Assembly (NCBI GenBank): GCA_964496975.1
Contig: CAZCBN010000001.1
Location: forward strand, 57,678 to 121,677
From: an uncultured Phycisphaeraceae bacterium
GTDB taxonomy: Bacteria > Planctomycetota > Phycisphaerae > Phycisphaerales > UBA1924
Direction: 5' to 3'
DNA length: 64,000 nt
This document shows, one piece after another, positions 1 to 64,000 of the stretch; position 1 is the stretch's first letter, and each line of letters starts with the position of its first letter. Under the pieces are notes generated by a model that had not been told where the DNA came from, did no database searches, and saw only the letters and a program-made list of their open reading frames with translations. The translations under genes and the position numbers were made by a program.

Positions 1-674
<674 letters not shown>

Positions 675-692
675 GGGCGACGGGGCATGTAG

Positions 693-743
693 GGCGGCCC
701 GCTCTACGGGCCGCCGCAATCGCGGCCGGAAGCCCCGGCCGCG
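693..743 (+). terminator. Two tandem GC-rich hairpins downstream of clpB (putative intrinsic terminator, no U-tract)
   Basis: Two perfect 9-bp stems: GGCGGCCCG-ctcta-CGGGCCGCC (693-715) and CGCGGCCGG-aagcc-CCGGCCGCG (721-743). Confidence 0.45.
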
Positions 744-766
744 CTACGGATGGCGTCGGCCTATTC

Positions 767-802
767 TGGACTGAATCCAATATTTGAATTAGTATCATCC
801 GG
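767..802 (+). promoter_or_regulatory. Putative promoter/operator of the fur-like gene; geometry suggests a leaderless mRNA
   Basis: TGGACT (767-772), 17-nt spacer, TAGTAT (790-795), then 7 nt to ATG 803 with no Shine-Dalgarno. The only AT-rich stretch in the area. An imperfect inverted repeat ACTGAATCC / TGAATTAGT (770-793) overlaps it. Confidence 0.35.
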
Positions 803-3417
<2,615 letters not shown>

Positions 3418-3425
3418 CACACGGG

Positions 3426-3452
3426 GCGCCGGGCCTTCGGGCCCGGCGCTTT
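3426..3452. terminator. Bidirectional hairpin terminator between convergent katG and the S9 peptidase gene
   Basis: Perfect 10-bp stem GCGCCGGGCC-ttcg-GGCCCGGCGC (3426-3449) followed by TTT. Confidence 0.55.
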
Positions 3453-3465
3453 CCCTGAGGCCGGC

Positions 3466-5610
3466 TCAGCGTCCGATCTTGTACTCCTGCGGCGGTTCGG
3501 CGCCCAGCAGGTGTTTGACGAAGTAGTCCCAGCGCCGGCGCATCATGTAGTTGTTGTCCACGCCGAACCCGTGCCGCTGGTGCGGGTACACGATCAGGTC
3601 GAAGTCCTTGTTCGCCTTGATCAACGCATCCACCACCAGATACGTGTTGTAGATGGGCACGTTGTTGTCCATCGCGCCATGCGCCAGCAGCAACTTGCCT
3701 CGCAGGTTGGCCGCCACCAGCTGATTGGCCTGTGACTCGTAGCTGTCCGCGCCGGCCTGGCGCGTCAACAGTCCCTGAAAGCGCTCGCCCCAGTCGTCCT
3801 CGTAATTGCGGTTGTCATGGTTGCCGGCCTGCGACACGCCAACCTTGAAGAACTCCGGATGCCGGAACATCCCAGCCGCCGTCGCAAACCCGCCGCCCGA
3901 GTGTCCCCAGATCCCCGCCCGCTCGATGTCGATGTAGGCGTGACGTTTCGCCAGTTCCCGCATGCCCGCGATCTGGTCGGGCAGCGTGTTGTCGCCCATG
4001 TCGCCGTAATACGCGTCGGCAAACGACTTCGACCGCCACTCCGTCCCCATGCCGTCGATGGCCACGACGACAAACCCCAGCTCGGCCAGGGCCTGATGAT
4101 CGCTGCGCGCCGCCGAGAAGTTGCGGCTGCCCACGCTGCTGCCCCACGGCCCCGGATAGATGTAGTTGACGATCGGATACTTCCGCGCCGGGTCCAGCGT
4201 CGTCGGGGTGAACATCAGACCATACAGGTCCGTCTGCCCGTCGCGCGCCTTCACCACAATCGGCGTCGGTGGCTTCCAGCCGGTAGCCGTCAGGCGCGAA
4301 ATGTCGGCGCGCTCCAGCTCCAGCACCTGTTCGCCGGTGATGCGCCGCAACACGGAGACCGGGGGCATGACGGGCGTCGAGTAGGTGTCGACGAAGAAGC
4401 GCCCATCCGGCGACAGTGACACGGTGTGATTCGCCGTCTCCGGCGTAAGCAACGTCACCGCGCCATCGTCCATGCCGACGCGATAGAAATGCTGAAAGTA
4501 CGGGTCGCGGCCGGGCTCGCGGCCCACGCCGGTCACGTACAACGCGCGGGCCTGCTCGTCGACCTTGATGAGGCTGGCGACGTTCCACGCGCCGCTTGTG
4601 ATCTGGCGTTTCAGCGCACCGGTTTCGAGGTCGTACAGATACAGATGGCCCCAGTTGTCGCGCTGTGACCACCACAACGCCTCGCGCGAGGCCGGCAACA
4701 CACGCCAGTTGGCCTGCCCAACGGCCGACAAGCCCGACTGAAACTGCGTCTTGACGCGTTCGTCGAACAACGTGCGCACTTCCCCGCTCGTCGTGTCGGC
4801 GACGCGGAACACGGCTTCCTTGTGATCGCGCGAGGACGACACGAACGCGATGCGCGCGCTGTCGGGATACCACTCGACGTCCAGGAGCGTCGTGCCGTCG
4901 GCGATGTGGTCGTTGATCGTCGACCGATGCTGGTCCGCCGGCATCAGCAGCCGCGTGACCTTGGCCGTTTCCACGTCGATGATCACGCGGTGAATCCGGA
5001 AGATCTCCTTGTCCTCCGGCAACGGGTACTTCCAGGCCTCCAGCCTCGGCGCGCCGACGTTGGTCGAGACCAGGTACATCTCACTGACACCCCGGCCGTC
5101 GTGCTGAAACGTCGCGACTTTCTTCGAGTCGGGCGACCACAGCAGCACCGGCGCGTCACTCTTGATCCAGCCGGCGTTGTTGGTGGCGTAGCCGAAGTCC
5201 TTGACGCCGTCGGTCGTCAACTGGCGGTCCTGGCCGGTGCCCAGGTCGCGTACCCACAGATTGAAGTCGCGGATGAACGCCGCGAAGCGGCGATCGGGCG
5301 ACGCCACTGAGTTGGGCGGCAACGCCGGCCCGGCCGTGGGGCCAGCAGGCGCCGGCGGGACGGGCCCCACACTGCGCGTGGCCGACGCCGGATCCACGGT
5401 GACCAGACGCGGCCCCTCCGCGGTGGTGGTCCGATAGGTCAGTCGCCCTTCGGCGGTCCAGGTGAGACCGGTGGCGACGCCAGTGACCAGCGGGTTCACC
5501 GCCGGCGCCAGAAATCGCTCGGCGCGCGCGTAGTCATCGGCGGTCAGCCTGGCCGGCGGTTGTGCCGCAAGCGGCGTGGCGGCCAGCAGGAGAAATATGA
5601 CGAATCTCAT
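3466..5610 (-). CDS. Secreted S9-family serine peptidase (dipeptidyl-peptidase IV-like: beta-propeller + alpha/beta hydrolase)
   Basis: Signal peptide MRFVIFLLLAATPLAAQP. C-terminal hydrolase domain with nucleophile motif GIWGHSGGG and LLLAHGAMDNNV. The 1078-aa track ORF (to 6702) is an artefactual 5' extension antisense to the adjacent kinase gene. Confidence 0.85.
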   Translation of the reverse strand: MRFVIFLLLAATPLAAQPPARLTADDYARAERFLAPAVNPLVTGVATGLTWTAEGRLTYRTTTAEGPRLVTVDPASATRSVGPVPPAPAGPTAGPALPPNSVASPDRRFAAFIRDFNLWVRDLGTGQDRQLTTDGVKDFGYATNNAGWIKSDAPVLLWSPDSKKVATFQHDGRGVSEMYLVSTNVGAPRLEAWKYPLPEDKEIFRIHRVIIDVETAKVTRLLMPADQHRSTINDHIADGTTLLDVEWYPDSARIAFVSSSRDHKEAVFRVADTTSGEVRTLFDERVKTQFQSGLSAVGQANWRVLPASREALWWSQRDNWGHLYLYDLETGALKRQITSGAWNVASLIKVDEQARALYVTGVGREPGRDPYFQHFYRVGMDDGAVTLLTPETANHTVSLSPDGRFFVDTYSTPVMPPVSVLRRITGEQVLELERADISRLTATGWKPPTPIVVKARDGQTDLYGLMFTPTTLDPARKYPIVNYIYPGPWGSSVGSRNFSAARSDHQALAELGFVVVAIDGMGTEWRSKSFADAYYGDMGDNTLPDQIAGMRELAKRHAYIDIERAGIWGHSGGGFATAAGMFRHPEFFKVGVSQAGNHDNRNYEDDWGERFQGLLTRQAGADSYESQANQLVAANLRGKLLLAHGAMDNNVPIYNTYLVVDALIKANKDFDLIVYPHQRHGFGVDNNYMMRRRWDYFVKHLLGAEPPQEYKIGR

Positions 5611-5617
5611 GGCGATT

Positions 5618-5640
5618 ACCCTATCGCATGACCGTAGAAT
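5618..5640. promoter_or_regulatory. Back-to-back -10-like hexamers for divergent, probably leaderless, transcripts
   Basis: TAGAAT (5635-5640) lies 6 nt before ATG 5647 on the + strand. TAGGGT (complement of 5618-5623) lies 7 nt before the ATG at 5610 on the - strand. The intergenic region is only 36 nt and no SD is present for either gene. Confidence 0.3.
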
Positions 5641-5646
5641 GGCGCC

Positions 5647-7176
5647 ATGCCGGCGGCCCCCGGCCCGTCGCCCGACCTCGAGCGGCTTCTGCGCGACCTG
5701 CGCGAGGCGCAGGCCGTGGCGCGCATGGGCTCGTGGACGACCGACTTGACGACCATGGCCGTGACCTGGTCGGAAGAAACCCACCGCATCTTCGAAACGG
5801 ATCCGGTGACATTTGCGCCGACCCACGCGGCATTCCTCGCCTTGGTGCACTCCGACGATCGCGCGGCCGTGGACGCCGCGTTCGTGGAGTCGCTCACGAG
5901 GCCCGATCCGCAGGAAATCGAACATCGGCTCGTCGTGCACGGCCGGGTCAAGACCGTGCGGGAACGATGGCAGGTCATCCGCGATGACGCTGGCCAGCCG
6001 CAGCGCGCGATCGGCACGTGCCAGGACATCACCGAGCGCAAGGCGCGTGAAGCGGAACGGCTGCGCAACCAGCGGCTGGAGAGCATCGGCAACCTCGCCG
6101 GCGGCATCGCACACGACCTGAACAACCTGCTGGCGCCCATCCTCATGTCCGTCGCGCTGCTCAAGGAAGACGAGCGCGACCCCGAACGCGCGGAGATGCT
6201 GGCCACGATTGACACCAACGCCCGGCGTGGCGCCGACCTGGTCCGCCAGGTGCTCACCTACGCCCGTGGTCAGGAGACCTCCAGGCAGGTCGTGGATCTG
6301 GAGGGGCTGGTCCAGGACGTCGCCCACGTGGTGCGCGAAACGTTCCCCCGCAGCATCGCGCTCGACGTGCACATTGCCTCCGGGGTGCCGCTCGTGGTGG
6401 GTGACATCACGCAGTTGCTTCAGGTGCTGATGAACCTGGTGGTCAACGCCAGGGATGCGATGCGCGACGGCGGGCAGTTGACGATCGCGCTCGCCCCTGG
6501 CAGCCGGGCCGATCGTCCCGGGGTGTGGCTGGACGTCGCCGACTCGGGCGTGGGCATGACGCCGGATGTGCTCGACCAGATTTTCGACCCGTTCTTCACG
6601 ACCAAGGACATCGGGCACGGCACGGGCCTGGGTCTGTCCACCGTCCAGGCGATCGTCAGCACCCACGGCGGCCACATCGACGTGACCTCCGCCCCCGGAC
6701 ACGGGTCACGGTTCCGCATCTGGTGGCCTGCGGCCCCGTCCACCTCGACCGTCACACCCTCAGCACCACCCCGCACCCTGCCGACCCGTGGCGCCGGTCA
6801 GGTGGTGCTCATCGTCGACGATGAAGACAGCATTCGTCAGCTGGCACGCCAGCCCCTCGAACATCACGGGTACACGGTGCGGACGGCCACCAACGGGCGG
6901 GACGCCGTCGAGATCGTGGCGGCCAATCCCGACGGCATCGCGCTGGTGCTGACCGACATGTCGATGCCGGTGATGGACGGCCTGACCGCGGTGCACGCGA
7001 TGCGCCGCCTCAATCCGTCGCTGCGGATCCTGACGTCGAGCGGCCTGCCGGCCGCCGCCGGTCCGGCCCAGGCGCGTGACGTCGACGGGCTCCCCTTCCT
7101 GGCGAAGCCCTACGCCGCCGACGACCTGCTGCACGCGGTCGCCCAGGCGCTGGCGTCGCCTACCTCCCCACCGTGA
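5647..7176 (+). CDS. Hybrid sensor histidine kinase (PAS - HisKA - HATPase_c - receiver)
   Basis: PAS-like MGSWTTDL..WSEETHRIFE, H-box GGIAHDLNNLLAPI, ATPase G-box DIGHGTGLGLS, and a C-terminal receiver VVLIVDDEDSIRQL..LTDMSMPVMDG..AKP. Confidence 0.85.
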   Translation: MPAAPGPSPDLERLLRDLREAQAVARMGSWTTDLTTMAVTWSEETHRIFETDPVTFAPTHAAFLALVHSDDRAAVDAAFVESLTRPDPQEIEHRLVVHGRVKTVRERWQVIRDDAGQPQRAIGTCQDITERKAREAERLRNQRLESIGNLAGGIAHDLNNLLAPILMSVALLKEDERDPERAEMLATIDTNARRGADLVRQVLTYARGQETSRQVVDLEGLVQDVAHVVRETFPRSIALDVHIASGVPLVVGDITQLLQVLMNLVVNARDAMRDGGQLTIALAPGSRADRPGVWLDVADSGVGMTPDVLDQIFDPFFTTKDIGHGTGLGLSTVQAIVSTHGGHIDVTSAPGHGSRFRIWWPAAPSTSTVTPSAPPRTLPTRGAGQVVLIVDDEDSIRQLARQPLEHHGYTVRTATNGRDAVEIVAANPDGIALVLTDMSMPVMDGLTAVHAMRRLNPSLRILTSSGLPAAAGPAQARDVDGLPFLAKPYAADDLLHAVAQALASPTSPP

Positions 7177-8920
7177 AGTTCACCGCCACGACCATCGTCA
7201 CTTCGATCGGCTGACCATTCAACTGCGTCGGCGTGAACTCCCACTGCCGCACGGCGTCGAGCGCAGCCCCGGCCAATGTCTCGGGTCCCTTCAGGATGCT
7301 GGCGTCGGTCACGGTGCCGTCTGGTCCAATCGTGCTTTGGACGATGACGACCGTATCCTGGGTGACGACACCGGCCGGGCACACCGGCGCGACGTGCCGG
7401 GTCTTCTTCGGTGGACGAATGTGGCCGCCGACGCGAATCGGCTGCATCGGCGCCTGCGCCTGCAGCGACGGAACGAACAGCTGCCACAGCGAACGCGCAT
7501 GTGAACTCGAGCAGACGACACTGACGGCCTCAGTGAGCTCGCCAACCGCAAGTGTCACCGGCGTGTCGACCGTCTGCCCGGCGGGCACGCGCAGCGCGGC
7601 GCGTGTGGTGCGGAAGCCCGACAGCTGCACCCTCAGCTCGTAGTCGCCCGCCGGCAGATCACCAATCGTGTACCGACCGTTCGCCGCGCTGATCGCCGTG
7701 CGATCCGCGCGCGTCGCCACATCGGTGATCGTAATCCGGGCCCCGGGGATGACGCCGCCGGTCTGGTCCGTAACCAACCCGGTGGCGGCGCCTGCTTGCA
7801 CTGGCGCGGCAGGCTCCGGCGCGGGTGTGGGCCGGGGTGCGGGCGTGGGCGCAGGCGCCGAAGTCGAGGCTGGCGCCGAAGCCGGCGCCGGCGCAGGCGC
7901 CTGCGCGAGGTCAGGTCCGCCCGACGGCGCGGGCACGACCGGGAAGGCGTCGGGTTCCAGACTGAGCGCGGCGAGCGGCAGACTGCAGGCCAGCGCGATG
8001 AGCATCACGACGGTCCAGCCGCCGACGGTGAGGGGCGTACGACGACGATGATCGAGCATGGCAACAACTCTCCTCTCGAGCGTGGAAGGGTGGGCAATGG
8101 CCGGGGCCGACGCCCACGCGGCGCGACGTCCCTTCAGCGAGGTGGCAAGGTCCAGCAGGTGCGCGCCGTAGGTGGACGGCTTGACGCCGGCCTGCAGCAC
8201 GGCGTCGTCACACGCATGTTCACTTTCCTGGCGCAGGCGGCGGCAGGCGACCCAGACCAGGGGATTCAGCGGCAGCAGACAGCGCACCAATTCGGCCGCG
8301 ACCTGCACGGCCGCATCGTTCCGCTTGATGTGCGCCAGTTCATGGGTCAGGACGATGCGACGGCGATCGTCCGGCCAGTCGTCAGCGCCGTCCGGCAGGA
8401 TGATGCCTGGCCGCAGGGTGCCGAACGCCACAAGGATGGCGGGGTCAGTGCTTTGGAGCACCTGGATCCGGCGCGTGATGCCCATGCTGCTCGCCAGCGC
8501 GTCCGTCAACGCACGCCACGCGTCAGCGGCCGGCACACATCGTCGTCTGAGGCGGATGAGCCGGACGATGTCGACGAGCAGCGCGGTCAGCAGGACGACG
8601 GAGGCCGCGAGCCACATCCAGCCGACCACCGCGACCCATGAGACGGGTTCAGCAGCGGCGGTCGGCGTCGTGCCCCCGGCCGGTCCGCTGACGGCCACGG
8701 TCGCGGCCCCTGAAGGGAGTCCGTCGGCGGTCCATCCGGCGATGGAGATTTCGGGCACCGCGGCGTCGAGCAACGGCATCATCGCGACCACGGCGAGAGC
8801 CGAGGCGAGGATGGCGTGGCGCAGCGCCGCGGACCTGGTGCGCAGCAGGGCAACGATAAACAGCGCGCCGGCCAGCAGCGCCGCACCGGCGAAAAGACTT
8901 GTCAGCAGCAGGGGCATCAT
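7160..8920 (-). CDS. BlaR1/M56-family membrane sensor-peptidase fused to a CarboxypepD_reg-like domain and a TonB C-terminal domain
   Basis: HELAHIKRND zinc motif in a multi-TM N-domain, then a Pro/Ala-rich linker. Next comes GLVTDQTGGVIPGARITI..GDYELRV (beta-sandwich) and a C-terminal LDAVRQWEFTPTQLNGQPIEVTMVV (TonB_C-like). The start overlaps the blaI-like stop (ATGA, 8917-8920). Confidence 0.8.
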   Translation of the reverse strand: MMPLLLTSLFAGAALLAGALFIVALLRTRSAALRHAILASALAVVAMMPLLDAAVPEISIAGWTADGLPSGAATVAVSGPAGGTTPTAAAEPVSWVAVVGWMWLAASVVLLTALLVDIVRLIRLRRRCVPAADAWRALTDALASSMGITRRIQVLQSTDPAILVAFGTLRPGIILPDGADDWPDDRRRIVLTHELAHIKRNDAAVQVAAELVRCLLPLNPLVWVACRRLRQESEHACDDAVLQAGVKPSTYGAHLLDLATSLKGRRAAWASAPAIAHPSTLERRVVAMLDHRRRTPLTVGGWTVVMLIALACSLPLAALSLEPDAFPVVPAPSGGPDLAQAPAPAPASAPASTSAPAPTPAPRPTPAPEPAAPVQAGAATGLVTDQTGGVIPGARITITDVATRADRTAISAANGRYTIGDLPAGDYELRVQLSGFRTTRAALRVPAGQTVDTPVTLAVGELTEAVSVVCSSSHARSLWQLFVPSLQAQAPMQPIRVGGHIRPPKKTRHVAPVCPAGVVTQDTVVIVQSTIGPDGTVTDASILKGPETLAGAALDAVRQWEFTPTQLNGQPIEVTMVVAVNFTVGR

Positions 8921-9306
8921 CGCTGCTCCTTCCGCGCCTTCTGAATCAGCGCGGCGATGCGTTCCAGTTCCTCGTCGGAGAGCCGGGTCGCTTCGCCGCC
9001 CAGCAGCGCCGACACGGCTTTTTCGGGTGAGCCGTCAAAAAACGTCTCGATGACGTGGCGCAGCGCCGAGCGGCGTGCCGCGTGACGCGCCACGACCGGC
9101 GCGTACACGAACCGGGCGCCGTCCTTGTCGTGCCGGACGTGGCCCTTCTGCTCCAGCACGCGCAGCTGGGTGCGCACCGTGGAGTACGTGGTGTCGGCGG
9201 GCAGGTCGTCCATGACCTCGGCCGCCGTGGCACGGCCACGGCGGAAGAGGATGTCCATGATCTGCCGTTCGCGGCGGGACAGGCTGAGGTGCAGGGTTCG
9301 GGGCAT
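8917..9306 (-). CDS. BlaI/MecI/CopY-family transcriptional repressor
   Basis: 129 aa with the winged helix LSRRERQIMDILFRRGRATAAEVMDDL..YSTVRTQLRVLEQKGHVRH. Translationally coupled to the downstream M56 gene. Confidence 0.85.
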   Translation of the reverse strand: MPRTLHLSLSRRERQIMDILFRRGRATAAEVMDDLPADTTYSTVRTQLRVLEQKGHVRHDKDGARFVYAPVVARHAARRSALRHVIETFFDGSPEKAVSALLGGEATRLSDEELERIAALIQKARKEQR

Positions 9307-9346
9307 GTGTTATTTCTCTCGCACTTATGTGCGAAAGAAATAACAC
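9307..9346. promoter_or_regulatory. 40-bp near-perfect palindrome abutting the blaI-like start codon (putative BlaI-type operator)
   Basis: GTGTTATTTCT-c-TCGCAC-ttat-GTGCGA-a-AGAAATAACAC. The arms are 11+6 bp with one mismatch, and the palindrome starts 1 nt upstream of the ATG (9306). Confidence 0.55.
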
Positions 9347-9375
9347 CTCACGGCGGGGCTGTCAAGCCGGCGGGA

Positions 9376-11172
9376 TCAACGGCGGGCCACGCAGGACACG
9401 AGGCGGCCCACGTCGCGGCCGGCCATCCAGCCGCGCCGCGACCAGTCGCCAGCCAATCCGGCAATGGCGCTGACCAGGTCCCCGTGTCGGCGCGCGGCCG
9501 CGTGCGCCGCGGCCACCACGTCATTGAGCGTCACACCGCCAGGCAGGAGCCGATTCTCCACGCGCGTGGTGCAGGCGCCGATACTCACCGTGGCCGCCAT
9601 GTTCGAGTGCGGCACGCGATCCTCCGCGTCGGGCACGCCGTCGCCATCGCTGTCGGAGGGCGGTGGAGGCGGCGGTGGCGCGAGCACCGTCACCAGAAAA
9701 CTCGTCTGGCTGGCGTTGCCGCTGGTGTCGGTGGCGGTGCAGGTCACCCGGGTCTCACCGATCGCAAACCACGTGCCGCTCATCGGCGCGCAGCCGGCCG
9801 GCAGGGCGCCGTCCACCAGGTCAACCGCGGCGACCGCAGCCCACGTCACCGTCGCACCGTGGTCGGCCGCCGCCGTCACGGTGACATCCGCAAGGGCCGG
9901 CCACGCCGGCGCCGTCGTGTCAGCCACGCGCACCAGGAAGCTCGTGCGGCCGACATTGCCGGCGTCGTCGATGCCGGTGCAGGTCACCGGCGTGTTGCCC
10001 ACCGCGAACGCGGATCCGCTCGCGGGCTGGCACTCCACGACGGGGTTCTCGGTGACGGCATCGGTGGCTGATGGCGGATTCCACTCCACCACCGTGACCG
10101 CGCCGACGGCTTCCACGTACACGTCCGCCATGAACCCCAACGTCGGCGCCACGGTGTCAGCGACCGTCACCACCGACTCGAAGGTCGTCTGGTTGCCCCA
10201 TCCATCGACGGCCGCACAATGGAACGTGTGCGAGCCCACGGGATACCACCCGAACGGCTCGGCGCACACCGTGTCCGTCGGGCGCGGGATGCCGGCGCTC
10301 GACAGCGCATCGACCGCCCCGAGCGTGGCGGCCTGCACTTCTGCCCCGGCCGGTGCACTGGCTTCCATCGTCAGCGCGCTGTGACCAGGCGCCGGCGGCC
10401 AGTCATCACGCCACGCCGCGTAGAACCCCAGATTGGTCGTGAGTTCCAGCGACGCGGCCGTCCCTGATCGATCGGCGTAGAAGATGTTGAACGCGTACAC
10501 GTCGTGGTTCTGCAGACCGAGGGTGGACAGGTCCACCTGCCGGCAGGCGTGCGCCCGCACGCCGCCCATGTCGACGACCAGGGTGTCGTTGATGAAGATC
10601 CAGAGCGAATCGTCCGCGCAGACGCGCAGGGTTGGCTGCACGACGGTTTGATGACGGAAGTACCACTGCCCCTGCAGGGTGAAGTGCCCGTTGCGGGTGG
10701 TCTCCGGTAGATTCCCGAAGCCGCGGCCGTGCAGCGGATCAAACGCGTCACTTCTGAACCGGTAGACCCCGCCGCCCAGGTGTCTGAAGGTCAGGGAGTC
10801 GTTGAGGGTGTGGACGGTGGGCGCATCGCCCTCGAACGACGCGTTGTAGGCCGTGCTGGCAAACCAACTGCCGAACGTCTCAGGGCCGAAGGTCGTCGCC
10901 GACGACGATGGTTGCATCACGCCCAACCCGGTCGAGGGGTGGGGCGTCAGCGTCGACAGCACTTCACCGGTCACCAGGCCCGTGGGGGCCCCGCCGAAGT
11001 CGGGATGGCTCACCGTTCCGGGAGGCGGCACCTGTGGACTGGCGACGACATCGCGCAGGATGACCGGCACCGAGTACGAGGCCGGCCACTGCGCCGAGGC
11101 GGCGGTGGGTGCGGCCAGGCTGATGGCGCCGGTGATGACCACAGACACGATGAGGAGCGCTACGCGAGTCAT
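9376..11172 (-). CDS. Secreted surface protein: fibro-slime/PA14-like domain + three HYR-like repeats + TSP3-type acidic Ca-binding motif
   Basis: Signal peptide MTRVALLIVSVVITGAISLAAPTAASA. Fibro-slime-like HFTLQGQWYF..DDSLWIFINDTLVVDMGG..FNIFYADR. Three repeats of the form G.H.F.C.A.D..GN...F.V.V.D...P. Also a PPPPPPP stretch and DSDGDGVPDAED. The track ORF (to 11508) is 5'-extended. Confidence 0.7.
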   Translation of the reverse strand: MTRVALLIVSVVITGAISLAAPTAASAQWPASYSVPVILRDVVASPQVPPPGTVSHPDFGGAPTGLVTGEVLSTLTPHPSTGLGVMQPSSSATTFGPETFGSWFASTAYNASFEGDAPTVHTLNDSLTFRHLGGGVYRFRSDAFDPLHGRGFGNLPETTRNGHFTLQGQWYFRHQTVVQPTLRVCADDSLWIFINDTLVVDMGGVRAHACRQVDLSTLGLQNHDVYAFNIFYADRSGTAASLELTTNLGFYAAWRDDWPPAPGHSALTMEASAPAGAEVQAATLGAVDALSSAGIPRPTDTVCAEPFGWYPVGSHTFHCAAVDGWGNQTTFESVVTVADTVAPTLGFMADVYVEAVGAVTVVEWNPPSATDAVTENPVVECQPASGSAFAVGNTPVTCTGIDDAGNVGRTSFLVRVADTTAPAWPALADVTVTAAADHGATVTWAAVAAVDLVDGALPAGCAPMSGTWFAIGETRVTCTATDTSGNASQTSFLVTVLAPPPPPPPSDSDGDGVPDAEDRVPHSNMAATVSIGACTTRVENRLLPGGVTLNDVVAAAHAAARRHGDLVSAIAGLAGDWSRRGWMAGRDVGRLVSCVARR

Positions 11173-11230
11173 GGCCCAAGGATGGCCGGCGGCGCCGCGC
11201 GGCGGAATAGGTAGACCTACGTATTTCAAG

Positions 11231-14200
11231 GTGGGTAGACTTGCCCAATTGACGAAACGGCGTCCGGCCCTCTGGCCCCTGGTCGTGTGCGAGCTCCTGC
11301 TGTGCGCCGGCCTCGCGGCCCCGCCGGCCGAGGCGCAATACCGGATCGACACGTGGACGACCGAACAGGGTCTGCCCACCAACTCGGTGACATCGGTCCT
11401 GCAGACCCGCGATGGTTTTCTCTGGATGACCACGTATGGCGGACTCGTCCGCTTTGATGGCGCCACGCTGAAGACCTTCACCACCGAGAACACGCCGGGC
11501 CTGCGCACAGGCCGGCTGATTGCGCTCTACGAGAGCCGGGACGGCGCCTTGTGGATCACAACGGAAGGCCTGGGTGTGACGCGGCTGGCCGGCGGGGTCT
11601 TCGAGTCGTTCTCCACCGCGGAGGGCCTGCCGGACAACGAAGTCGGCGATGTCTTTGAAATGCCCGACGGCACCCTCATCGTCGATACCCGCCTCGGTGC
11701 GGTGCGCTGGGACGACGGCCGTTTCGTCGCCGAGACGGCCCTGCCCCATCGAGGCGATCGCGCCCGCACCGTGCTGGGCCGCGCGGCCGACGGCGCGATC
11801 TGGTTTCGCGATGCGGCAGGTGTGCACCGCTTTGCCGGCCACGCGAGCGCGCGCACGCTGTCGATCGATGGCGATGTCGTCAGCGCCTATGAAGACCGCC
11901 GCGGCCGGCTCTGGCTGCAGTTGCGCGGGGGCGCGGGCGACCATCCGCGCACGCTGGCCTGCGTCTGCGACGGCCGGCTGGTGCGCTTCGGCGCGAAGGA
12001 CGGGGTGCCGCGGTTCGAGACCATCGCCTGGTCCGAGGATCGCGACGGCCACGTGTGGTTCGGCCTGCGCGGCAATGCCGGGCTGCTGCGGTACGACGGC
12101 CGGCGTTTCCTGCATCTGACGCTCGCCGACGGGCTGCCGGGCGCCAACGTCGAACGCCTGTTTCAGGATCGCGAAGGCACGTTGTGGGCGCCCACCGACG
12201 GCGGACTGGCGCGTCTCACGGCACGTCCGATGACGACGTTCTCGTCAGTCGACGGACTCGAGGCGGACAACACCTATGTCGTGTACGAAGATCGACAGGG
12301 CACGATCTGGATTGGCGGCTGGTCCGGCCTGACGCGGTATCGTGCCGGCCGGTTCGAGCCGGTGTCGCGGGCCTCCGGCGTGGCCCGCGCCAACATCACG
12401 TCCATCCTTGAAGACCAGGCGGGCACCCTGTGGCTGGGCGTCTGGGACGGCGGACTTCGCCTGATCCGCGACGGCCGCGTGCGCGCGGTGGCCAGCCCCG
12501 TCGGCATCGTCACGCGAGCGATCTATCAGGGCCGCGGCCCCGAGGTCTGGCTGGGCGGGCGGGACGGACTCGCGCAGTACCGGGACGGCGTGTTCACGCG
12601 GCTCACCGACGGGTATCCCGGAGGCGAGGTGCAGGTGTTGTTCGAGGGTCGCGATGGCGCCCTCTGGATCGGCACCGACTCGGGTATCATCCGCCTGCGC
12701 GACGGCCGGTTCACGGCCTTCGGCGACGCCGACGGCCTGACCGGGCACCCCATCGTGCGGGCCATCCATGAGGACGCCGACGGAACCCTGTGGTTCGGCA
12801 CGTATGACAGCGGCCTGTTGCGGTTCCGCGACGGCCGGTTCACCCGCATCACCACCGGCGCAGGTTTATGGTCGAGCGGCGCCTTTCAGATCCTCGAGGA
12901 TGCGCAGCAGCGCTTCTGGATCACGTCAAACACCGGCATCTATCGCGTCGCGCGGCGCGAACTCGACGAGGTCGCCACGGGCCGTCGTGACCGGGTCACG
13001 TCGGTCGCCTACGGGGTTCGGGACGGCATGCGGCACGCCGAAGCAAACGGCGGCACCCAACCCGCCGGCCTCATCAGCCGCGACGGACGCATCTGGTTCC
13101 CGACTCAACAGGGGGTGGTGGTGTTCGATCCGGCCGCCATCCCCGTGAACCCGCTGCCGCCGCCGGTGGTCATCACGCATGCCGCCGTCGCCAACCGGCC
13201 GGTGCCCGTCGGCCCGCTGATCGAGATCCCCTCCGGGCCCACGGCGCTCGAGCTGCAGTTTGCCGCGCTCACGTTCGTCCGGCCCGAACACTCGCGGTTC
13301 CGCTTCATCATGGAGGGGCTCGATCAGGACTGGATCGAGGCCGGCGGTGAGCGCGCGGCGCGATATGCGCAGCTGCCGTACGGACGTTTCGTCTTCCGGG
13401 TCGTGGCCGCCAACCGCGACGGCGTCTGGAATACCGACGGCGCGCGCCTGACCGTGGTGGTGGTCCCGCCCTTCTACCGGACCCGCTGGTTCTTCGCGCT
13501 GCTGATGGGGACGGCCGTCGCCGCCGGGATCGCGGTGCACACCTGGCGGCTCCGGCTGCTGCGCCGGGAGCAGGACCTGCAGCAGGCGTTTTCCCGCCAG
13601 TTGATCGCGTCCCAGGAAGCCGAACGCAGGCGAATCGCCGCGGGCCTGCACGACGGGCTGCAGCAACACCTGCTCGTCATCAGAAACTGGGCGCTGCTGG
13701 GGCAGGCCCCCCCCGCCGGTGACGCGGCCGCGGCCCAGCGCTGGCGCGACGTGGATCAGGCGGCGGCGCACGCGCTGGGCGACGTGCGCGCCATCGTGCA
13801 CGACCTGACGCCGTATCAGCTTGGCCGCGTCGGACTCGCCCGTTCCGTCAAGGACATGGTGCACACGGTGGCCGCGTCTTCGTCCATCACGTTCAGCTGC
13901 GAGGTCGCCGACGTCGACGGACGCCTGTCAAAGGAAGCGGAGCTGACACTCTTCCGGGTGATCCAGGAGGCACTCAGCAACATCGTGAAACACTCCCAGG
14001 CCCGCCGCGCCTCGGTCCGCCTCGAGACCGACGGCCCGCGCGTCCGCGTCCGGATCACCGATGACGGCCGCGGCTTTGCGGCCGACCCCGGCGTGTGGCG
14101 CCGCGAAGGTGGGACGGGAGGATTCGGCATCTTCGGCATGACCGAACGGGTCGGCATGCTGGGTGGCCGGTTCGAGGTCTCGTCGGCTCCCGGACAGGGC

Positions 14201-14245
14201 GCGGAGATTACGATCACCTTGCCCACGCAGGAGGGAGAACGGTGA
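11231..14245 (+). CDS. Sensor histidine kinase with two-component-regulator propeller repeats, Y_Y_Y domain, TM segment, HisKA_3 and HATPase_c
   Basis: Repeated DG.LW.GT..GL propeller units. Y_Y_Y region LELQFAALTFVRPEHSRFRF..RVVAANRDGVWN. H-box RRIAAGLHDGLQQHL and ATPase end GFGIFGMTERV. The start is uncertain (GTG 11231 or TTG 11249), and the ATGs further upstream collide with the divergent gene. Confidence 0.8.
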   Translation: MGRLAQLTKRRPALWPLVVCELLLCAGLAAPPAEAQYRIDTWTTEQGLPTNSVTSVLQTRDGFLWMTTYGGLVRFDGATLKTFTTENTPGLRTGRLIALYESRDGALWITTEGLGVTRLAGGVFESFSTAEGLPDNEVGDVFEMPDGTLIVDTRLGAVRWDDGRFVAETALPHRGDRARTVLGRAADGAIWFRDAAGVHRFAGHASARTLSIDGDVVSAYEDRRGRLWLQLRGGAGDHPRTLACVCDGRLVRFGAKDGVPRFETIAWSEDRDGHVWFGLRGNAGLLRYDGRRFLHLTLADGLPGANVERLFQDREGTLWAPTDGGLARLTARPMTTFSSVDGLEADNTYVVYEDRQGTIWIGGWSGLTRYRAGRFEPVSRASGVARANITSILEDQAGTLWLGVWDGGLRLIRDGRVRAVASPVGIVTRAIYQGRGPEVWLGGRDGLAQYRDGVFTRLTDGYPGGEVQVLFEGRDGALWIGTDSGIIRLRDGRFTAFGDADGLTGHPIVRAIHEDADGTLWFGTYDSGLLRFRDGRFTRITTGAGLWSSGAFQILEDAQQRFWITSNTGIYRVARRELDEVATGRRDRVTSVAYGVRDGMRHAEANGGTQPAGLISRDGRIWFPTQQGVVVFDPAAIPVNPLPPPVVITHAAVANRPVPVGPLIEIPSGPTALELQFAALTFVRPEHSRFRFIMEGLDQDWIEAGGERAARYAQLPYGRFVFRVVAANRDGVWNTDGARLTVVVVPPFYRTRWFFALLMGTAVAAGIAVHTWRLRLLRREQDLQQAFSRQLIASQEAERRRIAAGLHDGLQQHLLVIRNWALLGQAPPAGDAAAAQRWRDVDQAAAHALGDVRAIVHDLTPYQLGRVGLARSVKDMVHTVAASSSITFSCEVADVDGRLSKEAELTLFRVIQEALSNIVKHSQARRASVRLETDGPRVRVRITDDGRGFAADPGVWRREGGTGGFGIFGMTERVGMLGGRFEVSSAPGQGAEITITLPTQEGER

Positions 14246-14904
14246 CTGACACGGCACGGGTGCGGATCGTGTTGGCCGACGACCATCCGGTCTTTCGGCT
14301 GGGCCTGCGGGCCGTGCTCGACGCGGCCGCGGACTTGACCGTCGTGGCCGAGGCCGATCGCGGCGACGACGCGCTGGCCCGCATCCGGGAGACGCAGCCC
14401 GATGTGGCGGTGCTGGATCTGGAGATGCCCGGCCTGGATGGCATCGCGGTGGCGCTGGCCCTGCAACAGGCGCGGCTGCCGGTGAAAACCGTGTTGTTGA
14501 CCGCGCACACCGACCCGAGTCTGGTCGACAAGGCGCTGGACTCAGGCCTCGACGGCTACGTCCTCAAGGACGCCGCCGTGACGCAGATCGTCGAAGGCGT
14601 CCGGGCGGTGTCCCGCGGCCAGCCCTACGTCAGTCCGGCGTTGTCCCAGGTCCTTCTGGCGCGGCGGCGCAGCGGCCAGGCGCTGGCGGCGGCGACCCCG
14701 GGGCTGGCGGCGCTGTCGCCCGCTGAACGCCAGGTGCTCAAGTTGGTGGCTCAGGGGAAGACCAGCCGGGAAATCGGGGACGTGCTCTGCATCAGCCCAC
14801 GCACGGTGGAGCACCATCGCGCCAACATCAGCCAGAAACTGGACTTGCGCGGCGCCCACGCCCTGCTGACGTTTGCCATTGCCCACCGATCCGCGCTGTC
14901 CTGA
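14242..14904 (+). CDS. NarL/LuxR-family response regulator
   Basis: The GTG start overlaps the kinase stop (GTGA at 14242-14245). Receiver RIVLADDHPVFRLGL..VAVLDLEMPGLDG and C-terminal LuxR HTH LSPAERQVLKLVAQGKTSREIGDVLCISPRTVEHHRANI. Confidence 0.9.
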   Translation: MTDTARVRIVLADDHPVFRLGLRAVLDAAADLTVVAEADRGDDALARIRETQPDVAVLDLEMPGLDGIAVALALQQARLPVKTVLLTAHTDPSLVDKALDSGLDGYVLKDAAVTQIVEGVRAVSRGQPYVSPALSQVLLARRRSGQALAAATPGLAALSPAERQVLKLVAQGKTSREIGDVLCISPRTVEHHRANISQKLDLRGAHALLTFAIAHRSALS

Positions 14905-14963
14905 CCCGGCGGCCCTGAGTACCGTCACGGCTCGAGCCGATAGTCCGGTACCACGGACTGATC

Positions 14964-15845
14964 ATGAGAACACCTGCCCTCCTCCTGCTCTGCAGCCTCG
15001 GCCTGGCTCCCGCGTGTGCGTTCGAGCGCACCAGTTCCTCGACGGCCCCGACCTCCCCGGGTGCCCCCGCATTTGCGGCCAGTCCCCTGCTCGGCCGGTG
15101 GACTGAAGCCGGCGCCGCCACCGTGGCCTCGAGCACAGCGTCGGCGCAGCCCCAGGACCTCGGCCGGCTCGTCTGCACCAACATCGTGTGGAACGCGCTC
15201 GACCAGCAGAACGACGGCGTGGTGCAGGGCCCCTTCGCCGCGCAATGCACCAACGGCATCGCCCTGTCCGGCACCGCGGCGGGATCACTGAACGGGTCGC
15301 AGGCCTCGATCACGGCCACCGGGACCGGGCAGTACAGCGGCGCGCCCTGCGCGTTCACCATCACGAGCCAGGGCACGGTTGAGGGCGACGTGATTCGGTT
15401 TCCGTACACGGCGACGACCTGCGTGGGCACCTACTCGGGCACGTCGTTTCTGGCCAAGTCCGCGCTGCTGCCTCCACCCATGCCGTCATCGGCCGCGTGC
15501 GGCCGCAGCGACGGCGACTCGGTGGTCGAGTGCGTCGCCGCGCGATACCCGGATCGACTCCGCGCCGGAGTCAGTCACGACGAACGCGTGGCGCACATGT
15601 CGTTTCTGCGCGATCGCATCATCGAACAGTCGCGTTGCCGCGGCTTGGATACGGCGTGGAATCTCAAGCGCGGCGTCGGCCCGCATTCCATCGACGCCCT
15701 CGCCTGGCGTGTGGACGGCCGGGTCGAGGTGGTGGACATCGGCATCGGGTATGACGACACGTCGCAACCGCTGCGGCTGCAGTGGCTGATCGTCGCAGGT
15801 CCTCCGGGGTACGATCGCTACACGCCCGCGTTCACCTGCCAGTAG
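14964..15845 (+). CDS. Hypothetical lipoprotein
   Basis: Lipobox-like MRTPALLLLCSLGLAPAC. 293-aa ORF with coding-like composition and no recognisable catalytic motif. Confidence 0.55.
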   Translation: MRTPALLLLCSLGLAPACAFERTSSSTAPTSPGAPAFAASPLLGRWTEAGAATVASSTASAQPQDLGRLVCTNIVWNALDQQNDGVVQGPFAAQCTNGIALSGTAAGSLNGSQASITATGTGQYSGAPCAFTITSQGTVEGDVIRFPYTATTCVGTYSGTSFLAKSALLPPPMPSSAACGRSDGDSVVECVAARYPDRLRAGVSHDERVAHMSFLRDRIIEQSRCRGLDTAWNLKRGVGPHSIDALAWRVDGRVEVVDIGIGYDDTSQPLRLQWLIVAGPPGYDRYTPAFTCQ

Positions 15846-15884
15846 CGGAGATACTCCTCCCGTGTTCGAACGGGCACGGGGCCA

Positions 15885-16352
15885 TTGACGATGCGTCGCG
15901 GCGCACCATACGCTGTCGCCATGTTGATTCCTCGTCTCCCCAGACTCGCTCCCGCTGCACTCGTTCTCACACTCCTGTCGACCGGCTCCGTCTCCGCCCA
16001 GCAAGCCGTCACGTTCACCCTGCGCAACGGCGACACCGTCGGTGTCACCCTTGTCGACCTCAAGGCCTCCGGCTTCGAAGTCGAAGTGCGGGGCGCGGCG
16101 CGCATGATCCCGAAGGATCAGGTGGCCATGGTCAACTTCGGCGGCAACGTGCAAGTCCGTCAGTCCTGGTTCACCGACATGACGTCGCTCGACCATCTCG
16201 TCGTCTTCCGGAACGGCGACACGCTGCTCACCGAGTGGGTCGACGTGGGCGGCCAGTCGCCGCTGGTCCTGCGCGTCAAGACCAATCGCGGCGAGCGGGA
16301 GATTTCGTCGGCCGACGTGGCCCGGATCTACCTGGTCAAGCCCGGGCGCTGA
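15885..16352 (+). CDS. Hypothetical secreted protein
   Basis: Signal-like LPRLAPAALVLTLLSTGSVSAQQ. 155 aa, with an alternative start at ATG 15921. Confidence 0.5.
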   Translation: MTMRRGAPYAVAMLIPRLPRLAPAALVLTLLSTGSVSAQQAVTFTLRNGDTVGVTLVDLKASGFEVEVRGAARMIPKDQVAMVNFGGNVQVRQSWFTDMTSLDHLVVFRNGDTLLTEWVDVGGQSPLVLRVKTNRGEREISSADVARIYLVKPGR

Positions 16353-16623
16353 GCCGCGACGCGTAGAGCCACGCCGCGGCCGCCGCTGCGGCGCCGGCGC
16401 CGAGGCCGGCCACGAGCACAACCGCCGGGAATCCCTGCAGCAGCCACGCGCTGAGCACGAGGCTGGCGGCGCCGTAGCCGCCCAGCACGGCCTTCACCGG
16501 TCGTGACATCCGCTGTTGCGCCACCCGCCGCATGACCGTCGCCTGAAAGACCGGCGACGGCTGCGGCGGCGCGGCGCTCATCGCCGTCCGCAGCAGGTCG
16601 TCCATCGCGTTGTCGTCACTCAT
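16336..16623 (-). CDS. Putative anti-sigma factor (small single-pass membrane protein)
   Basis: 95 aa. Overlaps the 3' end of the ECF sigma gene by 8 nt. Hydrophobic C-terminal half (AVLGGYGAASLVLSAWLLQGFPAVVLVAGLGAGAAAAAAAW). The call rests on position only. Confidence 0.45.
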   Translation of the reverse strand: MSDDNAMDDLLRTAMSAAPPQPSPVFQATVMRRVAQQRMSRPVKAVLGGYGAASLVLSAWLLQGFPAVVLVAGLGAGAAAAAAAWLYASRLSARA

Positions 16624-17191
16624 GGAACCCCCGTTCGGCCAACCGTGCCCGCAGCAGCTTCCGCGCGCGGTGCAGGTAGGACTTGATCGTATTCTCCGGC
16701 GTCTCGAGCATCTCGGCCATCTCGCTCATGCCGGCTCCGAGCCAGTAGTGGAGCCGCAGCGCTGATTGATACACGTCCGGCAGGTCGTGCAGGCACGCCA
16801 GGACCGCGGCGGCCCGCCGTTGCTGGTGGAGCTGCGCATCGGGCGCCGGCGCGGACGACGCCTGCCCCGCCAGCGCCGTGTCCGGCTCATGCGGCGCCCG
16901 GAAGCGCATGCGCGCTTTCACGTTCAGCGCGTGGTTGAACGCCAGCCGGTACACCCAGGTCCCAAACGCCGCGTCTCCGCGAAACGTCGCCAGTCCGTGG
17001 TGCACCCGCAGAAACACCTCCTGGGCCACGTCTTCGGCGTCGGCGGCGAACTCCTGCCCCAGCACAGAGACGACGAGGCGGAAGACCCGGTCCTGGTAGC
17101 GGGTCACCAACTGGCCAAACGCCTCATCGTTACCGTGCGCGCGGCATTGCTCCACCAGCCACGCGTCGGTCTGGTCCGACACGACGACCAC
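16616..17191 (-). CDS. ECF-type RNA polymerase sigma-70 factor
   Basis: Region 2 (FGQLVTRYQDRVFRLVVSVL..AEDVAQEVFLRVHHGLATFRGDAAFGTWVYRLAFNHALN) and region 4 (LPDVYQSALRLHYWLGAGMSEMAEMLETPENTIKSYLHRARKLL). Confidence 0.85.
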   Translation of the reverse strand: MVVVSDQTDAWLVEQCRAHGNDEAFGQLVTRYQDRVFRLVVSVLGQEFAADAEDVAQEVFLRVHHGLATFRGDAAFGTWVYRLAFNHALNVKARMRFRAPHEPDTALAGQASSAPAPDAQLHQQRRAAAVLACLHDLPDVYQSALRLHYWLGAGMSEMAEMLETPENTIKSYLHRARKLLRARLAERGFHE

Positions 17192-17192
17192 G

Positions 17193-17567
17193 TCAGCGCT
17201 TCCGGTAGGCGAGGACGTACGTCAGGATCAGGCCCACCCCCAGCAGCAGCAGCGGAATGGTCAGCGGCCAGAGGTCGACGCCGTTGGCGTTGAGGCGCGT
17301 CACGCGCAGCGCGATGGCGCCCCCACCCGCCAGCGCCGCCCAGACGACACCGTGAATCAGCAGTTCCCGGTGATCGGGAGGCGCCTTCGTGGGCTCGGCG
17401 GGTAATTCCGGCAGGGGGACGCCCTTGTCCATCGCGGCCAGGCGCTCCTGGTGGACGATCTCCAGCCGGCGCTGGCGTTCCTTGTGCCGCATCCAGAGGA
17501 AGAACCCGAAGAGCGCGGCCAGGGCCATGACGATCAACGCATCAGGGAACGTGTTCGGCGTGTTCAT
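17193..17567 (-). CDS. Hypothetical membrane protein (3 predicted TM segments)
   Basis: 124 aa with hydrophobic segments ALIVMALAALFGFFLW, LLIHGVVWAALAGGGAIAL and LTIPLLLLGVGLILTYVLA. Ends 1 nt before the sigma gene start. Confidence 0.5.
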   Translation of the reverse strand: MNTPNTFPDALIVMALAALFGFFLWMRHKERQRRLEIVHQERLAAMDKGVPLPELPAEPTKAPPDHRELLIHGVVWAALAGGGAIALRVTRLNANGVDLWPLTIPLLLLGVGLILTYVLAYRKR

Positions 17568-17582
17568 GTCCTTCAGACAGGG

Positions 17583-19067
17583 TCAGGAGCCGGCCGGTTG
17601 CACGACCGCCGGCCGGGCCCGTTCGAACTGGTAGTCCCCGGGATGGAAGCGGGCCGCGCGCCGGAACCCGGAGACCCACCCGGGCCAGAGAGTCGGATTG
17701 CGGCCGGTGGCGTCCAGATACCAGCTGGCACACCCGCCCGTGGCCCACACCGTTCGCGACAGCGCCGCGTCGACACGCCGCACGTAACGCGCCTGGACCT
17801 CTGCGCGTGGTTCGAGCGTCGCCAGCCCCTGCCGATCGAGGTGCCGCAGCGCCTGCAGCACCAGGTCGATCTGACGCTCCACCATCAGCACCACCGACGA
17901 GTGCCCCAGATAGGTGTTCGGGCCGAGCAGCAGAAAGAGATTGGGGAACCCGGCCACGGTGGTGCCCCGCAGGGCCTGCGGGCTTCCCGCCCACACGTCG
18001 CGCAGCGTGCGCCCCTGCCGGCCGCGGATGCGACGGGCCAGCGGCGGATCGGCCGCCTGAAACCCGGTGCTGAAGATCAGGACGTCGACGGGATGCTCGA
18101 CGCCATCGGCGGTGACGACGCCACGCGGCCGCACCTCTTGCACCGGGCTCGTGATGACCTGCACGTTGGGACACGTCAGTGTGCGCAGATACCGCGTGGA
18201 CATCAGAATCCGTTTGCAGCCCAGGCGGAAGTCCGGCGTCAGCCTCCGGCGCAGGCCAGGGTCGGGCACTTGCCTGGTCAGGTAGTGCCGCGCGAACCGC
18301 TCGAGCAGCGCCATCAGCGCGGGGTGCCGCAGTCCGGGGACGAGCAGTTCGCGGCGGGCGTACAGCGCGGCGCGATACAGCTGGCGCGCGCCGGGAACCC
18401 TTCGCATGATCCACCGGGTGGCGCCACTGAGGGCGCGGTCACGGCCCGGGAGCACCCAAGCCGGCGTGCGCTGGATCAGCGTGAGCGACGCCACGTGCGG
18501 CTGAATCTCCGGGACGAACTGGACGGCGCTGGCGCCCGTACCGACGACCCCCACGCGTTTGCCGCGAAGGTCGACGCCGTGATCCCACCGCGCCGAGTGG
18601 AACACGGGGCCCGCGAATGAGCCGGCCCCCGGCAGGTCGGGCACCATCGGCTCGCTGAGGACGCCCGCCGCGCCGATCACGACATCCGCCGTCCAGTCCC
18701 CACCCGCGGTGCGCAGCCGCCACCGTTGCCGGTGTTCGTCGTAGACGGCGTCCTCCAGATCGTGGCCGAACTTCACATGCGGGAGCACGCCGAATCGCGC
18801 GGCACAGTCGCGCAGGTACGCGAGGATCTCCAGCTGCCGCGCATAGGTGCGTGACCAACCCGGGTTGGGCGCAAACGAGAACGCGTAGAGGTGTGATTCC
18901 ACGTCACACGCGCACCCGGGATACGTGTTGTCGCGCCACACGCCCCCGACGTCGCCGGCGCGTTCGAACACGACGAAATCGGTGTAGCCCGCCTGCCGGA
19001 GGCGAATGGCGGCCCCAAGGCCGGAGAAGCCGGTGCCGACGATGGCGACCCGGACATGGGGAGGCAC
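17583..19067 (-). CDS. Flavin-containing / Baeyer-Villiger-type monooxygenase
   Basis: N-terminal FAD fingerprint VAIVGTGFSGLGAA, followed by DVGGVWRDNTYPGCACD, and a second dinucleotide motif VGVVGTGASAVQ. Confidence 0.85.
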   Translation of the reverse strand: MPPHVRVAIVGTGFSGLGAAIRLRQAGYTDFVVFERAGDVGGVWRDNTYPGCACDVESHLYAFSFAPNPGWSRTYARQLEILAYLRDCAARFGVLPHVKFGHDLEDAVYDEHRQRWRLRTAGGDWTADVVIGAAGVLSEPMVPDLPGAGSFAGPVFHSARWDHGVDLRGKRVGVVGTGASAVQFVPEIQPHVASLTLIQRTPAWVLPGRDRALSGATRWIMRRVPGARQLYRAALYARRELLVPGLRHPALMALLERFARHYLTRQVPDPGLRRRLTPDFRLGCKRILMSTRYLRTLTCPNVQVITSPVQEVRPRGVVTADGVEHPVDVLIFSTGFQAADPPLARRIRGRQGRTLRDVWAGSPQALRGTTVAGFPNLFLLLGPNTYLGHSSVVLMVERQIDLVLQALRHLDRQGLATLEPRAEVQARYVRRVDAALSRTVWATGGCASWYLDATGRNPTLWPGWVSGFRRAARFHPGDYQFERARPAVVQPAGS

Positions 19068-19075
19068 GGCCGGGG

Positions 19076-20707
19076 TCAGCGGCCCGTGGCCTTGAGCCGT
19101 TGCGCGATCTGGCCCGCGCGCTGGCGCTGGGCCTCGGTCAGCGTGTCCGTGCCCAGATCCAGCGACTCCGGATGTTGTCCCGCGAACGTGTAGGCCGGAT
19201 CGGTGCCGGTCTTCTGCTGCAGCAGCATCTTGTACACACTGGGGCCGGCGAAACTCTGTGCCCAGTTGCGGAATTCCTCGGCGTTGCCTTCCTGCTCGCG
19301 CTCCACCGGCACCCGGTCGAGTGTCACGCCGGTGCCGGCCTGCAGCGCGCGCTGCGCGCCGTAGTAGACCGGACGGAGGCCGACCAGCTCCCCTTCGGCG
19401 GCGAGCAGGCTGAAGTTGGCGTCGGTCGTGAAGTCGTTGAGCGTCGGGCCGACGTACGGCGCGAAGGTGTCAATCTGATTCGGCGCCAGGTACGCGCCGG
19501 TCTGCTGCGACGGCCCGTACGTGCGAAACCGCGGGTAGGTGTGCTGCGCCAGCATCTCCTCCCAGTTCCCGCCGTAGTCGATCGTCAGGACGTAGCCCGC
19601 GCTGAGCACTTCCGAGGCGCCGCGAATGAAGGACTCGGCGCCGGGATTGACGTAGCTGACCAGCCCGCGCGGGTCGCGGGCCAGCACCGCCGCGTACGTG
19701 TCGGCGTACCGCCGCAGGTGTTCGGCCACCACCGGCACGTTGACGGCCGGCACGTACAGCTCGCGGAACTGCATCGCGTTGGCCGTGCCTTCGTAGGCCT
19801 CCGACGTGCGCAACCCTTCGAGCAGCGCGACAAAGGTCGCGCGCGTCAGGTACACGTCGCCGTCGCGCCGCCGCTCGAAGAAGCGATCCTCAATCGCGCG
19901 ATCGGCGTCTTCGATGGGGCCCGTCACCGACGCCGGCAGCAACGGCTTGACGGCCGTCCACGTCGCCGCCGCCAGTGACGGCACGACGAAGGCCACGTCG
20001 GCCGCGCCGTCGGGCGACAGGATGATCTTGTGCACGCTGAAGGCGTCGGGCAGTTCGTTGGACAACACGACGCCCTTCAGCCGGCCCTTGCCGATCGCGG
20101 CGGTCATGTTGGTGGCGTCGGCCACGCGCGCTTCGAACCGCTTGCCGAACCGCGCATTCCGATCCTGCTGGACCTTGCTCAGCGCGGGCGATCGGTCGTA
20201 ACAGACATACAGCACCTGATCGGCAAACACGCGCCAGTTCGCGTCCGTCCCGGCCTTCTGCACGATGTAGTCGAGGATGGCCTCGGCCAGCGCCCCATCA
20301 CCGGGGCCGAACTCGGCAATCGTGAATCGATCACCCTGCCCCAGCGTCCCGGCGCGCCGCATGCCGTTCCACATGGCGAACACCTGCTCGGCCACCATGT
20401 GCCCGAACAGGGGCGCCAGCACCACGGGGTACGTCCGGTAGTGGCCCACGAAGTCGACACGGCCGCTCGCGTAATACCCCACCGTGGGATGGAACATCAC
20501 GATGTCGTGATAGTCGAAGAAACTCAGAAAGTGCTTGGGCACCTCGGCGTGGGTCTGCGGCGCCACGACCAGTTCGCGATGCACCTCCCAGCCGTTGCGC
20601 AGGTCGCGCGGCGGCGCCTGTGCCGTCAGCAGCGCGGCGGCGATGACGAGCAGGACGAGACAGAGAGCGGCGGCAGGTACAGCACGGGCACGATCAAACA
20701 GACGCAT
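19076..20707 (-). CDS. MidA/NDUFAF7-like class I SAM-dependent methyltransferase with N-terminal hydrophobic anchor
   Basis: HPTVGYYASGRV..FTIAEFGPGDGALAEAILDYI (SAM motif I context). The N-terminus MRLFDRARAVPAAALCLVLLVIAAALLTAQA looks like a signal or anchor. Confidence 0.65.
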   Translation of the reverse strand: MRLFDRARAVPAAALCLVLLVIAAALLTAQAPPRDLRNGWEVHRELVVAPQTHAEVPKHFLSFFDYHDIVMFHPTVGYYASGRVDFVGHYRTYPVVLAPLFGHMVAEQVFAMWNGMRRAGTLGQGDRFTIAEFGPGDGALAEAILDYIVQKAGTDANWRVFADQVLYVCYDRSPALSKVQQDRNARFGKRFEARVADATNMTAAIGKGRLKGVVLSNELPDAFSVHKIILSPDGAADVAFVVPSLAAATWTAVKPLLPASVTGPIEDADRAIEDRFFERRRDGDVYLTRATFVALLEGLRTSEAYEGTANAMQFRELYVPAVNVPVVAEHLRRYADTYAAVLARDPRGLVSYVNPGAESFIRGASEVLSAGYVLTIDYGGNWEEMLAQHTYPRFRTYGPSQQTGAYLAPNQIDTFAPYVGPTLNDFTTDANFSLLAAEGELVGLRPVYYGAQRALQAGTGVTLDRVPVEREQEGNAEEFRNWAQSFAGPSVYKMLLQQKTGTDPAYTFAGQHPESLDLGTDTLTEAQRQRAGQIAQRLKATGR

Positions 20708-20759
20708 CCTGCAAGTGTAACGTGACCGGGGGGCCCATCCACGCCGGCGCCGTGGACGT

Positions 20760-21159
20760 TCATTGGCGCCCCGTCATTCGTTGAATGCGTTCCGCCTCGG
20801 CCGGGTACTGGGCGGCGAGGTCATGGTCACCGGCCAGCTCGAAGTCCGCGACCTCGAATCCCGGCGCCACCGTGCAGCCGATCAGGCAATACGCGACGCC
20901 GGCGGGCAGCAACGTGCCGAACCAGGTGCCCGCCGGGATGACAAGTTGCGGACGCTCGCCCGCGGCCAGGTCCAGGCCCAGCCGCGAGACGACCGTGCGG
21001 CCGTCGGGGAACAGCTGCAGGACCTCCAGCGGCCCGCGCGCCGCCATGCGACGCGGCCGGCACCGTCATCGGGGCGCGGTAGGTCTCGGCGAAGTATCCG
21101 CGCTCCGGATGCGGCGCCAGACGCAGCGCCTCGATCAATTCCCGCACACGTGGGGTCAT
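20760..21159 (-). pseudogene. Cupin_5 (DUF985)-family gene, frameshifted and internally shortened
   Basis: The N-terminal 37 codons from ATG 21159 (MTPRVRELIEALRLAPHPERGYFAETYRAP..) and the C-terminal 95 codons (..PLEVLQLFPDGR..PQLVIPAGTWFGTLL..CLIGCTVAPGFEVADFEL) are in different frames. The junction is near 21045-21070. About 30 residues expected between the two parts are missing. Confidence 0.55.
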
Positions 21160-21195
21160 GGGGTGATTGTCACCCGGCCCCACGTGGATGTGCGC

Positions 21196-21585
21196 CTACT
21201 TCGCGCGCTCGGCGTCGACCGTGACTTCCGCCGTCTGGCCCTGGAAGGAGAGCACCTGGTTGCCCTGCAGGCGGCCCTTGACGAGCTTGAGCGTGAAGCT
21301 CCGCAGCGGCCCGTCGGGCTGCTGCACCTGGAAGGTCACCGACTCACCGTCGACCACGCCCTTCTCCACCGTCCACTGGCGCGCGGGCTCCGGGCCGACC
21401 GTGCCGGTCAGCGTCTTGCCCTTCTGGACGAAGTGGAAGGTGAAGGTAATCGACTGGCTCCGGCCGTCGGGCAGCGACCGGGTGAAGGTCGCGTTCCAGT
21501 CACCGGAGACGTCGGCGGTCTGGGCGGCAACGCCCGCTGGGACCAGGGCCAGGGCGACGAGCAACAGCACACGAAGAGTTTTCAT
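21196..21585 (-). CDS. Hypothetical secreted protein
   Basis: Signal peptide MKTLRVLLLVALALVPAGVAAQ. 129 aa, beta-rich composition. Confidence 0.5.
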   Translation of the reverse strand: MKTLRVLLLVALALVPAGVAAQTADVSGDWNATFTRSLPDGRSQSITFTFHFVQKGKTLTGTVGPEPARQWTVEKGVVDGESVTFQVQQPDGPLRSFTLKLVKGRLQGNQVLSFQGQTAEVTVDAERAK

Positions 21586-21687
21586 GCTCCGTCGAAACGG
21601 CCGTCGCCCACCGTTGGTTCCCACGCCTCCGTCCGATTGCGCCCGTTTCACCGACATCTCACGCGTCGCTCACCGTTCGGTGACGCC

Positions 21688-24417
21688 CTACTCCATCCGT
21701 AACGCCATGGTTGGTTCGACGCGCAGGGCCCGCCGGGTGGGCACGATACACGCCAGCAGGCAGACGCCCAACATCACCACGCCGTAGGCCGCGATGATCG
21801 CCATCTGGCCGGCCGTCAGTGAGCCGGTCAGCCCCGGCATCTCGGTCTCGATGCTGCCGCCCAGCGCCAGCAGACCGTTGCCGATCAAGACGCCCAGGCC
21901 GACCTGCAGGAGGGGGCGCCGGAAGATCGCGGTGACGATTCGGGTCCGGTCCGCGCCGAGCGCCACACGCACGCCGATCTCGCGCGTCCGGCGGGCGACG
22001 ATGAACGACAGGACGGCGTAGATGCCCGACAAGGAGAGCACCAGGGCCACGACCGTCATGACCACCGTGACCCGCAGCCAGAGCCGCAGCACCCACGTGA
22101 TGTCGTCGGTCACCTGGTCCACCCGCTGCACCTCGGACAGGCGCAGCATCGGGTCGATCGCGGTGGCCATCTCGCGCAGGTCCGGCGCAAACGCCAGCGG
22201 GTCCCCGCGCAGATGCGCCAGCAGATACGTCCTCGAGAGGGCGTCGGGCGGTGACGGCAGGTACAGCCCCGCCGCGCGCTCCACTCGGGTCGGCGCTCCC
22301 ATCCCGAGGTCATCGACGACCCCGACGATCTCCATCCAGGGGCCGGGCACGCTGGCGGGATCGCTCCGTCGCGGACCGAATCGCACCTGCTGGCCGACGG
22401 GATTCTGTCCTTCGAGCACCTGGTCGACAAACCCCTGATCGACAATGGCCACCCTCGGCACCGGGGCGAAGTCTGCTGCGGTAAACGCCCGGCCGGCTCG
22501 CACCTGGGTCTGCAGCGCGTCGAAGTACGACGGATCGATGCGGGCCAGGGTGGCGATGCGCATCGGCGCGTCCGCGCCCGCCGCGGCGGCCTGCGCCTGG
22601 CGTTCCGCGTCGCCGGGCAGTTCGATGCGCGCCTCCGGACGCGGGGTGCGCGGCAGCCGATCGACAAACGTGACACTCACCACGCCAGGCTGCGCGGCCA
22701 CACGGCGGCGCAAATCCTCAAGCCGCGCCGCGAACGCGTGGCGGTGCGCGTCCCGCTGCGCGTCATCATCCGCCACCGCCGGGTCGTCCAGCTGCACCTG
22801 CGCCGCGAGGTACTCCTCGGTGGGAAAGCCCGTCTCGAACGTCTCGGTGTGCCGCAGCAGCCACTGCTCCTGATACACGATGCCCGGAAACGCCACCGTG
22901 ACGGCCACCTGCAGGACGATGACCGCGGTCCAGATGCCGCCGAACTGCAATCCGCCGGCGCCGGCCGTGGTCTGTTTGAGGCGCGCGCCCATGCCGCGCG
23001 TCACCTTCATCGCGGGCAAGACGCCGGCAATCGCCGACCCCAGGATCGCCAGGCCCAGCGCAAACAGCACCGTCGCCGGCGACAACGTGACGTCGTACCA
23101 GAACGGCAGGCGGCCGAGATTGGCTTCGAGGAATGGCCGCCCCCACGCCGCGAGCGCCAGGTGGGCGGCGATGAGCCCGACCACCGCGGCGACGCCGCCC
23201 AGCACGAGCGCCTCGGCGAACAACTGCGCGACGATCCGGCGACGGTTGGCGCCCAGCGCCGTGCGCACGGTGAACTCACTCTCGCGCGTCGCGGCCCGCG
23301 CAAACAGCAGCAGGGCGATGTTGCTGCACACCAGCACGAGCAGCAGCACGGCGAAGCCGTAGATCGACGCGAAGATGGGGAACTCATCGTCGCCGGGTCC
23401 GGCGTTGAGCTCCGCGTACGGCGCCACGACCGGCTGCAGTTGCGCGTGGGTCGCCGGCTGTTCCCCGGCGAGCCACCGGCCCACCGTCGCCACTTCCGCC
23501 TGGGCGGTGTCGATCGTCGCTCCGTCCGCCAGCACACCGAACACCGAGATCGCCGGTCCGGACCGCGGCGCATGCGCCTCGGGAATCAGACGAAGCGGCG
23601 TCCACACATCGTGCGCGACGGGAAACTCGAAGCCCTCGCGCATCACCCCCACCACGGTGACGTGGTCCTGCCCCAGTTGGACACGGCGGCCGAGCACGCC
23701 CGGGTCGGCTCCGAAGCGGGTCTGCCACACGTCGTACCCGATGACCGCCACCGCCGGCGCGTCAGGCCGCTGATCGTCCCCGGTCAGGACCCGCCCCATC
23801 AGCGGCGTGCCGTCCGAGACGACAAAGGCGACCGGATCAATCTCGGCGACCTGCACCGGACGCGCCTCCCCCCCGGCGACGATCAGGTTGCGTGACACGT
23901 CCTGCCACGCCCCGACATTGGCCACCGACCTCAGGGTGCGGCGCCACACGCCGAAGTCGAACAGCGCGCGCGGCTCCCCCGTCATCGCCGTCGTGTCCCA
24001 GTTCCGGATCTGCACCAGCCGGTCGCCCTGAGGCAGCGGCACGGTCGGAGACATGACGATCGAGAGCACCTGGAAGATGACCGTGCCGACACAGATGGCA
24101 AACGCCATCGCCAGGCCGCCGACGATGGTCAGTCCCGGGTACTTGATGAGCATGCGGCCGCCCAGCCGCATGTCGAACACCAGCGCGTCGAGGCCGGGCA
24201 GCCCGCGCCGCTCGCGCTGGGCCTGCTGCACGCTGGTCACGCTGCCCATGCGCGCCAAGGCCTGCCGGCGCGCCTCGTCCGGGGACAGGCCGGCGCGGAT
24301 GTTGTCGTCGGTCTGCAGGTCGATGTGACTCTGCAGTTCGTCAGCGAATTCCTGTTCGGCGGCCCCGGGGCGCACGAAGCCCCGCAGTCGCAGCCACCAC
24401 GCGCGCCACACTCTCAT
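21688..24417 (-). CDS. Duplicated FtsX/MacB-type ABC transporter permease (ADOP-type)
   Basis: 909 aa. Characteristic N-terminus MRVWRAWWLRLRGFVRPGAAEQEFADELQSHIDLQTDDNIRAGLSPDEARRQALARMG. Two MacB_PCD + FtsX halves, with REIGVRVALGA in the C-terminal half. Confidence 0.85.
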   Translation of the reverse strand: MRVWRAWWLRLRGFVRPGAAEQEFADELQSHIDLQTDDNIRAGLSPDEARRQALARMGSVTSVQQAQRERRGLPGLDALVFDMRLGGRMLIKYPGLTIVGGLAMAFAICVGTVIFQVLSIVMSPTVPLPQGDRLVQIRNWDTTAMTGEPRALFDFGVWRRTLRSVANVGAWQDVSRNLIVAGGEARPVQVAEIDPVAFVVSDGTPLMGRVLTGDDQRPDAPAVAVIGYDVWQTRFGADPGVLGRRVQLGQDHVTVVGVMREGFEFPVAHDVWTPLRLIPEAHAPRSGPAISVFGVLADGATIDTAQAEVATVGRWLAGEQPATHAQLQPVVAPYAELNAGPGDDEFPIFASIYGFAVLLLVLVCSNIALLLFARAATRESEFTVRTALGANRRRIVAQLFAEALVLGGVAAVVGLIAAHLALAAWGRPFLEANLGRLPFWYDVTLSPATVLFALGLAILGSAIAGVLPAMKVTRGMGARLKQTTAGAGGLQFGGIWTAVIVLQVAVTVAFPGIVYQEQWLLRHTETFETGFPTEEYLAAQVQLDDPAVADDDAQRDAHRHAFAARLEDLRRRVAAQPGVVSVTFVDRLPRTPRPEARIELPGDAERQAQAAAAGADAPMRIATLARIDPSYFDALQTQVRAGRAFTAADFAPVPRVAIVDQGFVDQVLEGQNPVGQQVRFGPRRSDPASVPGPWMEIVGVVDDLGMGAPTRVERAAGLYLPSPPDALSRTYLLAHLRGDPLAFAPDLREMATAIDPMLRLSEVQRVDQVTDDITWVLRLWLRVTVVMTVVALVLSLSGIYAVLSFIVARRTREIGVRVALGADRTRIVTAIFRRPLLQVGLGVLIGNGLLALGGSIETEMPGLTGSLTAGQMAIIAAYGVVMLGVCLLACIVPTRRALRVEPTMALRME

Positions 24418-24426
24418 GCGTCGTCC

Positions 24427-24777
24427 TCACCCCTGCTCTTCGCCCGGCGAGAGGAAGCGCGTCATGAGGGCCGCCGTTTCCTCCCACTGCCGGGTATCCC
24501 GTTCGATCTGCTTCCGCCCGGCTCGCGTGAGCGCGTAGAACTTGGCCTTGCGGTTGTTGTCGGAGACGCCCCACGCCGCGGTGATCAGTCCCTCCTGCTC
24601 GAGCTTGAGCAGCGCCGGATACAACGTGCCGTAATTGATCGACAGCTTCCCGTCACTGATCTGTTCGATGCGCCGGGCGATGCCATACCCGTGCTGCTCG
24701 CCCATCGTCAACAGCGTGCGCAGGATCATCAGCGACAGGGTGCCTTGCCAGACCACATGTTTGTCGGGTGCCGTCAT
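24427..24777 (-). CDS. PadR-family transcriptional regulator
   Basis: GTLSLMILRTLLTMGEQHGYGIARRIEQISDGKLSINYGTLYPALLKLEQEGLI. Ends 9 nt before the permease gene. ATG 24777 was chosen as the start, with an alternative at ATG 24825. Confidence 0.85.
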   Translation of the reverse strand: MTAPDKHVVWQGTLSLMILRTLLTMGEQHGYGIARRIEQISDGKLSINYGTLYPALLKLEQEGLITAAWGVSDNNRKAKFYALTRAGRKQIERDTRQWEETAALMTRFLSPGEEQG

Positions 24778-24799
24778 ACCTATGGCTTTCCCATACGAA
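24777..24799. promoter_or_regulatory. 9-N5-9 imperfect inverted repeat overlapping the PadR start codon (putative operator)
   Basis: TACCTATGG-ctttc-CCATACGAA, with 7 of 9 positions complementary. It has the same geometry and position as the perfect repeat at the second PadR gene (36725-36747). Confidence 0.35.
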
Positions 24800-25018
24800 T
24801 ACTCCCTGGAGGTGGTTCCCGCCATTTTTCGTCGTGGGGCGCGGCGCCGATCCTGAGTCACTGGTGCGCCCTGCCGCGCGACTGAGTTCCTTCAGTGCCT
24901 GCGCCCCGCGCACCGCCCCGATGCCACTGACAGAATCGTGCGCCCGTACACAGTTGACGTCGTTGACGACGTGTCAGTCCCGGCGGTAGATTCACGGTCC
25001 CGCTCCCCGGGGAGACGG

Positions 25019-25969
25019 ATGATGATCAGGACTCGGATGACCGCGACGCTCGTTCTGATGCTGGTGGCCGCGCCCTCCACGGTCGCCGCGCAAGGCCGCA
25101 GCGCCGCCACGCAGAACCAGACGCAGCAAGGCACGCCCTTCCAGCAGATGCAGACGCAGCTGGCCGCGCTCGAGGCGCAGGTGCTGGCGATGCGCCAGCA
25201 GATCGAGGCGTTACAGGCGCAGATCAGCCAGGTGGAGACCTCACTGCAGGCGCAACTCACGACGATCAACGCGACCTTGTCGACCCTGCAGGCACAGATT
25301 GCCGAGCAGGCCGAGACCACGGCGTCGCTGGCCGCCCGCATCGCGGCCAACGAATCGGCGATGGCCGCGCTGACCAGCGCGGTCAGCGCGCTGAGCGACC
25401 AGCTCGCCGCCACCGAGGCGTTGATCGCCGCCAACGCGGGCGACCTGGCGGCGCTCCGGAGTCACGCCACCAGTCTGCAGGCACTCATCGACGCGCACAC
25501 CTCGCAGATCACCGTCCTGCAGCAGCAGACGGCCGGCCTCGCGGCGTTCCAGGCCAACCTGGCGAACGGCGCGTGTGTCACCGGCGCGGCCATCCAGGAC
25601 ATCGCGTCCAGTGGCTTTGTCGTGTGTACGCAGACCGGCGGCGGCGCGTTGCAGACCGTGACGCGGACGGTCGGCACCACGCTGTTCACGGGCACCAACT
25701 TCCTGACGGTGGGCTGCCCCGCTGGGTACGTCGCCACCGGGTCAGGCTTCAGCGTCCCGGCCATCGTCGAGGCCCATCACTACGTGGCGAGCCTCAATCC
25801 CCTCACGCTGACGGTCACCAACGGCGTCCGGAACGTGGTGCCGATCACGGTGTCGCAGAGCACGACAGGCGCGACCACCGCCACGGTGCAGGTGCAGTAC
25901 CACCCGCAGAGCTTCTACGGCGGCTACTTCTTCCAGGCCCAGGTCACGTGCGCGCGGTCGCTGCCCTGA
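25019..25969 (+). CDS. Secreted coiled-coil protein with Cys-containing beta-rich C-terminal domain (hypothetical)
   Basis: Signal MMIRTRMTATLVLMLVAAPSTVAAQ. About 170 aa of Q/A/L heptad-like sequence (LAALEAQVLAMRQQIEALQAQISQVETSLQAQL...) followed by about 130 aa with 4 Cys. Confidence 0.55.
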   Translation: MMIRTRMTATLVLMLVAAPSTVAAQGRSAATQNQTQQGTPFQQMQTQLAALEAQVLAMRQQIEALQAQISQVETSLQAQLTTINATLSTLQAQIAEQAETTASLAARIAANESAMAALTSAVSALSDQLAATEALIAANAGDLAALRSHATSLQALIDAHTSQITVLQQQTAGLAAFQANLANGACVTGAAIQDIASSGFVVCTQTGGGALQTVTRTVGTTLFTGTNFLTVGCPAGYVATGSGFSVPAIVEAHHYVASLNPLTLTVTNGVRNVVPITVSQSTTGATTATVQVQYHPQSFYGGYFFQAQVTCARSLP

Positions 25970-25994
25970 TCGGGCCGCCGGACCGGGGTCGCGG

Positions 25995-26807
25995 CTACGG
26001 TGTCGCCGGCGCCGTCCACTGCAGCATCGCCACGACGCGCCAGGTGCCGTCCAGCCGGGCGAGGTGGAGATGGGCGGTGGTCTGGCCCAGCTGGAATCGC
26101 GCGGCAGCGATGTCGTGGTCGATGCCTTCGACCACGATCTGCGCCTGGGCCGCATCCCCCGGCACCGTGCCGAATCCACGCGCCAGACCGGCGACGAAGC
26201 GCTCGGCATTCTGATCCATCAGGACCCGGGGCCGCCCTTGCCGGCCCGGCGCGAGGACGCGCAGATGCGCCAGCGGGTGCAGAACGGCGCCGGCGTCGGC
26301 CCCGGTGGCCCCGGTCATCAGTGTCGCAAACGCGCGCACGGCGCGCGACACGGCCTCGGTGTGGTCCTCCGACGCGCCTGTGGGCGGCGCGTGCCAGAGC
26401 ACACTGACGATCTGCCACGCGCCCTGGCGTTTCGCGAGCAGGACGTAGTCGTTGAAGCGTGCCGAGAAAACGCGGCCGGAGGCCGTCTCGGGACCGGCCA
26501 TCAGCACCTCGGCCGTCAACCGGCGGTCGGCCGGAGCGAGCTTGGCGCCATGGGCCGCATCGACCAGGGTCTCGGCGTTCATCTCGGCCAGCAACGCACT
26601 GGCGCCCGGGCGCGGCATGACCTGGCGTTTGGACAACGCCGGCGACACGGCCCGTGCGACACGGTCCGGTTCACCGCCATAAAATCCGTCGGCGTAATCA
26701 TGCAGCGCCTGCAGGATCGCGGTCCGATCGTCGACGGGCGCGGCTCCCGGCGACACCGCGGACACACACAGGCACAGCGGAAGGAGGACGGCGAGTCTGT
26801 GGGACAT
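25995..26807 (-). CDS. Secreted protein with two NTF2/SnoaL-like (putative lumazine-binding-type) repeats
   Basis: Signal MSHRLAVLLPLCLCVSAVSPGAA. Two similar halves, each ending in ..W.IV..LW or ..WRVVAMLQW. The first half starts ILQALHDYADGFYGGEPDRVA. Confidence 0.45.
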   Translation of the reverse strand: MSHRLAVLLPLCLCVSAVSPGAAPVDDRTAILQALHDYADGFYGGEPDRVARAVSPALSKRQVMPRPGASALLAEMNAETLVDAAHGAKLAPADRRLTAEVLMAGPETASGRVFSARFNDYVLLAKRQGAWQIVSVLWHAPPTGASEDHTEAVSRAVRAFATLMTGATGADAGAVLHPLAHLRVLAPGRQGRPRVLMDQNAERFVAGLARGFGTVPGDAAQAQIVVEGIDHDIAAARFQLGQTTAHLHLARLDGTWRVVAMLQWTAPATP

Positions 26808-26824
26808 GGCCCGGGACTATACCA

Positions 26825-27160
26825 CTAATTCGTCACTTGGCTAATTACCAATATAAGAAGGCACACGTCCCGCAACAGCCGCCGCAGTTCGGCGATGCGT
26901 TTTTCGTCCCGCCGGTAAAACGTCCATTGTTTGATGCGGGTCGTCTTGAGGAAGCCCGCCTGGGTCAACACCCGCAGGTGTTCACTGGCGGTCGGCTGAC
27001 TGACGCCCAGTTTGTCGGCGATGAACAACCCGCACACGCCATCTTTCACCAGGTCACCGTACACCTGGGGCGGGAAGTGGGCCCGGGGATCCTTCAGCCA
27101 GGCCAACACCTGAAGCCGACGATCGTTGGCCAGCGCCTTGAGCAGGAGTGCCGCGTGCAT
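26825..27160 (-). CDS. ArsR/SmtB-family transcriptional regulator
   Basis: LKALANDRRLQVLAWL..ADKLGVSQPTASEHLRVLTQAGFLKTTRIKQWTFYR. Confidence 0.8.
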   Translation of the reverse strand: MHAALLLKALANDRRLQVLAWLKDPRAHFPPQVYGDLVKDGVCGLFIADKLGVSQPTASEHLRVLTQAGFLKTTRIKQWTFYRRDEKRIAELRRLLRDVCLLILVISQVTN

Positions 27161-27261
27161 CGTGGTTACGGTGCCACGGCGGCCGCCGTCGTGGCAACCA
27201 GGGGCTTCGAGACGACGGCGGACACGGTTCGCTGTCTCGCAGGATTAGAATCGTTGCCCTG

Positions 27262-28368
27262 ATGCCCGACGAGCACCGGAACCGCCGCCTCCTGCTGGAG
27301 ACGTCGCTCATCTTCGCGGCCTGGGCGATCTTCGGACTGCTCCTCGCCCACCAGAGCTACATCCAGGCGTCGATGGGCGGACGGCAGATGCCCATGTACG
27401 TGGCGCTGCGCCCCGCCATGTTGGAAGCGGCGTTGTGGGCCCTCACCACCCTGGTCATTTTCTGGCTGGCCCGGCGCTTCCCCCTCGATCGCGGACGCGT
27501 GCTCACCGGCCTCGCGGTGCACCTGGCGGCCGCCGTCGGCATTGCGCTCGCGCGCAGCGGCGTCATGGTCGTACTGAGCTGGTACCTGCCGTGGGTGCGT
27601 CCGCGAACGTTCAGCCTGCAGTTCTGGAGCACATCCAGCCAGAACGTCCTCTTCTACGCGCTCCTGCTCGGCATCGGACACCTGCTGCTCTACTACCGCC
27701 GCTATCGCGAGCGCGAACGGGCGGCCGAACAACTGGAGAAGGGGTTGACCGAGGCCCGGCTGCAGGCGCTCAAGATGCAGCTGCAACCCCACTTCCTCTT
27801 CAACACGCTCAACGCGATCTCGGCGCTCATCCCCGCCGACGCGCAGCCCGCCAGGCGCATGGTGGCCCGGCTCGGCGACCTGCTGCGCGCCACCCTCGAG
27901 CACGAGGCCACCCAGGAAGTGACGCTGCGCGAGGAAATGGCGTTTCTCGAGCCCTACCTCGAAATCGAACAAGCGCGCCTGGAAGATCGGCTGACAGTGG
28001 TCATCGACGTCGCCCCCGACACGCTGGACGCCCGAGTGCCCCATCTGCTGCTGCAGCCGCTGGTCGAGAACGCCATTCGTCATGGCATCGCCTCACGCAT
28101 CGAACCGGGCCGGGTCGTGATCTCCGCGTCCCGCGGTGCGGACGAGGTGCTGCTGCTCGAGATCCGCGACGATGGCCGCGGCCTGGATCGCGATCATGGC
28201 GCCAGAGCGCGCCGGGGCGTCGGACTCACGAACATCCGGGCCCGGCTCGAGCAGCTGTACGGCCCCGGACACCGGTTCACGCTTGAAAACCACGCCGAGG
28301 GCGGCCTGCTCGTCCGCATCCGCCTCCCCTACCGCCGAGCCGTGACGGGTGGAGAGGCCGGCCGATGA
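27262..28368 (+). CDS. LytS/YehU-type sensor histidine kinase
   Basis: Multi-TM N-terminus. His_kinase box LQALKMQLQPHFLFNTLNAISALI, and ATPase LLLQPLVENAIRHGI..GVGLTNIRARLEQLYG. Confidence 0.85.
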   Translation: MPDEHRNRRLLLETSLIFAAWAIFGLLLAHQSYIQASMGGRQMPMYVALRPAMLEAALWALTTLVIFWLARRFPLDRGRVLTGLAVHLAAAVGIALARSGVMVVLSWYLPWVRPRTFSLQFWSTSSQNVLFYALLLGIGHLLLYYRRYRERERAAEQLEKGLTEARLQALKMQLQPHFLFNTLNAISALIPADAQPARRMVARLGDLLRATLEHEATQEVTLREEMAFLEPYLEIEQARLEDRLTVVIDVAPDTLDARVPHLLLQPLVENAIRHGIASRIEPGRVVISASRGADEVLLLEIRDDGRGLDRDHGARARRGVGLTNIRARLEQLYGPGHRFTLENHAEGGLLVRIRLPYRRAVTGGEAGR

Positions 28369-29132
28369 CGATTCGCACTGCGATTGTCGACGACGAGCCG
28401 CTGGCGCGGCGGCGCATCCGCCACCTGCTCGCCGACCAGGCCGACGTCGACGTCATCGCCGAATGCACCAACGGCAAGGAGGCCATCGAGTCGCTCGACG
28501 CGGCCCCGCCGGACCTGCTGTTCCTGGACATTCAGATGCCGGAGGTCGATGGCTTCGACGTGTTGCAGGCGATCGGCGCCGGCCGGGTCCCGGCCGTGAT
28601 CTTCGTGACGGCGTTCGACCAGTTCGCCCTGCGCGCCTTCGAGGCGCAGGCGCTGGACTACCTGCTCAAACCGTTCGACGATGAGCGCTTCGGCGCCGCG
28701 CTGCAGCGCGCACGCGAGCGGATTCGCCAGCAGCAGCGCGGCGATCTGGACCATCGTCTGCAGGCGCTCCTCGACACGGTGCGTGGCGAGCGCGGGTACC
28801 TGCGGCGGCTGGTGGTGCCGTCGGGGCACCGCAGCCTCTTCGTCCGCACCGAACACATCGACTGGATCGAGGCCGAGCGCAATTACGTCCGCCTTCACGT
28901 GGGGGGCAAGACCTACCTGCTGCGTGAGAACCTGACCCACATCGCGTCCTCGCTGGATCCGGCCATGTTCTGCCGGATCCACCGCTCCACGATCGTGAAC
29001 ATCGACCGGATCCAGAGCGTCGAGACCCTCTTCCACGGGGAGTACGTCGTGGTGCTGCACGACGGCACCAAGCTGACCTCGGGCCGCAGCTACCGGCGTC
29101 AGCTCCATGCCCTCATGGGCAAGGCCGACTGA
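28365..29132 (+). CDS. LytR/AlgR-family response regulator (receiver + LytTR)
   Basis: The start overlaps the kinase stop (ATGA). Receiver IVDDEPLARRRI..LLFLDIQMPEVDGF and LytTR domain IDWIEAERNYVRLHVGGKTYLLRENL..FCRIHRSTIVNIDRI. Confidence 0.9.
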   Translation: MTIRTAIVDDEPLARRRIRHLLADQADVDVIAECTNGKEAIESLDAAPPDLLFLDIQMPEVDGFDVLQAIGAGRVPAVIFVTAFDQFALRAFEAQALDYLLKPFDDERFGAALQRARERIRQQQRGDLDHRLQALLDTVRGERGYLRRLVVPSGHRSLFVRTEHIDWIEAERNYVRLHVGGKTYLLRENLTHIASSLDPAMFCRIHRSTIVNIDRIQSVETLFHGEYVVVLHDGTKLTSGRSYRRQLHALMGKAD

Positions 29133-29234
29133 GCCGCGACGTTCGTACCGCGCCGGCGTCGTTCGTACGCGGGATCGGGCGGTTGAGGCCAAACTCGTTG
29201 GGCCGGGTCCAGGCCGACCGGTACGGTCAGTTCC

Positions 29235-30515
29235 ATGATCAACCGCCGCGATTTCCTTGGAACCCTGGGCGCCGGCGCGGCCCTCGCACTGACACCCGAC
29301 CTGCTCCGCGCGTTCGAGCAGGCGAACACGCTGCTGCAGCGGGCGCACCCGTCATCGGGCGAACGGTTCCCCGTCGTCAGCCTTGGGGCGCGCCCCACCG
29401 ATGATGCCGCCATGAGGGCGGTCCTGCGGACACTGCTCGATACCCGCGGCCGGGTCGTGGACGTGCTGCACGGCGGGCCCGCGGGGGAAGACGGCGCGCG
29501 GAGCGCGGCCGCCGGGCTCGGCATCCAGGATCAGTTCTTCTGGACGACGCCGGTGACCGCCACGCAACCGCCCCAGCCGGGGCAACGCGGCGGGCCGGCA
29601 CCGCTTGACGCCGCCGCCGTCAAGGCCCAGGTCGAGGAGAAGCTGGCACGATTCAAGGTGTCCCGGATCGACCTCGTGATGGCGCCGGCCAACGCCGACC
29701 CGGCGCACCTGGCGGCCCTCAGGGACCTGAAGAAAGAGGGCCGCATCCGGTACGTCGGTGTGCACTGGCTCCTCTTCCCGCCGAATGCCCCCGCGCCCGA
29801 GCCGCCGACGGCCCGGCTGGAAGCCGTCATGCGCAGCCAGGAGATCGACTTCATCGGCACGGACTACTCGGTGGGCGATCGCCGCCTCGAGGACCTGATC
29901 CTGCCGCTCGCCCTGGAGCGGAAGATCGGCGTGCTGGCGTACTTTCCGTTCGACCGCGGCCGCCTCTTCCAGCGCGCCGGCCAGACACCGCTGCCGGCGT
30001 GGGCGGCGGAATTTGGCGCGACGACCTGGGCGCAGTTCTTCCTGAAGTACGTCATCAGCCATCCGGCCGTCGTCATGGCGCGGACGGGCACGACCAAGGC
30101 CGCGCACCTGCTCGAGAACCTCAACGCCGGGATGGGCCGTCTGCCCGACGAGGCGATGCGGAAACGGATGGCTCAGCTCGTGGACGGGCTGCCACCGACA
30201 CCGCCGCCCGGGCCGCCGAAGCCGCCGCCTGGGCCAACCGTCACGTTGTCGGCGGCCGTCCTGGATCGCTACGTCGGTCAGTACAGCTCGGCGTCCGGAT
30301 TCACCGCGACCTTCCGCCGCGAGGGCGACCGGTTGATCGTAAAGCCGGGCAACAATCCGGAGGCTCCGCTCACCGCGCGCTCGGAGACCGTCTTCCAGGA
30401 TCCGCGCGGGCCGTTCTTCGAATTCCAGGTGGACGCCCAGGGCGTCGTCACCGGTGCGGTGCTGGAGCAGCAGACGGCGCAGGGGCCGCAACGAATCCCG
30501 CTGGTGCGGAAATGA
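29235..30515 (+). CDS. Tat-signal aldo/keto-reductase-like protein with C-terminal ~90-aa beta domain (DUF3471-like)
   Basis: MINRRDFLGTLGAGAALALTP (twin-arginine motif). AKR-like GRIRYVGV, ILPLALERKIGVLAYFPF, TWAQFFLKYVISHPAVV..TGTTKAAHLLENL. Pro-rich linker, then LDRYVGQYSS..FRREGDRLIV. Confidence 0.75.
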   Translation: MINRRDFLGTLGAGAALALTPDLLRAFEQANTLLQRAHPSSGERFPVVSLGARPTDDAAMRAVLRTLLDTRGRVVDVLHGGPAGEDGARSAAAGLGIQDQFFWTTPVTATQPPQPGQRGGPAPLDAAAVKAQVEEKLARFKVSRIDLVMAPANADPAHLAALRDLKKEGRIRYVGVHWLLFPPNAPAPEPPTARLEAVMRSQEIDFIGTDYSVGDRRLEDLILPLALERKIGVLAYFPFDRGRLFQRAGQTPLPAWAAEFGATTWAQFFLKYVISHPAVVMARTGTTKAAHLLENLNAGMGRLPDEAMRKRMAQLVDGLPPTPPPGPPKPPPGPTVTLSAAVLDRYVGQYSSASGFTATFRREGDRLIVKPGNNPEAPLTARSETVFQDPRGPFFEFQVDAQGVVTGAVLEQQTAQGPQRIPLVRK

Positions 30516-31777
30516 ACCGTCGCGACTTTCTTGGCATCGCCGCCGGCGCCGGCGCGCTGGCCCTCACGCCGGAATGGCTGCGCGCCGTCCAACCGGCCGG
30601 CCGTTCACTGCTCGAGCGGGCGATTCCCTCCTCCGGCGAGCGGTTGCCGGTGATCGGCCTGTCATTCTCCAACCACCCGTCATGCGCGGATCACGCGGCG
30701 CTGAGGGAGGTGCTGCGGACCATGGTCGACAACGGCGGCCGGGTGTTCGACGCGATGCACGGCAACGCGGCGGCCGAACAGTTCCACGCACGCGTGGCCA
30801 CCGAACTCGGCGTGCAGCACAAGGTGTTCTGGTCGACGCGGGGACTCCCCGGCGGCCCGCTGCCCTCGGGCGACGCGCCGGTGAAGGCGCACATCGACAC
30901 GTGGCTGGCGAGAATCACGGCGCCCAGACTCGACCTGGTGATGCTGCCGCCGCAGAACCCGGCGTGGCTCGCCGCGCTGAAGGCGGAGAAACAGGCGGGG
31001 CGCGTCCGCTACATCGGCGTGCAGGTGATCGTCGACAACCGCTTCCCCGAGCTCGAGTCGGTGATGCGCAACGAGCCCATCGACTTCATCGGCGTCAACT
31101 ACGACATCGGCAGCCGTGGCGCCGAGGAGAAGATCCTGCCGCTCGCGCTGGAGCGCAAGATCGCCGTGATGGCATTTTTCCCGTTCAGCAACAATGGCGG
31201 CGTGAGCTGCGGCAGCGGCGCCAACCTGTTTGCGCGCGTCGGGACGCGCCCCCTTCCGGAGTGGGCCGCCGAGTTCGACGCAAAGACGTGGGCGCAGTTC
31301 TTCCTCAAGTACGTCATCAGCCACCCGGCCATCACCGTGGCGCGGGTCGGGACGACCAAGCCGGCCCACATGCTCGACAACATCGGCGGCGGCATCGGCC
31401 GGTTGCCGGACCAGGCGACACGGGCGCGCATGGCGGCGCTCATCGACGCGTTGCCGCCGGTCACCATCAAGGGCGTGGCGCCGACACAGTCGGCCCACGG
31501 CCCGGCGGGGTCGCTGCTGCTGGCGCCGGCCATCCTCGATCGCTACGTCGGCGAGTACAGGACCGCGAGCGGCGGTGTCCTCACCTTCCGTCGCTACGGC
31601 ACGATGCTGGTGGCGAAAGTGGGGCCCAATCCGGACACGGTGATCTACGGACGCACGGAAACCCGCTTTCAATTCGGCCCGAACCTGATCGACTTTCAGC
31701 TCGACAGCAGCGGCCAGGCGAGTGGACTCATCTATGAGCAGGGCGGCCGGCAGATCACGGCCACGCGCGTCCGCTGA
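30512..31777 (+). CDS. Paralogous Tat-signal aldo/keto-reductase-like protein with the same C-terminal domain
   Basis: The start overlaps the upstream stop (ATGA). MNRRDFLGIAAGAGALALTP, and collinear similarity to the preceding gene (GRVRYIGV, ILPLALERKIAVMAFFPF, TWAQFFLKYVISHPAI). C-terminal LDRYVGEYRT..FRRYGTMLV. Confidence 0.75.
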   Translation: MNRRDFLGIAAGAGALALTPEWLRAVQPAGRSLLERAIPSSGERLPVIGLSFSNHPSCADHAALREVLRTMVDNGGRVFDAMHGNAAAEQFHARVATELGVQHKVFWSTRGLPGGPLPSGDAPVKAHIDTWLARITAPRLDLVMLPPQNPAWLAALKAEKQAGRVRYIGVQVIVDNRFPELESVMRNEPIDFIGVNYDIGSRGAEEKILPLALERKIAVMAFFPFSNNGGVSCGSGANLFARVGTRPLPEWAAEFDAKTWAQFFLKYVISHPAITVARVGTTKPAHMLDNIGGGIGRLPDQATRARMAALIDALPPVTIKGVAPTQSAHGPAGSLLLAPAILDRYVGEYRTASGGVLTFRRYGTMLVAKVGPNPDTVIYGRTETRFQFGPNLIDFQLDSSGQASGLIYEQGGRQITATRVR

Positions 31778-31791
31778 GGAAAGGACCTCAC

Positions 31792-32433
31792 ATGATCAGC
31801 GCCCTCCTCTTCGCTCTCGCCGCCGGGGCTCCTGCCGCGCCTCCACAGGCGCCAGTGCAGGTGCCCAGGCCGGTGCTCGAGCGGTATACGGGTGAGTACG
31901 ACCAGAATGGGGAGACCATCCGGATCGTGCTGCGCGACGACACGTTGTACCGGGAGACGGCGGGACAGCGGGCGGCCCTGGTGCCCATCTCCGCGACCCT
32001 GTTTCACCTGGGGCCGGTCTTCACGGCGGAGTTCGTGACCGACCAGGCCGGTGCCACGACGCTCATCCTGAGCGACGGCGTCGACATCGAATACCGACTC
32101 CCCCGCAAAGGCACCCGCACCGCGCCCCCGCCGCCCCTGCCGGCCGCCGCCGTGCAGGTGCCACGGTCGGTGCTCGAGCGGTACGTCGGCACGTACGAGT
32201 TCCTCCCGGGGCAGATGGGCCGGACCGACCTCAGGGTCAGGGTCCGCCTCAAGGGCAACACGTTGATCCGGGAGATGGGACACGAGGCCGTCCTCACGCC
32301 GATCTCCGAGACCCAGTTCAGAGTGGGCCACACGCGACTGCTGGTGGAGTTCGTGGTCGACGACGCGGGCGTCACCCAGGTCATGGGCTCCGGCTTCCAG
32401 CAGATGCTCGCCCGCCTCACGCCGAAGCGCTGA
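31792..32433 (+). CDS. Secreted protein made of two copies of the DUF3471-like domain
   Basis: Two repeats start VQVPRPVLERYTGEYD and VQVPRSVLERYVGTYE. This is the same module as the C-termini of the two preceding genes. Confidence 0.6.
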   Translation: MISALLFALAAGAPAAPPQAPVQVPRPVLERYTGEYDQNGETIRIVLRDDTLYRETAGQRAALVPISATLFHLGPVFTAEFVTDQAGATTLILSDGVDIEYRLPRKGTRTAPPPPLPAAAVQVPRSVLERYVGTYEFLPGQMGRTDLRVRVRLKGNTLIREMGHEAVLTPISETQFRVGHTRLLVEFVVDDAGVTQVMGSGFQQMLARLTPKR

Positions 32434-32451
32434 GGGTCAGGCTCCCGCGCG

Positions 32452-33702
32452 ATGCGACTGCGCCCCACCGTCCTCCTCGTCGTCACGGCCATCGGCGCGG
32501 TCGCCGCCGCCTCCGGCGTGCGGGCGCAGACAGCAACGGCCGCATCCGGCACCGACTGGCCGCAGTGGCGCGGGCCGACCCGTGATGGCATGACGCCCTC
32601 CGCCCTGCCGGCTGAGTGGCCCGTGGCGCTGAAGAAACGCTGGGCCGTCCAGGTCGGCGCCGGGCATTCGGCGCCGGTGGTGTCGGGTGACCGCGTCGTC
32701 GTCATCGCGCGTGAGAGCGATGAGGAAATCGTTCGCGCCCTCGATCTGGCGACAGGGCACGAGCACTGGCGCGCGGCGTATCCCGCGCCATACACCGTCA
32801 ATTCGGCGGCGTCGCTGCACGGTCCGGGCCCGAAGTCGACGCCGGCGATCGCCAACGGCCGCGTGTTCACCCTCGGTGTGAGAGGCATCCTCTCGGCGTT
32901 CGATCTTGCGAGCGGACGGCTGCTCTGGCGCATCCCGGCGCCCGGCGTGTTGCCCGAGTACGGAACGGCCACCTCCCCCCTGGTGGACGGCGACACCGTC
33001 ATCGCCCACGTCGGCGGCTATCACGCCGGCGCGCTCACGTCATTCGACGCGGCGACCGGGACCCCGCGCTGGCAGTGGACCGGCGACGGCCCTGCGTACG
33101 GCTCACCGATCATCACGACGTTTGGCGGCGTCCGCCAGGTAATCGCCCAGACGCAGCAGTTCGTGGTGGGACTGGATTCATCCACGGGCGCGTTGTTGTG
33201 GCAGATTCCGTTCACGACAGACTTCGACCAGAACGCATTCACGCCGGTGGTCCATCAGGACCTGCTGATCGTCTCCGGCATCGACTGGCCCCTCACCGCC
33301 CTTCGCCCCACTTCCACCGGCGGCACCTGGGTCGTCGAGACGGCCTGGTCCAATCCGCCGGCCTCGATGTTCATGAGTTCGCCGGTGGTCATCGGCGGGA
33401 CGATCTACGGGCTGACGACGCGGAACAAGGGACAGTTCGCGGCCATCGACGCGCGCAGCGGCCAGACACGCTGGACCACCCAGGGCCGCGAGGGCGAGAA
33501 CGCGTCGATGCTGGGCAGCCCGTCGTGGCTGATGGCCTCGACCACGGACGGCGCGTTCGTCGTCGCGCGCGCGAATCCTCTGAAGTACGAGGAGGTCCGT
33601 CGTTATCAGATTGCCGATTCCGCGCTCTGGGCGCATCCGGCCATCAGCGGCCGCCGGCTCCTGGTCAAGGACGTCGACACGCTGATCTGCTGGGAGTTCT
33701 GA
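32452..33702 (+). CDS. Secreted PQQ-like/BamB-like beta-propeller repeat protein
   Basis: Signal MRLRPTVLLVVTAIGAVAAASGVRAQ, then DWPQWRGPTRDGM and repeated propeller blades (..G.LLW.., ..GTPRWQW.., ..GQTRWTT..). Confidence 0.75.
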   Translation: MRLRPTVLLVVTAIGAVAAASGVRAQTATAASGTDWPQWRGPTRDGMTPSALPAEWPVALKKRWAVQVGAGHSAPVVSGDRVVVIARESDEEIVRALDLATGHEHWRAAYPAPYTVNSAASLHGPGPKSTPAIANGRVFTLGVRGILSAFDLASGRLLWRIPAPGVLPEYGTATSPLVDGDTVIAHVGGYHAGALTSFDAATGTPRWQWTGDGPAYGSPIITTFGGVRQVIAQTQQFVVGLDSSTGALLWQIPFTTDFDQNAFTPVVHQDLLIVSGIDWPLTALRPTSTGGTWVVETAWSNPPASMFMSSPVVIGGTIYGLTTRNKGQFAAIDARSGQTRWTTQGREGENASMLGSPSWLMASTTDGAFVVARANPLKYEEVRRYQIADSALWAHPAISGRRLLVKDVDTLICWEF

Positions 33703-33721
33703 CCCGCGGCTCACCCCTCCG

Positions 33722-36388
33722 TCAGTCGCGGCGCAGCGCCTGCATCGGATCCACGACGGCCGCGCGTCGCGCGGGGATCCACGCCGCCAGCGCGCAGGCG
33801 ACCACAATCAGCCCGACGCTGGCGAGATACGCGACCGGGTCGGCGACCTGGACGATGCCGGCGATCAGCGCGCCGGCCTCGGTCGCCAGCACGAGGCTCG
33901 CCAACGCGGCCGCCAGGCCCGCTCCACCCACCAGCCCCAGCGCCACCGGCCAGCCGGTTTGCCCCACCATCAACCCCGTGACGTTCCGGGTGGAGGCCCC
34001 CAGGGCGATTCGCACCGCGACCTCACGCGTGCGCTGCTCCACCAAGTACGACAACACACTGAAGAGCCCCGACACGGTGAGCAGCAAGGCGAGTCCACCC
34101 AGGACGACCGACACCGAGAAGGCCACGTTCAGGAAGAAGGTCTCGAGCCGCGCGACCGTCCTCATGGTGAGGATCTGTCCCATGTTCGGATCGACTTGCG
34201 TCAGTGTCTCGAGCAGCGACTGCCGCGCCTGGTCGACCTCGCCCCTGACGCGCGCCACCAGGAACGTGTCGGGCTGCCCGTGCGGCGGTGGCAGGAAGAC
34301 GCCGGCCTCTTTCACGTCGGTGACGCGGAACCCGGCCACGTCCTTCGCGATCCCGACCACGCGGACGGTGCGGGGCGTCAGGGCCGGCTGACCGTCACCC
34401 GCGCCGGGGTTGATCGTGAGAAACGCCGACCGCTGTTCCGCGACGGCATCGGGTTCGATTGTGAACGTCTGTCCGACGCCGTCCCGCCCGGGCCACAACG
34501 CCTGCGCCGTCGACTCGGACACGATCGCCACCGCCGACTCTTCACGCTCCGACGCCGTGAACGCCCGCCCCCGCACGATTGGCACACCAAGCACATCGAA
34601 GTACTGCGCGGACACGTGCCGATACGACACCGGCACTTTCCCCGCGCCGGCATCGCCGAGGGCGCGCGGCGGCATGGCCAGCAGCGGCGGCTGCATCGCG
34701 GCGAACCCGGACACCGCCGGATCACGTTCAATCGCCCGCAACACCGCGTCACGGGTATGGTCATTGGTGACGTCGATCAGCAGCGTATCCGCCGTGCGAA
34801 AGCCGGGATCAAACTGCGACGACGCCAGGGCGCTGCGCAGGAAGATGGCGGAACAGATCAGCAGCAGCGCCGACGCGAAGACCTGCAGGCCAATCAGCAG
34901 ATTGCGCGCCCGTCCCGGTCGCGCATCGCGCACCACTTCGCCGCGGAGGGTGCGCACCGGTTCGATGCGCGTCGCTTGCAGCGCAGGCACGAGGGCGAAC
35001 AACGCGGTCGCCACCACAGCCCCGACCACCAGAAACACGACCACACGCCAGTCGGCTGCGGGCACACTCAGGTTGACATTCCCGAGGTCGCGCGGCACGG
35101 TGCGCAGGGCCCACGCCACCATGCCCGTGAGGGCGAGGCGCGAGACCACATACCCTCCGGCCGCCGCGGCAAGCGCCAGCACCATGCTCTCGGTCAGCAG
35201 CTGCCGCACGATGCGGCGACGCGAGGCGCCAATCGACAGGCGGATCCCGAGTTCGCGCTGCCGCGCGACGCCGCGGGCCAGCAGCAGGTTCGCCACGTTG
35301 GCGCAGCCAATCAGCAGAATCAGCCCGAACGCGACGAACAACGGCGCTGACACGGCGAGCGCTTCCAACTGCTCGGGCATCGTGCCCTGGTGCGGTAACA
35401 GGGTCACACGGACGGGCGGGCCGGACGCCGCGGACGTGTGCGCGTGCCACGCCGCCAGTTGCGCCTCGGCCTGCTCCCTCGTGACGCCTGGCGCCACGCG
35501 CCCGACGACGGTGACGCCCACGCGCTCCTCGGCGCCGCGCGCCGCCGGTTCGAAATCGGCGACCCGCGCCAGCGGCGCCCAGAGGTCCGGCGCGCTGACC
35601 TCGAGTCCCCGGAACCCTTCCGGCATGATGCCGACAATCGTGTACGGCTCGCCCCCGACGAGGACCGTCCGGCCAAGGGCCGCCGGTTCACGATTGAAGT
35701 GGCGCTGCCATCCCTGGTCGCTCAAGACCACCACACGATTCCCGCCACCGCGCTCATCGTCGGCCCCGGTGAAGCCGCGGCCGACGCGGGGGTGGACGTC
35801 GACCACATGGAAGAAGTCCGCGGATACGAGACTGACGGCCATGATTCGTCCGTCGATCCGGAGGTCGATCCCGGTCACCGTCGCATAGGCCCCGGCAAAC
35901 ACCGTGGTCTCCGCGCGCAGGGCCTCGACGTATCGGCGCGTGAACGCCGCAGGCGCCCCGGGGGCCTGACCGGTTCGTGCCACGGCATACATGTCGGTCA
36001 CGCGCGGCACACGGTCGGCGCTCCACAGGAGGGCGTTGAGGCCCGTGAAGACGACCGCCACGGCGCCCAGACCCAGCGCCACCGTGCCGACCACCGTCAG
36101 GGCCGGCAGCGGCGCCCGTCTGAACGTGCGGAAGGCGTACCGCAGGTCGGCCAGGGTGCCGTCGATGAACGCCGTCCCGCGTTCGTCGCGGCAGGCATCG
36201 GCCGCCACGGTCGCAGAGCCGAAGTTGGCGCGCGCCTTCGCCCAGGCGTCCTTGGGTGACAGCCCTTGAGTAATCAGATGCGAGGCCTCACGCTCGATGT
36301 GAAAGGACAGTTCCTCCGCCAGATCCCGTTCGGTGCGGCGAGGTCTGACGAGGGCCCGGAGACGCAGCATCCAGTCGCGAAGATTCAT
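33722..36388 (-). CDS. Duplicated FtsX/MacB-type ABC transporter permease (ADOP-type), second copy
   Basis: 888 aa. N-terminus MNLRDWMLRLRALVRPRRTERDLAEELSFHIEREASHLITQGLSPKDAWAKARANFG. RELGIRLSIGA and REVAVRIALGA occur in the two FtsX halves. Confidence 0.85.
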   Translation of the reverse strand: MNLRDWMLRLRALVRPRRTERDLAEELSFHIEREASHLITQGLSPKDAWAKARANFGSATVAADACRDERGTAFIDGTLADLRYAFRTFRRAPLPALTVVGTVALGLGAVAVVFTGLNALLWSADRVPRVTDMYAVARTGQAPGAPAAFTRRYVEALRAETTVFAGAYATVTGIDLRIDGRIMAVSLVSADFFHVVDVHPRVGRGFTGADDERGGGNRVVVLSDQGWQRHFNREPAALGRTVLVGGEPYTIVGIMPEGFRGLEVSAPDLWAPLARVADFEPAARGAEERVGVTVVGRVAPGVTREQAEAQLAAWHAHTSAASGPPVRVTLLPHQGTMPEQLEALAVSAPLFVAFGLILLIGCANVANLLLARGVARQRELGIRLSIGASRRRIVRQLLTESMVLALAAAAGGYVVSRLALTGMVAWALRTVPRDLGNVNLSVPAADWRVVVFLVVGAVVATALFALVPALQATRIEPVRTLRGEVVRDARPGRARNLLIGLQVFASALLLICSAIFLRSALASSQFDPGFRTADTLLIDVTNDHTRDAVLRAIERDPAVSGFAAMQPPLLAMPPRALGDAGAGKVPVSYRHVSAQYFDVLGVPIVRGRAFTASEREESAVAIVSESTAQALWPGRDGVGQTFTIEPDAVAEQRSAFLTINPGAGDGQPALTPRTVRVVGIAKDVAGFRVTDVKEAGVFLPPPHGQPDTFLVARVRGEVDQARQSLLETLTQVDPNMGQILTMRTVARLETFFLNVAFSVSVVLGGLALLLTVSGLFSVLSYLVEQRTREVAVRIALGASTRNVTGLMVGQTGWPVALGLVGGAGLAAALASLVLATEAGALIAGIVQVADPVAYLASVGLIVVACALAAWIPARRAAVVDPMQALRRD

Positions 36389-36392
36389 GGCG

Positions 36393-36725
36393 TCAGGCCA
36401 GCGTCAATACACGCCCGATGGCGTGCTGCATCCGATCCCATTCGCGGGTTTCAATCGCCAGTTGCTTGCGCCCTGACGCCGTGAGGCGGTAATACTTCGC
36501 CCGCCGCCCCAACTCCGAGACTTTCCATTCGGCCTCCACCCAGCCCTGATGCTCCAGGCGATGCAGGGCGGGATAGAGCGACCCCTGGTTGATCTGGAGC
36601 ACGTCTTCGGACACCTGCTGGATGCGCGCCGAGATGGCCCAGCCGTGCAGCGGGTCGTTCTGCAGGGCGCGCAGGATGAGCAGATGCAGGGTGCCGGGCA
36701 GCAGGTCTGGGACGCGTGGGGCCAT
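36393..36725 (-). CDS. PadR-family transcriptional regulator, second copy
   Basis: GTLHLLILRALQNDPLHGWAISARIQQVSEDVLQINQGSLYPALHRLEHQGWV. Ends 4 nt before the permease start. Confidence 0.85.
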   Translation of the reverse strand: MAPRVPDLLPGTLHLLILRALQNDPLHGWAISARIQQVSEDVLQINQGSLYPALHRLEHQGWVEAEWKVSELGRRAKYYRLTASGRKQLAIETREWDRMQHAIGRVLTLA

Positions 36726-36747
36726 TGGTGTCGGTAGACGACACCAA
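36725..36747. promoter_or_regulatory. Perfect 9-N5-9 inverted repeat overlapping the PadR start codon (putative operator)
   Basis: TTGGTGTCG-gtaga-CGACACCAA. The first T is the complement of the A of the ATG at 36725. Confidence 0.5.
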
Positions 36748-36793
36748 CGCGGGAATGGTTCGCTGACGCCTGACACGCGATAATGTCGACCGC

Positions 36794-37723
36794 GTGCCGG
36801 TGGCCTTCCGACGTCTCTTCGTCCTGCTGGTGTCCGCGGCGGTCGCCGCGTGTGGTGGATCTTCCCCGCCGACGGCACCGGCGGCACCGACGGCGCCCAC
36901 TCCGGCCGCGTGCGCGGGCACGGCGGGGATCGCCTGCTTCGGCACGTTTAATTACGTCGAGTACGTGCCGGGTGACTATCCCCTGGTCGTGTCGGTGCCA
37001 CACGGGGGCGCCCTCACACCCGCCACGATTCCCGACCGGACGGTGGGCGTCACCGCGACCGACACGAACACGATTGAGCTGGGCCGCGCGGTATCGCAGG
37101 CGTTCGCCACCCGAACCGGGCGCGCGCCTCACCTGGTGATCGTGCACCTGAGGCGCACCAAGCTTGACGCCAATCGCGAGGTGGTGGAGGCGGCGCAGGG
37201 CAACGCCGACGCCATCCGCGCGTGGCAGGAATACCACGGGTTCATCGAGCAGGCGATCGCGGCGGTGCGTCAGCGCAGCGGCACCGGGCTGTACGTCGAC
37301 CTGCACGGTCACGGTCACGCCAAGGCGCGCCTGGAACTGGGCTACCTGCTGTCGGCCGACACGCTGAATGGGTCGGACGCCCAGTTGAACGCGGCCGGCG
37401 CGGCCGCCGCCAGCAGCCTCCGGCTGATCGCGCTGCAGTCTCCCCTGTCAGCCGCGGCGCTCATTCGCGGCCCCTCGAGCCTGGGCGGCCTGCTCGAAGC
37501 CCGCGTCCCCGCGGTCCCGAGCCCGTCCGACCCGGCCCCCGGCAACGACCCCTACTTCAACGGCGGGTACAGCACGAGCCGGCACACCGCGGCGTTGCCA
37601 GGCCTGCAGATCGAGAGCCACTTTGCCGGCGTGCGCGACACCGCGTCGAGCCGCGCGGCGTTCGCCGATGCGCTCGTCACGGCGGTCGTCACGTTCCTGC
37701 AAACCCACACGGGGATCCAGTAG
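36794..37723 (+). CDS. N-formylglutamate amidohydrolase-family lipoprotein
   Basis: Lipobox LLVSAAVAAC. Motifs LVVSVPHGG, TDTNT, KLDANRE and YVDLHGHGH are typical of the FGase fold. Confidence 0.6.
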   Translation: MPVAFRRLFVLLVSAAVAACGGSSPPTAPAAPTAPTPAACAGTAGIACFGTFNYVEYVPGDYPLVVSVPHGGALTPATIPDRTVGVTATDTNTIELGRAVSQAFATRTGRAPHLVIVHLRRTKLDANREVVEAAQGNADAIRAWQEYHGFIEQAIAAVRQRSGTGLYVDLHGHGHAKARLELGYLLSADTLNGSDAQLNAAGAAAASSLRLIALQSPLSAAALIRGPSSLGGLLEARVPAVPSPSDPAPGNDPYFNGGYSTSRHTAALPGLQIESHFAGVRDTASSRAAFADALVTAVVTFLQTHTGIQ

Positions 37724-37798
37724 CGCCCGGGCCGTCACGGTTCGGATAACATGGCGCGTCCGGGCCGGCGCGGCACGCGCGGCTCACAGCAATGGGAG

Positions 37799-38236
37799 AT
37801 GGCAATGGACCGACGACTGGCGTGGATGGCAACCGTGGGCGTGGCGGTGGTGGTGAGTGCAGGCGTGATCAGAGCGGCCGAGAAGCCGTCGCCTGAACAT
37901 GTCGCGGCGATGAAGGTGTTTAATTCCTCGAACGGCAAGCTGCGCCCGCTGCTCGCGGCCGAGACGAAGGATTTTGCCGCCATCGGGACCGTGGCCGCCG
38001 AGTGGAAGGCGTCGGCCGAGTGGATTGCCAAGTTCTGGGGCGCGCGCAACGCCGAGGTCGGGACGAAAGTCTCGGCGGAGGTGAACAAGGCCCTCACCGA
38101 TCTGGCCGCTGCGGCCAAGGCGAACGATGCCGCCGCAGTGACGGCCGCCGGCGCCGTATTGTCGGGCAGCTGCCGCACCTGCCATACGGCACACCGCACC
38201 GACCGGCTGCCTGACGGCACCTACGAAATCAAGTAA
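37799..38236 (+). CDS. Cytochrome c' (class II c-type cytochrome)-like protein
   Basis: Signal or anchor MAMDRRLAWMATVGVAVVVSAGVIRA. Helical ~120-aa body with a single C-terminal haem motif CRTCH. Confidence 0.65.
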   Translation: MAMDRRLAWMATVGVAVVVSAGVIRAAEKPSPEHVAAMKVFNSSNGKLRPLLAAETKDFAAIGTVAAEWKASAEWIAKFWGARNAEVGTKVSAEVNKALTDLAAAAKANDAAAVTAAGAVLSGSCRTCHTAHRTDRLPDGTYEIK

Positions 38237-38298
38237 CGCGCGTCGTCGCGCGCTCGCCTGGTGCGCGATGCCGTCCCGGTCTACACTGCTCAGTCGAA

Positions 38299-38868
38299 AT
38301 GCAGGCGCCTGCGGTCGTCAAACCCCACACGCTCCGAGACCTCTGCCCGGTTGACGTCAGCCAGCTCACCCGGCAGGTGGCGCAGCTGTCGGATGCCGTC
38401 TGGACGGCGCTCGATGCGGCCAAAGAAAACAAGTTCGCGGTGCTGGGCCACACCCGGCACATCATCTTCCGGTTCTTCCACCCCGCCGAGGATCCCCGGC
38501 GCTTTGTGTCCCACTCCATCTGGCACGCCTGGCGGGAGTCGCTGATGGCCGTGATGGCGCCGGTCGGGGCCACCTACGGTTACGCCCAGCCGGAATTTCC
38601 CAAGGTCATGCTCGCCAGCCTGCCCCCTGGGGGCGTGATTCACCCGCACACCGATGGTGCGGGCGGCAACCTGCTCACGCACAAGATTCACGTGCCACTC
38701 ACCACCAATCCCGGCGTCACGTTCACGATTCGTGACGAAGTGTTCCACCTGGACGTCGGTCGGGCGTACGAGGTGAACAACATCGCGAGACATGGCGGCG
38801 CCAACCACGGCACCGAGGCGCGGGTGCACCTGATCTTCGAGGTGTTCGATCGCGCAGGTCTGGACTGA
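38299..38868 (+). CDS. Aspartyl/asparaginyl beta-hydroxylase-family (2OG-Fe(II) cupin) protein
   Basis: VIHPHTDGAGGNLLTHKIHVPLTTNPGVTF..YEVNNIARHGGANHG..RVHLIFEV (HxD...H facial-triad arrangement). Confidence 0.7.
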   Translation: MQAPAVVKPHTLRDLCPVDVSQLTRQVAQLSDAVWTALDAAKENKFAVLGHTRHIIFRFFHPAEDPRRFVSHSIWHAWRESLMAVMAPVGATYGYAQPEFPKVMLASLPPGGVIHPHTDGAGGNLLTHKIHVPLTTNPGVTFTIRDEVFHLDVGRAYEVNNIARHGGANHGTEARVHLIFEVFDRAGLD

Positions 38869-38891
38869 CGCGCCTGTTCGTCGTTCACCGA

Positions 38892-41084
38892 TCACCGGCG
38901 TCGCTCCATCTCGCGCAGGAGGCTGTAGTAGATCTGCGCCTCACGCGCCCGGCCAATCGTGGACCAGTCGATCTCCGGCGGCGCCGCCGCTTCGATTCGC
39001 CGCAGTCCCTGTTCGAGGGCTGCGACAGGCTGCCGCGGCTGGCGCGCCACGAAGGCCGCTCCGGGAATCAGGGCGAGTGCGGTGACCACGAGGGCGATCA
39101 CCCAGGCCCCGCGTGGCCCTCGCAAGCGTTCCGCTCGGCCGATGGCGGTGATGACGCCGTGCGCGCAGGCCAGCACGAGGGCCGGCCGGAGCATGGCCAG
39201 CAGACGGCCGTGGAGCGGACGCCAGAAATTGAGGCTCTGCACCGGGGACGCGTACGCGTTGAGCGCAGCCGCCGCCACAAACGATCCCGCCCACAACACC
39301 CCGAGCACCGTCAGGTCCGCGCCGACGGGGCCGAGCGAGAGCAGGCTCGAACGCAGGCGCGCGATCCACTCGCGCACCGGCGCCGCGGCGCCAGCCTTGG
39401 CCACGATGACAACGACTGCGGCCGCGCCCGCGGCGACCGCCAGGAGCGGCAGCCCGCCTGTCTCCCCCACGCCGATCAGTCCACCCATCGTCTCGCGGGT
39501 GCCCCACAGCAGAACCGCAGCGGCCCCAATGCCGCCCGCCCATGACCGCAGCGCACGCGGCCGCAGGATCCCATCGGTGGCGAGCAACACGGTCGCCAGC
39601 AAGCCGACGTGGCTCTGGTGCACCAGCGAGAGGCACAGCAGCCACGCGTACGACGCGCCCAGCCGGCCCCGCCAGCGCAGGACGAACACGCCAAGTGCGA
39701 GCAGGTTGAAGTGGTGACGCGGGGTGTCGCCAAAGATGGTGGATGGGGGTCCGGGATTGAGCAGCATCCCGACGAGGTTGCGCCACGAGACGTCCCACGC
39801 GGCCGCGCCCGACGACACGTCCGGCAGCAGCAACAAGCCGCCGCCGACGGCCATCCCGAAGAGCGACAACACATGAAACAGACTGTGCAGCCCGGCGATG
39901 CCCCCCACCGCCGCCGCCAGTGACACCAGCCACCCGGTGTCGCGCAGGGACCAGGCCAGCAGCACCAGGCTGGCGGCCATCAACACCCACGTCGCGGAAT
40001 ACCCCCAGAACATGGCGCGGGCCAGATACGCCGGATAGTCGTGCAGGGGATCCCGGCCCAGCGCCGCCCGGGTGGCGTCGCCCGCCGCCCGGTAGATGAG
40101 CGTCGGGACCAGATAGTTGCCGGCATAGTCCTGTCGCGTGTGGAACCGCCACTGCGTGTTCTCCGAGGCCCCGGCCGCCCGCAACGCGTCGGCCACGCGC
40201 GCATGCGCATCGGCGCTTTCGGCCGCGCGGCCCATCTGAGCGCCGAGGTAATGCAGATACAGCCGGTCATCGTCGGGCCGCAGGCCCGACTCATGCGCGT
40301 ACCCAAGGGCGAGGTGCGCGACCAGCACCACCAGCGCGGCAGTCACGAAGCGACGGTCCGCCGGCGCCGCGGCGACGGCGGGGCGAAGGCGTTCGCTCAC
40401 CAGCACCTGCAGCGCCTGTACACCGTCGCGCCAGCCAATCTTCTTTCCGGCGACACGCGACCGCGGCGCATACGACACCGGCCGTTCGACGATGTGGTGG
40501 CCCGCCCGGAGCAGCCGGGCCGCGATTTGGGGCTCAATGTCGAACCGGTTGGCGGTCAGCGACAGGCCCCGCGCGACCTCGATGCGCATCACCTTGTAAC
40601 ACGTCTCCTGATCAGTCAACGACGCCCCGAACAACACGTTCGTCACCATCGTCAGCACGCGGTTCGCCCAGGCGGTCATCCGCGGCACGCCCGCCGGTGG
40701 CTGGAGGAACCGGGACCCGAACACGACGGCGGACTCTCCGCGCAGAATGGGTTCGACGAGACGGCTGAGGTCCTGGGGGTCCAGTTCGAGGTCGGCGTCC
40801 TGAATGGCGACGACCGATCCGGTCGCCCGTGCCAGTCCCAGGCGAACGGCGGCGCCCTTGCCGCGGTTGCGCGGGGACCTGATGACGATGACTCCCGGCA
40901 CCTCGGCTTCCATCTGGTCCAGAATGTGGCGGGTCTCGTCGGTCGAGCCATCGTCGACGATCAGCACCTCCCGGGGAATCGGGAGGTCGATGGTGAGGAC
41001 CCGATCGATCACGCGCCGGACCGTCCGCGCTTCGTTGTAGACGGGGACGATGATCGACAGGCACTCGTGGCCGGGAGACCGCAC
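38892..41084 (-). CDS. GT2-family glycosyltransferase fused to a large polytopic membrane domain
   Basis: N-terminus LSIIVPVYNEARTVRRVIDRVL..VLIVDDGSTDET..RNRGKGAAVRLGL..VAIQDADLELDP. This is followed by about 480 aa of multiple hydrophobic segments. Confidence 0.8.
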   Translation of the reverse strand: MRSPGHECLSIIVPVYNEARTVRRVIDRVLTIDLPIPREVLIVDDGSTDETRHILDQMEAEVPGVIVIRSPRNRGKGAAVRLGLARATGSVVAIQDADLELDPQDLSRLVEPILRGESAVVFGSRFLQPPAGVPRMTAWANRVLTMVTNVLFGASLTDQETCYKVMRIEVARGLSLTANRFDIEPQIAARLLRAGHHIVERPVSYAPRSRVAGKKIGWRDGVQALQVLVSERLRPAVAAAPADRRFVTAALVVLVAHLALGYAHESGLRPDDDRLYLHYLGAQMGRAAESADAHARVADALRAAGASENTQWRFHTRQDYAGNYLVPTLIYRAAGDATRAALGRDPLHDYPAYLARAMFWGYSATWVLMAASLVLLAWSLRDTGWLVSLAAAVGGIAGLHSLFHVLSLFGMAVGGGLLLLPDVSSGAAAWDVSWRNLVGMLLNPGPPSTIFGDTPRHHFNLLALGVFVLRWRGRLGASYAWLLCLSLVHQSHVGLLATVLLATDGILRPRALRSWAGGIGAAAVLLWGTRETMGGLIGVGETGGLPLLAVAAGAAAVVVIVAKAGAAAPVREWIARLRSSLLSLGPVGADLTVLGVLWAGSFVAAAALNAYASPVQSLNFWRPLHGRLLAMLRPALVLACAHGVITAIGRAERLRGPRGAWVIALVVTALALIPGAAFVARQPRQPVAALEQGLRRIEAAAPPEIDWSTIGRAREAQIYYSLLREMERRR

Positions 41085-41143
41085 GCCGGAGAGCCTATCG
41101 CAAAGTCCTGGACCACAGGCGGCGCGACGCCCGATGGCGTGAC

Positions 41144-41977
41144 ATGATGCGAGGTGACGCCATGAGCGGATTTAATCGCTGCACCTGGGCTCGCGCCGGG
41201 TACGTCGTCTACAACGCCCACGACGTGTACATCGGACAGGCGTTCGAGCGGTACGGCGAGTACTCCGAGATCGAGGCGAGATTGTTGCGGCGGCTTTGCC
41301 CTGCTGGGGGCATCGCCGTGGACCTGGGCGCCAACATCGGCGCACACACGCTGGCGCTCTCGAGCGCCGTCGGGCCGGACGGATTCGTCTATGCGTACGA
41401 ACCGCAGCGCGTGGTGTTCCAGACCCTGTGCGCCAATCTCGCGCTCAACAACATCACGAATGTCGACGCGCGCCAGGCCGCCGCGGGCGCGTCCAGCGGC
41501 ACGGTCCTGATTCCCGATCTGGACTACCGCCGACGTGGCAACTTTGGCGGCGTGGACGTGAGCCGGTTCACGAGCGGCCGGCCGGTCCGGCGGGTGGCGC
41601 TCGACGACGACCTCGATGTGCCGGGCCTGAACCTGCTGAAGGTTGACGTGGAAGGCATGGAGCGGGAAGCGCTGCAGGGCGCCCGGCGGCTGATCGCGCG
41701 GTGCCGGCCCTACCTCTACGTCGAAAACGATCGCCTCGACCGTTCAGAGGCGTTGCTGCGCTGTCTGCTCGAGTGGGACTACCGGCTCTACTGGCACCAG
41801 CCGCCGCTGTTTAATCCCGGCAACTTCCTCGGCGCCACTGAGAACGTCTACCCGGGGATTGTCTCGGTGAACGTCCTGGCCGTGCCCCGCGAGTCGCCGC
41901 AGCCGCTGCTGGGGCTTCCCGAGGTGCGCGATCCTGCCGAACATCCCCTTCGCGCCCGGCCCGAGGCCCCTCGCTGA
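41144..41977 (+). CDS. FkbM-family methyltransferase
   Basis: VDLGANIGAHTLALSSAV..VYAYEPQRVVFQTLCANLALNNITNV..LNLLKVDVEGMEREALQGA. Alternative start at ATG 41162. Confidence 0.8.
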   Translation: MMRGDAMSGFNRCTWARAGYVVYNAHDVYIGQAFERYGEYSEIEARLLRRLCPAGGIAVDLGANIGAHTLALSSAVGPDGFVYAYEPQRVVFQTLCANLALNNITNVDARQAAAGASSGTVLIPDLDYRRRGNFGGVDVSRFTSGRPVRRVALDDDLDVPGLNLLKVDVEGMEREALQGARRLIARCRPYLYVENDRLDRSEALLRCLLEWDYRLYWHQPPLFNPGNFLGATENVYPGIVSVNVLAVPRESPQPLLGLPEVRDPAEHPLRARPEAPR

Positions 41978-43931
41978 ACCACGCGTCAAACAGCGGCCGC
42001 AGTTGCTCGGCGCCGTGGACCGACAGGTGGTCCTGATCCCGGTACAACATGCGCCAGCCATCCCGGTGCCGGCACTCCGATTCGTCGCACAGGTACGGCG
42101 CCGGGTCGAACAGACGCGCGCCGGGCAGGCCGCTGAATGCTTCTGCCAGCGCCGCTCGCGTGGAGGCGGCCCGGACCTCGTGCGCCTCCGTCGCGTACAT
42201 CGGACGCGGCCGCAGGCGCAGGCCGTAGTAGTCAACGATCGCCGCCTTGGCGGGGACAAACGGCATCATCGGCACCTGCAGGAGCACCCCGATGGGCGCC
42301 TGTGTCGCGCGCAGCCCGCCGACCGCACGCGCCAGTGACGACGTGAACGCCGACAATGCCGCAGCGTCCCGTGCTTCGTCCGGCGCGACTTCGTCCACCA
42401 GACGCTGTCGGCGCGCGCCCGAACCGGACGACGGGGCGCCCGACGCGTGGAGGATCCAACGCATCGCGAACATCGTCCCGCGGTAACCGTCGGATTGGCT
42501 GACGGACTGCAAAAACCGGGCGATTGAGTCCGGATCGCCGCCCACGCCGGTCCAGGTACGCGACAGGCACAGCACCTGGAGCCCGCGGTCCCGCGCGGCG
42601 CGTCCGAACGTTTCCCGCAGGCTCTGCGCGTGACTGTCACCGAACAACACCACGAACGGGCCAGAGATGGCCTCCAGCCGGCGCTCGCATGGCCGTGGCA
42701 GCTGCGTCGCCGACGTCATGATCGTCTGGACGTCGGCCGGCAGGGTGGACCCGTCGCGTACGAGTCTCGTGATCGCCAACGACCCGGCGACAAACGCCGC
42801 CAGGACCACCAGACTCATGGCCGGTGAAATGGCGAACCGCCGCCGTTCCACCAGATGATGCGTCGGCATCACGAAGACCGCGAGGACCGCCCCATACCGC
42901 AGGTAGTCGCCGGGCGCCGCGCCAAAATCGGGGTTGGCGTACGTGAACACGCCCAGCACCGGCCAATGCCAGAGGTACGCGGCATAACTGACTCCGCCCA
43001 GGTATTCACCGGTGCGGGGCACCACGCCGTCGCCGCGCCGCCGGGCGGGGTCGGCCGCCAGCAGGCAGACCGCCGTCAGGAGACACACCATCACCGTCTG
43101 CGCATTGGGCCATGTCGTGGCGTCCAGCGTCGCGGTGGCGATCACCGCGAGCCCCAGCGCGCCCGCCGTGAACCACACGTGCCGCGAGCGCTGCAGCCAC
43201 CCGACTCGGGCCCACAGCGGCGCGGCCTGGGCCGCGAGCATGAAGCTGCTGGCGCCCACGAGCAGCTCCCACGCCCGAAACGGTCCGAGATAAAACCGCA
43301 GGGCCTCGTCGGGTGCGTTCAGACCACCCCACGCGGCCACCTGACGCGCGAGCGGCACCAGCGGGCTGGCGTTCGACAGGGCCGGCAGGGTCGCGGCGCC
43401 GGTCACCACCAGGAACAGCCAGACTCCGGACGCTCCGCGCAGAGCCCGCCCCTTCCACAGTCCCGCGAGCAGAAGCGGATAGATCAGATAGAACTGTTCT
43501 TCGACTGCCAGCGACCAGGTGTGCAGCAGCACCTGTGCCGACGGCAGCCCCTGAAAATAGTCAGGATTCCCCTCGGCGAAGAGCAGATTCTGCTGGAGGC
43601 CCCCCTGCCACGCGACGGCGCGCTGCAGCCGGCGCAGATCGGCATCGAGATACAGCCACCAGCCCACCAGCAGGGTGCCCGCCGTCACCACCGCCAGCGG
43701 CGGAACGAGGCGGATGATCCGCCGGTAATAGAACTGCCTGAGGAATCCGGTGACCGACGCCGCGTCGGACTCGAGCAGCGCCTTCGTGATGACGAAGCCT
43801 GAGATGACGAAGAAGATGTCGACGCCGACGAACCCGCCCGCGATGAGGTCGAGGTGTCCGGCGATCACCAGGAGCACCGCCGTCGCGCGGAGGTATTCGA
43901 CCTGATGCATCCGGGGCGAAGCGGCGTTCAT
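41811..43931 (-). CDS. Acyltransferase_3 (OafA-type) membrane O-acyltransferase with C-terminal SGNH-like domain
   Basis: Start MNAASPRMHQVEYLRATAVLLVIAGHL..GVDIFFVISGFVITK. Multi-TM core, then the soluble domain ..FVVLFGDSHAQSL..YRDQDHLSVHGA. The last ~50 codons are an Arg-rich tail antisense to the FkbM gene. Confidence 0.8.
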   Translation of the reverse strand: MNAASPRMHQVEYLRATAVLLVIAGHLDLIAGGFVGVDIFFVISGFVITKALLESDAASVTGFLRQFYYRRIIRLVPPLAVVTAGTLLVGWWLYLDADLRRLQRAVAWQGGLQQNLLFAEGNPDYFQGLPSAQVLLHTWSLAVEEQFYLIYPLLLAGLWKGRALRGASGVWLFLVVTGAATLPALSNASPLVPLARQVAAWGGLNAPDEALRFYLGPFRAWELLVGASSFMLAAQAAPLWARVGWLQRSRHVWFTAGALGLAVIATATLDATTWPNAQTVMVCLLTAVCLLAADPARRRGDGVVPRTGEYLGGVSYAAYLWHWPVLGVFTYANPDFGAAPGDYLRYGAVLAVFVMPTHHLVERRRFAISPAMSLVVLAAFVAGSLAITRLVRDGSTLPADVQTIMTSATQLPRPCERRLEAISGPFVVLFGDSHAQSLRETFGRAARDRGLQVLCLSRTWTGVGGDPDSIARFLQSVSQSDGYRGTMFAMRWILHASGAPSSGSGARRQRLVDEVAPDEARDAAALSAFTSSLARAVGGLRATQAPIGVLLQVPMMPFVPAKAAIVDYYGLRLRPRPMYATEAHEVRAASTRAALAEAFSGLPGARLFDPAPYLCDESECRHRDGWRMLYRDQDHLSVHGAEQLRPLFDAWFSEGPRAGREGDVRQDRAPREAPAAAAATRGARPGRSPRQSPGRRSQWRRGSCRD

Positions 43932-43989
43932 CGCAGACGCGCATTCTACCCGCCGCCGGGGGCGTGAGGCCCTGTGATATGGTCCGGCC

Positions 43990-44796
43990 GTGTCGTCGAC
44001 GCCGACCGATCCGCCCGATCTCTCCGGCAGCATCGTCGTCCTGGCTCACGCGCGAACCGGATCGTCACTGGTGATGCAGACGCTGCGCCTGCTCGGGGCG
44101 CAGGTGCTGGGCGACTTCGCGCGGCCCGACCTGCCGCAGTCGGCGAATCCGAAGGGCTACTTCGAGGATTTGGATCTGCTGCGCGACGGCCTGTCGGCGC
44201 GGGCCCTGGCCGACGCCCCGCGCCTGCTGCGCGGGCGCGCCGTGAAACTGGCGCTGCACCCGCTGGTCCACCGTCGATCGCGCGGCGAGTGGACGGCGTT
44301 GGCGCAGCCCGAGGTCCGGCTCCTGCTGCCGATCCGGACGCCGGCCGAATCGCTGACCTCGCGCCAGGTCTTCCTGCGATCGGATGACCCGCGCGCGCGG
44401 CACGACCTGTTCCACATGTCCGCGCGCAACCGGCTGCTGGATTTCGGGTTTCTCGCCGAGTGGGTTGGCGCGGCGGGGCGCCATCGCCCGGCCCCGGCCG
44501 TCATCGACTACGAACTCGCCATCGCCGATCCCGCGCGGTATGTGGCGCAGGTGGCGGACGCCGCGGCCCTGCAGCCGACCGGCGCGCAGCGGTCCGCGGC
44601 GCTCGACAACATCGATCGGGATCTCTACCGGTTCCGCCTGGCCGGCGACACCGCCACTCGCGCGGCGGCCGGCGTTCGGCCCCTCGAGCGCGTGTATGAC
44701 CTGCTGCGCGCCAATGATCCCGACCGGTGGGCGCGGCTTCGTGACTCGTTGCCGCCCTGGGTGTCCGAGGCGGCACGCGCGCCGCTGACCGACTGA
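43990..44796 (+). CDS. Sulfotransferase-like P-loop protein
   Basis: GTG start. IVVLAHARTGSSLVMQTL resembles the 5'-phosphosulfate-binding loop of Stf0-type sulfotransferases. Confidence 0.5.
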   Translation: MSSTPTDPPDLSGSIVVLAHARTGSSLVMQTLRLLGAQVLGDFARPDLPQSANPKGYFEDLDLLRDGLSARALADAPRLLRGRAVKLALHPLVHRRSRGEWTALAQPEVRLLLPIRTPAESLTSRQVFLRSDDPRARHDLFHMSARNRLLDFGFLAEWVGAAGRHRPAPAVIDYELAIADPARYVAQVADAAALQPTGAQRSAALDNIDRDLYRFRLAGDTATRAAAGVRPLERVYDLLRANDPDRWARLRDSLPPWVSEAARAPLTD

Positions 44797-45663
44797 CTAC
44801 GGCGCCGACGCCCAGTCCGCCCGCGCGGCCTGCCACTGCAGGAACGGCCCGCGGCGGTCTTCCTCCATGGCGTGCAGCGCGGCGGCCGTCACGTTCCACG
44901 GCTTGGGTGGCCCGAGAAAGTGCACGAGTGCGGCGTCGGCCACCGGGACCCGCGGCCGGGTATACCGCGCCATGTGGCCCGCGATGAAATAGTTGTAGTG
45001 TTCGCGAGCCCTCGTCCAGCGCCCCCGGAAGTACCGGTTGAGGATCACGCTGTCGGTGTGCCCTGTCCGCACCCCGGCCCAGGTCTCCGGACGCACCAGG
45101 TCCACCAGATCGCGGAAGGTCGATTCCCCGAGCCGGCCCGGCGCGATCGAGAGCACCCCCGCGTTGAACATCAGGTCGCCGGCACGCGCCTCGAGCGCCT
45201 CCGGTCCGACCTCGGCCGCGACGTACGTCACCGGGTCGCGAATCTGTCCGCGGTAATAACTCTGATCGGGACACGCGAGCAGCGGGGCGTCGGTGGCCGC
45301 CAGCGCGGCGACGGTGCCGGTACAGAGCACGTCGCTGTCGATTTTCAGCACCCGCGCGTACTCGGTAAGGCTGAAGGCGTCGAGCGCAAACAGGATGCGG
45401 GCTTTACGCGCGACCGCGGGCACCTGGTCGGCCGTGGCCGTCACGCGCGCCTTCAGCCGCGCGTCCACCGCGCGGAAGGTCACGTTCGGAAACCGGCGGA
45501 GCGCCTCCACCGCCGCAGGCGGCAGCCCATCGTGGATGATGACAATGCGGCCGGTGAACCACGGGTTGTGGCGCAGGAACGACCACAGCAGCACCAGCGT
45601 CCCCGGCAGGTACGCCTCATCGGTCACCGTGGCCAGGCAGGTTGAATCGGGCGCGGTAATCAA
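44797..45663 (-). CDS. GT8-family glycosyltransferase
   Basis: CLATVTDEAYLPGTLVLLWSFLRHNP.., DxD-type KIDSDVLCTG, and C-terminal HFLGPPKPW. There is no in-frame ATG near the domain start, so TTG 45663 was chosen. The 536-aa track ORF is 5'-extended. Confidence 0.7.
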   Translation of the reverse strand: MITAPDSTCLATVTDEAYLPGTLVLLWSFLRHNPWFTGRIVIIHDGLPPAAVEALRRFPNVTFRAVDARLKARVTATADQVPAVARKARILFALDAFSLTEYARVLKIDSDVLCTGTVAALAATDAPLLACPDQSYYRGQIRDPVTYVAAEVGPEALEARAGDLMFNAGVLSIAPGRLGESTFRDLVDLVRPETWAGVRTGHTDSVILNRYFRGRWTRAREHYNYFIAGHMARYTRPRVPVADAALVHFLGPPKPWNVTAAALHAMEEDRRGPFLQWQAARADWASAP

Positions 45664-45681
45664 TTGAAATTCCCAGTGGGC

Positions 45682-46251
45682 ATGCGCAGAGTCTTCGGCA
45701 TCGGATTCCACAAGACGGGGACGTCGAGCCTCGCGGCCGCGCTGGCGCTGCTCGGCTACCGGGTGTGCCAGGGCGCACGGCCGATTCGCCAGGCGCTCGG
45801 CGTCACCGAAGCCCTCGACCTGCTGCGCCGCCACGAGCTGGACCCGATCCTGCGGGTGGCCGAGCGCTTCGACGCCTGCACCGACAATCCCTGGTTTCTC
45901 CTGTACCGCGAGCTCGACGAGCGCTTTCCGGGGAGCCAGTTTATCCTGACTCATCGGCCGCCGGCCGCGTGGCTCGCGAGCGCGCTGCGGTACTACGGCC
46001 GCAGTGAGACCCCGATGCGGCACTGGATCTACGGGGTCGGCACGCCCACCGGTCACGAGGCCGTTTGGCTTGCGCGGTACGAGCGGCACCTGGCCGACGT
46101 GCGCCGGCACTTCGCCGGCCGGCCGGATGACCTGCTCGAGGCGGACTGGACGCAGGGCGACGGCTGGTCCACGTTGGGCCGCTTTCTCGGGCGGAAGACA
46201 CCATCCCAGCCGTTTCCCCACGTCCGACCGGTTCGCTCCCCGCGCCCCTAG
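45682..46251 (+). CDS. Sulfotransferase-family protein
   Basis: MRRVFGIGFHKTGTSSLAAAL (PAPS 5'-PSB loop-like) and ..FILTHRPPAAWLAS. Same orientation as the PqqD gene and 46 nt upstream of it. Confidence 0.65.
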   Translation: MRRVFGIGFHKTGTSSLAAALALLGYRVCQGARPIRQALGVTEALDLLRRHELDPILRVAERFDACTDNPWFLLYRELDERFPGSQFILTHRPPAAWLASALRYYGRSETPMRHWIYGVGTPTGHEAVWLARYERHLADVRRHFAGRPDDLLEADWTQGDGWSTLGRFLGRKTPSQPFPHVRPVRSPRP

Positions 46252-46297
46252 CACCCCGCGCGGCGGTATGGGATACTTCTGCCCGGGAGCGAGAGGC

Positions 46298-46588
46298 ATG
46301 TCACGCGAACACACCGTGCATCTGGAGTCCGTCATTTCGCGGTCGGAGGAGATCATCTTCACCGACCTGAACGATGACGTGACGATGATGGACGCCAGAA
46401 CGGGCAAGTACTATGCCCTGCCGAAAGTCGGCGGGCGGATCTGGACGCTCCTCGCCCAGCCCATGTCGGTCGCCGCCCTCTGCGATCGTCTCCTCTCCGA
46501 ATACCGCGTCGACCGCAAGCGGTGCGAGGAGGAAGTCTGCGCCCTGTTGGCAGACATGCACACTGCGGGCATCGTCAATCGATCCTGA
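46298..46588 (+). CDS. PqqD-family protein (RiPP recognition element)
   Basis: 96 aa: SEEIIFTDLNDDVTMMDARTGKYYALPKVGGRIWTLLAQPMSVAALCDRLLSEYRVDRKRCEEEVCALLADMHTAGIV, the canonical PqqD pattern. GGGAGCGAGAGG lies upstream of ATG 46298. Confidence 0.8.
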   Translation: MSREHTVHLESVISRSEEIIFTDLNDDVTMMDARTGKYYALPKVGGRIWTLLAQPMSVAALCDRLLSEYRVDRKRCEEEVCALLADMHTAGIVNRS

Positions 46589-46612
46589 ACCGAGTCAGAA
46601 AGGACACCACAC

Positions 46613-46771
46613 GTGGACACCAACGAGCCCCCCGAACGTTTCGCCGAGCCGACGCCTGCGTTGAAGGAGTGGGAAACGCCGACGCTGATCACGGAAGACA
46701 TCGTCGAAGTGACCAAGGGAGGTTCGTTGACCCTGGCCAGCCCGGGGGATGACACCTGGTATCGGTCCTAG
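46613..46771 (+). CDS. Candidate RiPP precursor peptide (52 codons, not in the ORF track)
   Basis: GTG 46613 to TAG 46769-46771, with AAAGGA about 9 nt upstream, 24 nt after the PqqD stop. Peptide: VDTNEPPERFAEPTPALKEWETPTLITEDIVEVTKGGSLTLASPGDDTWYRS. It has a W-x-x-P-x-L leader motif, a T-K-G junction and a C-terminal Ser. Confidence 0.5.
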   Translation: MDTNEPPERFAEPTPALKEWETPTLITEDIVEVTKGGSLTLASPGDDTWYRS

Positions 46772-46786
46772 TCGGCGGCCGCGCCC

Positions 46787-47722
46787 TCAGGCGCCGGCGG
46801 CCGGCGCCACCGCCAGCTCGGCGCGCACCAGCTGCACAAGCTGCGGCAAGTCCGCCAGACGCGTCGTCCGCCTCAACGCCACCACGGGGACACGCGTCCC
46901 GACCGCGACGCACAACCCGAAGTGCGTACGCGATTGGCCAAGCGCCAGAGAGATCGGCCGCCGGTAGGTGCCGGCGGCGACTGCGGGCACCCGCGCCGCG
47001 CCGGTGATGCGCCGCAGTGCCGGAACCTCGCCCGGCGGTCCTTCGAAGACAAAAATCCGATCGATCGGCACCGGTGCGGGCGACGCGGGCTCGAACTCGA
47101 CGTGGTGCTTGCCGCGGACGGCGGCACTGCCGCGTCCCGCGGCCACCCAGGCCAGTGAGTCGGCCTGCAGCCGGAACTGACGCGCGCCGGGGTGGACCTG
47201 CGGGCGGCCGGCCGCGTCGAGCGACACGACCGCGAGATCCTCGGCGATGACGCGATGCGCCCCCGCATGAAACGCGGCGGCCAGCGTCGACTTGCCGGCG
47301 CCCGGCCGACCGGCGAACAACACACAGTGGCCATCCACCTCCACGGCGCTGGCGTGCATCGGCAGCGCCCCTCGCTGGTGGACCAGCGCCGCCATGACTG
47401 AGGACAGCAGGAACAGGCGGACATCCTCGAGCGAGGCGCCCGGCAGCGGCGCGACGACTACCTCGCGTCCCTCCCGAACCCAGTACCTCGCAATCCGCGG
47501 CAGGTCCAGCAGATACTCACCGGCGGCCGCGGCGTATCGCCGGCGCCGGGTCGGCTGCCCCGCGAGATCGAGCGGGGTGTCGCCGTACCGGATGACGACA
47601 TCCGGCTCCGCCTCCGTCGGCATCAGGGCGGGCAGTTCGAGGTCCGACGCGATCGTGACCCCGTGCGCGCGGTAACGGTAGCCGACGACTGGTGCGCCGG
47701 TCGGCTTATCATCGGTCACCAC
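46787..47722 (-). CDS. HprK C-terminal-domain-like serine kinase (HprK-related kinase)
   Basis: PMHASAVEVDGHCVLFAGRPGAGKSTLAAAFHAGAHRVIAEDL is the P-loop context of HPr kinase-like proteins. The N-terminus YRYRAHGVTIASDLELPAL..PDVVIRYG matches the family. A GTG start at 47722 (or 47719) was chosen; the 415-aa track ORF is 5'-extended. Confidence 0.75.
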   Translation of the reverse strand: MVTDDKPTGAPVVGYRYRAHGVTIASDLELPALMPTEAEPDVVIRYGDTPLDLAGQPTRRRRYAAAAGEYLLDLPRIARYWVREGREVVVAPLPGASLEDVRLFLLSSVMAALVHQRGALPMHASAVEVDGHCVLFAGRPGAGKSTLAAAFHAGAHRVIAEDLAVVSLDAAGRPQVHPGARQFRLQADSLAWVAAGRGSAAVRGKHHVEFEPASPAPVPIDRIFVFEGPPGEVPALRRITGAARVPAVAAGTYRRPISLALGQSRTHFGLCVAVGTRVPVVALRRTTRLADLPQLVQLVRAELAVAPAAGA

Positions 47723-47724
47723 GC

Positions 47725-49506
47725 ATGCTGCTCCTGGACGCTGAGCTTGACACACTTCTCGCGGCCATCGCCACCGGCGACGCGCGCGTGGTATCGCCGC
47801 TGTTTGCCGCCTACCTCGCGGCCGAGCCGCGCGCCGGACGAAAGCGGCATCTGGCCGGCCTGCAGTTGCTGGCGCGCGGCCACCGCGGCGAGGCCAGCGC
47901 GAGACTGGAGGCGGCGGCACTCGAGGCGCCGGACGCCGGCGCAATCCGCAACAACCACGGCCATGTGCTGATGCTCCGGGAACAATGGGACGCGGCGGCG
48001 GCGCAGCTGCGCGCCGCGCATGCGCTGCTCCCATCGGCCATCGAACCGCTGGTCAATCTGGCGGACATCCTGGCGCTCTGTGACCTGCCGTCGGAAGCGC
48101 GCCGCGTCCTCGACCGCGCGCTGGCGATCGCGCCCGATCATCCCGACACCGCCCTCCGTCTGCTCCGGCTCAGCCTCCGCCTCTCCGATCAGGCCGGCGC
48201 GGCGCACGCCGCGTCCATCCTGGCGCGCGCGCCGGCGCCGTCGGCCGCCGCCTCGTACGGCCTCGGCCGGTACTGCGAACACATCGGCGATCTGGACGCC
48301 GCCGCGCGCCACTTCTCAGCCGCGGCGGCGATGGGCAGCGGCGCAGCGCACAGCCGCCTGGCCCGGCAGGCGCTCGATCGTCACGACCTGGATGCGCTCA
48401 CCCGCCATGCGGCGCTGGCGACGACGCTGGCACCCGATGACAGTGACGCCTGGCGCGTGCGCGCGCTTTCGCATCAGCTGGACGGCGACCTCGCCGGGGC
48501 GCGGCGCGCGGCCCACCTGGCGTTTGCCTGCAGCCGCCAGACCGCCCGTGACGTCGCCAACTACATCGAGACCCTGGCGTTCGACCTCGGGACCGAGGTG
48601 TCGCTGGCCGGGTACGAGTCGCGCTGGAGCACGCGGACTCCGCAGCCGGAGGCGGCCCGGTCGCGGTTCTCCGGCCGGCGATGGCTGGGCCAGCCTGCCG
48701 GCAGCGACCACGACCTCCTGATCCACACGGAACAGGGACTCGGCGACGCGCTGCAGTACATCCGTTGCGTCAGCGCCGTGCAGGCGCTCGGATGGCGCGT
48801 ACACCTGGCCACTCATCCCGCCCTTCTCCGGTTGCTGGCACGCGTGCCTGGCGTCGCCTCCGTCACCACCCTCGAGGAGGCCGCGGCGCTGCCGTGGCAC
48901 TGCCCGACGGCGAGCCTGCCCTTTGCGGTTGAGCCGCAGCTGGGTGATCCGGCCGCCAGTGTCCCGTACGTGTCGGCCGACCCCGCCGACATCGAGACCT
49001 GGCGGCGCCGGCTCGCGGGCGGCCCGGGGCCCACGGTCGGACTCGTCACCAGCTGCAATCCCCGGCACCCGCGACACGCCCAGCGATCGATCCCGTGGGC
49101 CCTGATCGCGCCGCTCGCGCGGGTCGCAGGCGTGACGTTCGTCCTGATTCAGCCCGACGAGGCGGGCGGCCCCCCGCGGTTTCGCCGCGCGCCCTCGACG
49201 TGGCCGGGCCCGGCGCGACTCCTCGATGTCAGCGATCATGGCGGCGACCTGCTCGAGACCGCCGCCGCAATCGCCGCGCTCGACCTGCTGGTCACCGTCG
49301 ATACCGCCCTGCTCCACCTCGGCGGGGCGCTGGGCCAGCCGGTCTGGGCGTTGCTGTCCGCGTATCCGCAGGCGCGGTGGCTGCCGCGTCCCGGCCGGAC
49401 GTGGTACCCCACGGTGCGACTCTTTCAGCAATCAGTGCCGGGCGACTGGACCGCAGTCATTGAGTCGGTGCGGGCCGAGCTGAGTGCGGCTTACGCCCGC
49501 AAGTGA
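47725..49506 (+). CDS. TPR-repeat protein fused to a GT9 (heptosyltransferase-like) glycosyltransferase domain
   Basis: About 300 aa of TPR-like helices (..ARRVLDRALAIAPDHPDTALRLL..). GT9 part: LLIHTEQGLGDALQYIRCV..VGLVTSCNPRHPRHAQRSIPW..LLVTVDTALLHLGGALGQPVWALL. The ATG 47725 start is uncertain. Confidence 0.75.
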   Translation: MLLLDAELDTLLAAIATGDARVVSPLFAAYLAAEPRAGRKRHLAGLQLLARGHRGEASARLEAAALEAPDAGAIRNNHGHVLMLREQWDAAAAQLRAAHALLPSAIEPLVNLADILALCDLPSEARRVLDRALAIAPDHPDTALRLLRLSLRLSDQAGAAHAASILARAPAPSAAASYGLGRYCEHIGDLDAAARHFSAAAAMGSGAAHSRLARQALDRHDLDALTRHAALATTLAPDDSDAWRVRALSHQLDGDLAGARRAAHLAFACSRQTARDVANYIETLAFDLGTEVSLAGYESRWSTRTPQPEAARSRFSGRRWLGQPAGSDHDLLIHTEQGLGDALQYIRCVSAVQALGWRVHLATHPALLRLLARVPGVASVTTLEEAAALPWHCPTASLPFAVEPQLGDPAASVPYVSADPADIETWRRRLAGGPGPTVGLVTSCNPRHPRHAQRSIPWALIAPLARVAGVTFVLIQPDEAGGPPRFRRAPSTWPGPARLLDVSDHGGDLLETAAAIAALDLLVTVDTALLHLGGALGQPVWALLSAYPQARWLPRPGRTWYPTVRLFQQSVPGDWTAVIESVRAELSAAYARK

Positions 49507-50153
49507 GTCGGGCCGCGACCCGGCTCGTGCCCGGCATACCCAAACGCCTCGATATCTTCGCGATAAGTCACGGCCACCTTCGCTGCCAGGTCGTCGGTGT
49601 AATAACTCGCCGCCGCCTCGTGGGTGGAGGCGTTCAGCTGCGGCAGCGGGCCTGACGGCAGGCCAAGGCGACGGCAGACATGGTCGAAGTCGTCCTGCAG
49701 ACGCTCGAAGCGGCCGATGAAGTCCAGGGACAGGCGGCCGACGGCATCAATCAGAAATGACTGTTGCGCCGCGAACCACGTGTCTGCCCGCGTCCGTTCG
49801 CTCTCGAGCAACAGCGGCAGGTACCGCTGGGGATACGCCTGGAACAGCGGCCGGTGGGCGTTCCGGAAGAACGCGCACGAAATGAACCGATCCCACGGGT
49901 TCCGGACGAATGCAAATTTGAAATAGCCGGACCACGCCTCGGCAGGCAGCCACGGCTGGGCCTCAACCGCGCGAATGTGCCCGTGTCCGATTCGCGCCAG
50001 CGCGTCGATGGGCAGGCGCCGCGACGCTTGCCAGTCGGACTGTTCCCAATCGCGCACCGGATCCAGATGGGGCCGCAGCGCGGCCCGGATGGACTGAGTG
50101 CCGGTCTTCGGGACCGCGAGAAAGATGAACCTCCTGGAGTGGCAGACGATCAT
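49491..50153 (-). CDS. Sulfotransferase family 2-like protein
   Basis: MIVCHSRRFIFLAVPKTGTQSIRAAL (PKxGT-type PAPS loop) and ..FAFVRNPWDRFISCAF. Confidence 0.7.
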   Translation of the reverse strand: MIVCHSRRFIFLAVPKTGTQSIRAALRPHLDPVRDWEQSDWQASRRLPIDALARIGHGHIRAVEAQPWLPAEAWSGYFKFAFVRNPWDRFISCAFFRNAHRPLFQAYPQRYLPLLLESERTRADTWFAAQQSFLIDAVGRLSLDFIGRFERLQDDFDHVCRRLGLPSGPLPQLNASTHEAAASYYTDDLAAKVAVTYREDIEAFGYAGHEPGRGPTHLRA

Positions 50154-50251
50154 GGCACGTCAGACCGACTATACTCCTGCCACACCGTTCAGTCGTGTGT
50201 GTGGAGCCGTTGTTCAGACGGCGCGGTCGTCACTGCGTAGAGGAGATGTCG

Positions 50252-50899
50252 ATGGAAGCATTTATCGGAACGATTCAGGCCTTCGGATTCAACTTTCCAC
50301 CGCGCGGCTGGGCGCCGTGTGACGGACGCCAGCTCTCGATCGCGCAGTGGAGCGCCGTCTTCTCGCTGCTGGGCACCCAGTTTGGCGGCAACGGGCAGAC
50401 CACGTTCGCGCTGCCTGACCTGCGCGGGCGCCACATGGTCAACCAGGGACAGGGCCCTGGCCTGCAGATGTACACGATCGGGCAGACTGGCGGCGCGGAA
50501 AGCACCACGCTGACCCAGGGCCAGATGCCGATGCACACGCACATCGCGGTGGCGCAGCCGCACACCCACTCGACCCAGGCGCACACCCACACCAACACCG
50601 CGACGTCGGCGCTGTTTGCCGAGCGTCTCGCCGGGAATCTGGCCAACCCGAACGGCAACATGATGGCGTCGGCGGCCAACATGTACCTCGCGCCGGCGGC
50701 CCAGAACAACGTGCAGCTCGCGGCCGACTCGATCACCACCGCGGTCACGATTGATCAGGCGGCGGTCACACTCGACCCCGCCACCGTCACCGTCACCAAC
50801 AGCGCGGCCGGCGGCTCCCAGCCGTTCGACAACCGTCCGCCGTACCTCTGCGTGAACATCTGCATCTGCCTCGAAGGCATCTTCCCGTCGCGGAACTGA
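50252..50899 (+). CDS. Phage tail collar domain (MdpB-like) protein
   Basis: MEAFIGTIQAFGFNFPPRGWAPCDGRQLSIAQWSAVFSLLGTQFGGNGQTTFALPDLRGR, an HTH-rich middle (MPMHTHIAVAQPHTHSTQAHTHT), and the C-terminus GGSQPFDNRPPYLCVNICICLEGIFPSRN. Confidence 0.8.
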   Translation: MEAFIGTIQAFGFNFPPRGWAPCDGRQLSIAQWSAVFSLLGTQFGGNGQTTFALPDLRGRHMVNQGQGPGLQMYTIGQTGGAESTTLTQGQMPMHTHIAVAQPHTHSTQAHTHTNTATSALFAERLAGNLANPNGNMMASAANMYLAPAAQNNVQLAADSITTAVTIDQAAVTLDPATVTVTNSAAGGSQPFDNRPPYLCVNICICLEGIFPSRN

Positions 50900-50906
50900 C
50901 GCGCCG

Positions 50907-52040
50907 ATGTCCCTGGGCCGTTCCGGCCCGCTCCGCGTGGGCGTGTTGCCGCCAGGTTCGAGTTTCGTGCCGCTGCTGGCAGAGGATCTGCTTGCGGCCT
51001 TGGAACTCGGCCTGGCGGACGCGGGCGTGCCGGCTGAACTCGTGGCCGAGTTCGCCGACCACAATGCCGACCCGAAGGTGGTCGCGCCGAAAGCGCAACA
51101 ACTGCTCGTCGGTCAACGATGCGCGTGCGTGGTCGCGCCCCTGAACGTCTCGTTGATGGAGCGGCTGGCGCCGAACTTCCAGTTCCGGAACAGCCCGCTG
51201 CTGGCCCTGACCCTCGGCGAAGACCCACTGTTCGACACCGCGCGCAATCCCTGCCTGTTCGTGCACAGTCACCAGCTGTGGCGCGCAGCCTGGATGTGCG
51301 GGTACCTCGGCGTCCGTCGCTTCGGCCCCCGCGCGGCGATGCTGCTGGGCCTGCACGACGGCGGCTACGGGCTGGCGTTTGCGTTCCAGCTGGGCCTGGA
51401 GGCCGCGGGCGGAGAGGTGGCCCACGTGGCCGTGACGCACCGGCACTCGCGCCGTGACGATCCGAGCGACGACATCGCGGCGGCGTTGCGCGCGACCCCC
51501 GACTTCGTGTGGGCGGCCTACTCCGGTCTCGAAGCCATCTCGTTCCTGCAGGCCTACGCGCGACGGCCCGGCCTGGCCGCGCTGCCCATCATCGGGCTGT
51601 CACCGCTGGTCGAGGATCACGTCCGTGCCGGAGTGGGCGCCGCCGCGGCCGGCCTGCACATCGTCACCCCCGGTCCGTCGTCGGCCGACCAGCATGCCCT
51701 CACGCTCGCGCTGACGAAGGCGCTGACGCGCCGGCCGCATCCGTATGTGGTGCTGGCGTACGAATCCGCGCGACTCCTCGGTCTGGCGGCCGGACGTGTG
51801 GCCGGCGGCCAGGCCGATCTGCCGGCCGCGCTCCGCGACGTTGCGTTTGACAGCGCCCGCGGCGCGGTGCGGTTTGACGATGGCGTCGAACGTCCAATCC
51901 CGTTCTGCCTGCGACGGATGACCGCTGACGGCGAAACCGTCGACGATGTCGACGGGGTGCCCGCCCTCGACGAGCAATGCGGCGCGGCCCGCCGCAATCT
52001 CGTCAAGCAGGGTTGGGTCAATCCCTACCTCTGCGCGTGA
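50907..52040 (+). CDS. Type I periplasmic-binding-protein-fold (LivK/AmiC-like) protein without signal peptide
   Basis: 377 aa. LRVGVLPPGSSFVP.. and an alternating alpha/beta pattern. No hydrophobic N-terminus. Fold assignment is tentative. Confidence 0.45.
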   Translation: MSLGRSGPLRVGVLPPGSSFVPLLAEDLLAALELGLADAGVPAELVAEFADHNADPKVVAPKAQQLLVGQRCACVVAPLNVSLMERLAPNFQFRNSPLLALTLGEDPLFDTARNPCLFVHSHQLWRAAWMCGYLGVRRFGPRAAMLLGLHDGGYGLAFAFQLGLEAAGGEVAHVAVTHRHSRRDDPSDDIAAALRATPDFVWAAYSGLEAISFLQAYARRPGLAALPIIGLSPLVEDHVRAGVGAAAAGLHIVTPGPSSADQHALTLALTKALTRRPHPYVVLAYESARLLGLAAGRVAGGQADLPAALRDVAFDSARGAVRFDDGVERPIPFCLRRMTADGETVDDVDGVPALDEQCGAARRNLVKQGWVNPYLCA

Positions 52041-53050
52041 TGACCGTCCACGCGTCACCGCCTCGCACGGTCCTGTTTGCCGACGGCCTGGTGGCGCAGC
52101 CGACGATGGAGGCCCTGCTCGGCGCCGGGTGGGTGGCCGGACTGGTCACGCCGCGTGCGTCAGTCGAGGCCTCGCCACTGCGCCTGCTGGCGCGTCACCA
52201 GTCGGTCCCCGTGCTCGACGTCACCCGCGCGGATCTTGCGGCCGGCATCGACACCTGGCTGCAGACCTGCCGGCCGGATCTGGTGTTGTCGATCGCGTTT
52301 CCCTATCGCATCCCCGCGTCGCTGATCGCGATGCCGCCCCTGGGCGCGTTCAACGTACACGGCGGACGTTTGCCCAGGTATCGCGGGCCGCAGCCGGTGT
52401 TCTGGCAACTCGTCAATCAGGAGTCCGAGGGCGCCGTCGCCGTACACCTCATGGACGAGGCGTTCGATCGCGGCCCGGTGGCGGTGTCGCACCCGATCCC
52501 GATTGATCCGGACGACACCCATGGCCTCCACACCGTCCGCGTGGCCTTCGCCGCGGTGGCCGCGGTCCGGGCCCTGTGCGCGGCCCTCCTCCAGTTCGGC
52601 CGCCGCCTCCCCCTCGAGCCGCAGGAGGAAGCCGCCGCCGGCTTTCAGCGGCGGCCGGCCTACGACGACCTGGTCATTCGATGGGACCAGCACACGGGGC
52701 GTGACATTCGCGCACGCGTCAAGGCGGGAAACCCGTGGAACCACGGCGCGTTCACCTCGCTCAAGGGCGTGGACCTTCGACTGACCGACGTGACGCTGAT
52801 CGAAGGCGCCGGCCGGCCGTCGGCCGCCCCCGGTGAGGTGCTGGCCGTTCACGCCGCTGACGGCGTGTTGATCAACTGCCGGGACGGGTCGGCGCTGCGC
52901 GCCGACGTGATCTCCCTGCGCGAAGGACTGCTGCCGGGACGCGCGCTGGCGGCCTTCGGGGTGACGGCGGGTGATTGCTTCACGCCTCCGGTGTCGACCG
53001 GACCGGACGCCGGCGCTCGAGGTCCTGCCACACCGCCTCGAGCGTCGTAA
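52040..53050 (+). CDS. Fmt/ArnA-like formyltransferase (N- and C-terminal domains)
   Basis: The start overlaps the upstream stop (TGATG). PDLVLSIAFPYRIPASL..GAFNVHGGRLPRYRGPQPVFWQL..HLMDEAFDRGPV (N..H..D catalytic pattern), plus a Formyl_trans_C-like end. Confidence 0.8.
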   Translation: MTVHASPPRTVLFADGLVAQPTMEALLGAGWVAGLVTPRASVEASPLRLLARHQSVPVLDVTRADLAAGIDTWLQTCRPDLVLSIAFPYRIPASLIAMPPLGAFNVHGGRLPRYRGPQPVFWQLVNQESEGAVAVHLMDEAFDRGPVAVSHPIPIDPDDTHGLHTVRVAFAAVAAVRALCAALLQFGRRLPLEPQEEAAAGFQRRPAYDDLVIRWDQHTGRDIRARVKAGNPWNHGAFTSLKGVDLRLTDVTLIEGAGRPSAAPGEVLAVHAADGVLINCRDGSALRADVISLREGLLPGRALAAFGVTAGDCFTPPVSTGPDAGARGPATPPRAS

Positions 53051-53903
53051 GGTCCACGCCAGGAATGCCGGCAGCGGGGTCGCCCTGAAACGGTTCAAAC
53101 GGCCGCTTGGCGTGTGTGGCGCAGCGCAGGGCGATCTGCGCCCGTGAGGGCGCGTCATCCGGCAGGCCCATCCAGCGGGCGGCGCGCAGAAACGCCGCCG
53201 GGAACCCTTCGTCGTAGCTCACCAGCAGGCTGCGGGCATCGGACGCCGACAGCGACGACAACGCGCGATAGTGATGCTCGAGCACCGCCGCCGCGTACTG
53301 GTCCAGACTCACCCGTTCCGGATCGTACGCCACGGTGAACGGCGCCGGGTCGAGCAGACCGGGCACCATGTGCATCCCGCGCATCCTCCGCTGTGACGCC
53401 AGCACGGCGGCCGGGGCGCGATACAGCAGGATGAATGGGACACCGGGGAACCACTGGCGGAGTTCCGAGGCATGAAATACGTGCCAGCAGTCCGCCTTCA
53501 CGAAGAGCCGGCCGCCGGGGGCCAGTTGTCCCAGCAGCGACAGCGCCCTGGTGAAGTACTCCTCGCGATTCACGCGACTCGACCGGAGCAGCTGATCGAG
53601 CACGGGGGCCTCGGACACGACCACGTTGCGCGCGTCGAGCGCGAGGAGTTGCGCGAACAGGGTCGACCCGCATCGGGACACGTGAAAGATGAACGCGCCC
53701 GGAGCGGCGGCGCGCGGGACCGGCGCCTCGAGAATCGCCTCGACCGGCGTGAACCGGCGCCCGCCGCCTTCACGGATCACACGCGCGACGGACGCTTCGA
53801 ACAACGGCTCGATGAAGCGGACCCCGGCCACGTCAATCCACTCGCAGCGCTCGACGCCATCCACGGTGACGAGACGTGCCGGCACCCAGCAGGGCTCGCT
53901 CAC
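52980..53903 (-). CDS. Sulfotransferase-like protein
   Basis: The GTG start overlaps the stop of the upstream hydroxylase gene (GTGA, 53900-53903). AFIFHVSRCGSTLFAQLL (PAPS loop-like). The 495-aa track ORF is 5'-extended. Confidence 0.55.
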   Translation of the reverse strand: MSEPCWVPARLVTVDGVERCEWIDVAGVRFIEPLFEASVARVIREGGGRRFTPVEAILEAPVPRAAAPGAFIFHVSRCGSTLFAQLLALDARNVVVSEAPVLDQLLRSSRVNREEYFTRALSLLGQLAPGGRLFVKADCWHVFHASELRQWFPGVPFILLYRAPAAVLASQRRMRGMHMVPGLLDPAPFTVAYDPERVSLDQYAAAVLEHHYRALSSLSASDARSLLVSYDEGFPAAFLRAARWMGLPDDAPSRAQIALRCATHAKRPFEPFQGDPAAGIPGVDLTTLEAVWQDLERRRPVRSTPEA

Positions 53904-54583
53904 CCGTCGGCCTCGAGCGCGTCGGCCAGCCGCCGGTCCGTCTCGGTGCCCCGGCTGCGCAGTTCCTCGACCACGCGGCGACGCACCTCCGGCCTCATCC
54001 GGCGCGCGTCGGCATCGGCGGCGAAGTCGTACCCCGCGGCCGCAAACACGGCGTCCGACCACTCGTTCCGGCGGCCATCGATGATCAGGTGCACGCGGTC
54101 GCTGGCGCCCTCGTTGCTGACGCTGTGCGGCCGCGTGAAATCCGCATACCAGCATTCGCCGGGCTGCATCACGAGCCGATGGCCGGCGACGACGAACCGG
54201 GTCTCGGCATTGGTGGTGATGGGCACGTGCAGGCGGAAGAACCCTTCCGCGTAGGACGCGCCGCGATCGGTGTGTTCGGCGATCACGCTGCCCGGCGTGA
54301 GCCGCAGCAGCCGGACGGTCTCCAGCGGGCACGCAAAGGTGTCGAGCACCTCGCGGAAGTAGGCGCACGCCTGCAGCAGGGACGCCTCGCGATACCCCTC
54401 GAGCCCCGGAATCGACAGCAGGTCGTCCTCGGCCCCGGAGGCCGAACGCAGCGCCACGCCGCCCCATTCGCCGGCGTAATCACGGCGATTGGCGTGTGGC
54501 TGCCAGGCCTGGCGGCAGTGCTCCAGGTCGCCGGCCAGCCGGACCGGGTCGAACCTGAACGGCAGTTGCAGAACGACGGTCAA
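53900..54583 (-). CDS. Aspartyl/asparaginyl beta-hydroxylase-family protein (second copy)
   Basis: [55 protein letters not shown] 54583 was chosen as the start ([16 protein letters not shown]..). The ORF region upstream of it is not protein-like. Confidence 0.65.
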
Positions 54584-54919
54584 TGTAGGTGCGCCTTGTA
54601 GTGCTCTCTCAGCAGGTCGCGTCCGAAGTCGCCGTCGAAGTCCCGCCACACGGAGTGGATGTGGTTGCTGCCCCGGACGCCTCCGTCGGCGTCTGGGCAG
54701 CGCGCGTCCCGGCGACGGCGCGTCGTTCCAGCCTGCTTCCTCGCCGCGGCCTGGAAGATGACGCGGCAAGTATACACGCGTCGCGCACAGTGCGCCGCGG
54801 CCGCCGGCGCGCGGTGAGCCCGTGTATCGCCGGGTGGTTACACACCGTCTCGACCTGGTCCTCGGTGGGACACTCGCGATCGCAACTCTGCCGCTGGCGG
54901 CAGCGGTGACCTGGCGGTC

Positions 54920-55160
54920 ATGGCCTGCCTGGGGCGGCCGCTCTTCTTCCATCAATGGCGGCCGGGCCAACACGGCCGGTTGTTCGGGTTGACGACCGCT
55001 GCTGCCGGATTACCTGCCTCACTACTCCGCTCGTCAGGCCCGGCGCCACGACGTGCGCCCAGAGCTGACGGGGCTGTCGCAGGTGTCGGGTCGCAATGCC
55101 CTTGACTGGCACACTCGGCTCGAACTGGATGTGGCCTACTGGCAATCCCGCCCGAGTCAT
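54920..55160 (+). pseudogene. Remnant of a Bac_transf-type polyprenyl-phosphate sugar-phosphotransferase (priming glycosyltransferase)
   Basis: Frame A gives ..GRPLFFHQWRPGQHGRLF (compare SPGPVFFRQERxGxxGxxF). After a frame change near 54985-54993, frame B gives RPLLPDYLPHYSARQARRHDVRPELTGLSQVSGRNALDWHTRLELDVAYWQSRPS (the conserved C-terminal block). The central catalytic segment, the N-terminal TM region and the extreme C-terminus are missing. Confidence 0.55.
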
Positions 55161-56413
55161 TGCGGGGCAAATTCTCGCGTTGGTCCCCTGTCTGGTGCCG
55201 ACGCCCGAACGGCGGCCACAATCAGTCCGCAGGCCCACCACTGCAACAAGCCGACGCGCGCGCCGAGCGCCACGGCATCAACGATGCCGAACACATGGAC
55301 GCCGACCAGCGCCAGGGCCGCACCGGTCACGATCCCGCCACCGTCGCTGGCCGGGAGCGACCGCAGCCGAACCGCCCCCACGAGCACCCACAGCAGCAAC
55401 GCCAGGTAGGCCCCGGCACCGATGATCCCGATGTCGAGCACTGTCTGCAAGAGGATGTTGTGGGCGTGGGGCGCCAGCGCCCACGCAGATGCGGGCGGGG
55501 GCTGATAGACGTGTCTGAACTCGTTCAGACCGATGCCCAGCCAGGGGTCTGTCCGTACCGCAGCAATGGCCTGGCTGACGATGCGCCCGCGCTCCCCCAC
55601 ACTCACCAACGCGGTGCGAGCCACCGACGGCAGGTCAACGCGCCCCGACAACTGAAGCGCCAAGACTCCCGCGAGGCTGACCGCCCCGAGCAGCCCGGCG
55701 GCCGTGGCCCGGCGTCGCCATCCGGCGCCTGGTCTCAGCACCCACAGTCCGAGCAACAGCCCTGCGCTCAACCACACCGACCGTGACTGGCTGGCCACGA
55801 TGCTATAGAGGGCCAACACCGCGCCAGCCGCAGCCAACGCGAGCAGCGCAGGCCGGCGACGCCACGCGCTGATTGCCAGGCCAAGCGTGACCGGCAACGC
55901 CAGTAACGCGACCGCGCCTATCGCGTTACGGTTGATCCACCCGGTCGAGTCCAAGCCGGGCAAGAGCAGCGGTCGCCGCGGAAGCGCGCGCGTCACCACG
56001 TCGGGCTCAAACAGCTTCGCGTCCGGCGGGCTGGCGCCAACGGCGCCGAGGACCAGGGCCAGGCACGCGACCGCCACATACAGCGCTGCCGCGGCCTGGA
56101 ATCGGCGAGGCGCCTGTGCCCAGGCTCCGACCAGGCTCATCGTCATCAGGCCCGCACAGATCCCCGTGAAGTGGGACAACGTCGCAGGCGACGGCGTGGC
56201 TCGCCACGCAGCCTGCAGCACCAGGAGGCCGAGCACCACCAGGAGCCCCTGCATCGGCCCGCGAGGGGCCAGGGCGACGGCGACCGCCAGGGCCGTCACA
56301 CCGCCGGTCCACGCCCAGAGCGCGCGCCACGACCGAGGCACCAGCTCAGGAAACAGCAACAGCCCCATCACGATCGCGACCGCGACCAACACGATCCGGA
56401 ACGACCAGCTCAT
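55157..56413 (-). CDS. O-antigen ligase/Wzy_C-family polytopic membrane protein
   Basis: 418 aa with about 10 hydrophobic segments. Periplasmic-loop motif ..APHAHNILLQTVLDIGIIGAGAYLALLLW. The start overlaps the stop of the upstream GT (ATGA). Confidence 0.7.
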   Translation of the reverse strand: MSWSFRIVLVAVAIVMGLLLFPELVPRSWRALWAWTGGVTALAVAVALAPRGPMQGLLVVLGLLVLQAAWRATPSPATLSHFTGICAGLMTMSLVGAWAQAPRRFQAAAALYVAVACLALVLGAVGASPPDAKLFEPDVVTRALPRRPLLLPGLDSTGWINRNAIGAVALLALPVTLGLAISAWRRRPALLALAAAGAVLALYSIVASQSRSVWLSAGLLLGLWVLRPGAGWRRRATAAGLLGAVSLAGVLALQLSGRVDLPSVARTALVSVGERGRIVSQAIAAVRTDPWLGIGLNEFRHVYQPPPASAWALAPHAHNILLQTVLDIGIIGAGAYLALLLWVLVGAVRLRSLPASDGGGIVTGAALALVGVHVFGIVDAVALGARVGLLQWWACGLIVAAVRASAPDRGPTREFAPQ

Positions 56414-57630
56414 GCGAGGAGGCTCCGACCGGCGGCCGACGCGAGGAACGCAGCGGAATCCAGGCCTGCTGGGCGGCCCCGGCTCGGATCACGCAAGAAG
56501 GTGTAGACCTGCCACACTTCGCGAGCTGTCCGCTGGACGTCGAACATCACCCGCGCCAGCGCCCGTCCGCGCGCGGCGAGGGCACGCGCCGACGGCAGGT
56601 CGTCGAGGACCTCGTTGATCGCGTCAGCCACCTGCGCGGGGGCGTGGCTGTCGACCGTGCGACCCGTCACACCATCGATGACCAGCTCGCCCAAGGCGCC
56701 GACACGTCCGGCGATGGTCGGCACCCCTGCCAGCAGGGGCTCGAGCACCCCCCCCATGTTCTCACTGAGCGGCACGTGCACGGCGCAGTCGAAGTCGGCC
56801 CACGCCGCCACGACGTCTTCGTGCGGCAGGTACCCCGGCATGAGGATGCGGCCGTGCCCAACGCGAGCGGCCATCCGCCTGAGCTTTCGTTCGTAGGCGT
56901 CGGCGCCATTCCAAGGCCCGCCGGCCAGCACTCCAACGACGTCCTGACGTCGGGCGAGGACCATCGCCAGGGCTTCAATCACCCCTTCGTGGTTCTTGAT
57001 GCCGCGGGTCTGACCAAGCAGCCTCTTCGGCGCATACAAGTAGTTGATGTTGCCAACGATTCGCAGCCCGTCGCCCACCCCAAGCCGTCGGCGCAGCACG
57101 CCGGGGCCCTCCGCGCCTGCTACCGGCAGGTCCATGCCGGGATAACTCAGGAACACCCGACCGATTGGTGCCCCGGCCTGCACGAGACGATCCCACACGC
57201 AGCGGCTGGCGGCGATCCACGCATCACCCGGGCCGGCTGACGCGAGTTCAAGCCGACGATAGAAGGCGTATTCGAGATGCAACGGCCCCAGCACCTGGAA
57301 GACACGCGGCACCGGGTGGGCCCGTCCAAGCGCATGACGCAACACCAGGGTGGTGCCCAGCGCATACGAGTGGATGATGTCGGGGCGCACTCGCTCGACG
57401 AGACGGCGTGCCGCGTCCAGGGCGGCGGGCACCTGCCACGGTGCGGCGGTCGGCAGGTCGAGTGACGCCTCGTGCAACGTCGCGCCGGAGGCCCGCCACC
57501 GTCCAAGCGCCTGACCAGATTCCGGCGGAAGCGCGACGTGCACATCAGCGCCCAGGTGGACGAGCGCCCGCGCCTGGGCGGCCGCCCACAAGCCCCCTTC
57601 GGTGGTCTTGACCACCAGCAGGACCCTCAT
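56410..57630 (-). CDS. GT4-type (GT-B fold) glycosyltransferase
   Basis: MRVLLVVKTTEGGLWAA.. and C-terminal VHVPLSENMGGVLEPLLAGVPTIAGRVGALGELVIDGVTG (EX7E-like). The start overlaps the stop of the upstream gene (ATGA, 57627-57630). Confidence 0.8.
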   Translation of the reverse strand: MRVLLVVKTTEGGLWAAAQARALVHLGADVHVALPPESGQALGRWRASGATLHEASLDLPTAAPWQVPAALDAARRLVERVRPDIIHSYALGTTLVLRHALGRAHPVPRVFQVLGPLHLEYAFYRRLELASAGPGDAWIAASRCVWDRLVQAGAPIGRVFLSYPGMDLPVAGAEGPGVLRRRLGVGDGLRIVGNINYLYAPKRLLGQTRGIKNHEGVIEALAMVLARRQDVVGVLAGGPWNGADAYERKLRRMAARVGHGRILMPGYLPHEDVVAAWADFDCAVHVPLSENMGGVLEPLLAGVPTIAGRVGALGELVIDGVTGRTVDSHAPAQVADAINEVLDDLPSARALAARGRALARVMFDVQRTAREVWQVYTFLRDPSRGRPAGLDSAAFLASAAGRSLLA

Positions 57631-59075
57631 GCGCCAGTTCCTGCACGTGCCGGCTGAAGGCGAGTGCTGATGAGGGTGACCGCAAGCCACGGCACCGCAC
57701 CCGCCTTCACGAAGAGAAAGACCAGATTGTCCGAGTCCAACGGAAGCGCCAACAGGCAGATCGTCACCAGATGCGGCACCAGCAGCCGCCGGGCATCGCC
57801 TGTCTCCGTCCATCGCAGTTGGCAACGCCGCACTGTCCCCACAAGGATGCCGAACGCGCCGTACATCACCGGCACAAACAGCGGGCCGAAATTCAAGATC
57901 GCCTCTCCACTGAGACCATACACGCGGCTCGTCCGGCGACCGCGCGCGAAGGCCCCGACGTGGTCCTCGAGGTCGGTGGTCCAGCGAATCTTCCCCGGAG
58001 GCCGCGACGGCCAAATCCGCGCTGGCACGAGCAGCGCCAACGACCCGAGATAGGTCTGGCCCCACGCCGGTGTCCAGTGACGTCGCTCATCCATGACCCG
58101 CCACAGGGCCAACGCCTGAACGTCACTGCGGGACAAGTCACTCAAGAGCAGGACCGACCAGTCGCGCTGTACACCAATGGCCGCCGTCGTCTCGCCGGCG
58201 ATCAGGCGGGTGGTCCGCAACCCGGCGTCCTTGTACCAGCCCCAGACAAACGCCAGAATCAACACCAGCGGAATGCCGGCCAGGAGCAGCCGCTTCGTAA
58301 AGGGCCGGATCGTGGTGTGTGCAATGCCGGCGGCCCAAAAGAGCCCCCAGATGATCGTCGCCCGGCTGCCCCGCAATCCGCCAAACAGCACGAACACCGG
58401 AATCATTGCGGTCAGCAACACGCCAACCACTGCCAGCCGGCGCGTCCACGCCCACCGGCTCGCCGCCAGTCCAATCCCGAACATGAGCAGGATCGGGAAG
58501 CTCTCCGAAATCATCAGGATCCAGCCGGTGCCTTTGAAGGCGTCGTACAGAAGGGTGTTGCGCTCGAATGCCTCGACGTACCCGCGGACACCGCCGAAGC
58601 GAGCGAAGACCCACACCTGGGTCAGCGCCGTCACCACGAGCAGGACCGGCAGGACCCATCGCGCCCGGGCGCTCTCCAGATACCATCGCGCCGCAGCGGG
58701 GCGTGCGGGACGGGCCAGCGTCCACTGCCGAACCATCCGATAGACGCCGAGCGACACGACATGCAGCATCGCCATACCGCCGATCCAGGGGCGATAGTCG
58801 GACGGCTGCTGGTCGATGAATCGCAGTGCGTGACCAGACGCCACCGTGAGCAGGGGGGCCACCTGGAAGAAGTAGATGCCCACCACCCCCACCAATCCCA
58901 CCGGGTCGAACGGCTCGGTGGCGCCCGCCCACCAGTCGAGCGCATCCAACAGACACAACACTCCACACACCGTGACCGGCACAACCAGCCAATGCCAGCC
59001 CGCGCTCCCCAGCCAAAGGATCGCGGCGGAGATCACGGAGGCGATCGCTACGGCCATCGGGAGACGCTCAGGCAT
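57627..59075 (-). CDS. Polytopic membrane protein, candidate Wzy-type repeat-unit polymerase
   Basis: 482 aa with more than 10 hydrophobic segments, located between Wzx-like and GT genes. No diagnostic motif was recognised. Confidence 0.5.
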   Translation of the reverse strand: MPERLPMAVAIASVISAAILWLGSAGWHWLVVPVTVCGVLCLLDALDWWAGATEPFDPVGLVGVVGIYFFQVAPLLTVASGHALRFIDQQPSDYRPWIGGMAMLHVVSLGVYRMVRQWTLARPARPAAARWYLESARARWVLPVLLVVTALTQVWVFARFGGVRGYVEAFERNTLLYDAFKGTGWILMISESFPILLMFGIGLAASRWAWTRRLAVVGVLLTAMIPVFVLFGGLRGSRATIIWGLFWAAGIAHTTIRPFTKRLLLAGIPLVLILAFVWGWYKDAGLRTTRLIAGETTAAIGVQRDWSVLLLSDLSRSDVQALALWRVMDERRHWTPAWGQTYLGSLALLVPARIWPSRPPGKIRWTTDLEDHVGAFARGRRTSRVYGLSGEAILNFGPLFVPVMYGAFGILVGTVRRCQLRWTETGDARRLLVPHLVTICLLALPLDSDNLVFLFVKAGAVPWLAVTLISTRLQPARAGTGA

Positions 59076-60372
59076 CGGCCCTCCCGTGTCGAGTCATCAG
59101 CATGAGCGCCGCGAGGCTGCCCAGCGTCTGCACCGTCGCGGTCGCCAGCAGCGTCCACGCCGCGCCCCACAGGCCGGCGTCGGGAATCCACGCGAGACCA
59201 GCCGCAAGACCCGTCAACACGGCGGCCGACAGGACCAGGGTCTGCACCCGAAACGCACGGCCGGCCAGCAGTCCGTACCCCAGGAATGACGCCACCTGGA
59301 GCAAGGCGGCGGCCCCCATCACCGGCACAAGCAACGCGGCGTACGGCACCAACGCGTCGCCGTAGACGACCTGAAGGATCACGGCCCCCCACACCGAGGC
59401 CGCGACGATGCCGGCGGTTCCGACCACGGCCGCCAAACCGAGGAGTCGACGGAGGACCACCGCGAAGTCCCGATGCCGCCCTTCAACCACGCTCCGTGCC
59501 ATGCGATTCATCGCCGCTTCTCCGAACGAGTTCAACACGACGCCGCCCGCCAGGGCGACCGTCGTGATCGAGGCGAACACACCCAGTTCATCAAGACCTC
59601 TCGTCCGCTCGATGACATACCGCGGGATCATCACGACGAGCACACCGAGCGCCGCCGTCACCCCGAGCGGCAGCGACCGCCAGACGAGCGCACGACAGCC
59701 GCCGACAGGCCAGATCAGCGCGAACCCTGACGCCGAGAGGCCGTTGGCGATCTGCGTCCGCCGCGCGTGTGGCAGGTCAAAGAGCAGCAACACGCCCACC
59801 CAGGCGAAGAGGAGGCCGAGCAGTCCCGCCGATAGGTCCGCAGAGCGCAGGCCCGCGACAAACCCCAGCGTGCCGCCGACGCTGCGGGCGATCAGTGACC
59901 ACCCGACCACGCGCAGTTCTCCGGCCTTCTGCCACAGTCCATAACAGAGGTCGCTGGCGCCCTCGACCGCCTTCGCGGCCGAAACGAGCCCGATGGCCAG
60001 GACGGTCTGGCCGGGGTACCCGCTCCACACGCTGACCGCGCCGACCACCAGCAGGGCCGCAAGTGTGCTCAGGTGTCGGACGACCCAGTAGGTCTCAAGC
60101 GCGGTGCGGTTGTCGGCGTCCGTGGCAAGGACCCCTCTGAGCCGCATCGCGAAGAAGAGGAACACCGGGGCTGAGACCGCGAATGCCAGGGCAAACTGCC
60201 CGGCCACCGCTTCCCCGCCCCACCGCAGACAGGCAACCAGCATGAGCCACTGCGCGCCGACGTAGGCGGACTGGCCGCACACGAGCCACGCGGTTCCGCG
60301 ATCGGCCGTACCTGGCAGCCTCCTCACGAAGCGAGCCGCCCAGTCGGCTGGCAGCCACGAGCAGTCGAACAC
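59068..60372 (-). CDS. MOP-superfamily polysaccharide flippase (Wzx-like)
   Basis: 434 aa with about 12 TM segments of Wzx-like organisation. 8-nt overlap with the downstream gene. Confidence 0.6.
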   Translation of the reverse strand: MFDCSWLPADWAARFVRRLPGTADRGTAWLVCGQSAYVGAQWLMLVACLRWGGEAVAGQFALAFAVSAPVFLFFAMRLRGVLATDADNRTALETYWVVRHLSTLAALLVVGAVSVWSGYPGQTVLAIGLVSAAKAVEGASDLCYGLWQKAGELRVVGWSLIARSVGGTLGFVAGLRSADLSAGLLGLLFAWVGVLLLFDLPHARRTQIANGLSASGFALIWPVGGCRALVWRSLPLGVTAALGVLVVMIPRYVIERTRGLDELGVFASITTVALAGGVVLNSFGEAAMNRMARSVVEGRHRDFAVVLRRLLGLAAVVGTAGIVAASVWGAVILQVVYGDALVPYAALLVPVMGAAALLQVASFLGYGLLAGRAFRVQTLVLSAAVLTGLAAGLAWIPDAGLWGAAWTLLATATVQTLGSLAALMLMTRHGRADA

Positions 60373-60385
60373 CCCGGCAGCAGGT

Positions 60386-61570
60386 TCATGGCGAGGTCGC
60401 CGGCGCCGGCGACTGGCTCAGCGCGTCACGCACGGATTCGTACCAGCCACGGCGCCGCGTCCACAACGCGCCTTCGGCATAGGTCCGCGCGATCTCCAGA
60501 TTCCTTCGCGACATCTCGTCCAATCGAGCGGGATCGGCCAATGCGGTCCGCAGCGCGACGGCAAGCCGACCGGCGTCACGCGGGGGCACGGTGTCTTCTG
60601 GCCGCAGCAACTCCGCGATGCCCTCCACGTCGCTGCCGATACAAGGCAGCCCGCGTGCCATGGCCTCGACGAGCGCCCGCGACAGGCCTTCGGTGAAGGA
60701 TGGCAGCACAAAGATCGAGGCCCGGTCGAGTTGCTCGCGCACGGCCGTCCCGGCTGGGATCGCCCCAAGAAACGTCACACACTCGCCGACACCGAGCTCC
60801 CGAGCCATCCGCTCGAGCTTCGATCGCAGCCGTCCCTCGCCAACAATGGTCACCCGCAGCGGCAGGCCGGCCCGATGACAGGCCGCGCAGGCGTTGATGA
60901 GCACCGCCGTTCCCTTCATCGGCTGTTCAAGCGACCCGATGGTGATGACGGTGGGCGCCGGTGGTGAGGGATGCCGACGGGCCGAAGCGGCAAACGCACC
61001 TTCAGGCAAGACGACGTCGGAGCCCACCGTGACAATCGCTCCGGCCGACGGCGGGTACAACCGCTTGAGTCCGTGTGAAACATAGTGCACGGCCACGGCT
61101 CCACGCACAATCGATCGCAGCCCCCTGATGAAGACCTGGCGGAACACGCCGTGGAGCGGATGACTCGTGGCCCCCGTCGCGAGGGACTGCGCGGGATCTC
61201 CGACGACCATCGCCGCCCACCGTTGCCCCCGGGAGGCCAGCACCCCGGCCATGACCGCCGCGAGTTGGCCAGGCGCGCGCAGCAAAATCGTCTCACCCGG
61301 AAGGACGGCGGCGGCCAACGCGCGCCGGACGGCCCGACGACGCCGGACGTACGCCACCGGCCCAATGTAGTGGGGAACCGCACTGACGGTCACGAACGGG
61401 TCATCGACCCGGGCCCACGCAGGATCAGCGGCGGGAACATCCTTGACGCGCGCCACAAGGCGCACGCGACTGAACACTTCGAGGTACCGATCCCAGTGCG
61501 ATGTTTCATAGACGGTGTCGGTCCACACCGAGCCATCCGGCGTCCGCAGAAACCGGAATTCCATCACCAT
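60386..61570 (-). CDS. GT4-type (GT-B fold) glycosyltransferase
   Basis: C-terminal IFVLPSFTEGLSRALVEAMARGLPCIGSDVEGIAELL (EX7E motif). The start is uncertain (ATG 61570 or 61564). The 522-aa track ORF is 5'-extended. Confidence 0.75.
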   Translation of the reverse strand: MVMEFRFLRTPDGSVWTDTVYETSHWDRYLEVFSRVRLVARVKDVPAADPAWARVDDPFVTVSAVPHYIGPVAYVRRRRAVRRALAAAVLPGETILLRAPGQLAAVMAGVLASRGQRWAAMVVGDPAQSLATGATSHPLHGVFRQVFIRGLRSIVRGAVAVHYVSHGLKRLYPPSAGAIVTVGSDVVLPEGAFAASARRHPSPPAPTVITIGSLEQPMKGTAVLINACAACHRAGLPLRVTIVGEGRLRSKLERMARELGVGECVTFLGAIPAGTAVREQLDRASIFVLPSFTEGLSRALVEAMARGLPCIGSDVEGIAELLRPEDTVPPRDAGRLAVALRTALADPARLDEMSRRNLEIARTYAEGALWTRRRGWYESVRDALSQSPAPATSP

Positions 61571-61722
61571 GACCAACGTGCCCGCCACATTCCGGACAGG
61601 GCGATTCTCGGACGACACGGGCACGCGCACTATCGTATCGCGCCCCGGCGGTGTCAGAGCATCGGACCGGCGCCTGGAACGTGCCGCGGCATCGGCCTGC
61701 AACGGGTGCAGTAAGATTCCGG

Positions 61723-63528
61723 ATGAATCCAGTGTCCGCACGTCCGCCCTCATTGTCTCTCGTCGTCGTGGCCTACAACATCCCGCGGGAGGCGCCGCGG
61801 ACGTTGCACTCGCTCTCGGCGGCCTATCAACGGGAGATTGCCAGCGATGCGTACGAGGTCCTCGTGGTCGACAACGGCTCGACGCCCCCGCTGGATCCGG
61901 ACCTGATCTGTCGGCTCGAGGGCAACTTCCGTCTGATTCGCATCGACGATGCACACCCGTCGCCGGTGGCGGCGGTCAACCGGGGGCTGGCGGCCGCCCG
62001 CGGTGACGTGATCGGCGTGATGATCGACGGGGCCCGCATTGCCACGCCGGGCTTGTTGCACTTCGCCTCTCGCGCGGCGACCCTGGACTCCGAAGCCGTC
62101 GTCGCCGCTCCTGGCTGGTATCTGGGCCCAACCTACCAGCGACGGGCAGTGAAGCGCGGTTATTCGCAGGATCGTGAAGATGCCCTGCTCGACTCGATCG
62201 GCTGGCCCAACGACGGATACCGACTGTTCGAGATCGGCGTGCTGGATGAATCGTCGGGATACGGCTGGGGAGGGTCGATCGTCGAATCCAATGCGATCTT
62301 CATGCGACGCCATCGTTGGACCGCGATCGGCGGCATGGAAGAGGCGTTTCGTGCACCCGGCGGAGGCCTGGCCAATCTGGACCTTTTCAAGCGCGCCGTG
62401 GAGGCGCCACAGGCACGGCTGATTCTGCTCATCGGTGAGGGGACGTTCCACCAGCTGCACGGCGGCGTGGCCACCAACGAACCCTTGAAGTCGCATCGCC
62501 GGCACATCGCGCAGTGGTCGCTCGAATACGAACGGATTCGCGGCACGCCGTACGCCGTGCCGCAACTGCCGCAGCCGCCCATCTGCTTCGGGCCGTTGTC
62601 CCCTGCGGCGGCGCGCCGGTACGCGCGAACGGCGGTGATTCCCACCTGGGGAGCCCTCGTGCGACGCGCCTGGTCCGCGGTGCCGACGGCCTGGCGGGTC
62701 GGCGCGCTTCTGCGAGTCGCGCGCGCGTCGGCACGTGCGGGCCGGCGGGCACACGCCATGCAGGCGCTCCAGCGAGCGTTGGCGCTCGATCCGACATCCG
62801 CGAAAGCCGCGCTGCATCTGGCGAGGTTACGGATGCCTGGCGACTCCTACGTGGTCTGGCTGTCACGTTTCTACCGCGCGCTGGCACCAGCCACCGCCAT
62901 CGAGATCGGCGTCTTCCAAGGCCAGACGCTCGCCCTGTTCCAGCCGCCGACGGTCGCGATCGGCGTCGACCCCAGGCCGGACCTCCGTGTCACGCTCGGA
63001 GCCACGACACGGATCGCGCGCATGACGAGCGACGAGTTCTTCCAGGGCACGGCCGCCCACGACGCCCTTGGAAGACAACCCTTGTCCGTCGGATTCATTG
63101 ATGGGCTGCACACCTTCGAGCAGGCCCTGCGCGATTTCCGGCACCTCGAGGCGCTCAGTGGGCCCCGATCACTCATCCTCATCCACGACACGATTCCGCT
63201 CAGCGAACTGACTCAGCGAGCCGAGTCGGCGACGCCGTTTCACACCGGCGACGTCTGGAAGCTGGTGTTGTGCCTCAAGCACTACCGGCCGGATCTCGAC
63301 GTCTTCACAATTCCCGCGCCGCCCACGGGCCTGACCGTCGTCGCGGGACTCGACCCCTCATCACGGATTCTGACCGATCGGTACGACGAGGCCGTCGACC
63401 GGTTCGGCACGGCGTCATACGCGGACCTGGTCACGCGCCAGGACACGGCGTTGAATGTCATCGAGCACGACTGGGACGTCGTGCGGTCCCGGCTGGCCGC
63501 GCGCGGCATTCAGCTGCCGCCGTTGTAG
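61723..63528 (+). CDS. Three-module protein: GT2-like glycosyltransferase + TPR-like linker + class I SAM methyltransferase (Methyltransf_24-like)
   Basis: LSLVVVAYNIPREAPRTLHSL..EVLVVDNGSTP..GVMIDGARI (GT-A). HAMQALQRALALDPTSAKAALHLARL (TPR-like). ATAIEIGVFQGQTLALF..VGFIDGLHTFEQALRDF..LILIHDT (methyltransferase). Confidence 0.7.
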   Translation: MNPVSARPPSLSLVVVAYNIPREAPRTLHSLSAAYQREIASDAYEVLVVDNGSTPPLDPDLICRLEGNFRLIRIDDAHPSPVAAVNRGLAAARGDVIGVMIDGARIATPGLLHFASRAATLDSEAVVAAPGWYLGPTYQRRAVKRGYSQDREDALLDSIGWPNDGYRLFEIGVLDESSGYGWGGSIVESNAIFMRRHRWTAIGGMEEAFRAPGGGLANLDLFKRAVEAPQARLILLIGEGTFHQLHGGVATNEPLKSHRRHIAQWSLEYERIRGTPYAVPQLPQPPICFGPLSPAAARRYARTAVIPTWGALVRRAWSAVPTAWRVGALLRVARASARAGRRAHAMQALQRALALDPTSAKAALHLARLRMPGDSYVVWLSRFYRALAPATAIEIGVFQGQTLALFQPPTVAIGVDPRPDLRVTLGATTRIARMTSDEFFQGTAAHDALGRQPLSVGFIDGLHTFEQALRDFRHLEALSGPRSLILIHDTIPLSELTQRAESATPFHTGDVWKLVLCLKHYRPDLDVFTIPAPPTGLTVVAGLDPSSRILTDRYDEAVDRFGTASYADLVTRQDTALNVIEHDWDVVRSRLAARGIQLPPL

Positions 63529-63539
63529 AATTTGCGCAG

Positions 63540-64000
63540 GTGCCACCCTCCGTTCTCCCGAGCGTCTCGACCGGCCGGCCCGATCTGAGCGTCTGCATCG
63601 TCAACGACAACAACATCGACTTGCTGCGGTGCTGCCTGCGCGCCGTGTTCGAGCAGACTTCCGGCATGCATCGGGAGGTCATCGTCGTCGACAACGCCTC
63701 CGAAGACAACAGCGCGGACCTGATCGAGCGAGAATTCCCGGCCGTGCACCTGCTTCGCGGCTCGGTGCGCCAGGGGTATACGCCCAACATGAATCGGGCC
63801 ATCCGCGCCTCGCGTGGCCGGTTCATCGCCCTGCTCAATGACGACGCCGAACCGGTCGGCGAGGCCCTCGTCCGCCTCTCGGCGTTCCTCGAGCAACACC
63901 CGGCGTATGGCGCCGTCGGGCCGCGACTCGTGAACGTGGATGGCACGTTCCAGAGCGGACCGCGAGGTGAAGCGACGCCGCTGGCGCTGCTGTGCCATCT
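63540..64000 (+). CDS. GT2-family glycosyltransferase (3' end outside window)
   Basis: Frame-0 reading from GTG 63540: ..LSVCIVNDNNIDLLRCCLRAVFEQT..EVIVVDNASEDNSADLI..QGYTPNMNRAIRASRGRFIALLNDDAEP. It is open to the window end and so is absent from the ORF track. Confidence 0.75.
   Translation, partial: MPPSVLPSVSTGRPDLSVCIVNDNNIDLLRCCLRAVFEQTSGMHREVIVVDNASEDNSADLIEREFPAVHLLRGSVRQGYTPNMNRAIRASRGRFIALLNDDAEPVGEALVRLSAFLEQHPAYGAVGPRLVNVDGTFQSGPRGEATPLALLCH

Follow-up and report, generated by a model that had tools for sequence, protein, structure and literature searches.

What does a small gene make when its product has the leader of a lasso peptide precursor, but a core that breaks the rule by which lasso rings are closed? 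The question is raised by an open reading frame (ORF) of 52 codons plus stop at 46613-46771(+) in a 64,000-nucleotide stretch of DNA (the window) from an uncultured Phycisphaeraceae bacterium (GenBank assembly GCA_964496975.1, contig CAZCBN010000001.1, positions 57,678 to 121,677). The initial annotation, made from the sequence alone, proposed that the ORF looks like a lasso-type precursor, that its acidic residues are at core positions 11 and 12 instead of 7-9, and that its core offers hydroxyl sites for phosphate, sulfate or sugar. The observation itself was confirmed in every detail. Translation gives VDTNEPPERFAEPTPALKEWETPTLITEDIVEVTKGGSLTLASPGDDTWYRS*; there is no in-frame Met, the start is GTG at 46613, and a Shine-Dalgarno-like AAAGGA at 46599-46604 lies 8 nt upstream. 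With cleavage after T34-K35, the predicted core is GGSLTLASPGDDTWYRS (17 aa, 46718-46768), which has D11 and D12 as its only acidic residues, contains 3 Ser, 2 Thr and 1 Tyr, and ends in Ser. The leader (residues 1-35, 46613-46717) carries W20-E-T-P23-T-L25 (46670-46687), which matches the described [Y/W]xxPx[LVI] motif bound by RiPP recognition elements (RRE) (PMC13381572), and T34 at position -2; the L25 to T34 spacing is 9.

Is this ORF a gene? A word-indexed protein search with the peptide found only the peptide itself, whereas an exhaustive phmmer search of 1.84 billion proteins found small-peptide relatives down to E=6.9e-10; two RCC1-like repeat proteins (P0065 and P0067) and another repeat protein (P0072) were discarded as spurious hits. 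The ORF was also called as a gene in independent assemblies, and a family hidden Markov model (HMM) hits only this ORF in the six-frame translation of the window (E=2.5e-23; next best 1.5). Samples ERR3494947, ERR3494954 and ERR3494961 carry this contig. A scan with a degenerate DNA pattern yielded 7 true loci out of 10 hits in genomes (L012, L013 and L015 were chance hits; L numbers denote loci retrieved in these searches), 10 out of 14 in metagenomes (L025, L028, L031 and L035 were chance hits) and none in viral contigs. A search of genome contigs for related loci with the neighbouring kinase found nothing, a search of solved structures with the peptide profile gave only a chance hit, and literature searches for the core motif strings found nothing. 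Codon comparison with two homologues shows 12-13 synonymous-only codon changes at conserved residues, including Ser TCC<->AGC. Both conditions that had been named in advance as refuting the gene fail: there is a translation signal, and homologous loci show conservation rather than drift or frameshifts.

The relatives form a rare, unnamed family of about 40 distinct sequences from Bacteroidota, Sphingomonadales and Gemmatimonadales, with the shared pattern WxxPxL-(8-9)-T-x-GG-x7-G-D-[DN]-x-W-Y-x-S-stop. W20, P23, T34, G36, G37, G45, D46, W49, Y50 and S52 are conserved across phyla, with W20 and P23 of the leader motif invariant in the family, and P44 is conserved in the main group; in core numbering, the conserved residues are G1, G2, P9, G10, D11, D12, W14, Y15 and the terminal Ser. 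The WxxPxL leader and the GDD.WY.S C-terminus, which the initial annotation expected to be the conserved parts, are indeed the conserved ones, and the anomaly of the core is not a quirk of one sequence: D11 is invariant, D/N12 is nearly so, and nothing acidic is conserved at positions 7-9. The interpretation offered in the initial annotation is supported, with two refinements. First, the Leu-to-Thr spacing of 9, noted there as shorter than the usual 10, is not odd for this subgroup: the family varies between 8 and 9, and the closest characterised class, the paeninodin-like peptides, has Trp at -15 (PMC13381572), against -15/-16 here. Second, this locus was found to have no cyclase or B2 protease at all, while relatives do; so the question of ring size applies to the family, and this locus may make no ring.

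The neighbours of the peptide point to lasso-type machinery. Directly upstream and in the same orientation, with its stop 24 nt before the GTG, is a 96-aa PqqD-family protein of the lasso B1 type (46298-46588(+); Pfam PqqD 59 bits, cutoff 23.4), which falls just short of the NCBIfam model lasso_PqqD_Bac (NF033536; 78.8 bits against a cutoff of 80). Its best solved relative is PbaB1 of a paeninodin-like lasso pathway (9X90, E=3e-13, 53 bits); the RRE of the linear polyphosphorylated peptides (LPP) scores lower (9X8Z, E=5e-4; LppB, 23.6 bits). Convergent with the peptide, with stop codons 15 nt apart, is a 311-aa HprK-like kinase (46787-47722(-)) with hits to Hpr_kinase_C and ScmC (PF27840) and a motif H..GxxGxGKS..[DE]D that aligns with relatives. 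However, the first Asp of the catalytic DD pair is Glu here, as it also is in the kinase of L020, and the protein scores far below the curated cutoffs of named families. Assignment to the HPr-rel-A system (TIGR04352/TIGR04353) was rejected, because the kinase reaches 46.4 bits against 200 (HprK_rel_A) and the PqqD protein 30.4 against 35; the SynChlorMet system was rejected as well, as scores were far below cutoffs and no radical-SAM partners are present. A PqqA reading was also ruled out: 'EVT' is followed by K-G-G rather than x-Y, so there is no E-x3-Y crosslink pair, E and V are not conserved in the family, and no radical-SAM PqqE or PqqB/C gene was found in the window.

Upstream of the PqqD gene is a Sulfotransfer_4 sulfotransferase (45682-46251(+); Pfam 116 bits), the first gene of a Sulfotransfer_4-B1-precursor string. 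Its orthologues lie next to the peptide in L004, L011 and L038, and one is fused to the B2 protease in L021, which ties this sulfotransferase type to the peptide. A glycosyltransferase of family 8 (GT8; 44797-45663(-)) is a recurrent neighbour of the family and also occurs in L004, L014, L019, L029, L030 and L036. The 268-aa protein at 43990-44796(+) has no family hit, but it contains a P-loop HARTGSS, is 68% identical to a syntenic L004 gene and is fused to Sulfotransfer_4 in L005; it is probably another sulfotransferase. Two Asp/Asn beta-hydroxylase genes are present at 38299-38868(+) and 53900-54973(-), the latter with an uncertain start, and this enzyme family recurs beside the peptide family. 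A promoter and terminator scan was uninformative in this high-GC DNA.

Where are the ring-forming enzyme and the leader protease? In every informative related locus that we found, the peptide sits with a PqqD chaperone (B1) and an Asn-synthetase-like cyclase. Cyclase-like genes accompany it in L004, L011, L014, L020, L021, L029, L036 and L038, and they score as well on the lasso cyclase model as a canonical one (248-378 bits against 258; the L011 gene has 260 bits to NF033535). B2 is present in two loci, the Gemmatimonadales cluster L011 (65 bits, cutoff 33) and L021. These loci also carry an HprK-like kinase (55% identical to ours in L004), sulfotransferases, Asp/Asn beta-hydroxylase, JmjC, Trp-halogenase-like enzymes and GT8. 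In contrast, the locus studied here has neither cyclase nor B2 from 46 kb upstream to about 24 kb downstream: no SGGxDS motif was found in any frame of the window, tblastn found nothing, profile HMM searches at maximum sensitivity gave best E values of 3.9 for the cyclase and 1.0 for B2, a Pfam sweep of the whole window found neither, and about 7 kb beyond its right end has neither; no cyclase was found in L023. No leader peptidase candidate (SipW-like, B2 or C39 domain) was found near the peptide.

One explanation for this absence is decay, in which, after loss of the cyclase, B2 and other tailoring genes, the peptide, PqqD and kinase genes would be non-functional leftovers inside an unrelated exopolysaccharide locus. 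On the one hand, the window lacks the cyclase, JmjC and one hydroxylase relative to the syntenic L004 cluster, and gene content in this cluster family is fluid; for example, L004 has only a 51-aa remnant of the GT9 gene. On the other hand, the peptide retains the family-conserved residues although it is only about 54% identical overall to the L004 peptide, the PqqD, kinase, Sulfotransfer_4 and GT8 ORFs are intact, with coding-type GC3 and preserved motifs, and the spacing is tight and operon-like, with no pseudogene debris at the 15-nt junction where the cyclase would be. Thus, we consider decay unlikely.

Another possibility is that the product is a true but atypical lasso peptide. In this view, B2 would cleave at T34-K35|G36, the cyclase would join G1 to D11 in an 11-residue macrolactam of about 34 atoms, W14/Y15 and the modified C-terminal Ser would act as plugs, and the cyclase and B2 would be encoded away from the locus. 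T34, G36, G37 and D46 are invariant, the spacing G1-D11 is fixed in the main group, the T-K|GG junction is the same as in microcin J25, the Trp at -15/-16 is like W-15 of PbaA, and the adjacent bulky W-Y resembles steric-lock pairs; the cyclases and B2 proteases of relatives are also consistent with this reading. However, natural lasso rings characterised so far have 7, 8 or 9 residues (PMC13352647), only 6 residues follow D11, which leaves a loop of about 2 residues, and a divergent subgroup (P0068, P0099) has the DD pair at 13-15, so ring size would not be fixed. Furthermore, lasso genes are normally clustered, and the PGDDxWYxS block resembles the non-ring C-terminal tail of paeninodin, PDEDVHYDS. 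An 11-residue ring made by enzymes encoded elsewhere thus remains possible, but we regard it as the less likely reading.

A canonical 9-residue ring could be obtained only with non-canonical cleavage behind the invariant Gly-Gly, as was already pointed out in the initial annotation; the core would then be SLTLASPGDDTWYRS, with ring S1-D9 and the conserved Thr at -4. The invariant GG and the fixed 7-residue spacer, which makes D11 into D9, are compatible with this, and in the Bacteroidota members W/P/L would be at -17/-14/-12, the canonical lasso spacing. However, the residue after GG, which would be ring position 1, is highly variable (S, T, N, M, D, P, A, I), whereas G36 behaves like a typical invariant G1 with Thr at -2. 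The ABC transporters in L009 and L021 have no C39 double-glycine peptidase domain, which makes double-glycine (PCAT) cleavage unlikely, the closest characterised RRE class uses Trp at -15 rather than -17/-18, and the window still lacks a cyclase. This reading is therefore improbable.

Our preferred explanation, held with no more than even confidence, is that the ORF is the precursor gene of a conserved, uncharacterised branch of the kinase-tailored, paeninodin-like lasso lineage, and that, because the cyclase and B2 are absent here, its product in this organism is most likely a non-lasso (linear) phospho/sulfo/glyco-peptide made inside a polysaccharide-type locus. What the analysis establishes is a genuine coding gene under amino-acid constraint, a leader with the WxxPxL motif and an invariant T-x-GG junction, the arrangement with the PqqD and kinase genes, the association of relatives with cyclase and, in two loci, B2, and the absence of both enzymes within -46/+24 kb; translation of the ORF, the cleavage site, binding, phosphorylation and every other modification are inferred from sequence and from analogy. 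In the inferred mechanism, the PqqD protein would bind W20/P23/L25 and present the peptide to the kinase, which would (poly)phosphorylate the C-terminal Ser52, as PadeK, ThcoK and SyanK do on linear precursors; such kinases act on the C-terminal Ser before cyclisation, aided by B1 (PMC8498205; PMC9266682; PMC10368454). The putatively co-transcribed Sulfotransfer_4 and the other sulfotransferases, the Asp/Asn beta-hydroxylases (likely on D/N12 of the PGD[DN]xWY motif) and GT8 would add further groups, with Tyr50, the new hydroxyl or the phosphoserine as candidate sites. The calculated mass is 1781.822 Da for the linear core and 1763.811 Da for its lactam; a phosphate would add 79.966 Da and a sulfate 79.957 Da. 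The phosphosite could instead be Ser3 of the core, as in BsfA and LppA, and the hydroxylases and sulfotransferases could act on a tail-collar protein or on glycans (Iyer et al. 2010, PMC2938197). Moreover, every other informative locus of the family has a cyclase, so a linear end product would be the exception, and the region searched covers only 64 kb (plus about 7 kb) of a 145.9-kb contig, so that a cyclase and B2 could be encoded elsewhere in the genome.

How does this compare with known systems? With the paeninodin-like peptides (paeninodin PadeA/PadeK; ThcoA/K; SyanA/K, where SyanA is the one characterised proteobacterial kinase substrate (Zhu et al. 2016, FEBS Lett); pseudomycoidin) it shares the WxxP leader with Thr at -2, a discrete PqqD B1, an adjacent HprK-like kinase, an obligatory C-terminal Ser, in which all family members end, sulfotransferase and NTP-transferase genes in relatives, and a C-terminal acidic-aromatic block. 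It differs in the position of the invariant acid, in a core of only 16-18 aa and in the extra enzymes of the family (Asp/Asn beta-hydroxylase, JmjC, two Trp-halogenase-like enzymes, GT8 and a CmcI-type methyltransferase). The window also lacks the cyclase, B2, NTP-transferase and exporter: no NTP_transf_5 HMM hit or ABC tblastn hit was found in it, whereas both are present in L021. With canonical class II lasso peptides (e.g., microcin J25 and the Sphingomonas canadensis cluster L009) it shares the leader/core layout, the T-x|G junction and, in relatives, the B1/B2/C genes, but it differs in the acceptor position, the very short post-acceptor tail and the missing C and B2 at this locus.

The LPP of Bacillota (Popov et al. 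2026, PMC13381572) would be a functional parallel: there, an RRE and an HprK-like kinase act on a leader-bearing peptide without a macrolactam cyclase, in capsule loci, and the locus here likewise combines an RRE and an HprK-like kinase without a cyclase in a polysaccharide-type locus. However, LPP leaders carry YxxPxVLxHQxIxFETxxS, whereas the leader here is WETPTLITEDIVEVTKGG, and LPP cores are long, variable and phosphorylated at Ser3. LPP clusters have a SipW-like signal peptidase, an NTP-transferase and an MsbA exporter, none of which was found here (no signal-peptidase family hit among the roughly 50 window ORFs scanned with Pfam, a set without short or atypical ORFs). The RRE in the window is much closer to the lasso B1 than to LppB, and the relatives of this peptide do have cyclases.

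This locus suggests that kinase-tailored lasso pathways can lose the cyclase while keeping the leader, RRE and kinase logic inside glycan loci, first reported in 2026 for Bacillota and seen here in a high-GC organism with an unrelated peptide family. Because lasso genome-mining tools and the working rule of the field assume an acceptor at core positions 7-9, a conserved family with lasso B1/B2/C genes and an invariant acid at position 11 is likely to be overlooked; if it does cyclise, it would extend the known range of ring sizes or reveal a different use of the lasso cyclase. Its small size, sharply defined invariant residues and unusually rich set of tailoring enzymes make it a tractable target for heterologous expression. 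More speculatively, and in our view less likely than not, the GG-x7-GDD-x-WY-x-S peptides may define a new structural class derived from lasso machinery. It could be the first natural lasso or lariat with an 11-residue macrolactam, its oversized ring locked by enzymatically enlarged plugs (halogenated or hydroxylated Trp, sulfo-Tyr and a phospho-glycosyl C-terminal Ser). Alternatively, as this cyclase-less locus suggests, a lasso leader/RRE/kinase module could have been recruited into a polysaccharide locus to make a linear phospho-/sulfo-glycopeptide, whose C-terminal phosphoserine might serve as the attachment or priming point for a glycan; this would be an independent, non-Bacillota parallel to LPP.

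The window also resembles the neighbourhoods of beta-hydroxylases, sulfotransferases and tail-collar proteins described by Iyer, Abhiman, de Souza and Aravind (2010, PMC2938197), as it combines two Asp/Asn beta-hydroxylases, at least four sulfotransferase-like genes and a phage tail-collar domain protein (50249-50899(+); Pfam Collar 90 bits). That study proposed the collar or collagen-like proteins as the substrates and did not describe a PqqD/kinase/small-peptide module. The collar protein is a possible co-substrate or partner here, and although its membership in the system is uncertain, a Collar gene also sits inside the canonical kinase-lasso cluster L009.

The stretch at 46613-46771 on the plus strand translates to VDTNEPPERFAEPTPALKEWETPTLITEDIVEVTKGGSLTLASPGDDTWYRS, followed by a stop codon. 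This ORF has no in-frame ATG and starts with GTG at 46613; an AAAGGA sequence at 46599-46604 lies 8 nt upstream, and the ORF begins 24 nt after the TGA of the preceding gene. If cleavage follows T34-K35, the core is the 17-mer GGSLTLASPGDDTWYRS, which has acidic residues only at positions 11 and 12, three Ser, two Thr, one Tyr, and a C-terminal Ser, whereas the spacing from L25 to T34 is 9. Every factual element of the initial annotation is correct.

Several lines of sequence evidence show that this is a real gene. Gene callers predicted exactly this 52-aa product in three independent assemblies and in an NCBI contig of 145,870 bp; however, those DNA copies are 100% identical to the window and therefore add no evolutionary information. 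An exhaustive phmmer search of 1.84 billion representatives identified ten genuine small-peptide relatives, with a best E-value of 6.9e-10, and a profile search of the 5.8-billion-protein collection identified 30. A degenerate DNA pattern recovered the family in named genomes (Flavobacteriales MAGs, a Vicingaceae MAG, Acidiluteibacter ferrifornacis, Sphingorhabdus sp. 109, a Parasphingorhabdus MAG, and a Gemmatimonadales MAG) as well as in marine metagenome contigs. All members share WxxPx[LIV], then a spacer of 8 or 9 residues, then T-x-G-G, seven residues, G-D-[DN]-x-W-Y-x-S, and the stop; none of them carries a functional name. In comparison with the homologues in two related loci, L004 (a 9.6-kb contig) and L011 (from Gemmatimonadales), 12-13 codons differ only synonymously at conserved residues, including changes between TCC and AGC for Ser. 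The family HMM hits this ORF alone in the six-frame translation of the window (E=2.5e-23; the next best hit has an E-value of 1.5). Two outcomes had been named beforehand as grounds for rejecting the gene, namely the lack of a translation signal at the GTG and random drift or frameshifts across homologous loci, and neither was found. The expectation that the WxxPxL leader and the GDD..Y..S end would be the conserved parts is borne out.

Upstream of the peptide gene are a gene for a 268-aa conserved protein (43990-44796, plus strand), which is probably another sulfotransferase, a GT8 gene (44797-45663, minus strand), and a Sulfotransfer_4 gene (45682-46251, plus strand; 116 bits), the latter directly upstream of a gene for a PqqD-family protein (46298-46588, plus strand). 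The PqqD gene is upstream of and co-oriented with the peptide gene; its product scores 59 bits against the Pfam model and 78.8 bits against the NCBIfam model lasso_PqqD_Bac, which has a cutoff of 80. The best solved relative of this protein is PbaB1, the RRE of a paeninodin-like lasso pathway (9X90, E=3e-13), and it is much further from LppB, the RRE of the cyclase-less LPP system (9X8Z, E=5e-4). Downstream, a gene for an HprK-like kinase (46787-47722, minus strand; Hpr_kinase_C and ScmC/PF27840) is convergent with the peptide gene, with the two stop codons 15 nt apart, and the kinase keeps the H..GxxGxGKS..[D/E]D motif. The annotated start of this kinase gene at 47722 overlaps by about 30 nt with that of the divergent TPR-GT9 gene, whose longest ORF begins at 47692 on the plus strand; the true GT9 start is probably further downstream.

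The surrounding 38-71 kb is a long glycan-type locus, which contains GT2, GT4, and GT9 genes, Wzy_C, an FkbM methyltransferase, an AT3-SGNH acyltransferase, a formyltransferase, two more sulfotransferase-type genes, two Asp/Asn beta-hydroxylases, and a phage tail-collar protein. The first 38 kb holds unrelated genes. Elsewhere in the window, there are two large MacB_PCD/FtsX permease genes (21688-24891 and 33722-36403), one of them paired with a PadR regulator, and a gene for a BlaR1-M56/CarboxypepD_reg/TonB_C protein (7160-9034), features that are typical of Acidobacteriota/Gemmatimonadota-like genomes.

Related loci show what such a cluster may contain. The L004 kinase is the closest homologue of the window kinase (55% identity), and the 9.6-kb contig is syntenic with the window, with the 268-aa protein (68% identity), GT8, Sulfotransfer_4, PqqD, and a clearly homologous peptide (MADEEAVSDSNRTELKEWETPTLISEDIDRVTRGGMQNFKSPGDDVWYQS); it also has a 619-aa Asn-synthetase-like gene between the peptide and the kinase, a JmjC gene, and extra hydroxylases. 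A 51-aa ORF in L004 (867-1022, minus strand) matches only the C-terminal end of the TPR-GT9 protein of the window (47692-49506) and appears to be a remnant, which shows that gene content in this cluster family is in flux. The Gemmatimonadales locus L011 has B2 (65 bits, cutoff 33), PqqD, a flavin monooxygenase/halogenase-like gene, the peptide, Sulfotransfer_4, the cyclase-like gene, and the kinase; a second, shorter HprK-like paralogue (221 aa; 6802-7467, minus strand) lies directly upstream of the main kinase. We also examined 20-kb views of low-GC (34-43% GC) metagenome contigs whose peptides match the Bacteroidota type. One of these, L020, shows the kinase, Sulfotransfer_1, PqqD, the peptide, two JmjC genes, a CmcI-type methyltransferase, two Trp-halogenase-like genes, and Asn_synthase, whereas L021 has a Sulfotransfer_4::B2 fusion, an Asp/Asn hydroxylase, an ABC exporter, NTP_transf_5, the peptide, JmjC, the methyltransferase, two halogenase-like genes, and Asn_synthase. 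The fusion is a single 358-aa protein (L021 4939-6015, minus strand) that joins a Sulfotransfer_4 domain homologous to the product of window 45682-46251 to a lasso B2 transglutaminase-like peptidase, which implies that the sulfotransferase works on the peptide. Further cyclase-linked loci are L014, L029, L036, and L038. The cyclase-like genes score best on the curated lasso cyclase model, with 248-378 bits; this is below its cutoff of 525 bits but matches the 258 bits of the cyclase in a canonical kinase-type lasso cluster of Sphingomonas canadensis (L009). One or two Trp-halogenase/flavin-monooxygenase-like genes accompany the peptide family in several phyla (L011 1606-3099; L020 14543-17648; L021 12205-15293; L022, another related locus, 5342-6883), which suggests modification of the invariant Trp, although the window has no such gene near the peptide. 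By genomic association, the family is therefore lasso-derived and heavily tailored.

Some loci carry two or three precursor paralogues, which is typical of RiPP clusters. The Parasphingorhabdus locus L017 has three in tandem (640-801, ~1139-1300, and 1971-2171, all on the minus strand) and L022 has two (9577-9804 and 9980-10159); these vary at core positions 3-9, while the GDDxWYxS end is kept. The closest relative of the window peptide (P0063, 62% identity; L008 378-542) sits on a 3.8-kb contig beside phage-like genes (DUF1353 and lysozyme) and a Zn-metalloprotease fragment, with no PqqD gene in the 380 nt upstream. A scan of viral contigs found no family member.

In contrast to these clusters, the window has no cyclase and no B2. 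No SGGxDS motif occurs in any frame, and tblastn searches with four cyclases and two B2 proteins found nothing. Profile HMMs built from six cyclases and three B2 proteins and run with all filters off gave best E-values of only 3.9 and 1.0, respectively. A Logan contig from the same population extends the view about 7 kb beyond the right end and shows only glycosyltransferases, an acyltransferase, and methyltransferases. Homologues of the JmjC, halogenase-like, NTP-transferase, and ABC-exporter genes are also absent from the window. Among loci with enough flanking DNA, this is the only one without a cyclase. One possible reading is that the locus is a decaying remnant, which we consider improbable; the 15-nt gap between the peptide and kinase stop codons, where L004 has the cyclase, contains no debris.

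There are two possible readings of where the leader is cut. On the one hand, cleavage at T-x|GG would give a conserved G1 with Thr at -2, which is the classical B2 recognition pattern, and would put Trp at -15/-16, close to W-15 of the paeninodin-like PbaA. The ring acceptor would then have to be D11, and the resulting 11-residue ring, followed by only six residues, would be outside the 7-9 range of all characterised natural lasso peptides (PMC13352647). The view in the initial annotation that this core does not fit the lasso ring rule is supported. An 11-residue-ring lasso matured by enzymes encoded elsewhere is the main rival to the explanation that we favour, although it remains tentative. 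On the other hand, cleavage after GG would give a canonical S1-D9 ring; however, ring position 1 would then be a highly variable residue, Thr would move to -4, and no C39-type double-glycine peptidase is present. We judge the first cleavage site to be more likely than the second, and a GG-cleaved lasso with a 9-residue ring appears improbable. Also relevant is the resemblance of the conserved C-terminal block PGDDxWYxS to the non-ring tail of paeninodin, PDEDVHYDS. Its calculated [M+2H]2+ of 1209.504 matches the 1209.50 reported in PMC5067487. The conserved acids may therefore be recognition or modification sites and not ring acceptors. Position 12 is D or N, which, by inference, fits the dual specificity of Asp/Asn beta-hydroxylases. 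In a divergent subgroup, the DD pair shifts to positions 13-15, which argues against a strictly fixed ring.

The gene, its conservation, its neighbours, and the absence of a cyclase and B2 from the window are established by the sequence analysis, whereas the binding, phosphorylation, and tailoring steps of the mechanism that we propose are inferred. In this view, the PqqD protein would bind the WxxPxL leader, and the HprK-like kinase would phosphorylate the invariant C-terminal Ser on the linear precursor; this is what PadeK, ThcoK, and SyanK do, and B1 proteins stimulate such kinases. Sulfotransfer_4, inferred to be co-transcribed here and fused to B2 in L021, would act on the peptide, with Tyr50 in an acidic context as a plausible site, and the Asp/Asn hydroxylases and GT8 would add further groups. 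Because the cyclase and B2 are absent, the product in this organism is most likely not a lasso. This mirrors the LPP system reported in 2026, in which an RRE and an HprK kinase act without a cyclase inside capsule loci; however, the peptide is not a member of that family, as the leader motif, the peptidase, and the RRE type all differ. We hold this composite explanation with about even confidence.

We found no paper that contains the core motif or describes this peptide family, although identity with the subgroup of SyanA, the one characterised proteobacterial kinase substrate, is not excluded. The cluster type appears only as a list of co-occurring annotations in a Pontixanthobacter comparative study. 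The Sphingomonas-type precursor from L009 is unrelated in its core and has acids within the canonical range, at core position 7/9 or 8/10 depending on where the core starts. The finding is a precursor family of the lasso lineage with a non-canonical core, seen here in a cyclase-less configuration.

The hydroxylases and sulfotransferases may also have a competing target, the tail-collar protein. The region at 38299-55000 is unusually dense in sulfotransferase-type genes, with at least four (43990-44796, 45682-46251, 49491-50153, and 52980-~54000), and it also has the two Asp/Asn beta-hydroxylases (38299-38868 and 53900-54973) and the phage tail-collar domain protein (50249-50899). This combination matches the neighbourhoods of beta-hydroxylase, sulfotransferase, and tail-collar genes of Iyer et al. 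2010, for which the tail-collar protein was proposed as the target. A collar gene also sits inside the canonical kinase-type lasso cluster L009 (9367-10002).
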